From Candidatus Dormiibacterota bacterium (GTDB taxonomy: Bacteria; Chloroflexota; Dormibacteria; Aeolococcales; Aeolococcaceae): DNA of 64,000 bases. A program made the position numbers and the translations under genes. The notes beneath the pieces were generated by a model. It did no database searches and was not told where the DNA came from. It saw nothing but the letters and a program-made list of their open reading frames with translations. Shown here piece after piece: positions 1 to 64,000 of the stretch (its first letter is position 1; every line of letters starts with the position of its first letter). The stretch spans positions 84,701-148,700 of the forward strand of contig PMOL01000011.1 in NCBI GenBank assembly GCA_003162415.1, written 5' to 3'.

Positions 1-587
1 CGTTGGTCGAGCTTACTGGAGTACCGTGCCACTTTCCCAGTTGCAGCACGGTCTGGGCAGACAGACTGGAGGGTCGACGTGTACACCAACGCCCCCCGTA
101 CGCTGCCTCCGACAACCTTCCTCCTCTGGCCGAGTAATACGCGATGCCCTAAACTCAACCGGCAGCCGCAGCTGCGGCGCGAAAAGGAACCCCGCGAGTA
201 TTCATCACACCCCGTGTGACCCGTCTGTGAGCTAATGGCGTTGAGTATAAAGGTCCAGGCGAGTACGGCCGCCTCGAGCCAGACCCTCTGCACCAGGGAC
301 TACGGCCCAAAAGGGAAGTTTAGGATCGCCCTGAAAAATCAAGCGTCCAAGCGCCCCGTTACTTTGACAAGCGGCACCACGCGAGTCATGGATTGCGGAA
401 GCGTTCTCAACCGCGTGACCATCAGTAACCAAGGCCGTCGGGTCCATCTTCTAGTCTTCCTCACCAACGTTCAAAGCACGCCCAGCCGCGGCCGTCTGCG
501 CCGCAGCGATGACGTGCCGACCTACCCTACGTTGCGCCAGTGTACAAGCCCTAACATGAAAGCGACGGTTCGGAGGCCCCCAGACGG

Positions 588-1673
588 ATGAAGAACACCG
601 ATGGCGGCAGGCACGACGGGAACGCGTCTCGTTCGGGCGCGCCCGCCGCGACGATCGTCGATGTCGCGCGCAGGGCCGGGGTGTCTGTCTCCACTGTGTC
701 ACGTGTCGTGCGAGACCATGCCGATGTCCGCCATTCCACCAGACTGCACGTCTTGCGCGTGATTGATGAACTCGCCTACCGACCGTCGTCAATAGCGAGA
801 GCGCTAGTTTCGGGTCGCTCATTTGCCCTTGGACTACTGGTGAGCGACCTTGCTAATCCGTTCTATCCTCAGCTCGCGACTGCCGTCGAGCGCGAGGCCC
901 GGCGTCTTGGCTACACCGTAGCTATCTGCATCACGGAGCATGATGCGCACGAAACTGAGAGGTACCTCCACAGATTGTTGGACCAAGGGATCCAAGGTGT
1001 GATTCATGCCTCGGTCGGTGATGACGAGGCGATGTGTCTCGCGCTGATGGACGACTCGAACCGAATCCTGTTCACCAATCGACGGCCGAAGTCGCCACAC
1101 GTAAACTACGTGGTGTCAGACAATGTTGCCGGCAGTGCTGCGCTTACCCGACACCTCTTAGCCAAGGGCCACCGCCGCATCGGGTTCGTCAACGGGTCGC
1201 CGGCCGCTTCCACATCGCAAGAGAGACTCGAGGGTTTCCTAAAGCAAGTCGCTCGGGTCAGAGGTGCCCAACCCGTTTTGGCCCCTGGCGACTTCACCTC
1301 TGAGAGCGGAACTAAGGCGGTCGCGAACTGGATTCGGGAGGGTGTCCTTCCTAGCGCGATTATTGGCGTTAACGACTTGGTCGCTCTCGGGGCCATTGAA
1401 GGACTCCTCGGCGCTGGCCTCCGCGTTCCAGAGGACGCGGCGGTTGCTGGATTCGACGACGTCGCCCTCGCATCTTCCGCGTTGGCGAGCTTGACGTCTG
1501 TGGCTCAGCATATTGACCAAATGGGGACTCGCGCGGTACAGCTGCTTCTACGCGCAACTGCCAAGCGCCCACCACGGCCGCTTCACGAGGTCCTCGCGCC
1601 GGAGCTCATCGTCCGCAGGAGTACGTCGGCGCTGCCATCAGGTCATCGTCATCCGTCCCTCGCACCTCGTTAG
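588..1673 (+). CDS. LacI family transcriptional regulator
   Basis: N-terminal HTH (TIVDVARRAGVSVSTVSRVV) followed by a periplasmic-binding-protein-like sugar-binding fold. ATG start at 588. Confidence 0.85.
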   Translation: MKNTDGGRHDGNASRSGAPAATIVDVARRAGVSVSTVSRVVRDHADVRHSTRLHVLRVIDELAYRPSSIARALVSGRSFALGLLVSDLANPFYPQLATAVEREARRLGYTVAICITEHDAHETERYLHRLLDQGIQGVIHASVGDDEAMCLALMDDSNRILFTNRRPKSPHVNYVVSDNVAGSAALTRHLLAKGHRRIGFVNGSPAASTSQERLEGFLKQVARVRGAQPVLAPGDFTSESGTKAVANWIREGVLPSAIIGVNDLVALGAIEGLLGAGLRVPEDAAVAGFDDVALASSALASLTSVAQHIDQMGTRAVQLLLRATAKRPPRPLHEVLAPELIVRRSTSALPSGHRHPSLAPR

Positions 1674-1867
1674 GAGCTCCGCTACAAGAGGTCCAAGGCA
1701 TGTGCGTATGCGGCGCGGCACCACAGAGCCGTGCTGCTCCGGCACCCTAGAGTTGTCTCGCACGCCGATCGCCCGAATATCGGCCGGGGCGGCGCGGTGG
1801 CGCAGCTACGGTCCACTGGCCTCGTGGTCGCAGCAGCCTGACTTAGCCGCACACCTGTTCCTTGCGC

Positions 1868-2722
1868 TCAGGCCGTAATAATGACGATGGCGAGAATCGC
1901 CATCGTCGCGCCTACGGCCTGAACTGCATTCAAGCGTTCGCCGGTGAATATCCGAGCGCACAACACCGTGAAGGCGGGATAGAACGACACAAGCAGTGCC
2001 GTAATGGAGAGCAGTCCACCACGCGAGGCATACAGATACATCACCGCTCCACCGCCGTCAAGTACACCGCCGAAGCCGATAAGTCGCCACGCGCTGCGAT
2101 CCGGAATCGGACGCGCGCCACTCATGAGAGTCGCAACTAAGCCAACAATAATTGCAGCGACACGACCACTGACGAAGGCGGTCACCCCCGCGGAACTCGC
2201 CGCGTGGAAGAGAACGAAGAAGCCGCCAAAGGCCAAGCCAGCGCAAACTGCAAGTGTCATGCCCGCGAGAGGCCGCGGCCCAAACTCGCGACCGAAGCCG
2301 CCAATCAGTACGATGGCGACGAGGCCCATGCTCACCCCACCCAGTTGCCAGGCACTGAGTCGATCACCTCCGATCAGTCCGATGATGGTCGGCAGACCGG
2401 CGCCGACAACGCCAGTTATGGGGGCGACGACGCCGATGAGATTGACGCTCATCGCGCGATAGAAAGCAATTATTCCAATACCACCCAGCGCCCCTCCCGC
2501 GAACGCGAGCAAGGCGGCGCTGGCGTCCCAACCGATAGGTAGCAACAGCACCGCGAGCGGAAGCATGATGAAGCCAGATAGTTGTAGGCCGACCATGACT
2601 GTTGGCACCGAGATCCGCCGACCCGCAAGGCCGCCGATGAAGTCGGCGACACCCAGCGCTGCTGCTGCGGTTAAGGCCGCCATCGGCCCGAGGGAAGGGC
2701 TCATCTTCCGACTGTCTCGCAA
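1868..2722 (-). CDS. DMT/EamA family transporter (10-TM membrane protein)
   Basis: Gly/Ala/Leu-rich polytopic membrane protein with duplicated EamA-like halves. Paralogous to the ORF at 33315-34160. The true start may be the internal Met at about 2704. Confidence 0.7.
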   Translation of the reverse strand: MRDSRKMSPSLGPMAALTAAAALGVADFIGGLAGRRISVPTVMVGLQLSGFIMLPLAVLLLPIGWDASAALLAFAGGALGGIGIIAFYRAMSVNLIGVVAPITGVVGAGLPTIIGLIGGDRLSAWQLGGVSMGLVAIVLIGGFGREFGPRPLAGMTLAVCAGLAFGGFFVLFHAASSAGVTAFVSGRVAAIIVGLVATLMSGARPIPDRSAWRLIGFGGVLDGGGAVMYLYASRGGLLSITALLVSFYPAFTVLCARIFTGERLNAVQAVGATMAILAIVIITA

Positions 2723-3033
2723 TGTGTCACTTCACGCATAAGGAAACCGACGCTCCGCGCGGCCCGACGTACTATACGCATCCGCCAGACGAGCGCACTG
2801 CGCCAACCACCGCATCCCCTCGCGTCGTTGCTAGTACTTCCGACGCTACGTTCGAAAGAGCTCACGACCGCGGGTTGCGACCTCCAAGATGGTCTACCGA
2901 TACATAGGTAAGGCCCGGCTCTTGTTCGACACGGAGAATTCTGCTTCTACAATCCGTGGTGAGCGAGCCAAAGGGGCGGTCAAAGGCGACCGCTATCTGC
3001 TCACGCTGGCTCGCGCCTCAATCGGGTGGGCGA

Positions 3034-3822
3034 CTACCTCAGCCGAGTCGTGTAGGTCCTCAACCAACGAAGGCTCGTCGGAGTATCGACGAGAGGTCTG
3101 TACTCGAGGCCCACGTAGCCCTCGTACCCGGCCCGATCCAAGTCTTTCAGGAATTCGCCGATTGGTTGGGATCCCGTGCCCGGCTCGTGTCGGCCTGGTA
3201 CATCGGCGATTTGCACGTGCGCGACCAGAGGCATATGGGCGTGAAGACATGCGATCGGATCCTCGTTCGCCATCACGGCGTGGTACTGGTCAAGTTGCAG
3301 GCGAACACTTGGGTGGTGCACCGATTCGACCAGGTGCGCAGCAGTGGCAACATTGCTCGCCCAGTACCCGGGCATATCGATGTTGTTTATGGCCTCGACA
3401 AGCAGGGTTATTCCGGCCTCTTGAGCCAAGGGAGCGACTCGCAGCAGATTTGCGATTACCATCGCCTCAGCGTCTTCGTCGGTGACACCGGCAGGAGGCA
3501 CACCCACCAACGTATTGAGCTTGGTGGTCCCAATCCGTAGGGCCAACTGGATGGCATCGCGCATCGCACGAATGAACTCAACCTCTCGCCCCGGAAGCGA
3601 CAACAAACCGCGCTCTCCTCCTGCCCAGTTGCCCGCCGCAGGGTTGAACAGGACCATCGTCAATCCAAGCCGATGCAGAATGAACTCAAGGCGATCTGGG
3701 TTCAGTTCGTGCGGAAAGAGCATCTCAATGTGCGTGAACCCAGCCTCGGCTGCGGCCTCAAAACGCTGATACGGGTCCAACTCCTGCCACAACATGCTCA
3801 GGTTGGCTGCGAAGTTTGGCAT
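3034..3822 (-). CDS. hyi: hydroxypyruvate isomerase
   Basis: Matches the Hyi N-terminus closely (FAANLSMLW..., AGNWAGGERG..LPGREVEF) and has the xylose-isomerase-like TIM barrel. Confidence 0.85.
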   Translation of the reverse strand: MPNFAANLSMLWQELDPYQRFEAAAEAGFTHIEMLFPHELNPDRLEFILHRLGLTMVLFNPAAGNWAGGERGLLSLPGREVEFIRAMRDAIQLALRIGTTKLNTLVGVPPAGVTDEDAEAMVIANLLRVAPLAQEAGITLLVEAINNIDMPGYWASNVATAAHLVESVHHPSVRLQLDQYHAVMANEDPIACLHAHMPLVAHVQIADVPGRHEPGTGSQPIGEFLKDLDRAGYEGYVGLEYRPLVDTPTSLRWLRTYTTRLR

Positions 3823-4934
3823 GTGCGCTCTCCGGTGTTGTAGCGGTGAGTCCGCGGATCAACTTGCAGAGTATGGCTATTGGTGCGTGCCACGGACTGC
3901 CTTCTGCGGATGGTCGCCGCGCCCGCATTCCGTGCGATGGGCCAACCGGAGCGAGGGTGCCCGCCCGCGTACCCATTCTCGCTCCCGGTACCAGTTGCGA
4001 CTATTCAGCCAAGTTCAGGAGGGGCGTCGTCGAGGGCTGGAGCCCAAGGTGAGGATTGAACTCACGGCCCACGCCTTACCAAGGTGCACTCCCCGACGAC
4101 GCCCCGTCCTGAACTCGCTGGAGGAATCCTTGGCCCGATATGGACAATGCCTTCGGGTACAGAGACGCCGATGGAGCACCGTGGATACGTCGAGACAGCA
4201 CTGTACGAGACGCGGACACCGACGTCAACTCCGCGGGATCCCGTGTAGCCATCGCGCACACGATGGACGCGCCCGATGACTGCACGCTCTGCGGTGGTGA
4301 ACCACGCCGGGCACGCCGACTCGATGACTCCCGACGCGCGCGGGAGTGCGGCAGCGACGCACGTTCGTATGCCAGTTCCAGCCGACACGACGTTGGGCGG
4401 ATCCAGGCGCCCTGTATGCCCGGGAGCAGGTGGCGATCGCCCCGTGCTCGGAACCCAGATCTGCGCAGCCTCGAGGCCTGCACAGCGCCGCCAGAGCGAT
4501 TGATCATCGAGCTCCACCTCGCCAGCGGTTCGGCGCCAGCGATACGGCCGTGCTGACCCTCCGCTGCAAGGCTCGTCCACCCGATTGGCCGTGAGGGCAG
4601 CAGGCCCGACCCGGACTGCACCCCAGCACTGCCGTCCGGGCTACGTGGCCTTGGTCACGGCGTCGAGCCGCCTGCTGTGCCCGGCTCCTCGACGAGCGCC
4701 CGACGCGTGCGGCCCGGCAGCGGCGGAGCCCGCGCCACGAGGTCGAGCGTCTCAGTTCTCACCGACGAGATCCGGAGCAGCTAATGCGAACCTAATCGTT
4801 GGTCCCTGCGGGCGATGGCGATGGCGACGGTGACGGACCTAGTTCAGACATGCGAGCTCTTGTGGGCTGACTGCGCGCCTCCCAAAACCACGCTTGACGA
4901 CCCCCTGGGTGCTGGTATACCGTCGACCGTCTAC

Positions 4935-5744
4935 ATGCCAAGGCTAACCCGTCTGGAACCCAGTCATCTCGTCGATCGCGCCTACCATGAGGTACGTACC
5001 GCGATCCTGAATCGTGATCTCCTCCCGGGCTCGCGCCTTGTAGAGGCCCAACTCGCAGAGGAGCTCGGAGTGAGCCGGCTCCCGGTACGGGAAGCCTTAA
5101 TTCAACTCGAGTCCGAGGGTCTGGCCGTTCGCATTCCCGGACGCGGCAAGGTCGTCGCGTCGCTCAGCGCGGCTGACGTAAGCGAGGTCTACACCCTTCG
5201 AGCCGCGGTCGAGACTCTGGCTTTCCGGCTCGCGAAAGACCACGTCACGTCAACTGACCAGCACTCTCTCGAACGACTCATCGACAAGATGGAAGAGGCG
5301 GCAACCGAAGGTGACGTTCGTGAGCTCGCAGCTCTCGACGTGCGGTTCCACGAACAGATCGTGCGGCTCTCACATCACCGACGAGCACTGGCCGTCTGGA
5401 GAAGCATGACTGTGCAGATGCAGTTGCTGTCTCTCCGCGTAATCGACACCCTGTACCGAGACCTTGCCGTAGTGCCCGATCATCATCGCGCCTTGCTGGA
5501 TGCCCTTGTGCGTGGTGAAGAGCCGACCGGGCTGGACGACCACATCATGTCCGTGGCCCACCACATCCTTTCGCAGCTGTCGGCGGACCACCACACGGAC
5601 GGCACGCCAGCCAACGCGCACAAACCGGTGCACACAAACGTAGGCGCTGGTGCACTAGCCGAAAGCGATATCCCGGCCCCGATCATGTCGCTCAAGAGTA
5701 CGAGATCGCGGAAACGTTCAAGAGGTGCAGGAAATGGCGGCTAA
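4935..5744 (+). CDS. GntR family transcriptional regulator (FadR/FCD subfamily)
   Basis: Winged HTH (LAEELGVSRLPVREAL) plus a C-terminal FCD-type all-helical domain. The ORF opens at 4815 but the domain alignment suggests the start is the Met at 4935. Confidence 0.8.
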   Translation: MPRLTRLEPSHLVDRAYHEVRTAILNRDLLPGSRLVEAQLAEELGVSRLPVREALIQLESEGLAVRIPGRGKVVASLSAADVSEVYTLRAAVETLAFRLAKDHVTSTDQHSLERLIDKMEEAATEGDVRELAALDVRFHEQIVRLSHHRRALAVWRSMTVQMQLLSLRVIDTLYRDLAVVPDHHRALLDALVRGEEPTGLDDHIMSVAHHILSQLSADHHTDGTPANAHKPVHTNVGAGALAESDIPAPIMSLKSTRSRKRSRGAGNGG

Positions 5745-7299
5745 TCGATTTCAAATGGACCGTCGGAGCTTCCTCAAAGGAGCAGGCGCGGCGGGCGTGG
5801 TTATCGGTAGCGGAGGGCTCAGCGCATTCCTAGAGGCATGCGGGAGCACCAGCACCAGTCCGATTGTCGGTTCCAAGCCCGTCCGTGGTGGAACGCTGAC
5901 CCTTGCGGCAGTCGACAGTCCGATTAACCTTGATCCACAAGACACGGCGAACTACGCATCGGCACAAGTCTACAACAACATTTTCTCACGGCTGGTGGAC
6001 CTCGACGTCAACTTCAATCCGTTGCCAGCGCTTGCGCACTCCTGGACTCAAGATGATGATGTTACCTGGACATTCAATCTGGTGGATAACGCAGTCTTTC
6101 ACAACGGCCAGCCTTTCACCGCTAACGATGTTCAGTACACTTTCCAGCGAGTCACTCAGCATGCCGACGCGGTATATCTGTCGGCCTTCAAGTCGGTAGA
6201 GATACTGAGCAAATACCAAATTCGGCTGCACCTCACCGGCCCTCTCGGGCCTCTGTTTCCGACGCTGGCGTACGCGAGTGACATTGTCAACGAGAACGCG
6301 GTGACGACCATGGACCCAAAGCTTCACCCAGTTGGGACTGGTCCGTTCAAATTCGTTGAGTGGGTTCAGAACGATCATGTCACCCTTCAACGTTGGGACA
6401 AGTACTTCAAGAGCGGACTGCCATATTTGGACGAGGTCATTTTCAAGTCAATCGCCGACGACTCTGTGCGCCTCACGGCACTCCAAACTGGTGCCGTAGA
6501 TTGGATCCAGCAAGTTCCGACCCAACAGGCGGCCGCCCTTCAGAGCAGTACTCAGCTCAAGCACTCTCCGAAATACGCATTCTTGCCCGACATGATCGCG
6601 CTAAATTGCAAGATCCCGCCATTCAATGACGAGCGAGTTCGGCAGGCCGTGGCATGGGCGATTGATCGCAAGGAGATTGCCAGCCTCGTCTTCTATACAG
6701 AGGGTGTCGCTGCCACCGAGGCAGTCTCTCCACCGAACCCGTTCTACTCTGGTGCAAACCCCTACGCCGGGGCTCCCGATCCGGCGAAAGCTAAGTCTTT
6801 GCTGGCGGCTGCAGGGTACCCGAATGGACTGACGATCACGTACGACGGACAGTCAAACGTCCCGACTCAAGTCAAGATCGGAGAGATTCTTCAGTCGCAA
6901 TTGGCTAAGGCGGGCATCACGCTGCAGATCACCAACTACTCCTCGGCAGACTGGATCTCCCGTCTGCTCGGGCTTAAGTACCAAATGAACGAAACGTACT
7001 TTGCGCTCGACATCGATCCAGCGTGGATTTACTACCCGCTGTGTTTGTCAACCTCGAAGCAGAACTTTACGGGCTTCGGCTCGCCGCAGACCGATGCCCT
7101 GCTCCAACAGGTCATGTTTAACTCCAGCGAGACGGCGCGGAAGGCTGCCTACGACGAGGTCGTCAACGCAATCGCCACAGCGGCGCCCCTCATATTCATC
7201 GATACCGAGGACTTGCAATACTGGATGAACCCCAATGTTTCCGGACCCTTCCCGATCCCCACACTCGATCTGAGGTGCGAGGATGTCTGGAAGAAGTAG
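5725..7299 (+). CDS. ABC transporter substrate-binding protein, family 5 (peptide/nickel/opine type), Tat signal
   Basis: N-terminal twin-arginine motif RRSFLKGAGAAG, then an SBP_bac_5 fold. It is the first gene of a five-gene importer operon. Confidence 0.85.
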   Translation: MQEMAANRFQMDRRSFLKGAGAAGVVIGSGGLSAFLEACGSTSTSPIVGSKPVRGGTLTLAAVDSPINLDPQDTANYASAQVYNNIFSRLVDLDVNFNPLPALAHSWTQDDDVTWTFNLVDNAVFHNGQPFTANDVQYTFQRVTQHADAVYLSAFKSVEILSKYQIRLHLTGPLGPLFPTLAYASDIVNENAVTTMDPKLHPVGTGPFKFVEWVQNDHVTLQRWDKYFKSGLPYLDEVIFKSIADDSVRLTALQTGAVDWIQQVPTQQAAALQSSTQLKHSPKYAFLPDMIALNCKIPPFNDERVRQAVAWAIDRKEIASLVFYTEGVAATEAVSPPNPFYSGANPYAGAPDPAKAKSLLAAAGYPNGLTITYDGQSNVPTQVKIGEILQSQLAKAGITLQITNYSSADWISRLLGLKYQMNETYFALDIDPAWIYYPLCLSTSKQNFTGFGSPQTDALLQQVMFNSSETARKAAYDEVVNAIATAAPLIFIDTEDLQYWMNPNVSGPFPIPTLDLRCEDVWKK

Positions 7300-7385
7300 G
7301 GCCCCGATTTGACAGGGCCAAAGTAACCCTAGGATTGCCGATGGACTTGTGTGGGTCGCCTGCGTGAGTAGGTAAGTACGCTTCC

Positions 7386-8339
7386 ATGATTCGAGTGCTC
7401 CTGCATCGGGTCGTTCTGATCGTCCCCATACTGTTCGGAGCGTCGATCATCGTGTTTGCCATCATTCGGCTCGTGCCGGGCGATCCCGCCGTGATCATGC
7501 TTGGTCTGAATGCCACGCCCAAGCTAATACTGCAAATACATCAACAGTTGGGACTCGACCAGCCCGTCTACGTCCAGTACATACACTGGATAGGAGGCAT
7601 CGTCCATGGCGACTGGGGTCATGACTACCTGAGTGGACAACCGATCTCGGGGTTGCTAACGACTACTCTCCCAGTGACTGGAGAACTCGTAGTCCTGTCG
7701 CTAGCCTTGGCCATAGCTCTGGGTGTGACAGTTGGCTCAGTGGCGGCGCTGTACCGTGGGCGGCTTCCCGATTGGGTCTCGCAAATTATCAGCATGATCG
7801 GCATCTCCATACCCGACTTCTGGCTGGGGATCATGCTCACTCTTCTGTTTGCACTTGTGCTTGGAGTCTTACCCTCCTCCGGCTTCACTCCGCTCACCGT
7901 TAGTATCCCGGACAACCTGATCCACATGATTCTGCCGGTCGTGGCTTTGGCCTCAGGTCTGACGGCTGTTCTCATCCGAATCACGCGAGCGGCGATGCTG
8001 GAAGTGCTTGGTCAGGAGTACATCAGGTTCGCAAGAGCGAGCGGCGTTCCCGAGTGGCGCGTGGTTCTTCACCACGGCATTCGCAATGCGGCCGCGCCCA
8101 TCTTGACCGTTATCGGCCTACAGGCCGGCTACCTATTCGGCGCGACGATTGTGATCGAGACAGTGTTCTCGCTTCCGGGCCTCGGACAGCTGATCTTGAA
8201 TTCAACTCTCACGCACGACTACCCAGTCATTCAAGCCTCTGTACTCGTTCTCACGTTACTGTTCGTTGCAACCAACCTCCTCACTGACGCAGCGGTTCTC
8301 GCGATAGACCCGCGCCTGCGGCAGGCGCGCACAGCCTGA
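7386..8339 (+). CDS. ABC transporter permease (DppB/OppB-like)
   Basis: Six-TM BPD_transp_1 permease with an EAA-like loop. Confidence 0.85.
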   Translation: MIRVLLHRVVLIVPILFGASIIVFAIIRLVPGDPAVIMLGLNATPKLILQIHQQLGLDQPVYVQYIHWIGGIVHGDWGHDYLSGQPISGLLTTTLPVTGELVVLSLALAIALGVTVGSVAALYRGRLPDWVSQIISMIGISIPDFWLGIMLTLLFALVLGVLPSSGFTPLTVSIPDNLIHMILPVVALASGLTAVLIRITRAAMLEVLGQEYIRFARASGVPEWRVVLHHGIRNAAAPILTVIGLQAGYLFGATIVIETVFSLPGLGQLILNSTLTHDYPVIQASVLVLTLLFVATNLLTDAAVLAIDPRLRQARTA

Positions 8340-9211
8340 TGGTCACGACCCTTGTTACGCCGAGCAGAGCGCGGACAATCGTACGATTGCTTAGGGTCAC
8401 TGACAAGCGATTCCTCATCGGCAGCGCGATCGTTCTTGTCATGGCAATCGCCTCGTTTGTCATACCCGCCATCTCCCCATACGGGCCCAACGAGATAATC
8501 CCGCAAGATGCCCTGAGCGGACCGACGTTCCAACACCTGCTCGGTAGTGATGATCTAGGACGAGACGTGCTCGTGCGAGTGATGGCAGGCAGCCGCATCT
8601 CGCTCGGCGTCGCGATCGGATCCGGATTTATTGCAGTGCTCTTGGGTGTGCCGCTAGGATTGATAGCTGGATTCTCCAGTGGCGTTGTCGACAACCTAAT
8701 CATGCGTCCGCTCGATGTACTCATGGCCTTTCCTGCAATCCTCTTGGCAGTAGTGATCGTGGCGTTCGCTGGAACCGGTACGACCGTACTCATCATCGCT
8801 ATAGGAGTCGTCTACACACCGGTGATCGCTCGGGTGATGCGAGCTACCACGATGGCGTCGCGGACGCAGACGTATGTTGACGTAGCGCGAGCCCGGGGCG
8901 CATCCACCCTAAGAATCCTAGTTCGACATGTACTACCGAATAGCATCGGGCCGGTGGTTGTTCAGGCCTCCCTACTTATGGGGTTCGCGATCCTCCTCGA
9001 GGCGGCTTTTAGTTTCATTGGGTTGGGGGTGAGGCCCCCCAACCCATCTCTCGGCTCCATGCTTGCTTCTGAGCGAGACTTCCTGGCCGAAGCTCCTTGG
9101 GTCGTCATTGCCCCTGGCGTGGCTGTCATGGTCCTCGTGCTCGGCTTCAACTTTATCGGCGATGGCTTGCGAGACGCTCTGGACCCCCTCGGGCGGGCTC
9201 GAACTCGATGA
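8339..9211 (+). CDS. ABC transporter permease (DppC/OppC-like)
   Basis: BPD_transp_1 permease. The stop/start junction overlaps the previous gene. Confidence 0.85.
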   Translation: MVTTLVTPSRARTIVRLLRVTDKRFLIGSAIVLVMAIASFVIPAISPYGPNEIIPQDALSGPTFQHLLGSDDLGRDVLVRVMAGSRISLGVAIGSGFIAVLLGVPLGLIAGFSSGVVDNLIMRPLDVLMAFPAILLAVVIVAFAGTGTTVLIIAIGVVYTPVIARVMRATTMASRTQTYVDVARARGASTLRILVRHVLPNSIGPVVVQASLLMGFAILLEAAFSFIGLGVRPPNPSLGSMLASERDFLAEAPWVVIAPGVAVMVLVLGFNFIGDGLRDALDPLGRARTR

Positions 9212-10164
9212 CTCCCCTACTTGAAATTCGTTCGCTGTCTGTGGACTACGGCTACGGAGCTGTGATTCGCGACCTGTCGATCACCGTTTCGGCTGGCGAG
9301 ATTGTTGGGCTCGTCGGTGAATCGGGTTGCGGCAAGACAACCCTGGGGTGGTCCGTGCTCGGTCTACTACCTCGGAGCGCGCGAGTCGACGGGAGCATCC
9401 TTTTTGACGGGACGGAGTTGATTGGGTTGCAAGCGCGCAAACGGCGGAAGCTTCTCGGAGTACGTCTCTCCCTAATCCCCCAAGCTGCCATGGCATCGCT
9501 CGACCCGATGTTCACGGTTGGCCATCAGATACGCGAAATCATCTTGACGCATCAACGCGGCGGACGAGCCGGTGCCGACGCAAGGACGGTCGGGCGGCTA
9601 CGGGAGGTGGGGGTAGCTGCACCCGAGGCTCGACTCCGCGCCTTTCCGCATGAGCTCAGCGGCGGCACTCGCCAGCGCGTTGCCACCGCCGCGGCCATGA
9701 TCCTCAACCCCTCCATGCTCATAGCTGATGAACCGACCTCGAGCCTCGATGTAACCATTCAAGCCCAGGTGCTCGGAGTCCTTCGCTCGGTCATACTTGA
9801 GCACGGAACCGCAGTTATGTTCATCACCCATGACCTCGGCGTCGTTGCGCAGATCTCTGATCGCATCGCCGTCATGTACGCGGGCGAAATCGTCGAGGAA
9901 GCAAGCGCCCAGGAGCTGTTCGAGGATCCGAAGCATCCATACACTAAGAAACTTTTGGCGGCACACCCCGGATTCAGCAACAAAGGACAACGACTCGCTA
10001 CTATCCCGGGTTCGGTCCCAGACCCCGCTCAGCGACCCGGCGGGTGTAGTTTTGAACCGCGCTGTCCTGTGGCGATCCCCCTGTGCCAAGAGGACAGGCC
10101 TCCATGGGTGGCTGTCGAATCCGATAGGCACGTTCGCTGTGTCCACTGTGCACCGAACCACTAG
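9208..10164 (+). CDS. ABC transporter ATP-binding protein (DppD/OppD-like)
   Basis: Walker A GESGCGKTT, signature LSGGTRQR, Walker B LIADEPTS and a C-terminal oligopeptide-type extension. The likely start MTPLLEIRSL lies at 9208, inside the longer ORF. Confidence 0.85.
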   Translation: MTPLLEIRSLSVDYGYGAVIRDLSITVSAGEIVGLVGESGCGKTTLGWSVLGLLPRSARVDGSILFDGTELIGLQARKRRKLLGVRLSLIPQAAMASLDPMFTVGHQIREIILTHQRGGRAGADARTVGRLREVGVAAPEARLRAFPHELSGGTRQRVATAAAMILNPSMLIADEPTSSLDVTIQAQVLGVLRSVILEHGTAVMFITHDLGVVAQISDRIAVMYAGEIVEEASAQELFEDPKHPYTKKLLAAHPGFSNKGQRLATIPGSVPDPAQRPGGCSFEPRCPVAIPLCQEDRPPWVAVESDRHVRCVHCAPNH

Positions 10165-11224
10165 CCTCCTCCGCGTTCATGACGTCGCCAAGGATTTCCC
10201 TGTCAGACGTTCCTGGCGGTCGTGGCTGGGCCGCGAACCGACGCAGAAGCTGCGTGCTATCGACGGTGTCTCTTTGCACCTCGACGTAGGCGAGACGTTG
10301 GGACTCGTCGGTGAGTCGGGCTGCGGGAAAACGACCCTCGGCAGAGTCGTCGCAGGACTTACCCAACCAAGCTCAGGAGTCGTCGAATATGCTGGAGAAG
10401 CGACGAACTCACTCAAGGGCAACGCATACCGCACCTTCAGAAAGGAGGTGCAGATCATCTTTCAGGACCCGTTCTCGTCTCTCGACCCGCATCAAACCGT
10501 CGAGAGCGCCATACGTGAGCCTCTCGATATCCAGGGGGTTGGAACGCGCAGGCAACGACAAGCCCGGGTGCTGGAACTGATGGATCAGGTGGCGCTTCCC
10601 GCCCGCTATGCGAAGCGGCTTCCGCACGAACTGAGCGGTGGTCTTCGGCAGAGAGTCGGCATCGCGAGTGCGCTGGGTCTTGCACCCCGACTTATCGTCG
10701 CAGATGAGCCGACATCAGCACTCGATGCTTCTGTCCAGGCCGAAATTCTCAACCTTCTAGGTGACCTCCAACGCAGCCTGGGCATGTCCTACATTCTCAT
10801 ATCACACAATCTGGACGTCGTTCGTTACCTTAGCCACCGCGTTGCCGTCATGTACCTCGGGCGAGTGGTCGAGTTGGGATCGGCAGATGACGTCTTCGCC
10901 TCCCCGAAGCACCCGTATACCCGCGCGCTGATGGCGGCGGTCCCGCGACCTGACGCCAAGACACCTCTTCGTCCTTTGGCAGTTCGCGGAGAGATCCCAT
11001 CACCAACGGAGATCCCGGGGGGATGTCCATTTCACCCACGCTGCTGGATGGCGCAATCTATTTGCGAAACTGAGGCACCGCCGCTCTATGATTTCGGGGA
11101 CTCGCACTCAGCGCGGTGTCACATCACGGCGCAAGAGGCAGGCGTCGTAAGTGCGCCATCGACTGCGTCACCAGCCAGTGTAGCTCGGGCCCATTCGGCA
11201 CCGGCGCAGTCTGGGCCAAGCTGA
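10148..11224 (+). CDS. ABC transporter ATP-binding protein (DppF/OppF-like)
   Basis: Walker A GESGCGKTT, signature LSGGLRQR, Walker B. The probable GTG start at about 10148 overlaps the preceding stop. Confidence 0.85.
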   Translation: MHRTTSLLRVHDVAKDFPVRRSWRSWLGREPTQKLRAIDGVSLHLDVGETLGLVGESGCGKTTLGRVVAGLTQPSSGVVEYAGEATNSLKGNAYRTFRKEVQIIFQDPFSSLDPHQTVESAIREPLDIQGVGTRRQRQARVLELMDQVALPARYAKRLPHELSGGLRQRVGIASALGLAPRLIVADEPTSALDASVQAEILNLLGDLQRSLGMSYILISHNLDVVRYLSHRVAVMYLGRVVELGSADDVFASPKHPYTRALMAAVPRPDAKTPLRPLAVRGEIPSPTEIPGGCPFHPRCWMAQSICETEAPPLYDFGDSHSARCHITAQEAGVVSAPSTASPASVARAHSAPAQSGPS

Positions 11225-11285
11225 GATGACTGCTCATCGGCAGCGGCCGCTGACCCACTGCGACCGTCTCATTCACGCAGTGTAG

Positions 11286-11292
11286 GGAGGCT
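11286..11292 (+). promoter_or_regulatory. Shine-Dalgarno (GGGAGG) for the GTG-initiated ORF at 11297
   Basis: The motif tagggagg lies 5-8 nt upstream of the GTG. Confidence 0.5.
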
Positions 11293-11296
11293 AAGA

Positions 11297-12604
11297 GTGC
11301 GAAACGCGAAGATAGCAATCTACGGAGGCGGAGGGGCCCCTTACCACCACATCGGAGTCTTCGCACGCGCCGGTCACTCGGTTTCGATCCTCTTTCCATC
11401 AGAGGTAAGGGCAGACATATTGGCCAGCTTCGATGCATTCGTGATTCCCGGCGGCGGGTATGACGGTATGAGAGGCCAGATCGACCCGCTTGGTAAGGAT
11501 GGAGTAGAGGCAATCGCGCAATTCGTCGAAGCGGGTGGAATGTATCTTGGATCGTGCGCTGGTGCTTATGATGCTGCCACACCCGCCGAGGCCTTCCGCC
11601 TCGCGTGCCCCTTGCAGCGGGCCATGACGCTCTCAAACGCAACGGTATGGAATGAGGTCGCGGATCCTTGGTCGGACCTCCAGTCGCCGGGGGTCGGGCG
11701 TCTTCAAGTATTGAACCGGTCCCCCGAGCACCTCATCATGCGTGGAATCCCGTCAGAGTTCGAAATTGTTCATTACAACGGGCCTCTCTTCGAAGGCGCT
11801 GAGTCCTTGTTCTCAATCGGCCACCAAACGGAGGCGTTCACGCCAAGTGAAGGATTCTTTTCGAGCGACTCCGCGATACCGCGCATGATCGACCGAGCTC
11901 GCGAAGGTCGTGTGAGCGGCGGGGTTGTCGAGCGGTTTGGGCGTGGCCGTGCCGTCTTGTTCGGGTCACACCCGGAGTTTGGATTCTCTTTGACCATGGA
12001 TGATGAACAGCTGCCACAGACGATGCTTCTGAATGCCATCGACTGGCAGCTCTTGATTGGACCAGAACCAGTTCCACGATCCGCCACGCTGTGCAGCGAA
12101 ACCGGGTTGGCGCCCACGGATCACGGGGCGATGTTGGAGGCTGCTCTCACAAGTATCCGAGGGCATGTCTCATCACTTCAGCTCAAACCCCTAGATGAGC
12201 AGTGGATTGATGGTCGGTACGCAATGTCAGTGTTTGGCCAGCAACCAAAGGTCATTTGGAGGCAGTCTCTGATGCGAATTACTGAGTTAGCTGAGGAGAT
12301 CGAGCGGCTCGGCCCAGGAGTAAGGTCGAGTACGTTGTCATTCCGGCAACCCGGCGATGGCGTTCTTGACTATGGCTTTCACGGTGTCCTAGCCCTCCTA
12401 CAACAGGTCGACGAGCTGCTTTCGACTGCTGAGGCAACCTGGCATGTGCCGCTAGGCGATTTGTCCGCTGACCCTTACAAATACATCCGGTCGAGTCCTT
12501 ACCATCTCGTGGCTGGTTCATATCTAGCTGCGATAGGTCGCGCCACCGCCGCTGCGATACTCTGCCGCTACGACGCCTGCGACGTCAACCGACCGCTCAC
12601 ATAG
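11297..12604 (+). CDS. BPL-N / class-I glutamine-amidotransferase-like domain protein, function unknown
   Basis: The N-terminus (KIAIYGGGGAPY...FDAFVIPGGGYDGMRG) resembles the biotin-protein-ligase N-terminal, GATase-like fold. It is the last gene of the importer operon. Confidence 0.4.
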   Translation: MRNAKIAIYGGGGAPYHHIGVFARAGHSVSILFPSEVRADILASFDAFVIPGGGYDGMRGQIDPLGKDGVEAIAQFVEAGGMYLGSCAGAYDAATPAEAFRLACPLQRAMTLSNATVWNEVADPWSDLQSPGVGRLQVLNRSPEHLIMRGIPSEFEIVHYNGPLFEGAESLFSIGHQTEAFTPSEGFFSSDSAIPRMIDRAREGRVSGGVVERFGRGRAVLFGSHPEFGFSLTMDDEQLPQTMLLNAIDWQLLIGPEPVPRSATLCSETGLAPTDHGAMLEAALTSIRGHVSSLQLKPLDEQWIDGRYAMSVFGQQPKVIWRQSLMRITELAEEIERLGPGVRSSTLSFRQPGDGVLDYGFHGVLALLQQVDELLSTAEATWHVPLGDLSADPYKYIRSSPYHLVAGSYLAAIGRATAAAILCRYDACDVNRPLT

Positions 12605-12726
12605 CGACGCCAGATTCCTTCACTCGTGGTCGAGAGGCTGTTCGACCGATTCCGAGCCGCCCGGATCGGTTCCGACGTCACGTCCCGCGGGGAGAGCACG
12701 GATCATCCCCGCTATGGAGAGTCAGT

Positions 12727-14097
12727 CTATGGTCTCGGGAAGGGCAGTAGGGAGACAAGGCGCCGAACGTCCGCTGACTCGTCGAGGCTAAGAACCTCTT
12801 CCGCGATGGCCTCATGACGTTGCTCGGGAACTCTCAGTGCCGCGAGGGCATGGTACTTTTCGACAATCTCCGACGGCGCGAGCGGAAGTGCGGGTGTGCC
12901 CCGTGCATCTCTCCGAGATTCCGACCAGCTTGCGCCCCGTCGGGTAATCACCGTTACCTCGCTCGCATAGTGCTGCGGGAATGTGGTGTCGAGTCGGGCA
13001 TCGTGCACCACATTCGTCCGTCGAGCGAGGCGTTCGACTTCCGGCACCTCGCCTTTGTCGAAGATCACGTCGTCGAAGTCAACGGCACCCATGACCGTGG
13101 CTAGCGGAAGAATGTATTGAGCCCGGTGCGATCGGAGAATGTTTCCATCGATCACTGGCGCTCCTGTCGCTGGGAAGCGCAGCTCGATGGCGTGGACGTC
13201 CGCCGAGGTCAAGCCGTGATCGGACATGATAGTCAGCAAGGCGTCAATGCCAGGATGGAGAAATGCGCAGCACGCGTAGCGCTTGATCGTCAACTCCTCG
13301 ATGCTGCGACAGCCGAGAATGTCGCCTTCGAGCAGTTCGAGGTTTCCCCTCCCATTCAGCGACCATGCGGTGAAAGCGTTGTACCGGCTGTCCACGTCGA
13401 ACGTGTCGACTGAAGCGCCAAGGCCATTGGCCGCTAGTAGTCCGGCAGTAATGCCGTTGCGGGCCGCGAGCCCCGCCGTAAAAGGGCGCGACTGTTCCGA
13501 TGGTTCTTGAGTCCATGTCAGCAAGCCCGCGGCCTGGGTTGCAGCTAGTCCGAGTGTCCTGGTGGTCGCCTCAGCATCAAGATGCAGAAGCCGGGCCACC
13601 GCCACCGCCGCTCCGAAACACCCTCCAATCGCAGTCGGGTGGAAGCCCCTGGCGTAAAGGTCATTGGGCCCTATGGCGAGGCTAGTGCGGCAGGCCATCT
13701 CGACGCCCAGAGCTACGGCGTCGATCATCTCAGCGCCAGTTGTCGAGGTCATTGGCGAAATAGCGATTACCGCCGGGACGACCGCAGCCGCAGCGTGCAC
13801 GACAGACGGACCGTGATGGCTCTCGATATCCATCGCGTAAGCGAGGTAACCGTTGACCAAGGCTGCCGTTACGCCATCCGTCCACTCCTCATAGCCAACC
13901 ACGGGCGACGGTCCAGCCCCCCCTTGAGCCTCGATGAATCGCTTCAGGACCTGCGAGCCTGGGAGAGCCGGCCGACTGGCAGCGAGCATCGCGCCCAGGG
14001 TATCGAGAAGTATGAGTTTGGTCTGTTGTTGACCGGACGCCGTCAGGTGGGGATCACCCCCGGACAGGAGCGCTCCAAGGTCGCTGGTGAGGCCCAT
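12727..14097 (-). CDS. MmgE/PrpD family protein (2-methylcitrate dehydratase-like)
   Basis: MmgE/PrpD-like all-helical fold (HHGPSVVHAAAAVVPAVIAIS...). The ORF extends to 14427, but its N-terminal 110 aa is Arg-rich and overlaps the upstream gene. The start is taken as MGLTSDL at 14097. Confidence 0.7.
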   Translation of the reverse strand: MGLTSDLGALLSGGDPHLTASGQQQTKLILLDTLGAMLAASRPALPGSQVLKRFIEAQGGAGPSPVVGYEEWTDGVTAALVNGYLAYAMDIESHHGPSVVHAAAAVVPAVIAISPMTSTTGAEMIDAVALGVEMACRTSLAIGPNDLYARGFHPTAIGGCFGAAVAVARLLHLDAEATTRTLGLAATQAAGLLTWTQEPSEQSRPFTAGLAARNGITAGLLAANGLGASVDTFDVDSRYNAFTAWSLNGRGNLELLEGDILGCRSIEELTIKRYACCAFLHPGIDALLTIMSDHGLTSADVHAIELRFPATGAPVIDGNILRSHRAQYILPLATVMGAVDFDDVIFDKGEVPEVERLARRTNVVHDARLDTTFPQHYASEVTVITRRGASWSESRRDARGTPALPLAPSEIVEKYHALAALRVPEQRHEAIAEEVLSLDESADVRRLVSLLPFPRP

Positions 14098-14102
14098 CTT
14101 CT

Positions 14103-15230
14103 TCAGAACACCGTGGTCTCCGTTCCGACCGATCCATGGGCGGAAGAGAACCGATCGAGCCGCAGGCCGGAGACGTCGAAATCCACGGTAGCACTGCCTG
14201 TGATCAATCCAGCGACAACCTCGCCGGCTGCTGGCGCGTGCATGAAACCGTGCCCGGAGAAGCCTGCGGCGCACCAGACGCCATCCACGCTTGGCACCGG
14301 ACCGAGAAGCGGCATGTCGTCTGGCGTCATCTCTCTGAGCCCGCACCACGCGTTTACCGCGCGAGCCTGTTTCAGAGCTGGAATGCGATGCGTCATCGCT
14401 TCGGCAATGGTCGCCAGGCGATCCCACTCGACGACGGCGTCGTAGCTCGCACCACGATCTCGGTCGCCGCCGCCCAGAAGGACATCATTCGCTTCGGCAT
14501 GGACATAGGTACCTGATCGGACGTCCACGAGAAACGGGAGGTCCCTAGTACCGTCAACCGGTGTGAGCACGAAGACCTGACGAGGATGTGGCTCAATCGG
14601 GAATTCCCAAGCCAACGCTTGATTGAAGCGTGAGGTCCACGCCCCGGTCGCAACGACGAGCTGGTTGCAGTCGATGCGTCCCATGGGCGTGCTCACCCCA
14701 GATATCCGTGAGTTTTCAACGTGCACGTCGGTTACGGCGCAACCCTCTCGAATGTCGACCCCGAGCCGACGGGCGGCGTTCGCGAAGGCCATGGCAGCAT
14801 CCACCGGCGAACCCACGCCATCCAGCGGGCAATATGTTGCTGCAACGAGCCCTTCAACATTGATCGTCGGGTATCGACTATGCAAGTGGGTTGGCGTGAC
14901 AAGCTCAGTCGGAACGCCGAGCGAGTTCTGCATAGCGACACTCTGTTGGAGCGACTCCATTACGGCTTCATCGTCGACGAGAAAGACATACCCGACGCGG
15001 TTGAACGGCACAGGGTAGCCGAGCCGATCCTCGATCGTCGAGTAGAAATCTATCGAACGCTTCGACAGTTGGACGTGGATCCTCTGTGAAAACTGATGCC
15101 GCAGGCCACCGGTGGCCTTTGCGGTAGTCCCGGACGCGATGGACTCTCGCTCGAGTACGACGATGCGTCCGGTTCCGAGACTCGCGAGGTGATATGCGAT
15201 GCTCAGTCCGATGATGCCTGCGCCGATCAC
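14103..15230 (-). CDS. FAD-dependent oxidoreductase (DAO family; sarcosine/opine/D-amino-acid oxidase-like)
   Basis: N-terminal dinucleotide fold (V)IGAGIIGLSIAYHLA and a DAO-type architecture. A GTG start about 9 nt upstream is possible, giving ...DVVVIGAG. Confidence 0.8.
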   Translation of the reverse strand: MIGAGIIGLSIAYHLASLGTGRIVVLERESIASGTTAKATGGLRHQFSQRIHVQLSKRSIDFYSTIEDRLGYPVPFNRVGYVFLVDDEAVMESLQQSVAMQNSLGVPTELVTPTHLHSRYPTINVEGLVAATYCPLDGVGSPVDAAMAFANAARRLGVDIREGCAVTDVHVENSRISGVSTPMGRIDCNQLVVATGAWTSRFNQALAWEFPIEPHPRQVFVLTPVDGTRDLPFLVDVRSGTYVHAEANDVLLGGGDRDRGASYDAVVEWDRLATIAEAMTHRIPALKQARAVNAWCGLREMTPDDMPLLGPVPSVDGVWCAAGFSGHGFMHAPAAGEVVAGLITGSATVDFDVSGLRLDRFSSAHGSVGTETTVF

Positions 15231-15578
15231 GACGACGTCCGCGCCTTCGTGGTGATTAGTCAGGTATGCGCCCTCCGATACCCACGCCGATCACCTTAGC
15301 CCCGATCGTGTCGACTTGAAACGGGGCTGCTGCGCTGACGCGGGATCTGCGCTTGTCATGCAGCGGGACCCCTGGCATAGAGAGCGCGAGATCGCATCAT
15401 CCACAGGCACTAGCGCCGATGTGGCAACTCGCACTACTAGCCCGGCCGGCTCAGCAGGGTCGGATCCGACGCTCCGTTGTGTCTGGGCATCGGTTAGCCC
15501 ACACTCCGATCGGCCATTCAGCTTAGTATACTGTCGTCTGTAGACTGCGGCTAGGGTCCTTGATGATGAAACAAATGT

Positions 15579-16742
15579 TTGCTAACGTCGAACACCGTGC
15601 CGAGGGTGACTTGGGAGCGCGCGTTTTGGTTTCAAGTGTGTTGGTTCAGCCCGACGGGCGAGGGCCCCATAGCCCGCCAGGGAATCGGACCAACGCCAGC
15701 AGAAGATTTGGAGTGCGCGCTCGCCAGCGCGGGAAGAGAACGACGAGTGACCTCGATTGATGACCTTGTAACGTCGGTGAAGCCTGGGACGTCAGATTGG
15801 AGTCTATGGAGGCCGCTCGAGGAGAATGCCGATTCCGAGGTGCCGATCGCTGTTTTGGTCGGAGAGAATCCGGGCCCTACGCTGTGGCTCCAGGGCGCTC
15901 TTCATGGCAACGAGTTCGATGCCGCCGTTGCCACGCAAGCTGCTCTCAGAGAGATTCGATTGGGAGATCTTCGCGGCACGGTGATCGGTTTACCAGTCGT
16001 CAATGGGATCAGCCACCGCGCAGGAACAAGGGTTCTTCCCGGCGATGGCAAGGATCCGAATCGCCAGTTTCCCGGCGACCCCCATGGGACCGACAGTGAG
16101 CGGCTTGCATTCGCACTCAGTTCCGGGCTAGCCAACCACGCAACGTATTTCGTAGACGTTCACTCGTCGACGGAGACATTCCTTGGTATCGACCACACAA
16201 TCTACTTGGTGGCGGACGATCCGACTGCGACACTCTCCAGGCAAATGGCGCAGGCGTCAGGCACCGCGGTGATGTGGGAAAGTACAGGTGGCTGGCTTCA
16301 AGGCTCCTCATATATTTGGGCGGCCAACCGCGGTATCCCCAGCATCCTGCTGGATGTAGGTGAAATCGGAGAGTCCAGTCAGGTGGCGCATGCAGCGTCC
16401 GGTTTGCTTGGAGTTCTGAGAGCGCTCGAGATGCTGCCACGTGATTCCGTGGCTAGTCAGCGCGAGTTCCTCACCGTCCGCGATCCTGAGTGGATACGGG
16501 CTCAAGCACCAGGTCTCCTGACACACTCGGTGGGTATCGGGGCCGAGGTGCACGAGGGCACCACACTCTTCCGGGTACTGGATCTCGACGGCCAAGAGCT
16601 TCAAACGGCGTCCTGTCCGTTCAACGACGGCGTTGTCGTCACCATTCGGCGCCCGCATCAGGCTCACGTAGATGAGGACGTTGTGTCGATTGGGCGACGC
16701 GTGAGATCGTCGACATCGGACTTTCCTGCCATCAGCCGCTAG
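15579..16742 (+). CDS. succinylglutamate desuccinylase/aspartoacylase (AstE/AspA, M14-like) family deacylase; DoeB-like
   Basis: Contains motifs of this zinc deacylase family (LWLQGALHGNEFDA, NRQFPG). The real start is probably downstream of 15579. Confidence 0.7.
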   Translation: MLTSNTVPRVTWERAFWFQVCWFSPTGEGPIARQGIGPTPAEDLECALASAGRERRVTSIDDLVTSVKPGTSDWSLWRPLEENADSEVPIAVLVGENPGPTLWLQGALHGNEFDAAVATQAALREIRLGDLRGTVIGLPVVNGISHRAGTRVLPGDGKDPNRQFPGDPHGTDSERLAFALSSGLANHATYFVDVHSSTETFLGIDHTIYLVADDPTATLSRQMAQASGTAVMWESTGGWLQGSSYIWAANRGIPSILLDVGEIGESSQVAHAASGLLGVLRALEMLPRDSVASQREFLTVRDPEWIRAQAPGLLTHSVGIGAEVHEGTTLFRVLDLDGQELQTASCPFNDGVVVTIRRPHQAHVDEDVVSIGRRVRSSTSDFPAISR

Positions 16743-16759
16743 ATGTTCGATAGCCCCCC

Positions 16760-17941
16760 TTGAATGCCGACCTCACTGCCCGACTGAGCTCGATAGCCGA
16801 GACCATGCAACGGCTCGGGTGGGCGGCACTAGTCGTCACTTCCCCCGAGGCCGTGCAGTACTTCAGCGGTGCTTTGATCCACACGCAAGCACTCATTCGC
16901 CGTCGCCAGGCAGCGGTCGTGATTACTCAGGACTCCAAGGCCGTGCTAATAGTGGCGGCTATTGAGCGGGCACTGGCAGCACGCATGAGTTTGCTTGAGT
17001 CGCTCGAGACGTATGACGAGTTCGAGTCCTCGGTGTGCGCGGCGGCCGGGGCCATATTGCGGTTGCGGATGGATGCTCACGCCACCGTTGCCGTCGAAAA
17101 GACGCACCTACCAGCACTCGACTTCGAATGTCTCGCTTCACTCCTCCCGCTCGCAACTTTCGTGGCCGGCGACAACATCCTCGCCGAGATGCGCATCGCA
17201 AAAACGGCGGATGAGCTCGATGCCGTTGCCTTTGTTGCCTCCGTGATGGATGCTGCAATCGGCGCTGCCGTCGGTCGGGCTAGAGCAGGGTCGACGGAGA
17301 TCGCCCTGGCCAACGACATCACCTGTACTGCCCTGCAACTCGGGGGCGGCCGGATACGCGGTGCCACCGGGCTGGTGGCTGCCGGACCTAACCTGCGAGT
17401 CTCACATCATGTCGCTGGATCTTCGCCGATCAATCCGGGTGACGTACTTCGTGTGGGCTGTCGCGCCACGTGCGATGGTTATCATGGGCTGGTTGCGCGC
17501 ACTGCGGCAGTTGGGGAGCCGTCCCCTCCCGTCGCACGACGGTATGCCGCACTAGTCGAGGCGCATCGAGACCTTCGCGCCTCGCTCGATGTCGGGGTTA
17601 GTGCAGGTGACGTCTACACTCGAGCATCGCACAGACGACGTTCACTCGGCCTAACGCTCGAGACATCTCATGTAGGTCACGGAATCGGATTGGAGTTTCA
17701 GGAACCACCCAGGCTACGAAAGGGCTCGACAGACACTCTGATGCAGGATTCAACCTTGATGGCGGTGAGTGTTCTGAACGATCCTGATGTTGGCCATCTC
17801 TATATCGAGGACATGGTGGCCATTCGTCCGGGCGGCAGCGTTCTCCTGACCAGTGCGACCCCAACCGACTCCATCCTGAATGTGTTAATGGCCACTCACC
17901 CCACTCCAGCCGCTGGTGCGACCGGGTCTTCGGCGCGTTAG
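16760..17941 (+). CDS. M24 family metallohydrolase (creatinase/prolidase fold; ectoine-hydrolase DoeA-like)
   Basis: Creatinase_N-like N-terminus plus a pita-bread M24 domain (HHVAGSS...D...HGIGLEFQE...IEDMVAI). It lies 18 nt downstream of the deacylase. Confidence 0.75.
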   Translation: MNADLTARLSSIAETMQRLGWAALVVTSPEAVQYFSGALIHTQALIRRRQAAVVITQDSKAVLIVAAIERALAARMSLLESLETYDEFESSVCAAAGAILRLRMDAHATVAVEKTHLPALDFECLASLLPLATFVAGDNILAEMRIAKTADELDAVAFVASVMDAAIGAAVGRARAGSTEIALANDITCTALQLGGGRIRGATGLVAAGPNLRVSHHVAGSSPINPGDVLRVGCRATCDGYHGLVARTAAVGEPSPPVARRYAALVEAHRDLRASLDVGVSAGDVYTRASHRRRSLGLTLETSHVGHGIGLEFQEPPRLRKGSTDTLMQDSTLMAVSVLNDPDVGHLYIEDMVAIRPGGSVLLTSATPTDSILNVLMATHPTPAAGATGSSAR

Positions 17942-17973
17942 ATCGAAGCTCCAGCGACGCTATCCACCACCAT

Positions 17974-17983
17974 AAGGGAGGAA
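17974..17983 (+). promoter_or_regulatory. Shine-Dalgarno (AAGGGAGGAA) for the TTG-initiated ORF at 17991
   Basis: Strong purine-rich SD 8-10 nt upstream of the TTG. Confidence 0.5.
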
Positions 17984-17990
17984 CGAGGAA

Positions 17991-19595
17991 TTGTCGAATC
18001 CTACGGTTTCCGAGGCGCTTGGACAGGAACTACAGTCCGTAGGCGTCGATCGTGTCTTCGGCCTTCCGGGTGGCGAGGTTTTGGACCTTATTGATGCCCT
18101 GCGCCGATGCGACATCGAGTTCGCACTCTGTCGCCACGAGGCGAATGCAGGAATCATCGCCGCTGTCTATGGAAAACTCAAGAGAACGGTAGGAGTCGTG
18201 CTGACCACACTAGGGCCCGGCGCCTCGAACTTGATGCTTCCGATAGCAAGCAGTCTGCTGGATCGCGAACCGCTGCTCGCTATTGCTGCGCAGGTTCCTA
18301 CGAGCTGGCCCGCTGAGCGCACACATCAGCGACTGCCGCTTGTTGAGTCCTTCCGTCCTTTGACAAAACTTTCAGGGTCACTCCACGCGCTCAACTGTCG
18401 GAGCCTCCTCCGCACCGCCGTCGCCGCGGCAACATCGGAACCACAAGGCCCGGCGTTCCTGACGTTATCTTCGGACGACGCCCGTTCGGTGGCTCAGGAA
18501 GCTGATCCCGGAGTTCGGCCCGCTCTCCTCAATCCCGTTACCCTGCGGCCAGCCGGCGAAGTGGCCGACGAGTTGACCCGCATCATTGGGGAGGCGCAGC
18601 ACCCGCTCATCATCGTTGGCCTCGGGACACGGGCCGAGGTAAGCGAGCCACTACGCCGATGGATTGATGAGTGGCGACTACCGGTTGTTGTCACCCCAAA
18701 GGTTAAGGGCATCATCGATGAACGCTCGCCGCACTTCATCGGCGTTGTGAGCGGGATGGCGATCGATGCGCTGATGGTTGAGGCAATCAGGGAAAGCGAC
18801 TGCGTGGTTGGCTTTGGCCTGGACCCCGTGGAGATTGATGGCTCGTGGCACATGGAGGTTCCGATGACCTGGGTTCTCGAGTCTCCTTGGGCCACTGGCT
18901 TGGCACCGAGGACCGGGCTTTTAGCGGTTGATCATGATCAGCTGCTGGCAGCTATGGCGAAGACACCTCCGAGACATTGGGACTCGGTGTTCGAACACGC
19001 ACGTGCGCGCCGGCAGATCTTTCTCGAGGACACGCCAACGCTCGATCCACATCCAACGCCGACCTCTCTTGTGAGGACTCTGATGAGTGCCGTTCCAGCC
19101 GAGACGATCGTGGTCACTGATGTCGGGTCCCACAAATGCCTCTTCGGTCAATTCTGGGAGAGTCGCTTTCCGGAGACGTTCTTCATGTCCAACGGTCTCT
19201 CCGGAATGGGCTATGGACTCTCGGCGGCCATCGGCGCCAGTCTTGCTCGTCCCGAGGCTCCCGTCCTCACCATCCTCGGTGACGGTGGCTTTTCGATGAA
19301 CAGCCAAGAGCTCGAGACTGCCAAACGCCTTGGTGCACACTTCGTCACCGTTGTTGTCGCTGACCAGTCGTATTCCTTGATTCGTCATTCTCAACGGTCC
19401 AGAGGTCTAGACCGGTATGGCGTCGACTTCGCTCCGATCGACAGCGTCGCAACCGCTGCGGCCTGTGGAATTCGCGCGATTCGCGTCGAAGGGCTCGATA
19501 TGCTCGCAAGGCCAGTCGGCGAGGCTATTCGCGGCGGCGAGTCGCTGCTCGTTGAGGTGCCACTCGACCCAGACAGCTACCGCGGAATACTGTAG
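17991..19595 (+). CDS. thiamine-pyrophosphate-dependent enzyme (acetolactate synthase large-subunit-like)
   Basis: TPP_enzyme N, M and C domains with the GDGGF TPP-binding motif. Confidence 0.8.
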   Translation: MSNPTVSEALGQELQSVGVDRVFGLPGGEVLDLIDALRRCDIEFALCRHEANAGIIAAVYGKLKRTVGVVLTTLGPGASNLMLPIASSLLDREPLLAIAAQVPTSWPAERTHQRLPLVESFRPLTKLSGSLHALNCRSLLRTAVAAATSEPQGPAFLTLSSDDARSVAQEADPGVRPALLNPVTLRPAGEVADELTRIIGEAQHPLIIVGLGTRAEVSEPLRRWIDEWRLPVVVTPKVKGIIDERSPHFIGVVSGMAIDALMVEAIRESDCVVGFGLDPVEIDGSWHMEVPMTWVLESPWATGLAPRTGLLAVDHDQLLAAMAKTPPRHWDSVFEHARARRQIFLEDTPTLDPHPTPTSLVRTLMSAVPAETIVVTDVGSHKCLFGQFWESRFPETFFMSNGLSGMGYGLSAAIGASLARPEAPVLTILGDGGFSMNSQELETAKRLGAHFVTVVVADQSYSLIRHSQRSRGLDRYGVDFAPIDSVATAAACGIRAIRVEGLDMLARPVGEAIRGGESLLVEVPLDPDSYRGIL

Positions 19596-19622
19596 TTCGA
19601 CTATAGGAGGTAATGCGCAACC

Positions 19623-20156
19623 ATGAGCGTGATTGACAAGAAGGTGGCGATCCTCGTGGAGGATCTGTATGAAGACTTAGAGCTGTGGTATCCGTACTAC
19701 CGATTGCGGGAGGAGGGTGCCGAGGTCCATCTGGTCGGGAGCGGCAGACTCCCGACCCACACCAGCAGGTACGGGTATCCTGCGACGCCAGATCTCGTCA
19801 TCGACGACGTCCGAGCGGCTGATTTCGCTGCCGTCGTCATCCCCGGTGGTTACTCTCCCGATCTCATGCGTCGCAAGCCACCGATGGTGGACTTCGTTCG
19901 AGAGATGGATCGCGCCGGTAAGCCCGTGGCCGCGATTTGTCATGCAGGTTGGATGCTGGTTTCGGCTGATATCGTGCGTGGTCGTCGCGCCACCTGTTTT
20001 TTCTCAATCAAGGACGATCTGGTTGCGGCGGGCGCTGAGTATGTCGACGAGCCTGCGGTAGTCGATGGCAATCTCGTGACGTCCCGGTTTCCGGCCGATT
20101 TGCCGGACTTCTGCAAGGCGCTTGTTAGGCTCTTGGCCGCCCCTGTTCAGGTGTAA
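19623..20156 (+). CDS. DJ-1/PfpI family protein
   Basis: Class-I GATase-like fold with the nucleophile elbow AICHAGWML. Confidence 0.8.
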   Translation: MSVIDKKVAILVEDLYEDLELWYPYYRLREEGAEVHLVGSGRLPTHTSRYGYPATPDLVIDDVRAADFAAVVIPGGYSPDLMRRKPPMVDFVREMDRAGKPVAAICHAGWMLVSADIVRGRRATCFFSIKDDLVAAGAEYVDEPAVVDGNLVTSRFPADLPDFCKALVRLLAAPVQV

Positions 20157-20222
20157 ATGTGGCAGGAAGCAGCAACATCTCGGGAGGCCGGCAGCGAGCC
20201 AGCGTTTCGTAGGAGGAGTAAC

Positions 20223-21011
20223 GTGCCCGACACCCGTACTATCGATCTCAACGCAGATCTCGGTGAGAGCTTTGGCGCATATACACTAGGGTCCGATCCT
20301 CTAGTCATCAAGCTCATCAGCTCGGCTAACGTTGCCTGCGCGGCGCACGCTGGTGATCCGCGCACCATGGACGACACAGTGCAGATGAGTCGGGAGTGTG
20401 GGGTCGCGGTCGGTGCGCATCCGGGCTTTCCAGATTTGGTTGGGTTCGGCCGACGCGCCCTCGACGTCACGCCACGCGAAGTTGAGACTGACGTCGTATT
20501 TCAAATCGGTGCCTTAGATGGCTTCTGCCGGCGACACGGCGTTACGCTGCAGCACGTCAAGGCGCACGGGGCTCTATATAACGTCTCTCTCGTGGATCCA
20601 GCTACAGCCCACGCGATAGCGTCGGCGGTAGCCAGCTACAACAAGACACTGATCTTCGTGGCTCCATTCGGTTCGTGCCTGGCTCAGGCCGGTACTGACG
20701 CAGGGCTCGAGGTGGCATTTGAAGGATTCGCTGACAGGGCATATGCGGCCAATGGCACCCTGGCGTCACGGCGCCTCCCCGGGGCGGTTATTCACGATCC
20801 CGCACTCGCAGCGGCACGCGCGCTCCAAATGATACGGGAGCACACCGTTGAGACGATTGAGGGCGAGACGATGCCCATCAAGGTGCACACGGTCTGTGTA
20901 CACGGCGACAACCCCCGAGCAGTGGACATCCTGACGGAGCTCCGATCTACATTGAGTAGGAACAACATTCAGGTCGCTCCAATGCGCGCGGTGCTCACCG
21001 CAGATCAGTGA
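20223..21011 (+). CDS. pxpA: 5-oxoprolinase subunit A (LamB/YcsF family)
   Basis: DLNADLGESFG N-terminal motif of LamB/YcsF. GTG start at 20223. Confidence 0.85.
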   Translation: MPDTRTIDLNADLGESFGAYTLGSDPLVIKLISSANVACAAHAGDPRTMDDTVQMSRECGVAVGAHPGFPDLVGFGRRALDVTPREVETDVVFQIGALDGFCRRHGVTLQHVKAHGALYNVSLVDPATAHAIASAVASYNKTLIFVAPFGSCLAQAGTDAGLEVAFEGFADRAYAANGTLASRRLPGAVIHDPALAAARALQMIREHTVETIEGETMPIKVHTVCVHGDNPRAVDILTELRSTLSRNNIQVAPMRAVLTADQ

Positions 21012-21727
21012 TACGCGAGATCGTCGCGGCGGGCGAATGCGGTGCATACATACGATTTGGCACCGTGATCGATCCCGACACGAGCGCACTGGTCCAGGCC
21101 TTCGCCGCCCTGCTGCGCGACCTTCGTCGCGCCGAGATCACTGATGTAGTTCCAGGGTATGTCTCGCTCTACGTTGAGTTCGATGTCCAACGAATGACTA
21201 TTGCCGACCTCCAGCGGATCGTAGAAGAGATCACACCGCCGAAAGTAGAGAGCGCCTACTCCGGAGATCTAATCGACATCCCTGTGTGTTACGGCGACTC
21301 CTGCGGTCCCGACCTCACGCAGGTAGCCGCAGAGTGTGCCATGTCTGAAGCCGATGTCATTGACATTCACTCCTCTCGCGAGTACCTAGTGTTCTTCTTG
21401 GGCTTCACACCCGGGTTCCCTTTCATGGGGACAGTCGACGAGCGAATCGCCGTTCCGCGACTGACGGCGCCGAGGACAAAGGTGCCAGCAGGATCAGTCG
21501 GCATTGCTGGTTATCAGACGGGCGTGTATCCAGTTGATAGCCCCGGTGGATGGCGACTCATCGGAAGAACTACGGAGCCCTTGGTGGATCTGTCCGGATC
21601 CGAGCCTCGGTTCCTCCTGAGCCCGCGGTGCCGAGTTCGCTTTCTTCCTACGAACCCGGGGCACTTGCAGCACGCCACGTCCAACATCTCTCGTGGGCTC
21701 GGTAGTCGTGCACACCGCACTCGGTGA
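21008..21727 (+). CDS. pxpB: 5-oxoprolinase subunit B (KipI/allophanate hydrolase subunit 1-like)
   Basis: CT_C_D-type carboxyltransferase fold. GTG start overlapping the pxpA stop. Confidence 0.8.
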   Translation: MIREIVAAGECGAYIRFGTVIDPDTSALVQAFAALLRDLRRAEITDVVPGYVSLYVEFDVQRMTIADLQRIVEEITPPKVESAYSGDLIDIPVCYGDSCGPDLTQVAAECAMSEADVIDIHSSREYLVFFLGFTPGFPFMGTVDERIAVPRLTAPRTKVPAGSVGIAGYQTGVYPVDSPGGWRLIGRTTEPLVDLSGSEPRFLLSPRCRVRFLPTNPGHLQHATSNISRGLGSRAHRTR

Positions 21728-22667
21728 TGGCATTAGGGTCCTTCGGTCTGGCCCACGAACGACGGTTCAGGATTCTGGTCGGCACGGATACCAGCATCTG
21801 GGGTTCGGTGTATCGGGATCGATCGATGAGCGCTGTGCGATGCTCGCGAATCATCTGGTAGGGAATGACACGCGATCGGCAGTGTTGGAGGCAACACTGC
21901 AGGGTCCACGCCTCCAGTTCACAGCACCGGCACAGGTAAGCGTCGTGGGGTGTGGCCCTGAAGTCAGGTTGAATGGTGTCCAGGAGCGTCCGAACGAAAC
22001 CTTCAGTGTCAAGGCAGGAGACGTCGTCGACATAGGCCGGACCGGAGGTGCCCGTGCCTATATGGCGATAAGCGGCGGGATCAAGACTGCGCCGGTTCTG
22101 AATTCTCGGTCTACGGATCTTGTCGGCGGAGTCGGCGGTTACGCTGGACGATCCTTGAAGAAGGGCGATGAACTACGCGTCACCGTTCGCGACTCAGTGG
22201 CTCCACGTGGCATCCGCCCAGCATGGATGCCTGAGAGGTCCTCATCCGTCGAAGCGCGCTGCGTTCTTGGCCCAGAGGCCGGCATGTTTCCCGATTCCGC
22301 GATGCGCCTACTACTCAGCGCTTCTTTCGTCGTCAATCAAGCGTCAGACGGCATGGGCTTGCGACTTGATGGACCTTTGATTGCTTTTTCTCAGCAGATT
22401 CTTTCGGAGGGCCAGGCAGCTGGGTCAATTCAGGTTCCACCAGGTGGTCAACCCATCGTCTTGCTGGCTGGACGCCAAACAATGGGCGGGTACGCCAAGA
22501 TCGCTGTCGTCGGGCGCCCTGACCTCTCGAAGCTTGCTCAAGCCCTTCCTGGGGATGCGATCACATTCGGTCTCCTTTCGCTACAGGACTCGATACGCCT
22601 GACGCGGCAGTGGCTGGATGACCTAGCTGATCCAGCTTCTTCGACCATCGTCCTTGACCGTCGGTAA
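21693..22667 (+). CDS. pxpC: 5-oxoprolinase subunit C (KipA/allophanate hydrolase subunit 2-like)
   Basis: N-terminal ...VLRSGPRTTVQDSGRHGYQHLGFGVSG typical of PxpC. The operon order is A-B-C. Confidence 0.8.
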   Translation: MGSVVVHTALGDGIRVLRSGPRTTVQDSGRHGYQHLGFGVSGSIDERCAMLANHLVGNDTRSAVLEATLQGPRLQFTAPAQVSVVGCGPEVRLNGVQERPNETFSVKAGDVVDIGRTGGARAYMAISGGIKTAPVLNSRSTDLVGGVGGYAGRSLKKGDELRVTVRDSVAPRGIRPAWMPERSSSVEARCVLGPEAGMFPDSAMRLLLSASFVVNQASDGMGLRLDGPLIAFSQQILSEGQAAGSIQVPPGGQPIVLLAGRQTMGGYAKIAVVGRPDLSKLAQALPGDAITFGLLSLQDSIRLTRQWLDDLADPASSTIVLDRR

Positions 22668-22857
22668 ACTTCTCACGTCGTCGGTTACACGGCTCTGACA
22701 TCCTGACCAATCACGTCAGCGTTCGGCGGTTCGAATCAACGAGTGTCTCGGCCAGCCCTGTTGGCCGTTGGCATCGGATGATGCCAAATTAGGCGACCTT
22801 GCGCCCTTAGGCCTCGATCTGGACGCATTGGCCGAATGCATCGGTCGGCCCCGACGC

Positions 22858-23610
22858 TCAGCGCCGGAAGATGCGCTGCAGCACGACGATCGACACTTCG
22901 TAGAGCAGCAGCAGCGGGATTGCGAGCAGCGTCGGTGTGAACGGATCAGCACCGGGCGTGATCACCAGGGACACGATGATGATCCCGACGTATGCGACCT
23001 TCCGCCAGCCCTTGAGCTTTTTCGAGGAGACAAACCCGAGCAGCCCGAGCAGCACGATCACGACGGGCATCTCGAACGTGGCTCCGAAGATGAACACGAT
23101 GATCAGGAAGAACCCGATATACGAGTTGATGTCGGGGAAATAGACGGCGTGCCCGTTGAGGAAGTTGGTCAGGAAGCTGAGCCCGATCGGCATCACGAAG
23201 TAGGCAAACGCGGCTCCAGCGGCGAAGAGCAGGAGTGCGCTGGCGATGAACGGCCCGACGAACTTCCGCTCTTTCGGACGCAATCCCGGCGACACGAAGT
23301 TCCAGACCTGCCAGAGCACCACGGGCAGGGCGATGATCAGCCCGACGACGGCCGCGACCTTCAAGGGGACCGTGAGGCCCTCGGTGGGGCTGGTATAGAT
23401 CGCCTCGTTGTTGGGAATGATGCTGTGCGAGTTCTTCAGGACGGTCGACAACGGGTGCAGAAGCACACCGATGAAGAACCCGTTGAAGACGAACGCGACG
23501 ACCGTTCCGACGATCCAGGCCCCCATCACCCAGATGAGGACGCGTCGCAATTCCTCCAGGTGCTGGACGATCGTCATCCGCCGTTCGTCGTCGCCAGGCA
23601 CTCCCTGCAC
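22858..23610 (-). CDS. tatC: twin-arginine translocase subunit TatC
   Basis: Six-TM TatC with a conserved N-terminus (VQHLEELRRVLIW). The start may be the internal Met at 23577. Confidence 0.9.
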   Translation of the reverse strand: MQGVPGDDERRMTIVQHLEELRRVLIWVMGAWIVGTVVAFVFNGFFIGVLLHPLSTVLKNSHSIIPNNEAIYTSPTEGLTVPLKVAAVVGLIIALPVVLWQVWNFVSPGLRPKERKFVGPFIASALLLFAAGAAFAYFVMPIGLSFLTNFLNGHAVYFPDINSYIGFFLIIVFIFGATFEMPVVIVLLGLLGFVSSKKLKGWRKVAYVGIIIVSLVITPGADPFTPTLLAIPLLLLYEVSIVVLQRIFRR

Positions 23611-23648
23611 CTTACGTGCCCCCGGTCAGCGCGCGCCTGAGCGGCGCG

Positions 23649-23945
23649 TCAGCCAGAAACTGGGGGCTGGTGGGTCGTCGCGTCGCCCGGGACGGTCACG
23701 GGCTCGGCGGGTTGTGCCAGCGCCGGTGCCGGAGCAGCGACGACCTGAACGACAGGAGCCGGCTGCGCCGGGGTCGTGGTGGTACCCATCACGGCGTCAT
23801 GAGTCTCGGACGAAGCCTTCCGAAACTCGCGAATTCCCTTGCCCATGGCCGCGCCTATGTCGGGCAGCTTTCCCGGCCCCCAAATGATCAGGATCACCAC
23901 CAGCACGATGATGAGTTCCGGCAAATGTCCGCCTATGAATCCCAT
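23649..23945 (-). CDS. tatA: twin-arginine translocase subunit TatA/E
   Basis: N-terminal TM helix plus an amphipathic helix (IIWGPGKLPDIGAAMGKGIREFRKA) and an Ala/Pro-rich tail. Confidence 0.85.
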   Translation of the reverse strand: MGFIGGHLPELIIVLVVILIIWGPGKLPDIGAAMGKGIREFRKASSETHDAVMGTTTTPAQPAPVVQVVAAPAPALAQPAEPVTVPGDATTHQPPVSG

Positions 23946-24484
23946 GTCAGCCTCCAGTCTAGCATCGTTTCGAACGATCCCCAGGCCAGAGTCGATGGGT
24001 AAAGAGCTGGTGCCGTCGCCGGAATAATGCCAGCAAGATTGCGCGCTCGAAGTGCGATTCGGCGTTTCGTGGGCGGTGTGACTTCGATATTGCGATCGCT
24101 CGGAGGGAAGGGGTCACCAGCGCCGCCTTGAACGTAATCCTCGCCCGGGGTCGTGGACTCCGCTTCCGGCGTCAAGGCCGCATGCGCCGAGCTGGCGGCC
24201 GCCAAAGCGGCGTCAGTCAACAAGCTCGGCTTGACCCCTGCCGCGTCCGAGGTGCGGTCAGCCGATCGAGTTCTAGGTGGGCCATCAGCGGGCCTTATAC
24301 ACCCTCCTCGACACGGTCAGGCCGCACGAGATGCACATTCCGCGTGCCTCGAGCCTGCCTGACGACCCCGATCGCGCCCGCCGCATGATGTCCGATAACG
24401 GGAGGGTATCGGACGTCAGCAGCCTGGTTCGCTTTCTCCGGCCGTCCTAACGGCAACGCCGACTATGCTTCGCACGCCCGCTCT

Positions 24485-25444
24485 ATGCTCACCTATCTAT
24501 CAGCCGCTGCCGTCCGAGATTGTCTACCCAGTGTCAGTACTCAGGTCGAGCTCGCGCAGACGGCACTTCGGGCTCTTGCGACGAACCAGGCGGAGATGCC
24601 ACCCAAGGTAGCTGTCCATCCCCGCGACAGCGCACTACTGGAGGCCATGCCGGCCTGGTGGCGCAACGGCGATGTCGCGGGGTTGAAGTGGATTTCAGCC
24701 TTCCCGAGTAATCGCATCCATCAGCAACCCCAGGTGATGGGGCTCATCGTCCTCAATGACGCGACCACCGGAGCGCCGGTCTGCATCCTCGATGCGGTGG
24801 AAATCACCCTCGCTCGTACCGCGGCCATCAGCGCGCTAGCCCTCCGCCTCTACCGAGACTCTCCCCACGCCGTGGCCATCCTCGGCGCCGGAGCCCAAGC
24901 TCGCGCGCACATTTCGATCGCCGTAGCACTTGGATTTGTGCACGACCTGCGCGTCTTCGACCGCCACAAGGAACGGGCGGACGAGCTCGTGAGTTGGTCG
25001 CAATCCCTCGCCCCATCCACGCTACCCGGCCGCGCGTGCGCCTCCGCTCAGGACGCGGTCGAGGGAGCGTCGGTCATCATCTCGTGCGCCTCACTCGGCA
25101 CCAAGCGACATCTCCTGCAATCAGAATGGGTCGACGCCGCTCGCCTCGTCCTCGCGATCGATGAGGATGTCTATGTCTCCGGCGATATCGTGCGTGCCAG
25201 CGACGCCTTCATCGTCGACGACATCAACCAGTTCCGCTCCGCACGCGACCAAGGCGATTTCGCTGGCTTCCCCGATCCAGATGGAATACTCGGCGGATAT
25301 CTGTCACCAGAGGTGTCGACAGTGGCTCCCGCCGGTCGCCTCGTCGTCATCACCCTTGGCGTCGGGATTGCGGACATCATCTTCGCCGCGGCCGTCTACC
25401 AAAGCGCGCGCGACGCCGGCATTGGCCTCCTCCTAGAACCCTGA
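24485..25444 (+). CDS. ornithine cyclodeaminase / mu-crystallin family protein
   Basis: OCD_Mu_crystall fold with a Rossmann-type AILGAGAQA motif. Confidence 0.8.
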   Translation: MLTYLSAAAVRDCLPSVSTQVELAQTALRALATNQAEMPPKVAVHPRDSALLEAMPAWWRNGDVAGLKWISAFPSNRIHQQPQVMGLIVLNDATTGAPVCILDAVEITLARTAAISALALRLYRDSPHAVAILGAGAQARAHISIAVALGFVHDLRVFDRHKERADELVSWSQSLAPSTLPGRACASAQDAVEGASVIISCASLGTKRHLLQSEWVDAARLVLAIDEDVYVSGDIVRASDAFIVDDINQFRSARDQGDFAGFPDPDGILGGYLSPEVSTVAPAGRLVVITLGVGIADIIFAAAVYQSARDAGIGLLLEP

Positions 25445-25448
25445 GCGG

Positions 25449-26432
25449 CTAACGCACCGTCCACGCGAAATGACATGCGGCCGCATGGCCGTCGACGACT
25501 TCAAGTGCCGGGTCCTCTTCCATACACAACGGCTGTGCAATCGGACAACGGGATCGAAACCGGCACCCTGACGGAATCGCGAACGGACTGGGCGGATCCC
25601 CCGCCACGCCCACCTCAGACGATTGCTCGCCGTGCACCAGACTCGGAATGGAACGCAGCAGCCCTTGCGTATAGGGATGCCGCGGGTCGTCAAAGAGTGC
25701 TCCAACCTCGGCCACCTCCACCACCCGACCGAGATACATGACCGCGACCCTGCCACACAGGTGGTGCACCACCGACAGGTCATGAGCGATGAACACCAGC
25801 GTGAGTCCGAGTTGCTGGCGCAGATCCGCAAGCAGATTGAGGATCGACGCCTGGACCGAGACGTCGAGCGCCGACACCGGCTCATCGGCAATCAGCAGTT
25901 CCGGCTCCAACGCCAGTGCGCGCGCGATGCTAACCCGTTGACGCTGACCTCCGGACAGCTGCCGTGGGTATGCGGATGCGAGTTCGGGCCCCAGACGAAC
26001 CAGATCCATCAGTTCGCGAAAGCGTGCCTCCCGACGCTGACGGGGCACGACGTTGTGCACGCCGAGGATCTCCTTGACCGTCTGCTCGACCGTCATGCGC
26101 GGGTTGAGCGACGCATAGGGATCCTGGAACACGATTTGGATGCGCCGGCGCAAGCTCGCGGGACGCCTCCGCGGCAGTACCTTTCCTGCGTACACAAGCG
26201 TCCCAGCCGTCGGTTCGTAGAGCCCTGCTATGCAACGTGCCAGCGTCGACTTGCCCGACCCCGACTCCCCCACGATGCCGAGAGCCTCGCCGGCGAACAC
26301 ATCCAGGTCGACGCCGTCGATCGCAACCAACGTCTCGTTGCGCCGCCGCACCAGGCGAGACAGCAAGGAAGTTGACGAAACGAACTCCATCTGCAGCCCA
26401 CTGATCCGCAGAAGCGGAACGGCCTGGTTCAT
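25449..26432 (-). CDS. ABC transporter ATP-binding protein (OppF-like)
   Basis: Walker [10 protein letters not shown], signature LSGGQRQR, Walker B LIADEPVS. The likely start at 26432 overlaps the upstream stop. Confidence 0.85.
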   Translation of the reverse strand: MNQAVPLLRISGLQMEFVSSTSLLSRLVRRRNETLVAIDGVDLDVFAGEALGIVGESGSGKSTLARCIAGLYEPTAGTLVYAGKVLPRRRPASLRRRIQIVFQDPYASLNPRMTVEQTVKEILGVHNVVPRQRREARFRELMDLVRLGPELASAYPRQLSGGQRQRVSIARALALEPELLIADEPVSALDVSVQASILNLLADLRQQLGLTLVFIAHDLSVVHHLCGRVAVMYLGRVVEVAEVGALFDDPRHPYTQGLLRSIPSLVHGEQSSEVGVAGDPPSPFAIPSGCRFRSRCPIAQPLCMEEDPALEVVDGHAAACHFAWTVR

Positions 26433-27430
26433 AACCCCGTCGACAGAAGCGGTGTTGTAGCCATCCGCTCCGAGTGAATGCACGCGGTCGCTCGATCGTC
26501 CGCGGTCGAAAGCAGAGGGAAATCCCCGTCAAGACAGTCCACTTGTGCGAGTGGACAGCGAGGATGGAAGCGACAACCCGACGGTGGGGAGTGCAGGTCA
26601 GGGGGCGTGCCCTGGATGGGTTCGAGTGCGCTGCCGATCCGGTGTACATCCGGCACCGACGCCAGCAGGCCACGGGTATAGGGGTGGCGTGGGCGGCTGA
26701 AGACCTCCGCCACCGGACCACGTTCGACCACCTGCCCTGCATACATGACTGCGACCGTAGGGCACGTCTGGGCGATCACCGCAAGGTCGTGCGTCACATA
26801 CAGCATCCCCAGCCCACTCTCGGCAGAAAGCCGCTTCAACAAGCGGAGGATTTGATCCTGGATGGTCACGTCGAGCGCAGTGGTCGGCTCGTCGCACAAC
26901 AAGAGATGCGGCCTGCACGAAAGGGCGATCGCGATGTCGATGCGTTGGCGCATGCCTCCGGAGAGTTGATGTGCATACGCGCGATACCGCCGCGCCGGGT
27001 CAGGGATGCCGATCTCCGTCAATAGTTTCATCGCTGTCCTGCGGCTCTCATCGGCGCTCTGGCCGAGGCGGTACCGCGGTCCCTCACTCACCTGGTCACC
27101 AACCGGCATGACGGGATTCAAAGCGGTCATCGGATCCTGAAAGACCATGCCGATGCGCTTTCCTCGAACCTCTCGCGCCTGCTTGGCAGAAACCGCCAGG
27201 AGATCGACCCCCTCAAAGATAATCTCGCCGTGCACCACGTGAGCACTCCGCGGCAGCAAGCCGAGCACGGCCCGCAACAACGTGGTCTTGCCTGACCCGG
27301 ATTCGCCCGCGATCCCCAGCGCCTCCCCCTCCAAGAGCGTGAGGCTCACATCGTCCACGGCGTGGACGACGCCACGCCGCGATCGAATGTGCACGGAGAG
27401 ACTCCGAATCTCGAGCATCGGTGCGCTCAT
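26429..27430 (-). CDS. ABC transporter ATP-binding protein (OppD-like)
   Basis: Walker [10 protein letters not shown], signature LSGGMRQR, Walker B. Confidence 0.85.
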
Positions 27431-28284
27431 TCGGGTCTCGCTGCGTCGGCTAGTCCATCACCAACCAGCGATAGACCCAAGCCCGTGATCACGACCGCAA
27501 TCCCCGGGATCGTGGGAAGCAGCCAGTTGGTTGTGATGAAAGTCTGTCCGTCGAAGATCATCGATCCCCAATCCGGAGTCGGCGGTGGAACCCCGAGCCC
27601 AAGGTATCCCAAGGTGACTACCCCGACGATGACCACGACGATATCCGACATCGCAAAGATGATCGCCTGTGTGATGACGTTCGGTAGGAGGTGGCGGAAC
27701 ATGATTCGCGCACTCGAGAACCCGGCGGCTCGAGCCGCCAGGATGTACTCCTCCCGCTTGGCGACGAGTACCCCGCCGCGAATAATGCGTGCATACGACA
27801 CCCATCCGACCGCGGCCACGGCCAGGAACACCCCCTGGATACCCGCACCGAGCACGAACACGAGCGCGATCACCAGGACGTAAAACGGGAACGCCTGGAC
27901 GATGTCGATGATGCCGTTAACAATCACATCGAGCGCTTTCCCGTAGTAACCCGCGACCAGCCCCACGGCGGTGCCAAAGATAAACGGTGTCACCACCGCG
28001 AGCACGCCGACAGCCAAATCAACCCGGCCGGCATAGAGCAGCCGGGTCCAGACGTCGCGGCCGTACTCGTCGGTACCGAGAAGATGCGCGGTCGATGGCC
28101 CCTGCAGGACCGCTGTGAGTTGCTGAGCGGTAGGATCATACGGGCTGATCAGCGGTGCCGCGATCGCCAGGAAGGCGATCACGAACAGGATCGAGCATCC
28201 AATCGTCAACGTGGGGCGCCGGTACCACGGACGCGAACGCCCGCGGCTCACTTCGCGCTCGACCGGAACGATTGCGACCGCCAT
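27427..28284 (-). CDS. ABC transporter permease (OppC-like)
   Basis: BPD_transp_1 permease. Confidence 0.85.
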   Translation of the reverse strand: MAVAIVPVEREVSRGRSRPWYRRPTLTIGCSILFVIAFLAIAAPLISPYDPTAQQLTAVLQGPSTAHLLGTDEYGRDVWTRLLYAGRVDLAVGVLAVVTPFIFGTAVGLVAGYYGKALDVIVNGIIDIVQAFPFYVLVIALVFVLGAGIQGVFLAVAAVGWVSYARIIRGGVLVAKREEYILAARAAGFSSARIMFRHLLPNVITQAIIFAMSDIVVVIVGVVTLGYLGLGVPPPTPDWGSMIFDGQTFITTNWLLPTIPGIAVVITGLGLSLVGDGLADAARPE

Positions 28285-29225
28285 CAGCCGAGCTTGACTC
28301 GCGGGTCGACCAGCGACCGCAAGATGTCAGTGGATGTGCTCACCACCACGACCAGGACTGCGAACACCAGTGCGATCGCCTGCACAACGGGAAAGTCACT
28401 GCTCAGGATTGAGTCGAGCATCAGTGCACCGATGCCGGGCAGTGCGAAGACCTTCTCGACCACCAGCGTGTTGCCGACCAGCCAGCCGATGTTCAGACCG
28501 AACACGGTGATCGCCGGAATGATCGCGTTCCGCAAGACGTGAGCCAGGATCACGCGCCGCTCCGCCAGACCCTTGGCCCGGGCGGTGGTGACGAAGTCAG
28601 CCTGGAGCACCTCCAGCATCGCCGCGCGAAGGCTGCGGACCGTGATCGGCGCGATCCCCAAAGCCACCGTCAGCGCCGGCAACACGATGGCGTGCAAGTG
28701 ACTCAAGAAGTCGGTCCCAAACCCTCCGACCGGGAACCATCCAGTGGACTCGGCGAGCACCAGCAGCAGGATGATTCCCACCCAGAACGCGGGCATCCCA
28801 AGCCCAACTAAGGGGATCAGACGGATCGCATGATCGATCCACGAGTTGGGCCGCATCGCGGCGGCCACCGCCAGCGGGAGGGTAATGACCACGGTAAGGA
28901 TCGAGGCACTGATCAGCAGCCAGAGTGTCGCGGCCAAGCGTGATGCCATCAGCGTGACGGCTGGTTCCTGATAGGTGAGCGAAGTCCCCAGATTACCGTG
29001 CAGCAGCCCGCCGAGAAAATTCACGAACTGCACCGGCAGCGGTAGATCCAGACCCCACGCCTTGTCCTGCGCGGCGACCACCTTCGCAGGTGCATGTGGA
29101 CCCAACAGCACGCGCGCCGGGTCACCCGGTATCAGGTGAATGAGCAGGAAGACAAGGATTGAGATCCCGAGCAAAATCGGAATCAGATGGAGCAGCCGCT
29201 TGCCAACGTACGAAAGGCGGTCCAT
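28284..29225 (-). CDS. ABC transporter permease (OppB-like)
   Basis: BPD_transp_1 permease. Confidence 0.85.
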   Translation of the reverse strand: MDRLSYVGKRLLHLIPILLGISILVFLLIHLIPGDPARVLLGPHAPAKVVAAQDKAWGLDLPLPVQFVNFLGGLLHGNLGTSLTYQEPAVTLMASRLAATLWLLISASILTVVITLPLAVAAAMRPNSWIDHAIRLIPLVGLGMPAFWVGIILLLVLAESTGWFPVGGFGTDFLSHLHAIVLPALTVALGIAPITVRSLRAAMLEVLQADFVTTARAKGLAERRVILAHVLRNAIIPAITVFGLNIGWLVGNTLVVEKVFALPGIGALMLDSILSSDFPVVQAIALVFAVLVVVVSTSTDILRSLVDPRVKLG

Positions 29226-29243
29226 CGCCGCGGGCAGTATGCG

Positions 29244-30833
29244 CTACTGGCTCAGCCAGACGTCTTGCAAGTGGTAGTTCCCCGTTGGATAGGCGAAGAA
29301 CCCATGGACGTTGTTCGAAAACGCGTACTGGTATGGCACGAACTGCAGCACCGCCCAGGGTGCGTCTTGAGCAACCTGGACCTGAATCTGTGTGTAGAGT
29401 GACGCCCGCTGCGACTCGACGAAAGCCTTCTCAGTTTGATGAACCCACTGCACCACCTGCGAGTCGTTGAACCCGGTGCTGTACGAATCAGCGCCGCCGC
29501 CCACCGGATCCAGCATGAACGAAGCCTGTTCGTCGGGGTCGGGGATGTCAGAAGCCCAGGCCTCGTACGCGAGTCCGTACTTCTCCTCCGCGAGTGTCGA
29601 GTAGAGCTGACCGGGATCAACTTTGTCCAGCGTCACATTGATGTTGATCGCCTTCAGTTCCTGCTGCACGATCGTGCCGACCGCCTCCTGATAGACATCA
29701 GTGCTCCCAATCAGCATGCTCGTGCTGAATCCGTTCGGGTACGCAGACATGGCGAGCTCCTGCTTCGCCATGCTCAGGTTGTATGTGAGACATGGGGTCT
29801 GCGGGTCGTAGTAGGAGAGCGTCGGTGCCATGTACGAGCAATTGGTCTTTCCATACCCGTACAACGCGGCCTTATTCATCGCCGCGTCATCGATCGCGTA
29901 CGCAATTGCGCGGCGCACGTGCACGTCCTTAAACTGCGCCATGTGCTCGTTCATGAGTACGTAGGACACCAGGTTGGACGGGAAGGTCTGCACCGTTATG
30001 CCGGAGCTTGCCTTTAGAGAATTCAACGTTGCGAACGGTGGGAACGAGTCGAGTTGGATCTGTCCGCCCTTCAACTGCAGAATCCGGGTGTTGTCGTCAG
30101 GAACGAACGTCCACGTCACGCTATTCAGGTACGGCTTGCCCGGTTGCCAGTAGTGCGGATTCCTGGTCATCTTTGTCGACACGCCCTTGTTCCAGAAGTC
30201 CAGAACGAAGGGTCCAGTGCCAACGGGGTCGTTGAAGAATGCTGCCGCAGTTTTCCCCTCAAAGTTGTTCGGGTAGATGCCGTTAGCCCACAACGCCAGG
30301 TCAGCAAGGAGCGGTTTCCACGGATACTTCGTCGTGATCACGACTGTCTCCGGATCCGGCGTGGTGATGTCTTTGATCGCCGAATCCAGGAAGCTGAAGC
30401 CGCCATTGAAGTTGCGGTTGCGATCGATCGAGAACTTGACGTCCGCAGAGGTCAAGGGCGTGCCGTCGGAGAACTGCACCCCGGCACGCAGGTGGAAGGT
30501 CCATGTCAACTGATCTGTCGACAGATCCCAGCTCGACGCGAGCCACGGTACCACCGACTGTCCGTTGGTCGACGTCTCCGTCAGCGTCTCAAAGATCATG
30601 TCGAGTGGATAGATCGTTTCGGTCTCCACCGCTTGCACTGGATCGAGGGTTTTGATGTCGATGGCGTGGGCGAAGACCAGATCGCCACCTCGCTGCGGCT
30701 TCGATGGCGTGGCTGTCGGGCTGGACGCCCCACTCCCGCAGGCCGCCAACACCACCATGAAGGCAAACGCGATCGCCGTCAGGGACCTGAATGGCAGGGC
30801 CCGGCCCCTCGTGCCACGGTTGAGCTGAGTCAT
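29244..30833 (-). CDS. ABC transporter substrate-binding protein, family 5, lipoprotein
   Basis: Signal peptide with the lipobox LAACGSG, then an SBP_bac_5 fold. It is the first gene of the minus-strand importer operon. Confidence 0.85.
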   Translation of the reverse strand: MTQLNRGTRGRALPFRSLTAIAFAFMVVLAACGSGASSPTATPSKPQRGGDLVFAHAIDIKTLDPVQAVETETIYPLDMIFETLTETSTNGQSVVPWLASSWDLSTDQLTWTFHLRAGVQFSDGTPLTSADVKFSIDRNRNFNGGFSFLDSAIKDITTPDPETVVITTKYPWKPLLADLALWANGIYPNNFEGKTAAAFFNDPVGTGPFVLDFWNKGVSTKMTRNPHYWQPGKPYLNSVTWTFVPDDNTRILQLKGGQIQLDSFPPFATLNSLKASSGITVQTFPSNLVSYVLMNEHMAQFKDVHVRRAIAYAIDDAAMNKAALYGYGKTNCSYMAPTLSYYDPQTPCLTYNLSMAKQELAMSAYPNGFSTSMLIGSTDVYQEAVGTIVQQELKAININVTLDKVDPGQLYSTLAEEKYGLAYEAWASDIPDPDEQASFMLDPVGGGADSYSTGFNDSQVVQWVHQTEKAFVESQRASLYTQIQVQVAQDAPWAVLQFVPYQYAFSNNVHGFFAYPTGNYHLQDVWLSQ

Positions 30834-31582
30834 AGATCGCTGCCCTCTTTCATCGCCGTCATAACGTCATTGGCGCCCTTGACGGCTCGGCCAAAATTCG
30901 CGTGGAAGGTACGAAGCGTCCCGGCATGTGCCTGTGCGTCGTACTCGGCCGTGCCGTCGTCGACGAGCACACATCCGTAGCCGCGATCCACCGCTTCCCG
31001 TGCGGTGCTCTCGACACAGCAACTCGTCGTGACGCCGACGACGACCAGCGTTTCGATGCCTAGCTCCTTGAGAACTGAGTCGATCTCGCTGCTGCTGAAG
31101 GCACCCGCGGAGCGCTTGACCACCACCGGCTCGTGCGCGCGAGGCGCCAGCTCGTGTCGAATCTGGAACCCTGGACTCCCGGACCACATGATCCCCTCCA
31201 CCCCAGACTCTCGCTCGAGATCCAAGATCATCGATCGCGAGCGCGTTGGGAAGTCCCGATAGTCGAGGTGATCCGAACCCAGTGTCAGGAAGACAACCGG
31301 GAGCTCACGACGGCGAAAGAAGTCAAGCAAGCGGACGATCGTGGGTACGACGGTCGTCTCGACTCGCTCGTTGTAGTAGTTGAGCGAGCCCGGTCGAGCG
31401 CGCTCAATCGCGACATTGAAGCCACCCGACGCTGATGCATCGTGGTATTGCATGTCGACGATCAGCAGCGCCGTTCGCCCGTCGCAACGCAACCGGATAT
31501 CCGACGCCAGCGTATACGTGTAGTCGTAGAAGGCGTTGCTGGGCTCTGCGGTGCTCACGGGTTCGCTTGCCGCGGCGTTCAT
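30830..31582 (-). CDS. isochorismatase-family cysteine hydrolase (maleamate amidohydrolase NicF-like)
   Basis: Isochorismatase fold (ALLIVDMQ..., catalytic-Cys region VGVTTSCCVESTAREA). It sits directly downstream of a NicX-like gene. Confidence 0.7.
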   Translation of the reverse strand: MNAAASEPVSTAEPSNAFYDYTYTLASDIRLRCDGRTALLIVDMQYHDASASGGFNVAIERARPGSLNYYNERVETTVVPTIVRLLDFFRRRELPVVFLTLGSDHLDYRDFPTRSRSMILDLERESGVEGIMWSGSPGFQIRHELAPRAHEPVVVKRSAGAFSSSEIDSVLKELGIETLVVVGVTTSCCVESTAREAVDRGYGCVLVDDGTAEYDAQAHAGTLRTFHANFGRAVKGANDVMTAMKEGSDL

Positions 31583-31593
31583 GATCCGACTGC

Positions 31594-32622
31594 CTACGCC
31601 GGCACCGCGGGTCGGTCGCTCTGTCGAAGCCCCGATTCAGAGGTGAATTCTCCGTTGTCGAGGATCCGGACACCATCGATTTCGAGTGTCGAACCGAAGA
31701 TGATGCCATCCATGTGGCCCTTGGAGGCATGGCTTCCCTTGAGTGTCGGCGTGTTGTTCGCTCCAAAGGCGACCAGAACGCCTCCCTCGACGCTCTCCCA
31801 GGCTGCCAGGTCGTAGTGGTTCGGATCGAACCGCGGATCGAAGCCAAAGCCGATGTGGGAGATGATGTAGGCGTTAGGATCGTCGAACTGCTTGATCCAG
31901 CGATCGAACTTGCGACCGTCCTCGGATGAGGTGTCGATACTGGTGATCGCACCCTTCTCGATGACCGTCTTCACTGGGTGCTGAATCACATAAAGATACT
32001 CGGGATCTCCGTAGAGGATCATCGGGCCGTTGTAATAGACGACGCCCTCGACGGTCTCCTCCATCGGCGCGCAATTGATCATGCACGTGCCGTAGAGATC
32101 GAAGTGTCCCGGCCTGGCCGCGTATCCCGACTGACCGTGCCACGGTCGGCTCTGCCGGTCCGCATACAACTCGGTCCCCAGCGAACTCGTGATCTTGATC
32201 TTGCCCTTGTCGGCAATCAGCTTCTCGGCGGCTCCAACCCGCCAGGTATAGCGGTCATCCGGAGGACGATCGATGATCGACCGTTCGGGAAGGAGCGCCA
32301 TGAGCACCCGAGTGCCGCTTCCAAGAACATCGAGCATCGCGGGGCTGTAGAGCCAGTCGTTCGACGAGAGTTCGAAAAGGATGTCGGCCTCCACGCACGC
32401 CTTGACGGCAGCTGGCGGCGGGCTCGTTTCCGGGAAGCGCGACATGCCCCGAACGACGATGACATCAGCGCCAGTTGTGACGACCGCGGCGTAGAAGGCC
32501 TCGACGATCGCGGGGTTCCGTTCCGAGTCGGTGTAGATGACGACCTTCTCGTCTGCCTTAACCTGGGAACCCTGCACTGCGTTCAGCGCTGCCCGGAAGA
32601 GTTCCGGAAATGCCACATCCAT
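31594..32622 (-). CDS. NicX-like (2,5-dihydroxypyridine 5,6-dioxygenase / M29-aminopeptidase-like) family protein
   Basis: Recalled NicX metal-ligand regions are conserved (ISHIGFGFDP; KGHMDGII). It is paralogous, at about 55-60% identity, to the ORF at 35578-36573. The start is taken at MDVAFPELF by alignment with that paralog. Confidence 0.6.
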   Translation of the reverse strand: MDVAFPELFRAALNAVQGSQVKADEKVVIYTDSERNPAIVEAFYAAVVTTGADVIVVRGMSRFPETSPPPAAVKACVEADILFELSSNDWLYSPAMLDVLGSGTRVLMALLPERSIIDRPPDDRYTWRVGAAEKLIADKGKIKITSSLGTELYADRQSRPWHGQSGYAARPGHFDLYGTCMINCAPMEETVEGVVYYNGPMILYGDPEYLYVIQHPVKTVIEKGAITSIDTSSEDGRKFDRWIKQFDDPNAYIISHIGFGFDPRFDPNHYDLAAWESVEGGVLVAFGANNTPTLKGSHASKGHMDGIIFGSTLEIDGVRILDNGEFTSESGLRQSDRPAVPA

Positions 32623-32801
32623 GGACCACCTCAAGGTGCCGCAGAACAACGCCGAAGGTCGGCGCTCCAACCTGGGCACCTTAGACCAATGTGGCATGAT
32701 TAGTCAACTTGTAGTGTAATGCGCCGGATTTCGGTTGAAAAGAAGGACTTGATGCCGAATTTCGCCAGTATTCGGAGCTCTCACCTTGAGGTGGACAGAC
32801 T

Positions 32802-33290
32802 GTGAAGGACCGGATAGACGACATCGATCGCGCGATCATCGGCTCACTCCAAGTCTCTGCACGGCGGAGCAACGTCGAAATCGCTGCGGATCTCGGTCTA
32901 AGCGAAAGCACCGTGCGACGCCGGGTGGAGAAGCTGATCGACGGCGACTATGTACGCATCGTCGCCGTCGCGGATCCATTAAAGATCGGCTATCCGGTCG
33001 TCGCTATCATCGGGCTCGAGTGCCCTCCCGCGGCGCTCGCTGACGTGGAGGCGGCACTCCTCCAGCTCGATGAGTTCCGCTTCATCGGGATGACCAGCGG
33101 TCCATACGATTTCGTCGCCGAGGCCTGGTTCAGTTCCCTGAGCGATCTCCAAAGCTTTATCACCCAGCGCCTTTCGGCAGTGGCCGGCATATCGCGAATC
33201 GAGACCACCCATGTCCTCAAGATGGTCCGCTACATGTACGACTGGGGACGGGTCAACGCGCCCTCTCTCGGCGGTCCCTCGGCAGCCTAG
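32802..33290 (+). CDS. Lrp/AsnC family transcriptional regulator
   Basis: HTH_AsnC N-terminus (IDRAIIGSLQVSARRSNVEIAADLGLSESTVRRRVEKL) plus a RAM domain. Confidence 0.85.
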   Translation: MKDRIDDIDRAIIGSLQVSARRSNVEIAADLGLSESTVRRRVEKLIDGDYVRIVAVADPLKIGYPVVAIIGLECPPAALADVEAALLQLDEFRFIGMTSGPYDFVAEAWFSSLSDLQSFITQRLSAVAGISRIETTHVLKMVRYMYDWGRVNAPSLGGPSAA

Positions 33291-33314
33291 CGCGGTGCTG
33301 ATTGTGGTCTCGCG

Positions 33315-34160
33315 GTGAGCAGTACGGGAATCGCCGCTGGCGTTGCGCTCAGTGTTCTCTCCGCGGCGTCGCTTGGAAGTGCCGACTTCGCCGGTGGACT
33401 GGCAGCCCGCACTCGAAGTGCCCTCGCCGTCGTCGCTGTCATGCAGGCGATCGAATTCGTTGGAGTCTTGGTGCTCATTCTCATAATCGCGCCCCCTCAT
33501 CCGTCGACGACCACGGTTGTGTGCGGTCTCTTCGCAGGTGCCGCCGTCGCCCTCGGGCTCACCGCCCTCTATCGCGGGCTGGCGATGGGCTCTATGGCGG
33601 TCGTTGCCGCGCTCAGCACGGTCGGATCGGTCGCCATCCCGTTTGCGTTTTCAGCGGTTGTTCTCGGCACCTTCCCGCACACCGTGCAACTGATTGGTGT
33701 GGTCATCGCTCTCGCGGCCTCGGTGATGATGGCTGGACTGTCCGGGCGTGTCGTATCACGCACCGCCTTGCTCTACGGTCTGATCGCTGCGGTCAGCTTT
33801 GGCACCTATTTCATCCTGCTCAGCCGCGGAGCCTCCAGCGGTCTCTGGGTGCTTTTGACCAGCCGCGGCGCCGCCGTGGTTTTGCTCGTCGCCGTCGGCG
33901 GCGCGACCCGGCTCATACGCGTCGATCGCGGGCTCCTGCCTCTTGCGGTGACGGCCGGCCTTCTTGAACTGCTAGGGAGTGGCCTGGTGATCGCCGCCCT
34001 CCGTTACCTACCCCTTGGGCTCATCGTCCCCATAACAGGCACATACCCGGTGGCCACAGCACTCCTGGCGTGGGCCTTCTTAGGCGAGCGGCTCCGCCTC
34101 TTCGCCTATTTAAGCGTTGCGCTGGCTTTGGTTGGAATCGTATTGATCGGACAGGGTTGA
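33315..34160 (+). CDS. DMT/EamA family transporter
   Basis: Polytopic EamA-like membrane protein. Paralog of the ORF at 1868-2722. Confidence 0.7.
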   Translation: MSSTGIAAGVALSVLSAASLGSADFAGGLAARTRSALAVVAVMQAIEFVGVLVLILIIAPPHPSTTTVVCGLFAGAAVALGLTALYRGLAMGSMAVVAALSTVGSVAIPFAFSAVVLGTFPHTVQLIGVVIALAASVMMAGLSGRVVSRTALLYGLIAAVSFGTYFILLSRGASSGLWVLLTSRGAAVVLLVAVGGATRLIRVDRGLLPLAVTAGLLELLGSGLVIAALRYLPLGLIVPITGTYPVATALLAWAFLGERLRLFAYLSVALALVGIVLIGQG

Positions 34161-34174
34161 ACGGAGGCTTGCGA

Positions 34175-35581
34175 ATGACCAACGAGCTCGCCAAGCTGGA
34201 GCGCCGCGCCATGAACTATCTAGACGAACATCGTGCAGAGCTCATGTCTGAGTATTTCGACCTCGTGAGGATCCCTTCGGTCAGCGCCGATCCAGAGCAC
34301 GCCGCTGACGTAGCGCGTTGTGCCGAGCTGATCGCTGCTCGCTTGCAACGTATAGGTCTGGACGACGTTCGTGTTGATCCAACTGAGGGCCACCCCGTGG
34401 TGTCGGCCCGCACCCCACTGATTTCTGGTGCGCCGACCTATCTCGTATATGCCCACTACGACGTCCAGCCTGCGGATCCCCTCGAGGAGTGGAACACGCC
34501 ACCGTTCACCCCGACCCAAGTCGGCGACGAACTTCGTGGCCGCGGCATCTCTGACGACAAGGCGCATGTGCACCTGCACCTAGCGGCTATCGAAGCACTC
34601 CTTGTCGCCTCCAGACTGGGGGTCAACATCCGCGTCATTTTCGAAGGCGAGGAGGAGATCTCCAGCCGCCACCTGGAGACCTGGCTTCGAACCCAATCCG
34701 ACCTCGGGTCGCTGGCTGGCTGCATCGTCTCCGACACGACCTTCCTCACCTCGGACGTGCCATCGCTCGGTACCGGGGTCCGCGGCCTGCTCTACACCCA
34801 GATCGATGTGGAGACCGCGGCGCATGACCTCCATTCCGGAGGCTATGGCGGCGCGGTACCCAATGCTGCCGAAGCGTTGGCGACCATTCTCGCGCAGCTC
34901 AAGCGTGCCGACGGTCAGGTCGCCATCCCCGATTTCTATGCGGACGTGATCGATGATCGAGCCTTTCGTGACCTCATCCCAACCCTCCCCTTTGATGAAG
35001 CTGAGTGGCTGCGCGGCGCAGCGCCGAGCCAGGGGCAAGCCACTGGCGAGACCAACTTCTCGCTGCTCGAGCGGCTCTGGTTGCGCCCGACATTGGACAT
35101 CAATGGGATGTGGTCCGGTCATACCGGAGAGGGCCCGAAGACCGTCATCCCCGCTCGGGCACATGCGCGCGTCTCCTGTCGGTTGGTCGCGGACCAACAC
35201 CCCGAGCGTGTCTTCGCTGGACTCTCGCGCCTGGTCGCCGAATGCGCACCTCCATGGGCGAAGGTCACGGTGACCCTGGTGAGCGCGTCGCTCCCGGCAC
35301 GGGCGGATACCACAGGGCCGCTTGCCGAGGCCGCGTTGGCGGCGTTGGCGCACGGCTTTGGCCGCGAGCCGATCCTCCAACGTGAAGGCGGGTCGATTCC
35401 GGTGGTCGGAATCCTGACCTCATATCTTCCGGGTACGCCGCTGATTCTGCTTGGCTTCAGTCCTCCCGACGACGCAGCGCATGCGCCTAACGAGTGCATG
35501 CGCATGTGGAATCTCGACGGCGGCCTACGCACTCTCGTTCGAATGTGGCTCGTGCTCAGTCTCGAGGAGAAGAACCGATGA
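34175..35581 (+). CDS. M20 family metallopeptidase (dipeptidase / acyl-amino-acid deacylase-like)
   Basis: M20 catalytic and dimerisation domains (YAHYDVQP, GRGISDDKAH). The start is MTNELAKL at 34175. Confidence 0.8.
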   Translation: MTNELAKLERRAMNYLDEHRAELMSEYFDLVRIPSVSADPEHAADVARCAELIAARLQRIGLDDVRVDPTEGHPVVSARTPLISGAPTYLVYAHYDVQPADPLEEWNTPPFTPTQVGDELRGRGISDDKAHVHLHLAAIEALLVASRLGVNIRVIFEGEEEISSRHLETWLRTQSDLGSLAGCIVSDTTFLTSDVPSLGTGVRGLLYTQIDVETAAHDLHSGGYGGAVPNAAEALATILAQLKRADGQVAIPDFYADVIDDRAFRDLIPTLPFDEAEWLRGAAPSQGQATGETNFSLLERLWLRPTLDINGMWSGHTGEGPKTVIPARAHARVSCRLVADQHPERVFAGLSRLVAECAPPWAKVTVTLVSASLPARADTTGPLAEAALAALAHGFGREPILQREGGSIPVVGILTSYLPGTPLILLGFSPPDDAAHAPNECMRMWNLDGGLRTLVRMWLVLSLEEKNR

Positions 35582-36573
35582 CGCACTTCCCTGAATTGCT
35601 TCGCGCTGCAAACCTGACGCTCGACCAGTGCAATGTGCAACCGCACGAACAGCTTGTGATCTATACCGACTCGGAGCGCGAAGTGGCCGTCGTGGAAGCC
35701 TTCTATGCGGCCGCTGTCGCCCACGGCACTGATCCAGTGATCGTTCGAGCGCTCTCTCGGCCCGCGGAGGGAGGTCCACCCGCCGCTGCCGTCGCCGCCT
35801 GCAAGCAGGCTGATCTCCTTCTCGATCTGGCTTCCAATACCTGGTCATACAACCCCGCCATGCGCGAGATCCTCGAAGGCGGCACCCGCATCCTGCAGTG
35901 CCTACTCCCCACCCAGTCGCTCATCACCCGGCTGCCAGACGCTCGACGCAGTGCTCGCCTCGATCGCGCAATGGACCTGATTCGAGGCGGCGGCAGTATT
36001 CACATCACCGACGCCCTCGGCACAGATCTGCATGGGGAGCGTGGCAATCGGCGATGGCACCCGCAGGCGGGTGTGGTTACACAGAGCGGACAGTACGACC
36101 TCTACGGAACCTGCATGGTCAACTGTGCGCCGATCGAAGAGAGTGTCAACGGGGTCGTCTATCTCGATGGTCCGATGATCATGTACGGCAATCCCGAATA
36201 CCTCTTCGTGCTCTCACAGCCGGTCAAGATCGTCGTCAAAGAGGGCCGGTTGACCGACATCGACACCCGGCCAGAGGATGGCCGGAAAATCAAGCGGTGG
36301 GCGGAACAGTTCGACGATCCCAACGTGTATCTCATCTCCCACTTGGGCTTCGGCTTGCACCCCCAATACGACCTCAACAACTTTGATCTCGCCGCCTGGG
36401 AGAGCATAGAGGGCGGGGTCCTTGTCGCCTTCGGCGCCAACGATTCGACGGCGCTAGGCGGAAGCCACTCTGCCAAAGGTCACGTCGACGCCATCCTGTT
36501 GCACGCAACCTTCGAAGTCGACAGGATCCCCCTTATCGTGGAGGGTCGGCCGGCTCCGAGTCTCGGCTCCTGA
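35578..36573 (+). CDS. NicX-like (2,5-dihydroxypyridine dioxygenase / M29-like) family protein, second paralog
   Basis: Motifs ISHLGFGLHP and KGHVDAILL. It overlaps the M20 stop (ATGA), which suggests translational coupling. Confidence 0.6.
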   Translation: MTHFPELLRAANLTLDQCNVQPHEQLVIYTDSEREVAVVEAFYAAAVAHGTDPVIVRALSRPAEGGPPAAAVAACKQADLLLDLASNTWSYNPAMREILEGGTRILQCLLPTQSLITRLPDARRSARLDRAMDLIRGGGSIHITDALGTDLHGERGNRRWHPQAGVVTQSGQYDLYGTCMVNCAPIEESVNGVVYLDGPMIMYGNPEYLFVLSQPVKIVVKEGRLTDIDTRPEDGRKIKRWAEQFDDPNVYLISHLGFGLHPQYDLNNFDLAAWESIEGGVLVAFGANDSTALGGSHSAKGHVDAILLHATFEVDRIPLIVEGRPAPSLGS

Positions 36574-37753
36574 CGATCTTGCCCTCGAGCATGACCAGCC
36601 GCACATCTCGGAGCGAATCGAGGCCATCGAGTGGATCGCCGCCGACCGCGATGAGGTCCGCGGACTTGCCCGATTCGAGTGTGCCGTAGCTGTCGGCGAG
36701 CGGACCGATGACGCGTGCCGCGTCACGCGTCGCTGCTTGGATAGCTCGATAGCGTGGCATCCCAAACGACACGAACTGCTCGATCTCGGCCACTACCTCT
36801 CCGAAGCCATCGGTTCCAGTGCCAAAGTTGACTCCAGCGTCGAGCGCGTGCTGGAATGAAGCTCGATGAGGTCCGAGGATCCCCTCGGCGATCGGGATCC
36901 ATGAGCTGGGCATCCCCCACTCAATGCCCCGCTCGAAGATGCCAACCATGGTCGAGAGTGTCGGTACGAGGTCGACGTTGTGTTCCGCCATCCAGACCGC
37001 CTGCGCGTGTGTGAGGAAGATTCCGTGCTCGATGCAGTCGACACCGGCCTCGAGCGCATTGCCGATGCCACGTTCACCATCTGCATGGGCGGTCACCCGT
37101 TTCCCCGCCGCATGCGCCACGGCGACGACCGCGCTCATCTCCTCGACAGTGAGTTGCGGCTGCGATGGTTCCTCACCTTCGCGTGTGATCCCCACACCGC
37201 CACTGGCCATAACCTTGAATAGATCGACGCCTGCTTTGAGTTGTCGCCGCGCGGCCTTGGTCGCCTCCGCGGCCCCATCGACCTCGTAGCCGTGTATGTG
37301 GCCATGGCCGCCAGTCATCACTATCGGTTGCCCCGCACAGACCAGACGGGGGCCTTCGACATAGCCTTCGGCGATTGCTCGCCGGAGTTGGAGATCGACG
37401 TGCGACGGTCCGCACCCGACGATCCGCGCCGTCGTGATTCCCTCATCGAGCAGGCGGCGACCGTGAAACGTCGCCACGAACGCGAACATCACGTCGGGCT
37501 CGCTGACCGAGGCGTCGCCGATCGCAAACCTATCGTGGCCATTGAGGTGTTCGTGGCAGTCGATGAACCCTGGGAGAATCGTGGCGGTCCCAAGGTCCAG
37601 CCGCGTCTCATCGTCTGAGCGCTCAAGCTCCGCAGCAGTACCCACGGCAGCGATGCGACCATCGACGACGCGCACCGCCCCGCCATGAATCGGGGAGGCG
37701 TCATTGCCGATCAAGACCTGTTGCGCGGTTATCAGGAATCGTCCCACGAGCAA
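36533..37753 (-). CDS. amidohydrolase family metal-dependent hydrolase
   Basis: Amidohydro_1 fold with the HxH motif (FIDCHEHL) and downstream His and Asp ligands. Its 3' end overlaps the convergent gene by 41 nt. Confidence 0.8.
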   Translation of the reverse strand: MLVGRFLITAQQVLIGNDASPIHGGAVRVVDGRIAAVGTAAELERSDDETRLDLGTATILPGFIDCHEHLNGHDRFAIGDASVSEPDVMFAFVATFHGRRLLDEGITTARIVGCGPSHVDLQLRRAIAEGYVEGPRLVCAGQPIVMTGGHGHIHGYEVDGAAEATKAARRQLKAGVDLFKVMASGGVGITREGEEPSQPQLTVEEMSAVVAVAHAAGKRVTAHADGERGIGNALEAGVDCIEHGIFLTHAQAVWMAEHNVDLVPTLSTMVGIFERGIEWGMPSSWIPIAEGILGPHRASFQHALDAGVNFGTGTDGFGEVVAEIEQFVSFGMPRYRAIQAATRDAARVIGPLADSYGTLESGKSADLIAVGGDPLDGLDSLRDVRLVMLEGKIVRSRDSEPADPPR

Positions 37754-38005
37754 TCCTCCAGATGTACAGGGGGATCGTATCGCTGGCGACGCGATGCCCG
37801 TTCGACACGCTGGAAGGCCAATCTAGTCCGCGTCACGAGTGTCCAGGCCTCCAGAGCTATCCCCGGACATCGAAGAGCAGTCGCTCGTATCTACGCATCG
37901 GATCGCTGACGAAATCCCGCAAATACGCGCGCGCAAATGCCGAATTTCGCCACGATTGCGCGATGGAGCGCCGCTGTCCAGAACAGTGGCTGCACGTGAT
38001 TTACT

Positions 38006-38341
38006 TCAGCGCCGACGACTTCGCTCTGCACACTTGGCCCAAGCGGCTCCTTTGCCCGCTAGGGGAATATCGCGTCTCATATGCTTCAGCGCAGCTTCGT
38101 CCCGACTCGGGCGCAATCCCTTGCGGTAGTAGCAATCAGCCAGCGGCGGCGAAGTATCGACACTCAGCTTGCCGTCTGGGTGGTACTCAAGATGCCGGTT
38201 GATGGGCCGGATGCCCGTGATGGCGGCAATCAGTTCCATGACTCCCGCCGATGCCATGACCCCGTTCAGCGCCACGACCGAAGGGCTTGGTCCCAACTGT
38301 GATTGCCCGTAGATACGCTCCTCCTCAGCGAGACTCACCAC
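38006..38341 (-). pseudogene. C-terminal fragment of a ThiF/MoeB (E1-like) adenylyltransferase
   Basis: LGPSPSVVALNGVMASAGVMELIAAITG resembles the MoeB/ThiF C-terminal helix region. The Rossmann N-terminal domain is absent upstream. Confidence 0.4.
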
Positions 38342-39035
38342 AAGTACTGCAGACGGAGATCAACCTCAACAACGCCGAATCCTGGGCTGAGGCTATGAAA
38401 GCGACGGGCGACTTCGAGAGTGCTGAACAAGCAGAGTACGAACGGCTGGAGACGCTGCGCGCCTTCCATGAGGGTCGCCTGTCTATCGAGACCACACCCG
38501 ATCGTGAAGTCGCGGGAATTTTCCTCGCTTCAACAACGTCGCCGAGACGATCACACGCGGCGGATTCTCCTGGTACGTCCTGCGACCGAGCGGCGCACGG
38601 CGATTCGTACTTGGCGACGATCCAGTCGCCTTCTTTGACTCTTCTCAGCCGGAGAAGCCTGGCGGCCTCGGTTTTGCGATACCCACAGGAGAGACCACCC
38701 TGCCGATCTCACCGGCGACGTGTCTCCTCCTCAAGAACGACGGACTGGGACGCGTTGACGGTGTTCCCGCCGACGATGACCTGGTCCGGCACGTCAACCT
38801 TCGGTCGTATGCCCACGCCGACGAATGCATCTGGGGAAGCGATCTCGACACCCTCACCGGCGTGCGCAGAGACGCCAAAGCCAGTCCTGATGTGCTCCAT
38901 GCGATGAGACGACGAGATGGTGGAGCCTGGATCAGCGAGCAGGTACCCGGTGAGCCTGGGCCTATGAGTTCGAAGGCCATTTTCAAGACGGCCGGCGTCA
39001 TAGGCGTCGCGGATTCGTCGATCCGAGCCCATTAG
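38340..39035 (+). pseudogene. frameshifted ORF of unknown function (possible DUF4238-like)
   Basis: The protein-like reading frame switches at about 38520 from frame 1 (TEINLNNAESWAEAMKATGDFESAEQAEYERLETLRAFHEG...) to frame 0 (NVAETITRGGFSWYVLRPSGARRFVLGDDPVAFFD...AH*). The second part has no start codon. Confidence 0.3.
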
Positions 39036-39238
39036 GCACCGAATCGCCGCCCCTCGCCCAACCCCAGTCAGACCGGGTGCATGAGCGGCTGGCATATTCC
39101 CTCGAAGACGGTCAGCCTTTAGGGTGGTGAGATGGCCCTTGTGACCTCCCCCACCGGTAGGGCAGCCCCATGAGTTGCGTTCCCTCCGCGACCGCTTCTA
39201 CGCTCCCTCTCCACAGGAATCGGGGAAGCTAGTCACTC

Positions 39239-41659
39239 ATGGCCAAGCGAGATCTCAGCGAATCAGACATCTGCGCCAAGTTCATCACCCCCGCCCTGAT
39301 CGGCGCCGGCTGGGATGAACTCACACAGCTACGGAGGGAGATCTCCTTTACCAAGGGCCAGATCAAAGTGCGCGGCAAAATGGTGACCCGCGGAGAAGGG
39401 AAGCGCGCGGACTACATCCTCTACTTCAAACCCAACATGCCACTCGCGGTCATCGAGGCCAAGGACAACAAGCACTCCGTCGGGGACGGCATGCAACAGG
39501 CACTCGATTACGCCGAGTTCCTGCAGGTTCCCTTCGTCTTCTCATCCAACGGCGACGGCTTCGTCTTCCACGACTCGACCGGGCTCGGCGATGAGCTAGA
39601 GGCAACCTTGCCGATCGACAAGTTCCCATCCCCCCAGATGCTGTGGGCCCGCTACTGCCAGTGGAAGGGAATCACCCCCGAGGCGGAGCCGCTCGTCCTT
39701 CAGGACTACTTCGACGACGCGAGCGGTCGCTACCCGCACTACTACCAGATGAATGCGGTCAACGCCGCTGTCGAGGCGGTCGCAAAGGGTCGGGACCGCC
39801 TCCTCCTGGTCATGGCCACCGGAACCGGCAAGACGTACACCGCATTCCAGATTATCTGGCGGCTCTGGAAGGCCGGCCACAAGAAGCGGATTCTCTACCT
39901 CGCCGACCGCAATTTGCTCATCGACCAGACCATGGTCAACGACTTCCGCCCCTTCGGCGGGGTGATGGCCAAGCTGAGCACCCGGAACAAAACGATCGGC
40001 CCCGATGAGGGCCCCGAATTGAACATCAACCTTGCGATCGACAAGCACCGCCGCATAGACACTGCCTTCGAGGTTTACATGAGCCTCTACCAGGCGATCA
40101 CCGGGCCCGAGGAACGGCAGAAGCTCTTCAAAGAGTTCTCGCCAGTCTTTTTCGATCTGATCGTGATCGATGAGTGTCATCGCGGTAGTGCCGACGAGGA
40201 ATCTGCGTGGCGGGAAATCCTCGACTACTTCTCCAGCGCCACACAGATCGGCATGACCGCGACCCCCAAGGAGACCGAGTTCGTCTCCAACATCCACTAC
40301 TTCGGCGATCCCATCTACACATACTCACTGAAGCAAGGCATCCTCGACGGCTTTCTCGCGCCGTTCAAGGTCATCCGGTCTCACATCGATCTGGATGTCG
40401 GAGGCTATCGGCCGGAGCCGGGGAAGCGGGACATCGAGGGACAAGAGATCGAAGATCGCGTCTACAACCCGCGCGACTTCGAGCGGACTCTGGTAATCGA
40501 CGATCGCACCAAGTTGGTGGCTGAGCGAATCAGCGAGTTCTTACGGGAGAGCGGCGACCGCTTCCAGAAAAGCATCATCTTCTGCGTCGATCAGGAGCAC
40601 GCCGCGCGCATGCGGCAGGCGCTGATCAATGCCAACAAAGACCTGGCGACCAACCCCCGCTACGTGATGCGTATCACGGGTGGTGCCCCGGAGGGTCAGG
40701 CTCAACTTGGCAACTTCACGGATCCGGAGAGCATTTACCCGGTACTCGTGACGACGTCTCGGCTCCTGTCCACCGGTATCGATGTGCAGACCTGCAAGTT
40801 GATCGTCATCGACAAGCAGATCGAATCCATGGGCGAGTTCAAGCAGATCATCGGCCGAGGCACACGGGTTCGTGAGGATGCCCACAAGTTCTACTTCACC
40901 ATCCTGGATTTCCGCGGCGCCTCGAATCACTTCGCCGACCCGGACTTCGACGGACCCCCAATCGAGATCTACGTACCTCCGAGCGGTGGACCGATGGTTC
41001 CACCCGACGACACCGAACCACCCGAGCCCGAGCCGGGCGAGATCATCGTGTCTGAACCCCCGCCGTATTACTCAGCGGAGAAGGGCGTGGGCGGACGACC
41101 GAAGATCTACATCAACGGCGTTCCTGCACAGATCATTCACGAGACCATTCAGTACGTCGACCACGACGGCAAGCTGATCACCGAAACACTCCGCGACTAC
41201 TCGAAGCGAACCATAACGGAGCACTTCGTGAGCCTTAGTTCTTTCCTCCAGCGTTGGAGCTCGTCAGAGCGTAAACAGGCGATCGTCGAAGAGCTGTCTG
41301 CTGAATGCATCCCGCTCGAGATCCTCGCAGATGAGGTTGGCAAGGACCTCGATCCCTTCGACTTGGTCTGCTACGTGGCCTTCGGTCAACCCCCGTTGAC
41401 CCGCAAGGAGCGTGCAGACAATGTACGTAAGCGGGATGTCTTCGCCAAGTACGGGTCACAGGCGAGAGCCGTTCTTGAGGCGCTCTTGCGTAAGTACCAA
41501 GATGACGGCATTGTGGATCTCAGTGATGTACGCATTCTGCAGATCCCCCCGCTGGATCAGATGGGCACGCTTGTGCAGTTGATCAAGGGCTTCGGCTCTC
41601 GCGATCAGTTCGAGCATGCCGTCCACGAGATGCAGGCTGCGCTCTATGAGGCCGCCTGA
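39239..41659 (+). CDS. hsdR: Type I restriction enzyme R subunit (endonuclease/helicase)
   Basis: N-terminal PD-(D/E)xK nuclease (ADYILYF...VIEAKD). SF2 helicase motifs I (MATGTGKTYTA) and II (DECHRG). Confidence 0.9.
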   Translation: MAKRDLSESDICAKFITPALIGAGWDELTQLRREISFTKGQIKVRGKMVTRGEGKRADYILYFKPNMPLAVIEAKDNKHSVGDGMQQALDYAEFLQVPFVFSSNGDGFVFHDSTGLGDELEATLPIDKFPSPQMLWARYCQWKGITPEAEPLVLQDYFDDASGRYPHYYQMNAVNAAVEAVAKGRDRLLLVMATGTGKTYTAFQIIWRLWKAGHKKRILYLADRNLLIDQTMVNDFRPFGGVMAKLSTRNKTIGPDEGPELNINLAIDKHRRIDTAFEVYMSLYQAITGPEERQKLFKEFSPVFFDLIVIDECHRGSADEESAWREILDYFSSATQIGMTATPKETEFVSNIHYFGDPIYTYSLKQGILDGFLAPFKVIRSHIDLDVGGYRPEPGKRDIEGQEIEDRVYNPRDFERTLVIDDRTKLVAERISEFLRESGDRFQKSIIFCVDQEHAARMRQALINANKDLATNPRYVMRITGGAPEGQAQLGNFTDPESIYPVLVTTSRLLSTGIDVQTCKLIVIDKQIESMGEFKQIIGRGTRVREDAHKFYFTILDFRGASNHFADPDFDGPPIEIYVPPSGGPMVPPDDTEPPEPEPGEIIVSEPPPYYSAEKGVGGRPKIYINGVPAQIIHETIQYVDHDGKLITETLRDYSKRTITEHFVSLSSFLQRWSSSERKQAIVEELSAECIPLEILADEVGKDLDPFDLVCYVAFGQPPLTRKERADNVRKRDVFAKYGSQARAVLEALLRKYQDDGIVDLSDVRILQIPPLDQMGTLVQLIKGFGSRDQFEHAVHEMQAALYEAA

Positions 41660-41661
41660 TC

Positions 41662-43116
41662 GTGGCTGTTCGCAACACCGTCAAGTCGATCCAGGACATC
41701 ATGCGTCAGGATGCCGGCGTCGACGGCGATGCCCAGCGCATCTCCCAGCTCTGCTGGATGTTTTTTCTGAAGATCCTCGACGACCAGGATCAGCAGCTCG
41801 AGATCCTCGATCCTGCCTACACGTCACCGGTCCCGCCGGAACTTCGCTGGGGCGCATGGGCTGCCAACGCTGAAGGGCTCACCGGCGAGGGGCTTCTCAA
41901 GTTCATCAACGAGGATCTCTTCCCCGGCCTCAAGGGGCTTGAACTGGCTGGAGCCCAAGCCCACCGCAAGCGCGTCGTCCAAGCCGTCTTCGAGGACGCG
42001 TACAACTACATGAAGTCCGGTCAGCTGGTTCGCCAGGTGATCAACAAGATCAACGAGGTCGACTTCAACGACCTCGCAGAACGCCAGCACTTCGGCGACG
42101 TCTACGAGCAGATCCTCAACGATCTCCAGAGCGCCGGCAACGCCGGCGAGTACTACACGCCACGAGCTGTGACGGCTTTCATGGCCGAAAGGGTCGACCC
42201 CAAGCCGGGCGAGATTCTGCTCGACCCGGCGTGTGGCACCGGCGGCTTCCTCACCTGTGCGATCCGCCACATGCGTGAGAACTACGTCAAGCGCCCCGAG
42301 GACGAGGCGCTTATCCAGGGTTCACTGCGGGCCGTCGAGAAGAAGCCCCTTCCCCACATGCTCTGCACAACGAACATGCTGCTCCATGGCATAGAGGATC
42401 CAAGTTTCGTCCGCCACGACAACACCCTAGCTCGCCCCTACGTCAGCTACGGCGCTGATGACCGCGTCGACATCGTGCTCACCAACCCACCCTTCGGTGG
42501 CAAGGAAGAGCCTGGCATCGAATCCAACTTCCCCGCCCATCTTCAGACCCGTGAGACAGCAGACCTGTTCCTCGCACTCATCATGCGTCTCCTCAAGAAA
42601 GACGGACGCGCTGCGGTTGTTTTGCCTGATGGCTCCCTCTTCGGGGAGGGGGTCAAAACGCGTCTAAAGGAAGCACTACTGACTGAGTGCAACCTGCATA
42701 CCATCGTTCGCCTTCCCAACAGTGTTTTCCGTCCCTACGCGAGCATCGGCACCAACCTGCTCTTCTTCGAGAAGGGCGAGCCGACGACTGACATCTGGTT
42801 CTACGAGCATCGTGTGACCGACGGGCAGAAAGCGTACTCGATGACTAGGCCGATCCGGCTCGACCATCTTCAGCCTTGTGTGGACTGGTGGGGCGGAGCA
42901 AGCCGCGAGGGCAGAATCGAGACCGAAGTCACTTGGAAGGTCACGGCTGAAGCGATCAAGGACCGTGGATACAACCTCGATATTAAGAATCCGCATGTGC
43001 TGGCTCGCAGCCACGGCAATCCCGAAGAGTTACTGTCCCAGCTCAATGCGGCAGAAGCCACCGTAGCACTGATTCGCACCAAGCTCAAAGAACAGTTGGA
43101 AGAGGCGTTGCGTTAG
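41662..43116 (+). CDS. hsdM: Type I restriction-modification system M subunit (N6-adenine DNA methyltransferase)
   Basis: HsdM_N region, AdoMet motif I (DPACGTGGFL) and catalytic NPPFGG. Confidence 0.9.
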   Translation: MAVRNTVKSIQDIMRQDAGVDGDAQRISQLCWMFFLKILDDQDQQLEILDPAYTSPVPPELRWGAWAANAEGLTGEGLLKFINEDLFPGLKGLELAGAQAHRKRVVQAVFEDAYNYMKSGQLVRQVINKINEVDFNDLAERQHFGDVYEQILNDLQSAGNAGEYYTPRAVTAFMAERVDPKPGEILLDPACGTGGFLTCAIRHMRENYVKRPEDEALIQGSLRAVEKKPLPHMLCTTNMLLHGIEDPSFVRHDNTLARPYVSYGADDRVDIVLTNPPFGGKEEPGIESNFPAHLQTRETADLFLALIMRLLKKDGRAAVVLPDGSLFGEGVKTRLKEALLTECNLHTIVRLPNSVFRPYASIGTNLLFFEKGEPTTDIWFYEHRVTDGQKAYSMTRPIRLDHLQPCVDWWGGASREGRIETEVTWKVTAEAIKDRGYNLDIKNPHVLARSHGNPEELLSQLNAAEATVALIRTKLKEQLEEALR

Positions 43117-44678
43117 TGCCAGCCAACATCTTGCTTCGGGAGATGCAGCGTGTGAGCGAGGCTCCGGGCTCCATCTCGGCCTTTCGCCGTCTCGCTCTGG
43201 AGCTCGGGCTCTCAGGCCAGCTTACGCGACACACGGCGTCGGAACCATCTGAATACAGGTCTCTCGGGCAAGTTGCGGAACTCATCATGGGACAAGCGCC
43301 GCCCGGTTCTGATTGCAATCTCCGTGGTGAGGGTGTGGTCTTTGTCAAGGTGGGGGAGTTTGGACCGCTTTATCCCCAAGAGGTGGTATGGACGACGCGA
43401 CCACGGAGGATGGCACGCAAAGGCGACGTTCTGATTTGTGTGGTCGGCGCGACTGTTGGGAAGCTAAACCTCGGGATCGATTGCGCAATCGGGCGCAGTG
43501 TCGCGGCGCTGCGTCCAAGCCCTTCCATTGATACCAAGTTCCTCTACATGTCCCTCATGCCGTATACGCTTGGGCTTCGGACGGGCGCTCGCGGCTCGGC
43601 GCAAGGCGTCATTGGTCGTTCCGATCTCTCTTCGATTTCTATTTGGTGCCCCTCGCTTGCAGAGCAAGGTGACATAGTCGTCCAGATCGAAGGTCTATGG
43701 TCTCTATGCGACGAGTTAGGAGCAGCGCAACACGTTCGCGACAACATGCGCGATGCAGCCGCAGCCGCAGCCCTGGGCAGCCTGACCTCGACCTCTAATG
43801 CGGCGCCGTTCGACTCCAACGCATTTACGACCCGCGCCCACTTCTACATCAACAACACACCCAAATTCATCACTCGCCCCGAGCATGTCGCTGAGATCCG
43901 CAAGACCGTACTCAATCTCGCTGTCCGTGGCCGGCTGGTGCCCCAGGATCCACTCGATGAGCCTTCAGCGCATCTGCTGTTACGTTTGCGTGATCAACAA
44001 CGGCGGCCCACGTCGACCAACGGCTCAGAAACGCCTCGCCCATTCACGATCCCGGGCTCATGGGCGTGGTGCCGCTTTCCGGAAGTTGGTACCTTCGGCA
44101 GGGGCACCTCCAAGCATCGCCCAAGAAATGACTCCTCGCTTTTCCGCGACGGGAGCTATCCCTTCATCCAGACTGGAGACGTGGCTAGGTCGGGCGGCAC
44201 GATTCGGACGTTCACAAGCCTGTACAACGAGGCGGGTCTGGCACAGAGCGCAGAGTGGCCAATCGGTACCCTCTGCATAACCATCGCCGCAAATATTGCC
44301 TGTAGTGGAATCCTATCTTTCAAAGCTTGCTTTCCGGACAGTGTTGTTGGGCTAGTGGTTGCAGAAGAGCTTGGCGACGCACGATATTTCGAGTACTTCG
44401 TTCGCACAGCCCGAGACGACCTTTCCCAGTACGCGCCATCGACCGCACAAAAGAATATCAACCTGGCAATCCTGAACGAGGTCGCCATACCTCTACCCCC
44501 ACTAGCGGAGATGCGGCGCATCGTTTCCAAGGTCGATGCGTTAATGACTGTTTGTGACGAACTCGAGGACAGCCTCTTGACCGCGCAATCCGAGGGAAGC
44601 CGCTTCCTCCAGGCAACGCTATTCGAGTGCCTCGCGAACTTCGGCTTTGGCAACGCTCCCCCCGCGTTGTCGGCCTGA
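43116..44678 (+). CDS. hsdS: Type I restriction-modification system S (specificity) subunit
   Basis: Two target-recognition domains separated by conserved coiled-coil spacers. It is coupled to the hsdM stop. Confidence 0.8.
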   Translation: MPANILLREMQRVSEAPGSISAFRRLALELGLSGQLTRHTASEPSEYRSLGQVAELIMGQAPPGSDCNLRGEGVVFVKVGEFGPLYPQEVVWTTRPRRMARKGDVLICVVGATVGKLNLGIDCAIGRSVAALRPSPSIDTKFLYMSLMPYTLGLRTGARGSAQGVIGRSDLSSISIWCPSLAEQGDIVVQIEGLWSLCDELGAAQHVRDNMRDAAAAAALGSLTSTSNAAPFDSNAFTTRAHFYINNTPKFITRPEHVAEIRKTVLNLAVRGRLVPQDPLDEPSAHLLLRLRDQQRRPTSTNGSETPRPFTIPGSWAWCRFPEVGTFGRGTSKHRPRNDSSLFRDGSYPFIQTGDVARSGGTIRTFTSLYNEAGLAQSAEWPIGTLCITIAANIACSGILSFKACFPDSVVGLVVAEELGDARYFEYFVRTARDDLSQYAPSTAQKNINLAILNEVAIPLPPLAEMRRIVSKVDALMTVCDELEDSLLTAQSEGSRFLQATLFECLANFGFGNAPPALSA

Positions 44679-45104
44679 TTCACGTCTCGCACACCATGCG
44701 AATGACCAGTTGAACGCCCAGCGACTTTGATCTATCCCGCCACGACCTGCACGGCTAACCTAACGAGGTGAAGGTTTCATGGAACTCCGGGTGGTATTCC
44801 TGACGCGTCGTGAAAGGTGGATCCGTCTCAGCCCGGATGGGAGCCGAGGCGATGTCGTGCTTTGAGCACGATGGCCTGCTCCGTCGCCCAGATGCACTTC
44901 ATCCACGCACTCGTGAACAAGGGATTGTCGATCACGGGGCCCGGACCGGTCCGTTTCGGCGACGGGTTCCCCCCCATCCACGTCCAATACACTCGACGAC
45001 ATCCCGGTTAGGCAGGTCACCACACTCCCCTACCGACAATCATTCCGGCAGCCCGACATATCACCTAGGGCTGTATGATCGTGCTCGCGGTAGCGGGTCG
45101 GTGC

Positions 45105-45965
45105 TCAGTGACCGAACAAGCGTCGGTGGTAGGCAAGGAACTCCGGGTCAATACGGTGGCGCGGATGTCTACGTAGTAGCCCCAGGTCTGCACCCGTTTC
45201 CGCCGCCAACACCCGGTGTTCGGCGGTTATAAAGATGGCGCCTTTATCCAGTCGGACGTGGTCGTTTGGGCAAAGGCACAGCACGTTCTCCGCCACGTCT
45301 GGGCCGTTGTGCGGCATCCCCAGCGGCTTTATGTGCGCTCCCTCGGCGTAGGCAACCCCCGCCGGCAGCGCCACCTTCGTACCGCACACCTGACACGTGT
45401 AGTCGTTCAGCTGCTTCACTCCGACCGCGACCACCGTGTCTCGGACAATTCGCATCACGGTGGATGCCACGCGCTCGGGGGGCCCCGTCGGAACTGTTCC
45501 TGCCCTGTGCGGGACTGTTGCATGGTCCGTCTTGACCAAGTCAAAACGACAAATCTTCGGTCCGTCCTGGCTATCGTCCTCCCAACTCCGCACTACCGCG
45601 TACAGCCCGTCATACCGAAAGCCTTGGGTTGGCGAAAATGCCGGGTCACCCTTCGACCCGGGTATCACCCGGACAGGAAGGCCCTCCGCCTCGTTGACGC
45701 GCACGCCTTGATTGGCTTGCTCCCACACCTGGTCCTTGACCTGCCGCCCAGCGGCGTCCTGACCGCCGTAGCCGGTGTAGATGATTTCGTCGCCGTAGTC
45801 GTGGTCATCCTGGTAGCCGCCGTTAAGGACGATCGACTCGGTGCCGCGTTGCGCGCCTCCGACCATCCCGGCTTGCCGGTTGCGATGGACACCGGCAGCG
45901 ACCAGCGCCGCCCTGTCACGGTAGGCGGTGCCTGGGGGATTGCCATCGATGGCGCCGAAGGGCAT
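45105..45965 (-). CDS. SRA(YDG)-HNH modification-dependent restriction endonuclease (Type IV, ScoMcrA/TagI-like)
   Basis: N-terminal SAD/SRA domain with the YDG motif (GFRYDGLY). C-terminal HNH (CQVCG...HIKP...NVLCLCPNDH). Confidence 0.75.
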   Translation of the reverse strand: MPFGAIDGNPPGTAYRDRAALVAAGVHRNRQAGMVGGAQRGTESIVLNGGYQDDHDYGDEIIYTGYGGQDAAGRQVKDQVWEQANQGVRVNEAEGLPVRVIPGSKGDPAFSPTQGFRYDGLYAVVRSWEDDSQDGPKICRFDLVKTDHATVPHRAGTVPTGPPERVASTVMRIVRDTVVAVGVKQLNDYTCQVCGTKVALPAGVAYAEGAHIKPLGMPHNGPDVAENVLCLCPNDHVRLDKGAIFITAEHRVLAAETGADLGLLRRHPRHRIDPEFLAYHRRLFGH

Positions 45966-46050
45966 CGGCTCATACGGTAATTCCGGGCAGCCCCGCCCGG
46001 CAACAGCGAACGCCGATTCGCGGGACCGACCCCGTTCCTCGGGCCGCCAG

Positions 46051-46917
46051 TTACTTCTGAACGACGGTCCCGGATTGCGGCGCCGGCGGCGCCACCACCG
46101 TATATATAGGGGCCAACTCTGACTCGGCGACCGCGAAGATTTTCACGCCGGTGCCGGCCTCGTCGAACTTGACGACCACCTCTTCGCCCGCACGGGTCAT
46201 GGTGCTCTTCAGGATGGTCCCGTCACCGTACCTGGGGTGGCGGGCGCGCGTGCCTTCGCTGAACCGCGCCGACGCCAATTGCGCTTTCGTGGGTTTCCAG
46301 ACCACGATTGGCTCGGCGTCGCGTTCCTCGTCCTCGATCTGCACAAGGTTGCTGACGTCACGTTGCACGCTGCGCATGATCCCCAGCATCTCCTCGACCA
46401 TTTCGCCGGTATCCCGTTTCGCTGGTGGACCGTCCGGCGCGACCTTTCTGACGCCATCCAGCTGCTGTTGCAGCACGGGCCACCATTGCTCGAACGCAGC
46501 GGATACGCGCGGCTCGTCCAGGGGTTCGCTGCATGCGCCATTGATCGAACGCACCAGTCCGTGGATATCCTGCTTCGTCAGGGTGGCCATCTGGAATGTG
46601 GCAAGTGGTCCAGTTACATCGGTGGGTTTCAGGTCCACCAGCACCGGTGCAGCCCTCCCGATCGCGAAGGCCTTTGACAGGGCACCTGCCTCGAAATTCA
46701 GCCACTCAGACGACACGTTCTCCCTGGTGACGCACAGCACGCCAAAGCCGCTGTCGTCCAACTCCTTCGCGATTTCGCTCACCCACCGCGCCCCCTTGTC
46801 GATGTCTTCCGCGGAAAGGAGCGTCTGCACCGACTGCAGGACAGACGGCAGCCACGCGTGGAACGCGTCGGCCAACGCTCGGCCACCTCTACCAGACCAG
46901 GCCAGAAACACCTTCAC
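46051..46917 (-). CDS. TIR-domain protein with C-terminal UvrD-C/Tudor-like (DUF3553-like) domain
   Basis: N-terminal bacterial TIR/DUF1863 pattern (KVFLAWSG...DIDKGARW...VLCVTRENVSSEWLNFEAG). The C-terminus (RARHPRYGDGTILKS...VVVKFDEAGTGVKIFAVAESELAPI) matches the UvrD/PcrA C-terminal Tudor-like motif. Confidence 0.65.
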   Translation of the reverse strand: MKVFLAWSGRGGRALADAFHAWLPSVLQSVQTLLSAEDIDKGARWVSEIAKELDDSGFGVLCVTRENVSSEWLNFEAGALSKAFAIGRAAPVLVDLKPTDVTGPLATFQMATLTKQDIHGLVRSINGACSEPLDEPRVSAAFEQWWPVLQQQLDGVRKVAPDGPPAKRDTGEMVEEMLGIMRSVQRDVSNLVQIEDEERDAEPIVVWKPTKAQLASARFSEGTRARHPRYGDGTILKSTMTRAGEEVVVKFDEAGTGVKIFAVAESELAPIYTVVAPPAPQSGTVVQK

Positions 46918-47195
46918 AGGCTGATTCTAGCTTCGGCCGGTCGGCGCCCCAAGTGGCCGACCGCTGCGGGCGCGGCCCGAACGGGGATTCACCGCGTACA
47001 GGGCGTTCTTCGCCGCTCAACCCGGTTTCTTCGTCAAGCACCCGGTCCTGGACGGTGCCGCGCGACCCGAAACCGTCGGAATGTGCCCCGCTATACCCGC
47101 CATCGGTCCACCGGTCCCCAACGATCGCCCCTCGGCGGTGGTACGGGGTCGTCAGCGCCCCACGATGATTCAGCGGCGCCGCGCCGGTTAGGCTG

Positions 47196-47918
47196 GTGAC
47201 CCCGATGATCTTTGAACGCCACGGCCAGTTACCCGCTTGCCGCTTGACCCAACAGGACCTCAGCAACCTTGGGGACATTTTTCAGGCGGTCCAGAAAGCG
47301 ACGAACGCCACGGGCGTCTACAAGATCGAAACCCCGTGGGGCACCTATTCCGCGGACAAGCTGAGTCTTCAGAGTCCCTCGTATGCGCCCCGTGACGTCG
47401 TCCGCCTCGAAATGACGCTTCAGTGGGCGGACGGGAACGCACGTCTGACGCTCGACCTTGACGTGCGCCCGTTCCGTGATGCACCTGGTGCTCCTGTCGA
47501 CCGCAGTTGGCTGGCGGTCGAAGGGCAGGAAGAAGTCGTAAGGCCCCTGTGGCGCGATGTCATGGACGTCATTGATCGTCGTCGGTCCGTCATGGGCGCC
47601 ATCCTCAGTTCGCCGAATGTGCAGATACTCGGTCTAATCGTCGCGATCGTCGCCGGGATACTCCTCCCGTACTACACGCTGAAGAAAGCGCGGGTCAACG
47701 ACTCGGCGATTCTGCCAGTGATCGTTGCAACCGCACTCGTCGCTGGGCTGATCTACCTTGCAGTCCTCGTCCCCGCCGGCGCCGCCCGCGTGCAGGTGGC
47801 CGGATGGGGAAGGCTGTCAAGCACACGCGGACGGGTCGCCTTTTGGGCGGTGACCGTTTTCGCGGGAGTCGTCGTGTGGGCGGTTACCCTTCTCCTCACC
47901 TTCTGGCTGTCGAAGTAG
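47196..47918 (+). CDS. hypothetical membrane protein (about 150-aa soluble N-domain plus three C-terminal TM helices)
   Basis: Hydrophobic segments (ILGLIVAIVAGILL, ILPVIVATALVAGLIYLAVLV, VAFWAVTVFAGVVVWAVTLLLTFWL). No recognisable domain. It is transcribed divergently from the TIR gene. Confidence 0.5.
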   Translation: MTPMIFERHGQLPACRLTQQDLSNLGDIFQAVQKATNATGVYKIETPWGTYSADKLSLQSPSYAPRDVVRLEMTLQWADGNARLTLDLDVRPFRDAPGAPVDRSWLAVEGQEEVVRPLWRDVMDVIDRRRSVMGAILSSPNVQILGLIVAIVAGILLPYYTLKKARVNDSAILPVIVATALVAGLIYLAVLVPAGAARVQVAGWGRLSSTRGRVAFWAVTVFAGVVVWAVTLLLTFWLSK

Positions 47919-47936
47919 CCGGCTGTCGCCGAAGCG

Positions 47937-49040
47937 CTAGTTGGGTCCCAGACCGCTGACCACGACCAGGCCTGCAGGGATCGACACGCCGCAGTCGAAC
48001 CTCGACACGACCAGGAGTCCGGTCTGGTCATTCGCCGCATATGTCTCCAGCAGGATCCGCATGTAACCGACCAGGTCGATTGCCACGAAGACCGTTCGCG
48101 GATCGACCAGCAGCGCAGTCGCGTTCGGCAGCGTTCCAGCTGGTGCTGGGACGACCGTGCGACCCAGGATCTGCTCAGCGCCCTGCACGGTCAGGTCAGG
48201 CGACAGCAGCGACCTTCCCAGTGTGTCGGTCAATTTGCGCAGCGTTCCGATGGTCTGCGCGTTGACGACCCAGAACTTCGGGTCGGCGTAGGCGTCCTGT
48301 GCCGCTGTCAGCGCGTCGGTCATCTGCGCCAGGATCGACTCGCCGACTGTGATCGTCAGCGTGACGCCACCGCCAGTTGCGGTCGCCGCGGCGCTGATGA
48401 CGGCGGTCGTGGCATTGGTGACGCTGGCCATGGTCGCGCCGGCGGGAATGCCCGCGCCGCTGATACTGCTGCCGACGTCGGCACTGGTGAACGCTGCGGT
48501 CGCGGACGTGATCGTCGTGGTGCTGTTCAGTACGCCGTCAGCAACGAAGCGCGAATGCTTGATCACCGTGGCGGCCTTCGGGATCAGACCGGTGATGCCA
48601 GCGGTTGCGTCGCCGTTGAACAGCGCCTTGTCGACCTGCTTGCGCAGCAGGTTCGTGATCGCGAACTGCGACGCTGTCAGCGCCGCGCTCGACCGCATCG
48701 ACTCGTTCGAAATCCGAACCATGACCTTCAGCGCGCGCAGGTCGCGGCCCATCGGTACCAGCTCGGACGTCGCGCCCTCGAATTCCGGCACGTCGCCGTT
48801 CGGCTCCACCCACACGCTCTCGTCGACGACCTGCTCGGCCATGCGCGGGATGTGTAGCGGGTGGTTGGTCTGCACTGCCTGCACACCGGGCATTGACATG
48901 ATCACCCTGTCCGCCATAAGCGGCGTGACGACGATCCCCAACCACTCCTCGGGCGTCAGTTCGGACCCGGCGCCAAGTACTGCTGGGGATAGGGCTGGCG
49001 TGACGGTCACCTCGTGATGTGTCACCCGATGTGGGCACAC
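47937..49040 (-). CDS. phage major capsid protein, HK97 fold
   Basis: Length and motifs are typical of HK97-family capsid proteins (...PEEW..., C-terminal LLVDPRTVFVAIDLVGYMRILLETYAANDQTGLLVVSRFDCGV). No other structural genes are adjacent. Confidence 0.7.
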   Translation of the reverse strand: MCPHRVTHHEVTVTPALSPAVLGAGSELTPEEWLGIVVTPLMADRVIMSMPGVQAVQTNHPLHIPRMAEQVVDESVWVEPNGDVPEFEGATSELVPMGRDLRALKVMVRISNESMRSSAALTASQFAITNLLRKQVDKALFNGDATAGITGLIPKAATVIKHSRFVADGVLNSTTTITSATAAFTSADVGSSISGAGIPAGATMASVTNATTAVISAAATATGGGVTLTITVGESILAQMTDALTAAQDAYADPKFWVVNAQTIGTLRKLTDTLGRSLLSPDLTVQGAEQILGRTVVPAPAGTLPNATALLVDPRTVFVAIDLVGYMRILLETYAANDQTGLLVVSRFDCGVSIPAGLVVVSGLGPN

Positions 49041-49167
49041 GCGCTGATCACGGGCTCTGTCCCAGCGCCCTTAGACGGCCATCCCGGCTCCGTCAGCTTG
49101 CGCCGAACTGCTGCACCCCGGATCGTCCGAACGGTTAGCCATTGTCGAGCAGCACCGTCCGGTCGTC

Positions 49168-50322
49168 CTACGCCTCGCCGATGCCCGCTTCTGCAGCGGC
49201 CTTTAGCCAACGACGGGCCTGGCCCAGCTCCGCCGGGTCGAGCAAGGTGGCGAGCGGCTGCCCGAGGTTGTACTGGGCGAAGGGGTCACCGCCCTCGGCA
49301 GCCGCTGTCAACCAGCGTCGAGCCTCGTCCAGGTCGGGCCGGTCGAGTTCGGTGGCCCACATCCCGAGGCAGTACTGGGCGTGGGCGTTGCCGGCTTCGG
49401 CGGCGGACGTGAACCAGCGGCGGGCCTCGTCACGATCGGGCCGGGTCGCGCCAAAGTGCGAGCACCCCGAGGGTAGTCCTTGGCGTCGGTGTGACCGGCC
49501 GCGGCGGCAGCGGTGAACCAGCGGCGGGCCTCGTCGACCTCGGGCGGGTAGAACCGGAAGGCGAGCAGCCGCCCGAAGCGGTATTGAGCGTCAGTGTCAC
49601 CGGCTTCGGCGGCCGACGTGAACCAACGGCGGGCCTCGTCGCGCTCGGGCCTGTCGGGCCGAAGGAGCAGCCACCCGAGGTAGGTCTGGGCGGCGACGTA
49701 GCCGGCTTCGGCGGCGGCCGTGAACCAGCGGCGCGCCTCCTCCAGATAAGGCGGGTCGAGTTGGGTGACGAGCAGCTGCCCGAGCCTGTACGGGGCATCG
49801 ACGACACCGGCTTCGGCGGCGGCCGTGAACCAGCGGCGAGCCTCGTCGACCTCGGGCGGGCTGAGCAACGTGGCTAGCAGCCACCCGAGGTGGGTCTGGG
49901 CGGCGACGTCACCGGCTTCGGCGGCGACCGTGAACCAAACGGCGAGCCTCCCCGAGCTCGGGTGGGTCGAGTTGGGTGGCGAGCAGCACCCCGAGGTGGA
50001 TCTGGGCGGAGACCCGGCCGGCTTCGGCGGCGGCGGTGAACCAACGGCGAGCCTCCTCGAGCTCGGCAGGGTCGAGTTGCGTGGGTTCGCTCACCGGAGC
50101 ATCATGTGCGCTCACTGCGACAGGTGGGTGTCGCCGTGCTCTGGTGGCTCGGCGCCGAGTCAAGGTGGTCGGTCGGAGCGAGATGATCACGTCGCACGTG
50201 GTTCGCGTCATCTGGATCGCCAGCAGACTTACGGCGTCACAGCCTCCCTGGCAGTCCCGAACGGGTTGCTCCTTTCGGGCTTGCACGGCCCTCCGAAACG
50301 CCCGAAGGTCCTTCCAAATCAC
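49168..50322 (-). pseudogene. Sel1-like repeat (SLR/TPR-like) protein gene, disrupted by at least two frameshifts
   Basis: Three consecutive minus-strand ORF pieces in different frames (49909-50322, 49308-49868, 49168-49362). Each encodes repeats of about 35 aa of the form EARRWFTAAAEAG..AQY.LG.LL. Confidence 0.5.
49200..50100. repeat. imperfect tandem repeat, period 105 bp, about 8 copies (encodes the Sel1-like repeats)
   Basis: The motif gtgaaccagcggcg(g/a)gcctcgtc recurs at about 49305, 49410, 49515, 49620, 49725, 49830, 49935 and 50040. Confidence 0.6.
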
Positions 50323-50377
50323 GCTGACATCCGATATCCGATAGTTATTGGAAGCCAGCTGATCTAGACTCCGACTC

Positions 50378-51457
50378 GTGCGGGATTACGCCCTCCTGCT
50401 CGTCGACGGGCATCTGCGCCCGCCACCCCCCGATCCAACGATCTGGGTCAGTTCCGCGCATGGCATTGAGCAGGTCGTCAAGGTTCATCTGACGCAGGCT
50501 GCCGACGTCCCGGCCGAGCCTGCGGACGTCGCGGCCGAGATGCGGAAGTTGCAGCTGCAGATCTTGATGACGAAGGCGTCGAGCACACTGCGGGCCTACC
50601 TCACCGATCTCCGAGACTTCAACGCGTACTGTCAAGCGCAGGGGTCGACGGCGCTGCCTGCGGCGCCAGAGACGATCGCCCGTTACCTCGCTACTCTCGT
50701 CGAACGCGGCTACAAGCCGTCAACGATCTTGCGCCGGCGAGCATCTATCGCGAGGGCGCACCGGCTCGCCGGCCACCGCTTCTCCGAGATAGCCGATACG
50801 TTGGTTCGGCCGCTCCTCGGCACTCTCCGACGACAGATGCAATTTTCCGCGAAAAAGCCGGCGCTGGACGTCACCACCCTGCGGCGGATGCTGCGAGCCA
50901 CCCCGCAGCGGACTGCGGCTGGCGCCCGAGACCGGCTCATGCTCTTGCTTGGTTTCGCCGGCGGACTCAGGGCGAGTGAGTTGATCGCCCTTGACGTCAG
51001 AGACATCCACGTGACCGACCAGCATCTACGGCTTCTGCTCCCGGACGCACGCACCGGCTCGTGGTACGTCGCGCGCGAGGTCGCTATTCCCCGCGGCGAA
51101 CATCCGGAAACCTGCTCCGTGCGCGCAATTCGGGCCTGGTACGCGATCAGTGATATCCATAGCGGGGCCCTCTTCCGGCCCATCGACCGCCATGGTCGGG
51201 TGGGAGCAACACGGCTCAGCGCCCGCGCGGTGGCGCTCGTGATCAAGCGAGCAGCCCAAGGCGCCGGCATCGATCCGACGCTCTACGCCGGCCACTCGTT
51301 GCGCGCCGGCTTCGTGACTGCGGCGCTGGCGGGTGGCGCCCCGGAGCGCGTCATCGTTGTGCAGACAGGGCTTCACTCGCTGTCGGGTGTGCCCCGCTAC
51401 CTTCGTCGCAGACGGAGTCGGCTCGACAGGGACGCCGCAGCCTATTTGGGGCTGTGA
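50378..51457 (+). CDS. tyrosine-type site-specific recombinase (XerC/D-like phage integrase family)
   Basis: N-terminal SAM-like core-binding domain, then a catalytic domain with R...HSLR...Y (AGHSLRAGFVTAA...VPRYLR). The real start may be downstream, at the Met at about 50540-50567. Confidence 0.75.
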   Translation: MRDYALLLVDGHLRPPPPDPTIWVSSAHGIEQVVKVHLTQAADVPAEPADVAAEMRKLQLQILMTKASSTLRAYLTDLRDFNAYCQAQGSTALPAAPETIARYLATLVERGYKPSTILRRRASIARAHRLAGHRFSEIADTLVRPLLGTLRRQMQFSAKKPALDVTTLRRMLRATPQRTAAGARDRLMLLLGFAGGLRASELIALDVRDIHVTDQHLRLLLPDARTGSWYVAREVAIPRGEHPETCSVRAIRAWYAISDIHSGALFRPIDRHGRVGATRLSARAVALVIKRAAQGAGIDPTLYAGHSLRAGFVTAALAGGAPERVIVVQTGLHSLSGVPRYLRRRRSRLDRDAAAYLGL

Positions 51458-51736
51458 GGGCCCCCTGACTAGCCTCAAACGTAACCGCGCTTCAAGAGCG
51501 TCCGACCCAGCGCCACGAGTCTCAACACCCTCGTCACTCGCTGGTGCATCCCGTCGCCTCCCCGAGGAAGGACGAAGGCGGATCTCAATCTCGGCGTGAA
51601 TCTGGCGAACGGTACCTCGCGTTGCCGTAGGTACATAGATGAGTGACTGGTAGCTCGCGCAACGCGATGGGGGGATTCCTCCGCCTCGCTGATTGGCTCC
51701 GCCACCCGGCCACGATCGCTGTGCTGGGGCGCGTCC

Positions 51737-51940
51737 TCATCGGCCTTCCGATCGAAGTGCCTCGATGTATTGATCGAGGTCGCTCACGGCAACGCGGACG
51801 GCTCGCCCAAGCTTCACCCGCGGGAGTTCGCCTCGGGCCAGGAGCCGTTCGACGTGGCGCCGACTACAGCTCAAATAGATCGCCGCGTCGCTCAGGGTCA
51901 CCAACCGACGGCACGTCGGTACGTCGAGTCCATTCGCCAC
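51737..51940 (-). CDS. excisionase/MerR-like HTH DNA-binding protein
   Basis: A 67-aa helix_turn_helix_17-type protein (LSDAAIYLSCSRRHVERLLARGELP). It lies immediately upstream of the integrase in the same orientation. Confidence 0.7.
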   Translation of the reverse strand: MANGLDVPTCRRLVTLSDAAIYLSCSRRHVERLLARGELPRVKLGRAVRVAVSDLDQYIEALRSEGR

Positions 51941-52089
51941 CGACTTTCTCCACGACCTGTCTTCAAACAGTCGCTGCAGCGAGTGGAGAGGCGGTGCGTC
52001 ATCGGGGCGGTCATTCCCCGATGGAGCTCAGTTGGCGACAGCTAGAAAATACACCCCGTTGTGGTGCCGTGTCAAAGGAGCCAAACGAC

Positions 52090-53259
52090 TCAAGCGAAGA
52101 CCCCGTTCAACGCCTCCGCGGCGCTGCGTTGCATGGTCTCGGTCACGTGCGAATAGAGGTCCAGGGTGACCGCAACGGTTGCGTGCCCAAGCATCTCGCT
52201 GGCCACCTTCGGGTGCACGCCGCGGCTCAACATGAGGGTCGCCGCGGTGTGGCGCAGATCATGGAAGCGGATGGGAGGGAGCGCTGAGCGACGCAGCAGA
52301 GCCTTGAACTGTTCGGTCAGACGCGACGCGTGCAGGTAACCACCCGTCGCGCTGCAGAACACGAGATCGCGGTCCTGCCAGACATTGGCGGCGGCAACCC
52401 GTTCAGCGACCCACGCGCTGCGCCGCTGGCGCAAAGCATCGAGCGCGACCGCGGTGAGTTCGACGCGGCGACGCGATCGTCGCGTCTTCGGCTCGGTCGA
52501 CTCCAAGTGCGAGCGTGGAACCCCCGGATCTCTGGCGAGCCGCCGCGGCGTGTAGACGCGGACCAGGCTCCCCGTCACCGCCAAAGAGCCACCGTCCAGG
52601 TCGACGTCGGACCAGCGCAGCGCGAGCAGCTCGCCCTGGCGGAGACCTGCGGTCACGGCCAGCACGTAGAGCGCCTCCAGACGGTCGCCCACGACGGCGT
52701 CAACCAGTCGCCGGGCCTGCTCGGGCGAGAGGACGGACATGTCGCGGTGGGTCACCCGCGGGGGGTCGACGAGCCCAGCAATGTTGGTGGGAAGCACGCG
52801 CCAGCGGACGGCCTGTTGGAGCGCTCGATGGAGGGTCGCATGGCTCCGCTTGACCGTCGCTGGACTCAGGCCCCGATCCAGGAGCGCAGCGTACGCACGT
52901 TGGACATCTCCGGGGCCCAGCCGCTCCAACCAGAGCCGACCGAGATGCGGAATCAGGTGCAGCCTGACCTGTTCCTCGTAGCGGTCCCACGTGCGCGGTT
53001 TTAAGGACGGCCGGACACCGTCGAGCCAGTCCATGAGGTATGACGCGACGGTCTGTCGCCTCGGCAGCGGCGTGAGTCCACTGTCGCGATTGCGGGTTGC
53101 GTCGCGGAGCTTCTGGGCGGCCTCGTGGCGGGTCTTGCCGTACACCGCTTTCCGGCTCACACGGCCCGTGGCATCGGTCGTCACGTAGCGAGCCTGCCAG
53201 CGCCCATCCGGCAGCGGCCGCGACCCGACCGTCCCCTCGCCGGCGGTACGTTTCCTCAT
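52090..53259 (-). CDS. tyrosine-type integrase (phage integrase family)
   Basis: N-terminal arm/SAM-like domains (GRWQARYVTTDATGR...). The catalytic domain carries the R, HxxR and Y residues (RHTAATLM...LGHATVAVTLDLYSHV). The start is MRKRTAGEG at 53259, adjacent to the tRNA 3' end. Confidence 0.85.
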   Translation of the reverse strand: MRKRTAGEGTVGSRPLPDGRWQARYVTTDATGRVSRKAVYGKTRHEAAQKLRDATRNRDSGLTPLPRRQTVASYLMDWLDGVRPSLKPRTWDRYEEQVRLHLIPHLGRLWLERLGPGDVQRAYAALLDRGLSPATVKRSHATLHRALQQAVRWRVLPTNIAGLVDPPRVTHRDMSVLSPEQARRLVDAVVGDRLEALYVLAVTAGLRQGELLALRWSDVDLDGGSLAVTGSLVRVYTPRRLARDPGVPRSHLESTEPKTRRSRRRVELTAVALDALRQRRSAWVAERVAAANVWQDRDLVFCSATGGYLHASRLTEQFKALLRRSALPPIRFHDLRHTAATLMLSRGVHPKVASEMLGHATVAVTLDLYSHVTETMQRSAAEALNGVFA

Positions 53260-53388
53260 GCCCTCGACGATACGCCGATTGGCATCGATTGGCATCACCA
53301 TTGGCATCAGTTGCCCAAAATGGCCCGGCAAGGCCGCCGTGTTGCGGTCGCAGCCGGACGCGAAATCCCTTATGCTGTATGAGAAATC

Positions 53389-53479
53389 CGGAGCGAGAGG
53401 GATTCGAACCCTCGATACCGCTTGACGCGGTATACCGCATTTCCAGTGCGGCGCCCTCGGCCAACTAGGCGATCGCTCC
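53389..53479 (-). tRNA. tRNA-Ser (anticodon GGA)
   Basis: Cloverleaf with a 7-bp acceptor stem (GGAGCGA/TCGCTCC), a 3-bp D stem, the anticodon loop CUGGAAA, a long variable arm and the T arm GGTTCGAATCC. CCA is not encoded. Confidence 0.8.
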
Positions 53480-53824
53480 TCCGCGATTGTATCCGCCACC
53501 TGCCCACAGCCCCCTCGCGCCACCAGCCGCCGGTTTCGCCCCCACCGCCTACAGGGTATCTACCATCTGAGCTTCATTTCGCCTCAGGGAGAAACTCGTC
53601 ATGTGTGTCCTGTTCGCCTTCCTCCTCTTTACAGCCCTGCTCTTCGGTTTGGGATTCGCGCTCCACGTCCTCTGGTGGATCGCCTTCATCTTCCTGATCT
53701 TCTGGCTAATCGGGCTCGCGTTTCGCCCGCGGGGCGGACGCTGGTACTACTGGTAACGCGGCGGCCGCAGATCGCGCGATCGCACGGGTCCAGGTCGGGG
53801 CTCGCCCGTATACTCGACGCTCCC

Positions 53825-53913
<89 letters not shown>

Positions 53914-53935
53914 ACGGACGAAGTCGCGCGCGGCG

Positions 53936-54526
53936 CTACACCGACCCGGCCACCGTCTGCGCGGCGGCCCCGACCTGCGAGTCCATGTCGGCGCCGCTCT
54001 TCGTTCCCGACGAGACGTTGAGCACCACAAGGTAGTTGTCCTTGACGAATGCGTAGGTGACCGAATTCGCCTCGATCTCCTTGATCGCGCCGGTTCCCAG
54101 CCCCGACACCGCAACCGCGCTGCCCCCATTGGAGTTCGCCTGGCCGCTGAGCGCCGTCGCGATCGCCGCCTGAAGCGCGGCCTGGCCGATGGCTCCCGGG
54201 AACGGCTCCACGAAGATCACGCCGCCACCACCGCCGCTGCCGGTCGTGTCCGAATAGATGCAGGTGGTCGTCGAGCATGCCCCCATGAGAGCCGTGACGC
54301 CGGAGTCGCCGCTGATGGTCTGAACGTCCGCGGCGGTGAGCAGCGTGGTCGCGGCTGGAGCCGACCCGGTCGACCCGCCACCGAGGCCGGGAATGGTCGG
54401 CAAGGTCAGGCCGCCGCTCGACGCCGTCGGCGTCGGGGTTGACGCATTGCTGGCTCCGCCGCAGCCGGCGATCCCGATGATCGTGCCAATGGAGAGAGCT
54501 CCCACAAGGAGAGGCTTGCTGGTCAT
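53936..54526 (-). CDS. lipoprotein, Gly/Ser/Thr-rich, function unknown
   Basis: Signal peptide with the lipobox IAGCGG. The start is MTSKPLLVGAL at 54526. The upstream part of the longer ORF is Arg-rich and unlikely to be coding. Confidence 0.6.
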   Translation of the reverse strand: MTSKPLLVGALSIGTIIGIAGCGGASNASTPTPTASSGGLTLPTIPGLGGGSTGSAPAATTLLTAADVQTISGDSGVTALMGACSTTTCIYSDTTGSGGGGGVIFVEPFPGAIGQAALQAAIATALSGQANSNGGSAVAVSGLGTGAIKEIEANSVTYAFVKDNYLVVLNVSSGTKSGADMDSQVGAAAQTVAGSV

Positions 54527-54696
54527 CGAATTCCTCTTGGTCGTCTGCCAGCGCTCCCTCCGCGCTGAATCGCCGCAGATGATAGCGGTCGCAAGACCCA
54601 ATCCACCCCCGTTACCGAATCGGGAGAACGACTTCACCTTGGTACAGTCGAAGCAATGCCGCCCGTGACCCGCGCGACCCCCGGAGCACCGCTGCC

Positions 54697-56736
54697 GTGA
54701 TCCACGGAGGCGCATTCATGGGCGGCAAACGAGACAAGCCGTCCGGCCGGGTTTCCAACCGCCGGCTCCTTCGCCAGACCGCGGGTCTGTTCAAGGCCCA
54801 CCGGCTCGGGGTGGCGGCGATCGCCTTCCTGGTGGTCATCACCGCCGGAGCCGGCGTGGTGAATCCGATCCTCATCAAGGTCGTTTTCGATACCGCGCTG
54901 TTCCCGACAACCACGGTCCACGGCAAGCTCGTCGCCCTCCCGGTGGTGCTGCCACGCCTCGAGGTGCTGGTCGGGATCATGATCGGCATCACGATCGTCA
55001 CCGGGGCGATCGGCGTACTCCAGACGTACGTCACCAACCGCGTCGGTCAGCGCGTCATGGAGGAGTTGCGCAACCGCCTCTACGAGCACCTCCAGGGCAT
55101 GTCACTCCGCTTCTTCACCGGCACGCGCACCGGCGAGATCCAGTCGCGCCTGACCAACGACGTCGGCGGCATCCAGTCGGTCGTCACCGACACCGCCACC
55201 TCTCTCCTCTCCAACGTCGTGACGCTGCTGAGCACGCTCATCGCGATGCTGGTGCTCTCCTGGCAGCTGACCGTGCTCTCGCTGGCGATCACCCCGCTCT
55301 TCGTCTTCTACACGTACCGCGCGGGCAGGGTGCGCCGGCAGATCACCATGCAGGCGCAGGAATCGAAGGCCGAGATCAGCGCGATCACCGAGGAGACGCT
55401 CTCCGTCTCCGGGATGCTCCTCGCCAAGGTCTTCGGCCGCGGATCCGAGGAGGTCACGCGCTTCCGAAAGGAGAATCACCGGCTTGCCAATCTGGCCATC
55501 CGCCAGGAGATGATCGGTCGAGCGCTCTTCGCGGTCATCGGTGCGTTCTTCAGCAGTGCCCCGGCGCTGGTCTACCTCATCGCCGGTTTCGTGCTTTCCG
55601 GCAATCACGGCCCCAGTGCTCCGATTACCGCGGGCACGATCGTCGCCTTCACCACGCTGCAGAGCCGGCTCTTCTTCCCCATCGGCAGCATGCTCTCGGT
55701 GTCGATCGAGATCCAGGCGAGCCTCGCGCTGTTCGAGCGCATCTTTGACTACCTCAAGATGCCGCACGACATCGTCGACCGGCCGGACGCACGCGTGGTT
55801 GCGGCGGAAGACGTCAAGGGCGACGTCCGCCTCGACCACGTCTACTTCCGCTATGACCGTGGCACCTTCGGCCCGATGACCGAGCCGATCCACCGACCAG
55901 CGGCGCCGACGCCGATACCGAACGGACACGCACCCGACGAGAACGACCCGGTCCCCAACGAGATCCGCCGCGATTGGGCGATCGAGGACGTGAGCTTCGA
56001 GGTCAAACCCGGCCAGCTTGCGGCGATCGTCGGGCCGAGCGGCGCCGGCAAGACGACCATCTCCTACCTGATCCCACGGCTGTACGACGTCTCCAAGGGA
56101 GCCCTCCTCCTCGATGGCATGGACGTCCGCGACTACACGATCGCATCGCTGGCCGATGCGATCAGCATGGTCACGCAGGAGACGTACCTCTTCCACGCAT
56201 CGGTGCGGCGCAATCTCACCTACGCCAAGCCGGACGCGACCCAGGAAGAGCTCGAGGCCGCAGCGCGTGCGGCATTCATCCACGACCGCATCGTCGCGCT
56301 CGACGAGGGCTACGACACGCTGGTCGGGGAGCGCGGTTACCGGATGTCCGGTGGCGAGAAGCAGCGTCTCGCGATCGCGCGGGTCGTCCTCAAGTCACCG
56401 CGCGTGCTGATCCTCGACGAGGCGACCTCGGCACTCGACACCACGAGCGAGCGCCTCGTCCAGGCGGCTCTCGAGCCGCTGCTCACCGGTCGCACCACCA
56501 TCGCGATCGCGCACCGGCTCTCCACCATCCTGGCCGCCGACGTCATCTTCGTCATCGACCGGGGCCGCCTCCTCGAGCAGGGCACCCACGCCGAGCTCCT
56601 GCGCCGCGGCGGCGCGTACGCGAAAGTCTACGAGCAGCAATTCCAGGGCGGGCGCGTCGAGGCCGTCTGCGAGGATGGCATGGTGCTGGCGAGCGGTGAA
56701 GTCGTCGCTGCCGCACCAACAGCTCCGGCAGCGTAG
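54697..56736 (+). CDS. ABC transporter permease/ATP-binding fusion protein (type I exporter, MsbA-like)
   Basis: Six-TM ABC_membrane domain plus an NBD (Walker A GPSGAGKTT, signature MSGGEKQR, Walker B LILDEATS). There is an insertion of about 45 aa, Pro-rich, ahead of the NBD core. Confidence 0.85.
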   Translation: MIHGGAFMGGKRDKPSGRVSNRRLLRQTAGLFKAHRLGVAAIAFLVVITAGAGVVNPILIKVVFDTALFPTTTVHGKLVALPVVLPRLEVLVGIMIGITIVTGAIGVLQTYVTNRVGQRVMEELRNRLYEHLQGMSLRFFTGTRTGEIQSRLTNDVGGIQSVVTDTATSLLSNVVTLLSTLIAMLVLSWQLTVLSLAITPLFVFYTYRAGRVRRQITMQAQESKAEISAITEETLSVSGMLLAKVFGRGSEEVTRFRKENHRLANLAIRQEMIGRALFAVIGAFFSSAPALVYLIAGFVLSGNHGPSAPITAGTIVAFTTLQSRLFFPIGSMLSVSIEIQASLALFERIFDYLKMPHDIVDRPDARVVAAEDVKGDVRLDHVYFRYDRGTFGPMTEPIHRPAAPTPIPNGHAPDENDPVPNEIRRDWAIEDVSFEVKPGQLAAIVGPSGAGKTTISYLIPRLYDVSKGALLLDGMDVRDYTIASLADAISMVTQETYLFHASVRRNLTYAKPDATQEELEAAARAAFIHDRIVALDEGYDTLVGERGYRMSGGEKQRLAIARVVLKSPRVLILDEATSALDTTSERLVQAALEPLLTGRTTIAIAHRLSTILAADVIFVIDRGRLLEQGTHAELLRRGGAYAKVYEQQFQGGRVEAVCEDGMVLASGEVVAAAPTAPAA

Positions 56737-56745
56737 AGGGCGCGC

Positions 56746-58179
56746 GTGCCGTCGCGCCTCGACGCCGTGGTCATCGGCAGCGGCCCCAACGGTTTGGCCG
56801 CGGCCGTAGAGCTGGCTCGTGGCGGGGCTGAGGTGCTGGTGCTGGAATCCGCGCCAACCATCGGCGGCGGAACCCGAACCGCGGAGCTGACCCTTCCCGG
56901 CTTTCTCCACGACGTGTGCTCCGCCGCGCACCCGCTCGGCATCCTCTCGCCATACCTCCGCACCCTCCCACTCGCCGACCACGGCCTCACCTGGATTCAG
57001 CCGCCGGCCTCGGTCGCCCACCCGCTGGACGGCGAGCCGGCGGTCATCCTACGCAAGTCGCTCGACGCCACTGCTGATGCCCTGCGACCGGATGCCGCCG
57101 CGTACCGGCGGCTGATGCGTCCGCTGCTTCGCCACCCGCACGAGCTCCTCGCCGAGATCCTCGGTCCCGCACACCTCCCCCGCCACCCGCTCGTGCTCGC
57201 GGGCTTCGGCGTGCCGGCGCTGCTCCCGGCCACGGTCCTGGGGCGGACCTGGTTCCGCGGCGAACGCGCCCGGGCCCTGTTCGCCGGCTGCGCGGCCCAC
57301 TCGATCCTGCCACTGACGCGGCCGGTCAGCGCGGCCATCGGCCTCCTGTTCCTGCTCGCAGCGCACGTCGAGACCTGGCCGATCGCGCAGGGCGGGTCGG
57401 CCGCGATCACCACCGCACTCGCCAGATACCTCGTCTCCTTGGGCGGGCGTATCGAGACGGGGACGCAGGTTGGTGCGCTCGCCGACCTCCCTCCGTCGCG
57501 GGTGGTGCTCTTCGACACGAGCCCCGACCAGGTCGCAACCATCGGGTCACCGGTGCTGTCCCGCGGCTACGTGGACCGGCTCCGTCGATTCCGCTACGGG
57601 CCGGGCATCTTCAAGGTCGACTGGGCTCTCGATGGCCCGATCCCTTGGGCCGATCCGGCATGCCTCGAATCGGCGACCGTGCACGTCGGTGGAACGCTCG
57701 ACGAGATCGCGGCCTCGGAGGCAGCCGTCTGGCACGGTCGGGTCTCGGACCGGCCGTACATGATCGTGGTGCAGCCGAGCCTCTTCGACAGCTCGCGGGC
57801 ACCCGCCGGCAAGCACACCGGCTGGGCGTACTGCCATGTCCCCGCTGGATCCACGCTCGACCTCACCGACGTCCTCGAGCGCCAGGTCGAGCGGTTCGCG
57901 CCCGGGTTCCGCGACCGCATCCTGGCGCGCCACGTGATGAACACCGCGGCGCTGGAGCAGTACAACGCGAACTACGTCGGCGGCGCGATCACCGGCGGCG
58001 TCACCGACCTCGGCCAGCTCTTCACCCGGCCGGCGGTGCGCGCCAATCCGTATTCCACACCCAATCCCGACGTGTTCATCTGCTCCGCCTCGACACCTCC
58101 CGGCGGTGGCGTGCACGGTATGTGTGGCTACCACGCGGCGCGCGCAGCGCTGCGACGCCTGTCCTCCGCCGCTGTGTGA
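56746..58179 (+). CDS. FAD/NAD(P)-binding oxidoreductase (phytoene-desaturase/amine-oxidase-like)
   Basis: N-terminal VVIGSGPNGLAAAVELARGGAEVLVLE dinucleotide-binding motif and a GG-type amine oxidase fold. Confidence 0.75.
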   Translation: MPSRLDAVVIGSGPNGLAAAVELARGGAEVLVLESAPTIGGGTRTAELTLPGFLHDVCSAAHPLGILSPYLRTLPLADHGLTWIQPPASVAHPLDGEPAVILRKSLDATADALRPDAAAYRRLMRPLLRHPHELLAEILGPAHLPRHPLVLAGFGVPALLPATVLGRTWFRGERARALFAGCAAHSILPLTRPVSAAIGLLFLLAAHVETWPIAQGGSAAITTALARYLVSLGGRIETGTQVGALADLPPSRVVLFDTSPDQVATIGSPVLSRGYVDRLRRFRYGPGIFKVDWALDGPIPWADPACLESATVHVGGTLDEIAASEAAVWHGRVSDRPYMIVVQPSLFDSSRAPAGKHTGWAYCHVPAGSTLDLTDVLERQVERFAPGFRDRILARHVMNTAALEQYNANYVGGAITGGVTDLGQLFTRPAVRANPYSTPNPDVFICSASTPPGGGVHGMCGYHAARAALRRLSSAAV

Positions 58180-58189
58180 AGATGTGGCC

Positions 58190-58522
58190 ATGATCCTGGT
58201 GGTGTTTCGATCGCGCAACCGGCCGGATGGCGACCTCGAGGAATATTCGCGGCGCAGCAAACGCCTCCACGAGCTGGTGCAGGACCACCCCGGGTTCATC
58301 TCGATCGAGAGCTTCGAGACACCCGACGGTGAGGAGGTGTCGCTCGAGCTGTTCGAGAACGAAGAGTCCGTGAAGGCGTGGCGTGACAACGCCGAGCACC
58401 GCGATACGCAACGATGGGCGCGCGACCACTTCTACTCCTGGTACTCGGTACAGGTGAGTGAGGTTATTCGCGCGTACGACGTCGACCTCATGGCACCCAG
58501 CGAGGCGGCAGCCGCCTCGTAG
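58190..58522 (+). CDS. antibiotic-biosynthesis-monooxygenase (ABM) domain protein
   Basis: About 110 aa with a ferredoxin-like ABM pattern (MILVVFRS...ISIESFE...WRD..AH). The start is an internal Met of the longer ORF. Confidence 0.6.
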   Translation: MILVVFRSRNRPDGDLEEYSRRSKRLHELVQDHPGFISIESFETPDGEEVSLELFENEESVKAWRDNAEHRDTQRWARDHFYSWYSVQVSEVIRAYDVDLMAPSEAAAAS

Positions 58523-58524
58523 CG

Positions 58525-58953
58525 TCAGCGACGCGCGCGGAAGAAGTCCTGCAGCAACGTGCCGCCTTCGCCGTCAGCGATTCCACTGGTCACGTCGATC
58601 CGGTGGTTGTTGCGCGGGTTGCGGAGCACGTCGTACACGCTGCCGTCGGCACCCTTCTTTGGATCGCGAGCGCCATAGACGCACGCGGCGATGCGCGCCT
58701 GCACCATCGCGCCGGCGCACATCGGACACGGCTCCAACGTCGCATAGACGGTGACGCCATCGAGACGCCAGCCACCGATGATGCCGGCAACACGCCTCAG
58801 CACCAGCATCTCGGCGTGGGCAGTCGCGTCACCCCTCCGCTCAATCGCGTTGCCGGCGGTCGCGAGGATGGCGCCGTCGCGGACCGCCACCGCGCCGATC
58901 GGCACCTCACCGCGCGCACCTGCGGCACGCGCCGCCTGTAGCGCGCGACGCAT
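58525..58953 (-). CDS. tadA: tRNA-specific adenosine deaminase
   Basis: CMP/dCMP-type zinc-deaminase motifs HAEMLVL and PCPMCAGA. Confidence 0.85.
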   Translation of the reverse strand: MRRALQAARAAGARGEVPIGAVAVRDGAILATAGNAIERRGDATAHAEMLVLRRVAGIIGGWRLDGVTVYATLEPCPMCAGAMVQARIAACVYGARDPKKGADGSVYDVLRNPRNNHRIDVTSGIADGEGGTLLQDFFRARR

Positions 58954-58976
58954 GAAGCGCTCGTGAAGCTCGATCG

Positions 58977-61199
58977 CTACCCCACCGCGACGAGCGGCAG
59001 GTCGATCCTCAGGTCCGGACGCTCGACGACGCGCATCGTGTCATCGACAAAACGCACACGCTCGAACGTGATGCAGTTCACCGGACAGTGGTCTTCGCAA
59101 ATCCTGCAGTTGGTGCAGCGGTCGTAGTTGATGTAGATCTCGCCCTCGTAGCCGCCCGCACCGGGCCGGCCACCCGAGGTCGCGCACACGAGCGTCTCCC
59201 CGCCCGAGGAGCGCTCGCGATCCTCGCCGAAGACCACCACGTCGATGGCCTTCTCAGGGCACACGTCGTCGCACGCGCCACAGAGGACGCAGACGTTCTG
59301 GTCGTAGTGGTGCACGGAGTCGCACTGGAAGCAGCGAATCGCCTGGACGATCGCCGTCTGGTCGCTCCACGACTGCTCGACCTCGGTCATGTCGTAGCGC
59401 TTCCCGGCCTCGAGGATGCCCGGCTCGACACGCGCGAACAGCTCGGACTGACGATGGTCGTCGGTGCGCTCCACGACCGTCTGATAGATACGATCGCCGG
59501 CCGCCTCCATGTCCTCGCCGAGGAACTCGCGAATCGAGCGAGCAACGCGGTGTCCCCAGCCGGCGGCGTCGACGATAAACGACGGTCCCTGGACGCAGTC
59601 ACCACCTGAGAAGAGCTTGTCGACTCCGGTGTGACCACCGCGATCCGCTGCAAGCAAGCCACGCTGCGTCACCGGGACGAGCTCGTCGGGACGCTCCATG
59701 ATCTGACCGGACGCGAAGATCACGTAGTCCGCGGACACCGTCCAGCGTTCCGCGTTCGCCTGCTCCTTCACGGAGGAGAAGATGAGCTTGCCGCTGAGCG
59801 GATCGAACTCGAGGTCCTGCAGCGGAGCGAAGGCGACTGCCTTCACGCTGCCCTTCTCGTCCCCGAGGATCTCTTTGACGATCACGCCGCACTGGATATG
59901 CAGTCCGATCTCCTTTGCCTCATGGAGCTCGTTGCCGAACGCGGGAAGCCGATCCTCCGGCTCGATGGCAACCATCCACACGTCCTTGGCGCCGAGCTTG
60001 ATCGACGACTGGCACGCGTCGGTCGCGACTGCACCACCACCGACCACCACCACACTGCCACCCACGGGAAAGTGATCGGGGACCTTGTCGTATGACACGG
60101 TGCGCAGGAAGCTCATCGCATCGATGACCTCGGGAAGGTCGCTCCCCGGGATCGGCAGGATGCGGCCCTTCATCATCCCGATCGAGAAGAAGACGGCGTC
60201 GTATTCGTCGAGCAAATCCTTGGTCTTGATGTCGCCGGCACCGCCGCCAATGTTGCTGTTGAGGCGGACGTCGATCCCCGTCGTCATGATCATGTCGAGC
60301 TCCCACTGGAGCTGGCGATGATCGAACCGGAACGGCGGAATCGACGTGCTCAGCAGGCCGCCCACCTTCGCCTCGCGCTCGAAGAGCACGACGTCATATC
60401 CCTGGACGCGCAGGTCGAGTGCACAGGTGAGGCCGGCAGGTCCCGCACCCACGACGGCGACGCGTTTGCCCTTGGCAGGCGCGATCTTGTAATTGATCCA
60501 CAGTCCCTGCTGGAAGGCGAAGTCGGTCGAGAATCGCTTGATCGATTTGATCGTCACCGGCTCCTCGCCGGGGTCCCATCCGCGCTTGCAGTCGGTCTCG
60601 CAGGGGTGGTTGCAGAGCCGCCCGAGCATGCTTGGGAATGGGTTGGTCTCGTGGATGACCGCCCACGAGTCGACGTAGCGACCCTGGCTCACATAGTCGA
60701 TGTAGGTCGCGATGTCCTGGCGGATCGGGCAGTTGCGCTGGCAGGGAGTGATCGGGACGTTGAAGCCCAGGTCGAGATGCCCGCTCATGATCTTCATGGG
60801 CGCCTTGTCGATCACGTTCTTCGCGATGGCACCGAGAACGTGTGCCGCACTCACCATGCCGACCGGCTCGCTGTTGCGCGAGAAGAACCCGCCTTCGGAT
60901 GCGGTGACGATGGCAGCCTCGGCGGAGGCCTTGCGCATCACCTCGGCACCGCGCTCGATGCGCTCGCCGAGGTCGATCTCCGGGGCGGGGCGCATGACAT
61001 CGCGAACGCTGGTCTGGTCGAGCGCATCGAACGATGACACGACCACCTCGAGACCGATGGTGCCGAGCACGTCGTCACCCCGGACGACGATGAGCGGGAC
61101 CGGATCCTGGAGGCGCAATACCTCGAGGACGTCGGACAGCCGGTCCTCGGGATCGCATTCCGCGCCGAGTGGGGAGGCGATGCTCTCCAGCTCAGGCAT
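58977..61199 (-). CDS. CBS-pair / GltD-like FAD-NAD(P)H oxidoreductase / 2x[4Fe-4S] ferredoxin fusion protein
   Basis: N-terminal CBS pair. Fer4_20-like Cys cluster (CQRNCP...GRLCNHPCETDCKRG). Two Rossmann motifs (VAVVGAGPAGL and VVVVGGGAVATD). C-terminal CxxCxxCxxxCP twice. Confidence 0.75.
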   Translation of the reverse strand: MPELESIASPLGAECDPEDRLSDVLEVLRLQDPVPLIVVRGDDVLGTIGLEVVVSSFDALDQTSVRDVMRPAPEIDLGERIERGAEVMRKASAEAAIVTASEGGFFSRNSEPVGMVSAAHVLGAIAKNVIDKAPMKIMSGHLDLGFNVPITPCQRNCPIRQDIATYIDYVSQGRYVDSWAVIHETNPFPSMLGRLCNHPCETDCKRGWDPGEEPVTIKSIKRFSTDFAFQQGLWINYKIAPAKGKRVAVVGAGPAGLTCALDLRVQGYDVVLFEREAKVGGLLSTSIPPFRFDHRQLQWELDMIMTTGIDVRLNSNIGGGAGDIKTKDLLDEYDAVFFSIGMMKGRILPIPGSDLPEVIDAMSFLRTVSYDKVPDHFPVGGSVVVVGGGAVATDACQSSIKLGAKDVWMVAIEPEDRLPAFGNELHEAKEIGLHIQCGVIVKEILGDEKGSVKAVAFAPLQDLEFDPLSGKLIFSSVKEQANAERWTVSADYVIFASGQIMERPDELVPVTQRGLLAADRGGHTGVDKLFSGGDCVQGPSFIVDAAGWGHRVARSIREFLGEDMEAAGDRIYQTVVERTDDHRQSELFARVEPGILEAGKRYDMTEVEQSWSDQTAIVQAIRCFQCDSVHHYDQNVCVLCGACDDVCPEKAIDVVVFGEDRERSSGGETLVCATSGGRPGAGGYEGEIYINYDRCTNCRICEDHCPVNCITFERVRFVDDTMRVVERPDLRIDLPLVAVG

Positions 61200-61683
61200 T
61201 GGGGGTTTTGCGCCTCACCAGTGCGAAGTCGGCAAGCTCTCGCGGCGTCACCATTCCGACCACGGTTTCGTCCTCATGGGTGACTATCGCCAAGCGGCGC
61301 TCGTGATTCGCCATCAGGGAAACGACCTCGCTCAGACGCTGGTGCTCGTCGACGAGCAGCGGTGACTGGCGCAGCATGTTGCGTGCCTGCACGTTCGTCG
61401 ACGGCGGGCGCACCGCGAAATCGCTTCCGGACACAACGATGTCGCCGGCGATCAGATGGTCGATGACATCCTCTTTGGCGACGAAGCCGACCGGCCGCCG
61501 GTCGACGAGCACGACGATCTCACTCAGGATGTTGTCCGCAAGCAACTTCGCGATGGCGTCGGCGGGCGTGCTCGGGAGGCAGAACACCACCTCGTTGCGC
61601 ATCACCGTTCTCACCTCGGGATCGCTCGCTTCGAGTGCGAGGCTGTCGGGATCGACCGAGGCTGCCAGAGGGACCGAGGTCAC
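61192..61683 (-). CDS. CBS domain pair protein
   Basis: Two CBS motifs in 163 aa. Its stop overlaps the start of the downstream fusion oxidoreductase. Confidence 0.7.
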   Translation of the reverse strand: MTSVPLAASVDPDSLALEASDPEVRTVMRNEVVFCLPSTPADAIAKLLADNILSEIVVLVDRRPVGFVAKEDVIDHLIAGDIVVSGSDFAVRPPSTNVQARNMLRQSPLLVDEHQRLSEVVSLMANHERRLAIVTHEDETVVGMVTPRELADFALVRRKTPNA

Positions 61684-62450
61684 GCTCCCGCCTCTTGCGC
61701 CATCTGCTCCTGCAGCCGGCGCAGGACGTCCTGCCAGGTTTCGGTGGTCTCAACGGGCCGGGCCTGCGCACGTGGCGCGGCGCGCTGGATCTTGGTGCGT
61801 GTCTTGGTGATCTCGCGCTCGCGCTTGCGATCCTGGACGGATCGGGCCGACTCGACAGCCTGACGGACCTCGGTCTCCACCTCGGAGATCTCCTCGGCGG
61901 AGGTGGCCCCGCGCAGCGATCTCCCCAGACGCGAAGTCACATCGGGCGGCAGTTGCGGGCCTGCGTCGCGAAGCATGTCGCTGCCCCGGCGCCGCAGCAG
62001 ATCGAGCGCATGTGCGGCCCGAGCGCGTTCCGCATTCGCCGAGCGCTGCTGCTGATACAGCTCCATCCCGCTCGCGATCAACTGCGGGTACTGGAACGCC
62101 TGACTGAACTTGCCGGTGTTGATGCGCGCGGTGATGTCGTCGACCGACCGCTGCAACTCCTCGCGCTGCTCGCCCTCGAGGCTGCCGAGCAAATCGGCGA
62201 GGATCGGGCGTGCCTGTGCATAGGCTCTCTTCACCCACGCGGGAAGATGATGGTGCGAGGGCTCCGGCACCGGCGCCGGCGTCGTCGCTCGAGGAGCTCC
62301 GACGGGACGGACGATGGCCGGGAATGCGGTCGTGAGGGGCGCCTGATGCTGGCTACGGGCCCTCGTCTGGATCACTGCGATGCCACCATCGTACCCATAC
62401 CGGGGGGTGTCGCGACTCCCCCGTGTATCGATTGACTCACAATCCTGCCC
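61680..62450 (-). CDS. hypothetical protein (predicted coiled-coil/helical)
   Basis: ORF with protein-like composition in its C-terminal two-thirds. The N-terminal part of the long ORF overlaps nth, so the start is uncertain. Confidence 0.4.
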   Translation of the reverse strand, partial: GQDCESIDTRGSRDTPRYGYDGGIAVIQTRARSQHQAPLTTAFPAIVRPVGAPRATTPAPVPEPSHHHLPAWVKRAYAQARPILADLLGSLEGEQREELQRSVDDITARINTGKFSQAFQYPQLIASGMELYQQQRSANAERARAAHALDLLRRRGSDMLRDAGPQLPPDVTSRLGRSLRGATSAEEISEVETEVRQAVESARSVQDRKREREITKTRTKIQRAAPRAQARPVETTETWQDVLRRLQEQMAQEAGA

Positions 62451-62469
62451 CTGAGCATCCCAACAGAGT

Positions 62470-63267
62470 CTAGCGAGCCTTCGCCACTCGATGTCGCGGG
62501 CCGGTGCGGGGCTTGGCAAGGCCGAGGTCCGCCGACGGGCAGATGTCGGCGAGAACACACTCTGGGCAGCGTGGCCGGTTGGCGACGCAGATCCGCCGAC
62601 CGTGCAGGATGAGTCTCAGGCTCAGGCCCGTCCACTCGCTCGGCGGGACGATGCTGCACACGTCCTCCTCGATCTTCACGGGGTCGGTCGCGTAAGTCAG
62701 GCGGAGCAGCCCGGTGAGCCGTGTCACGTGCGTATCCACCGCAAAGCCCGGCTCCCCGAACGCCACACCGAGCACCACGTTGGCGGTCTTCCGTCCAACG
62801 CCTCGGAGCTTCACCAGATCCTCCATTCGCGACGGCACCTCACCGCCATGGAGGAGCACGAGGTCCTGGCTCATCTCGCGAATCGCCCGCGCCTTGGAGC
62901 GAAAGAACCCCGTCTTGTGGATGATCGCCTCGACATCCGCCTCCTCCGCCGCCGCGAGATCCGCAACCGTCGGATAGCGCGCAAACAAGATCGGCGTGAC
63001 CGAATTGACATTGACGTCGGTCGTCTGGGCACTGAGGATCACCGAAACCAACAGCTGCCACGGACTCCCATAGTCCAGCTCGGTGCGCGCCTCGCCGTAC
63101 TCGAGCTTCAGACGCTCCACGACAATCGGCGCCCGCTCCCGAGCCCCCACCGGCAACCGCCGCTTCCGAACCTTAGCCTTGCCCTTCGCCTTCGGATTCG
63201 GCTTCGCCGCAGCCGTTGCCTTGCCAACCGACCTCGGCTCCCGCGTCGCATTACTCAAGTCACTCAT
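62470..63267 (-). CDS. nth: endonuclease III (DNA glycosylase/AP lyase) with Lys/Ala-rich N-terminal tail
   Basis: HhH-GPD motif (LVKLRGVGRKTANVVL) and a C-terminal 4Fe-4S cluster loop (CVANRPRCPECVLADIC). N-terminal basic tail KATAAAKPNPKAKGKAKVRKRR. Confidence 0.9.
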   Translation of the reverse strand: MSDLSNATREPRSVGKATAAAKPNPKAKGKAKVRKRRLPVGARERAPIVVERLKLEYGEARTELDYGSPWQLLVSVILSAQTTDVNVNSVTPILFARYPTVADLAAAEEADVEAIIHKTGFFRSKARAIREMSQDLVLLHGGEVPSRMEDLVKLRGVGRKTANVVLGVAFGEPGFAVDTHVTRLTGLLRLTYATDPVKIEEDVCSIVPPSEWTGLSLRLILHGRRICVANRPRCPECVLADICPSADLGLAKPRTGPRHRVAKAR

Positions 63268-63634
63268 CTCAAATCACTCATAGGCTTGAGCACCCGTTCA
63301 AGAACCCTCGCAACCGCCCGAAGCCCAATCCAACCGGAGCGCGATATCGCGAGCACCCGTTACCCGACCCCAGTCGCAACCTCGTCCATGCCCTGGGCAA
63401 GCCCAGCTCCCCACGTTCAGCAGGGCCTGACGTCGAAACAACACAGCACGCCGAATGCTACGCAGCCCGCCGCCCGGAGGAGCCCACTACCCGAGGCGGG
63501 TGGCATCGCGGGGGGCAGCGCCGATCGGAGGGTCGGCGCCGAGATGCCCGTTCCCAGAACGCACGACGCCCCAGCGGTCAGACCGAACCGCAGAGCGGCG
63601 AGGGGTCCCCGCGATGCCAGGACCCGCCCTTTGA

Positions 63635-64000
<366 letters not shown>

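What the first reader, a model, noticed from the sequence alone, without database searches (positions are those of the whole stretch)
45105..47918. TIR-domain/Tudor-like protein co-oriented with an SRA-HNH nuclease and next to a three-TM protein: candidate uncharacterised defence module
The ORF at 46051-46917 has a clear prokaryotic TIR N-domain, with the conserved FEAG glutamate region, fused to a UvrD-C-terminal-like Tudor/DUF3553 domain. I do not recognise this architecture among the well-known TIR systems (Thoeris ThsB, TIR-STING, TIR-SAVED, Pycsar). It lies 85 bp upstream of, and in the same orientation as, the SRA-HNH endonuclease gene (45105-45965), so the two may be co-transcribed as a sensor/NADase plus nuclease pair. 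Directly upstream and divergent is a 240-aa protein with a soluble N-domain and three C-terminal TM helices. Thoeris type II effectors are small TM proteins, so this resembles a TIR plus membrane-effector arrangement. All of this sits inside an integrase-bounded island beside a Type I RM system, which is typical defence-island context.
Basis: partly seen in the sequence, partly recalled or inferred. Interest (0 to 1): 0.75.

Follow-up and report, generated by a model that had tools for sequence, protein, structure and literature searches.

The report
Stand-alone TIR–Tudor defence gene, not a module
The three neighbouring genes are real but appear unrelated to one another: the interesting one is a single, mobile gene that fuses a TIR (NAD-cleaving immune) domain to the RNA-polymerase-binding Tudor domain of the UvrD helicase, a new variant of a TIR family known from a phage-borne defence system.

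Summary
46051-46917(-) encodes an N-terminal TIR with an invariant FEAGAL glutamate (E76) and a C-terminal UvrD/PcrA-type Tudor domain. 45105-45965(-) is an SRA-HNH protein. 47196-47918(+) has a soluble domain plus three TM helices.

The three-gene module is not supported.
- The SRA-HNH is a full-length homologue of the stand-alone type IV restriction enzyme TagI.
- The 3TM gene is paired with the neighbouring phage-capsid gene in all four contexts seen. Two of those demonstrably lack a TIR gene.
- No TIR homologue locus examined (84 besides the window's own contig) carries either neighbour within the flanks fetched.
- For the two closest TIR homologues, DNA similarity to the window is confined to the TIR gene itself.

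The first ~190 residues belong to the TIR family of the validated "2TM-1TM-TIR" system of P2-like phage AC1. That family is spread across many phyla, has no conserved partner gene, and has a hypervariable C-terminus. Some C-termini are RNAP alpha-CTD, L7/L12 CTD, or an SSB-like DDIPF tip.

Most likely this is a single-gene TIR sensor-effector carried as cargo in a tRNA-Ser island. I infer that the Tudor domain is the sensing or docking part. It is a new variant of a known kind, of moderate interest.

The parts
46051..46917 (-). TIR-Tudor gene (288 aa). This is the actual feature of interest. It behaves as a single-gene cassette.
   Evidence: ORF. PADLOC TIR-TM E=1e-66 over residues 1-190. phrog_13899 E=2e-62. 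DNA homology to the closest relatives L087 and L088 covers only window 46124-46958.
46516..46917 (-). TIR domain (residues ~1-134) with the putative catalytic Glu76 in the motif W72-x3-E76 (FEAGAL).
   Evidence: Pfam TIR_2 above cut-off. Invariant columns in 120 homologues. AF2 plus Foldseek match to plant and SPARTA TIRs.
46327..46515 (-). Two long helices (residues ~135-197). They belong to the family-conserved N-terminal module (W145, P147, L149, E176, L178, R182 nearly invariant). Possibly an oligomerisation or linker element.
   Evidence: AF2 helices H135-158 and H170-197. Conservation in alignment A3. The PADLOC model covers residues up to 190.
46114..46266 (-). UvrD/PcrA-type Tudor domain (residues ~218-268), with a conserved Lys259 in G-V-K.
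   Evidence: Profile against PDB: 7egs_B E=2.5e-12. Foldseek: 7egs_B TM 0.81, 5dma TM 0.83. Alignment A1.
45105..45965 (-). TagI-like SRA-HNH modification-dependent (type IV) restriction endonuclease. An independent neighbour, not a partner of the TIR gene.
   Evidence: phmmer against PDB: TagI 6ghs_A E=1.1e-76 over residues 3-282. Pfam SAD_SRA and HNH_2. More than 2146 homologues. The closest homologues have no TIR neighbour.
47196..47918 (+). Gene for a protein with a soluble alpha/beta domain plus three TM helices, from a rare family with a conserved GWGR motif. It is linked to the capsid gene, not to the TIR gene. Function unknown.
   Evidence: 2 close homologues and 13 representatives among 1.84 billion proteins. 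Convergent with a capsid gene in L086, L089 and L095. AF2 pLDDT 80.9 with no significant fold match.
47937..49040 (-). Lone HK97-type major capsid gene, part of the backbone of the mobile element that carries the cargo genes.
   Evidence: Pfam Phage_capsid E=8e-21. TIGR01554 E=2e-24. 63% identical to the capsid gene next to the TIR-Tudor gene in the comM-inserted element L001.
50378..53479 (.). Right end of the island: XerC/D-like recombinase (50378-51457 +), excisionase-like HTH_17 (51737-51940 -), tyrosine integrase (52090-~53380 -), tRNA-Ser(GGA) (53389-53479 -).
39239..44678 (+). Type I restriction-modification system hsdR-hsdM-hsdS, another independent defence system on the same island.

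Best explanation
The region is a patch of independent defence cargo on an integrative element at tRNA-Ser. It holds a Type I RM system, a TagI-like SRA-HNH type IV restriction enzyme, and a stand-alone TIR-Tudor gene. The cargo sits beside the element's capsid/3TM backbone pair.

The TIR-Tudor protein is a single-chain sensor-effector. Its first ~190 residues (TIR plus two helices) are the conserved enzymatic module of a large, mobile TIR family. That family includes the TIR gene of the phage-AC1 2TM-1TM-TIR defence system. Its C-terminus is the exchangeable specificity module.

In this variant the specificity module is the UvrD/PcrA Tudor domain. In those helicases the Tudor domain binds a beta-hairpin 'helicase interaction motif' in RNA polymerase beta and in UvrB.

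Proposed mechanism (inferred, not shown): the Tudor domain docks the protein on RNAP or UvrB, or captures a phage protein that targets or mimics that site. Infection-induced clustering of the TIR domains then switches on NAD+ cleavage through Glu76. This depletes NAD+ and aborts the infection.

Shown here: the domain identities, family membership of the TIR module, the lack of any conserved partner gene, and the cassette-like mobility.

Inferred: NADase activity, the defence role of this variant, the Tudor ligand, and the trigger.
For: - Domains.
- The catalytic motif is invariant in 120 homologues.
- Family identity: PADLOC TIR-TM E=1e-66. The same model hits phage P2_AC1 gp02 at 2.7e-118, and its neighbours gp04 and gp03 hit the 2TM-TIR and 1TM-TIR models. 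The three AC1 genes protect E. coli against lambda, LF82_P8 and P2 (PMC9122126).
- The family also occurs as a solitary, terminator-flanked moron in lambdoid phage mEp390 and has its own PHROG.
- Solitary nature: at least 566 matches among GTDB species genomes, spread across many phyla. No neighbour cluster is shared by more than 3 of 82 loci. The commonest adjacent Pfam family is Phage_integrase (7/120), with scattered RM, HepT and PDC genes.
- Cassette behaviour: homology to L087 (82% DNA identity) and L088 (79%) is limited to window 46124-46958. Homology to the TIR-less L095 starts only at 47106.
- C-terminal swapping: 58 C-terminal clusters among 202 proteins. Tudor accounts for 13, RNAP alpha-CTD for 8, and an SSB-like DDIPF tip for 5.
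- The Tudor ligand in helicases and the K727A loss of RNAP binding come from PMC8318588.
- Precedent: single-protein TIR systems defend E. coli, need the TIR active site, and are triggered by specific phage proteins (PMC11350192). A recent Thoeris survey sets stand-alone TIRs apart from signalling TIRs (bioRxiv 10.64898/2025.12.03.692087).
Against: - No member of the Tudor subgroup, and no solitary member of this family, has been tested.
- The only validated relative was tested as a three-gene operon with two TM proteins. The passages I read do not say whether the TIR gene alone suffices.
- Small TM genes are enriched immediately upstream of family members, so some members may need a membrane partner.
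- The window protein's own Tudor hit is below Pfam's cut-off.
- The Tudor part of the model has only moderate confidence (pLDDT 60-80).
- The largest C-terminal class has no recognisable similarity to any host module, so 'C-terminus = host-machinery docking' is not a general rule.
- Co-transcription of the TIR gene with the SRA-HNH gene cannot be excluded. The 85-bp gap has no recognisable terminator or promoter.
Confidence: 0.55

Rival explanations
1. One reading: a three-gene system. TIR-Tudor senses infection or makes a signal, the co-transcribed SRA-HNH nuclease acts with it, and the divergent 3TM protein is a Thoeris-II-like membrane effector.
For: The genes are adjacent. The TIR and SRA-HNH genes are co-oriented with an 85-bp gap and no recognisable terminator. 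The setting is a defence island.
Against: - No co-occurrence in 84 other TIR loci.
- No co-occurrence in 4 loci of the closest SRA-HNH homologues.
- No co-occurrence in the 3TM loci where it could be checked (L086, L095).
- The SRA-HNH is a full-length TagI homologue, an enzyme that works alone.
- The 3TM gene is always paired with the capsid gene instead.
- DNA homology breakpoints isolate the TIR gene as its own unit.
Confidence: 0.04
2. TIR-Tudor is a ThsB-like signal generator. It needs a membrane effector, as proposed for the related 2TM-1TM-TIR system. The effector would be the adjacent 3TM protein (an analogue, not a homologue) or a gene elsewhere.
For: - Rousset et al. proposed that the AC1 TIR may make a nucleotide messenger that activates the associated TM proteins.
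- Small proteins with at least 2 TM helices are enriched at position -1 of family members (11/76 vs 21/469, Fisher p=0.002).
- A TM gene lies between the capsid and TIR-Tudor genes in both the window and L001.
Against: - No homologue of the AC1 2TM or 1TM genes is found in the window or in any of the other loci held, apart from AC1 itself.
- The upstream TM proteins are not detectably related to one another or to the window's 3TM protein.
- The window's 3TM gene is divergent, not operonic.
- It occurs without a TIR gene in L086 and L095.
- TIR-Tudor homologues in L002, L087, L009 and L047 have no TM neighbour.
Confidence: 0.12
3. Not host defence. The mobile element (satellite or prophage remnant) would use TIR-Tudor to manipulate its host or helper phage. 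It could sit on RNAP or UvrB through the Tudor domain and displace UvrD/PcrA, or act as an addiction/toxin module that stabilises the island.
For: - The gene rides with a capsid-bearing element in two lineages (the window, and L001 inside a comM-splitting element with a serine recombinase).
- Free PcrA Tudor domain competes with the helicase for RNAP in vitro and in vivo (PMC8318588).
Against: - Most family members, including Tudor ones (L005, L009, L014, L047, L002), are not next to capsid genes.
- The family's one tested member is a defence system.
- The strictly conserved TIR catalytic motif argues for an enzymatic role, not merely a competitive one.
Confidence: 0.1

Closest known systems
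TIR protein of the 2TM-1TM-TIR system of P2-like phage AC1 (Rousset et al. 2022; PADLOC models TIR-TM, 2TM-TIR, 1TM-TIR; DefenseFinder name Rst_2TM_1TM_TIR, recalled from memory)
   Same: The N-terminal ~190 residues are homologous (PADLOC TIR-TM E=1e-66; tblastn 44% identity over 162 aa). Both are carried by a mobile or viral element as accessory cargo.
   Different: The window has no 2TM or 1TM partner genes. The C-terminal ~100 residues are unrelated: a Tudor beta-barrel here, against a helical 'LLRDP...LLPxEY' region in AC1. The mechanism of the AC1 system is itself unknown.
Stand-alone single-protein TIR systems of E. coli (TIR-V, TIR-VI, TIR-IX; Wang et al. 2024, PMC11350192)
   Same: One gene, dependent on the TIR active site, with a non-TIR part thought to recognise a specific phage protein. 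This is the working model I adopt.
   Different: TIR-V and TIR-IX superpose in their C-termini and differ in their N-termini, apparently the opposite layout to the N-terminal TIR here. I could not compare sequences. No Tudor domain is reported.
Thoeris ThsB (signal-producing TIR) with ThsA or other effectors
   Same: A TIR domain with the catalytic Glu, in a defence-island setting.
   Different: No ThsB model hit at E<0.1 for the window protein. No adjacent effector gene is conserved. The 2025 Thoeris survey explicitly excluded stand-alone TIRs.
C-terminal Tudor domain of UvrD/PcrA helicases (PDB 7EGS, 6YI2, 7EGT, 5DMA)
   Same: Sequence-profile and fold match. The G-x-K lysine is conserved. 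From memory, I map it to PcrA K727, whose mutation abolishes RNAP binding.
   Different: It is attached to a TIR domain instead of an SF1 helicase. Whether it still binds RpoB or UvrB is untested.
TagI, the SRA-HNH 5mC/5hmC-dependent restriction endonuclease (PDB 6GHS), for gene 45105-45965
   Same: Full-length homology, E=1.1e-76, with the same SRA plus HNH order and the same Cys/His motifs in the alignment.
   Different: None found. It is an ordinary member of a family with more than 2000 homologues, mostly actinobacterial.
Integrated decoys of plant NLR immune receptors (analogy only, from general knowledge)
   Same: An immune executioner domain is fused to a copy of a host domain that pathogens target. 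This could describe the Tudor, alpha-CTD, L12-CTD and SSB-tip variants.
   Different: No NLR/STAND module is present. The decoy role here is purely hypothetical. I found no paper linking bacterial TIRs to this idea.

Membership tests
TIR domain (Pfam PF13676 TIR_2) | Profile match above the curated cut-off | tested here: met
   35.4 bits against 28, residues 3-116. All 120 homologues match.
TIR domain (Pfam PF13676 TIR_2) | Flavodoxin-like TIR fold | tested here: met
   AF2 pLDDT above 90 over most of residues 1-160. Foldseek prob 1.0 to RPS4, RPP1 and SPARTA TIRs.
TIR domain (Pfam PF13676 TIR_2) | Catalytic glutamate in the alpha-C helix (W-x3-E motif of NADase TIRs) | tested here: met
   W72 and E76 are invariant in 120 sequences. 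Equivalence to RPS4 E88 rests on my memory of the motif.
TIR domain (Pfam PF13676 TIR_2) | NAD+ cleavage activity | not testable with these tools
   Needs an enzyme assay.
PcrA/UvrD Tudor domain (PF21196) | Profile match | tested here: met
   The window protein alone is below the cut-off (17.7 vs 23.9 bits). However, 5 of 7 orthologues match (best 4.7e-10), and the orthologue profile hits UvrD/PcrA CTDs at 2.5e-12.
PcrA/UvrD Tudor domain (PF21196) | Tudor beta-barrel fold | tested here: met
   7egs_B TM 0.81 with rmsd 1.8 A; 5dma TM 0.83. The model has pLDDT 60-80 in this region.
PcrA/UvrD Tudor domain (PF21196) | Binding to the helicase-interaction motif of RpoB/UvrB | not testable with these tools
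   The conserved Lys259 (G-V-K) is suggestive only.
2TM-1TM-TIR defence system (Rousset 2022) | TIR gene matching the TIR-TM model | tested here: inconclusive
   E=1e-66, but only model positions 1-197 of 293 are matched. The C-terminal third is replaced.
2TM-1TM-TIR defence system (Rousset 2022) | Adjacent 2TM-TIR gene | tested here: not met
   No PADLOC hit for any neighbour. tblastn with AC1 gp04 against the window gives E>=0.5.
2TM-1TM-TIR defence system (Rousset 2022) | Adjacent 1TM-TIR gene | tested here: not met
   tblastn with AC1 gp03 against the window gives E>=2.8.
Thoeris | ThsB-type TIR plus an adjacent effector gene (SIR2-SLOG, Macro-TM, etc.) | tested here: not met
   No ThsB hit at E<0.1. 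The 3TM protein has no Pfam or PADLOC domain (best hit 0.047 to a CBASS 2TM model) and no fold match.
TagI-like SRA-HNH type IV restriction enzymes (gene 45105-45965) | SRA domain followed by an HNH nuclease, with full-length similarity to TagI | tested here: met
   6ghs_A E=1.1e-76 over residues 3-282. Pfam SAD_SRA 9e-37 and HNH_2 8e-9.
TagI-like SRA-HNH type IV restriction enzymes (gene 45105-45965) | Cleavage dependent on 5mC/5hmC | not testable with these tools
   Needs biochemistry.

The most novel reading that the evidence does not exclude
This TIR family may be a set of 'bait-fused' immune sensors. A constant TIR killing module would be joined to swappable copies of host protein-interaction hubs: the UvrD Tudor domain (binds RNAP beta and UvrB), the RNAP alpha-CTD, the L7/L12 CTD, and an SSB-like acidic DDIPF tip. 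A phage protein that grabs one of these hubs, or a change in the hub's partner during infection, would cluster the TIR domains and trigger NAD+ depletion. That would be a bacterial counterpart of the integrated decoys of plant NLRs. The window's TIR-Tudor would be the RNAP/UvrB-hub member.
Probability: 0.2. Interest if true: 0.8.

Novelty: new variant of a known kind. Interest (0 to 1): 0.45.

Why it matters
How stand-alone bacterial TIR proteins recognise infection is largely open. Here the variable end of the protein is a domain whose ligand in helicases is already defined: a beta-hairpin motif in RNA polymerase beta and in UvrB. That gives a concrete hypothesis testable by pull-down, mutation of one lysine, and NADase assay.

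Sibling proteins carry RNAP alpha-CTD, L7/L12-CTD or SSB-tip-like ends. This hints that the family may watch central host machines. If true, it would extend the decoy/guard logic of plant immunity to single-gene bacterial systems.

The negative result also has practical value. Adjacency in a defence island is not a system. Annotators should call three separate entities here: Type I RM, a TagI-like type IV enzyme, and a solitary TIR.

Tried and rejected
- **att site.** I looked for a direct repeat of the tRNA-Ser 3' end to define the island. None was found.
- **Promoters and terminators.** The scan of 44600-48100 was uninformative: 0 promoters and 1 terminator-like site, fewer than in shuffled sequence.
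- **Rfam.** Only the two tRNAs matched in the whole window.
- **Remote homology of the 3TM protein.** I tested it against the similarly built upstream protein of L045 (soluble domain plus 3 TM). BLASTP found nothing and hhalign gave probability 0.2%, so I rejected it.
- **Relation to L001's protein.** The window's 3TM protein is not related to the 175-aa 2TM protein of L001.
- **Fold of the 3TM protein.** The best PDB match has E=0.013 and TM below 0.33, so no assignment is possible.
- **Conserved partner gene.** All-against-all BLAST of neighbours within 3 genes in 82 loci found no cluster larger than 3 loci. PADLOC and Pfam scans of 120 immediate neighbours found none either.
- **Largest C-terminal class.** The ~150-aa helical class of the family has no PDB sequence relative. 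This weakens any claim that all C-termini copy host modules.
- **Literature.** Searches for TIR with Tudor or RNA polymerase, and for bacterial integrated decoys, returned nothing relevant.
- **E. coli TIR-V/VI/IX.** I could not check whether they belong to this family, because I did not retrieve their sequences.


Full report
**What is there.** The window is part of a 156.7-kb metagenome contig (ENA ERZ27254046 k141_112646).

The ORF at 46051-46917(-) has these features:
- It matches Pfam TIR_2 above the curated cut-off (35.4 against 28 bits).
- Its FEAGAL motif, with Glu76 four residues after Trp72, is invariant in 120 homologues.
- Its own match to the PcrA/UvrD Tudor model is sub-threshold (E=0.0033), but the assignment is secure on other grounds.
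- Five of seven full-length orthologues hit that model, down to 4.7e-10.
- A profile of their C-termini finds the UvrD and PcrA C-terminal domains in the PDB at E=2.5e-12.
- The AlphaFold model (pLDDT 80.6) superposes on the UvrD CTD bound to the RNAP beta lobe (7egs_B, TM 0.81, rmsd 1.8 A) and on the PcrA Tudor domain (5dma, TM 0.83). Its N-domain matches plant and SPARTA TIR domains.

The ORF at 45105-45965(-) has SRA and HNH domains. The ORF at 47196-47918(+) has an alpha/beta soluble domain followed by three hydrophobic helices.

**The SRA-HNH gene.** It aligns over its whole length (residues 3-282) with the TagI restriction endonuclease, PDB 6GHS, at E=1.1e-76. From general knowledge, TagI is an autonomous modification-dependent SRA-HNH enzyme. 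The family is large, with more than 2146 homologues at E<=1e-30. The named examples are mostly actinobacterial, and sources annotate them as putative restriction endonucleases. The closest homologues on usable contigs (75, 73 and 57% identity) have no TIR gene or any other window gene next to them.

**The 3TM gene.** It belongs to a very small family. A word-indexed search of 5.8 billion proteins found two homologues. A full HMMER scan of 1.84 billion representatives found thirteen. In every context I could recover, it lies convergent to an HK97-type capsid gene, as in the window:
- L086: 77% DNA identity over window 47200-48211. The capsid gene is reduced to a 3' fragment.
- L089: 3TM protein 46% identical, capsid 78% identical.
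- L095: 80% DNA identity over window 47106-48432.

L086 and L095 have no TIR gene at the equivalent position. In L089 the contig ends too close to tell. The gene is therefore a backbone companion of the capsid gene, not a partner of the TIR gene. Its fold has no significant match in the PDB and its function remains unknown.

**The TIR gene's relatives.** The first ~190 residues hit one PADLOC model, 'TIR-TM', at E=1e-66. No Thoeris, CBASS or Pycsar TIR model scored at E<0.1.
- The same model hits gp02 of Escherichia phage P2_AC1 at 2.7e-118. The two genes upstream of gp02 hit the PADLOC '1TM-TIR' and '2TM-TIR' models.
- This is the three-gene system that Rousset et al. cloned from P2-like phage AC1. 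They showed it protects against lambda, LF82_P8 and P2. [quoted passage not shown]
- The family also occurs as a lone, oppositely oriented, terminator-flanked gene between Q and the lysis genes of lambdoid phage mEp390.
- It has its own PHROG of unknown function.

**Family-wide picture.** A search of 5.8 billion proteins gave 1642 hits. A scan of one genome per GTDB species gave at least 566 confirmed matches across many phyla: Actinomycetota, Acidobacteriota, Bacteroidota, Bacillota, Pseudomonadota, Planctomycetota, Nitrospirota, Verrucomicrobiota and others.

Identity is 35-50% over residues 1-190 and then collapses. Among 202 sampled proteins the C-terminal parts fall into 58 clusters, 46 of them singletons.
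- The largest class (111 proteins) is helical and includes the AC1 protein.
- The Tudor class has 13 members. The sample is biased towards it by my query.
- An RNAP alpha-CTD class has 8 members (Pfam E down to 4e-21).
- One protein carries an L7/L12 CTD, one a DUF397 and one a second TIR-like domain.
- Five proteins end in an SSB-like acidic tip...D-D-I-P-F.

**No partner gene.**
- In 82 loci, no neighbour family within three genes is shared by more than three loci.
- tblastn finds no SRA-HNH, no 3TM, no capsid (except in L001) and no AC1-type 2TM or 1TM genes near any of them.
- Among 120 immediate neighbours, the commonest Pfam family is Phage_integrase (7). There are scattered RM, HepT and PDC genes and some housekeeping genes.
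- The four closest TIR-Tudor homologues tell the same story. L087 (79% protein identity) and L088 (77%) share DNA similarity with the window only across 46124-46958, that is, the gene plus about 40 bp upstream.
- L002 (68%) and L001 (54%) also lack the SRA-HNH and 3TM genes.
- Together with the L095 breakpoint at 47106, this brackets the TIR gene as a separately acquired cassette.

**One residual signal.** Small proteins (under 300 aa) with at least two predicted TM helices are more frequent at the position immediately upstream of family members (11/76, nine on the same strand) than at the other seven positions examined (21/469; Fisher p=0.002). These proteins are not detectably related to each other, to the AC1 TM proteins or to the window's 3TM protein. 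My gene calls were crude. I keep this as support for a minority rival, that some members work with a membrane partner. It does not rescue the window's 3TM gene, which is divergent and capsid-linked.

**Context.** Island layout, from right to left:
- tRNA-Ser(GGA) at 53389-53479.
- A tyrosine integrase, an excisionase-like HTH and a second XerC/D-like recombinase.
- Fragmented Sel1-repeat ORFs.
- The lone capsid gene and the 3TM gene.
- TIR-Tudor, the TagI-like enzyme and a Type I RM system.

I found no att repeat.

In L001, a 63%-identical capsid gene and the 54%-identical TIR-Tudor gene lie in an ~8.6-kb element. That element splits a comM (Mg-chelatase) gene and ends in a large serine recombinase. 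It looks like a small capsid-encoding satellite with the TIR gene in the cargo slot next to the recombinase. This resembles the P4 and P2 hotspots described by Rousset et al..

**Mechanism (inference).** The invariant catalytic motif argues that the TIR domain is an enzyme.
- Stand-alone TIRs are generally treated as NAD+-depleting effectors rather than signal generators.
- Single-protein TIR systems in E. coli need the active site and are set off by particular phage proteins.
- In PcrA/UvrD, the Tudor domain binds a beta-hairpin motif, [VIL]-D-x-x-T-G-E-[VIL]-[VILT], found in RpoB and UvrB. Free Tudor domain competes for RNAP, and K727A abolishes binding (PMC8318588).
- The TIR-Tudor proteins keep the G-x-K/R lysine (K259 here). 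My mapping of K259 to K727 is from memory of the PcrA sequence.

I therefore propose that the Tudor domain docks the protein on RNAP or UvrB, or traps a phage protein aimed at that surface. Infection-dependent clustering would then activate NAD+ hydrolysis. The two conserved helices after the TIR domain may mediate oligomerisation. None of this is shown.

**Broader reading.** The alpha-CTD, L12-CTD and SSB-tip variants suggest that the exchangeable ends are copies of host interaction hubs used as baits. This is attractive but applies to a minority of members. The main helical class resembles nothing known.

**Verdict.** The domain observation is right and the three-gene module is wrong. What remains is a new C-terminal variant (UvrD-type Tudor) of a known but mechanistically unexplored TIR family, sitting as independent cargo beside a TagI-like enzyme and a Type I RM system. 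I found no paper describing a TIR-Tudor fusion. Interest is moderate. The value lies in a sharply testable sensing hypothesis and in the family-wide pattern of swapped C-termini.

Noticed in passing
window 47196-49040; loci L086, L089, L095, L001: A lone HK97-type capsid gene and a convergent 3TM gene form a conserved pair in four unrelated contigs. In L001 a related capsid gene lies in an ~8.6-kb element (about L001:1756-10366). That element splits comM and ends in a large serine recombinase. This may be an undescribed family of small capsid-encoding satellites or their remnants.
   Followed up: partly
homologues of the window TIR: P0017, P0020, P0030, P0046, P0053, P0059, P0062, L059 (alpha-CTD); P0022 (L12 CTD); P0094, L054, L069, L074, L081 (DDIPF tip): The same conserved TIR module is fused in other genomes to an RNAP alpha-subunit C-terminal domain, an L7/L12 C-terminal domain, or a tail ending in the SSB-like motif D-D-I-P-F. 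These are all copies of host protein-interaction hubs.
   Followed up: partly
80 GTDB loci L004-L083, position -1 relative to the TIR gene: Small multi-TM proteins with no detectable sequence similarity to each other are enriched immediately upstream of family members (11/76 vs 21/469, p=0.002). Examples are L013, L017, L021, L045, L048, L055 and L059. The L045 protein has the same soluble-domain-plus-3TM layout as the window's 3TM protein, but I could not show homology.
   Followed up: partly
window 49161-50322 (-): Three consecutive ORFs (49168-49362, 49308-49868, 49909-50322) all encode Sel1-type repeats. The DNA shows six copies of a degenerate repeat spaced about 105 or 210 nt apart. This looks like one repeat gene broken by frameshifts, either a pseudogene or an assembly error in a repeat.
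   Followed up: no
window 52090-53523 (-) and 53389-53479 (-): The longest integrase ORF overlaps tRNA-Ser(GGA), so its true start must lie downstream of 53389. The island has two tyrosine recombinases in tandem, which may mean two nested or tandem elements. No att repeat was found.
   Followed up: partly
L047:7288-8730 (-): In an Acidobacteria MAG, the TIR-Tudor gene has a second, unrelated TIR protein about 500 bp downstream and convergent. That protein has TIR_2 at its N-terminus and an FGE-sulfatase domain at its C-terminus.
   Followed up: no
L085 (phage mEp390, NC_019721) 3501-4319: A family member (gp47, 272 aa) sits as a reverse-oriented gene flanked by annotated bidirectional terminators, between the Q antiterminator and the holin genes. 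This is a classic lambdoid moron position.
   Followed up: no
L093/L094, downstream of the SRA-HNH homologue: The 57%-identical TagI-like gene is followed on the same strand by a small MazG-like gene and, further on, by a REase-ARP/PDDEXK_13 protein. This is another small defence cluster, unrelated to the window's arrangement.
   Followed up: no
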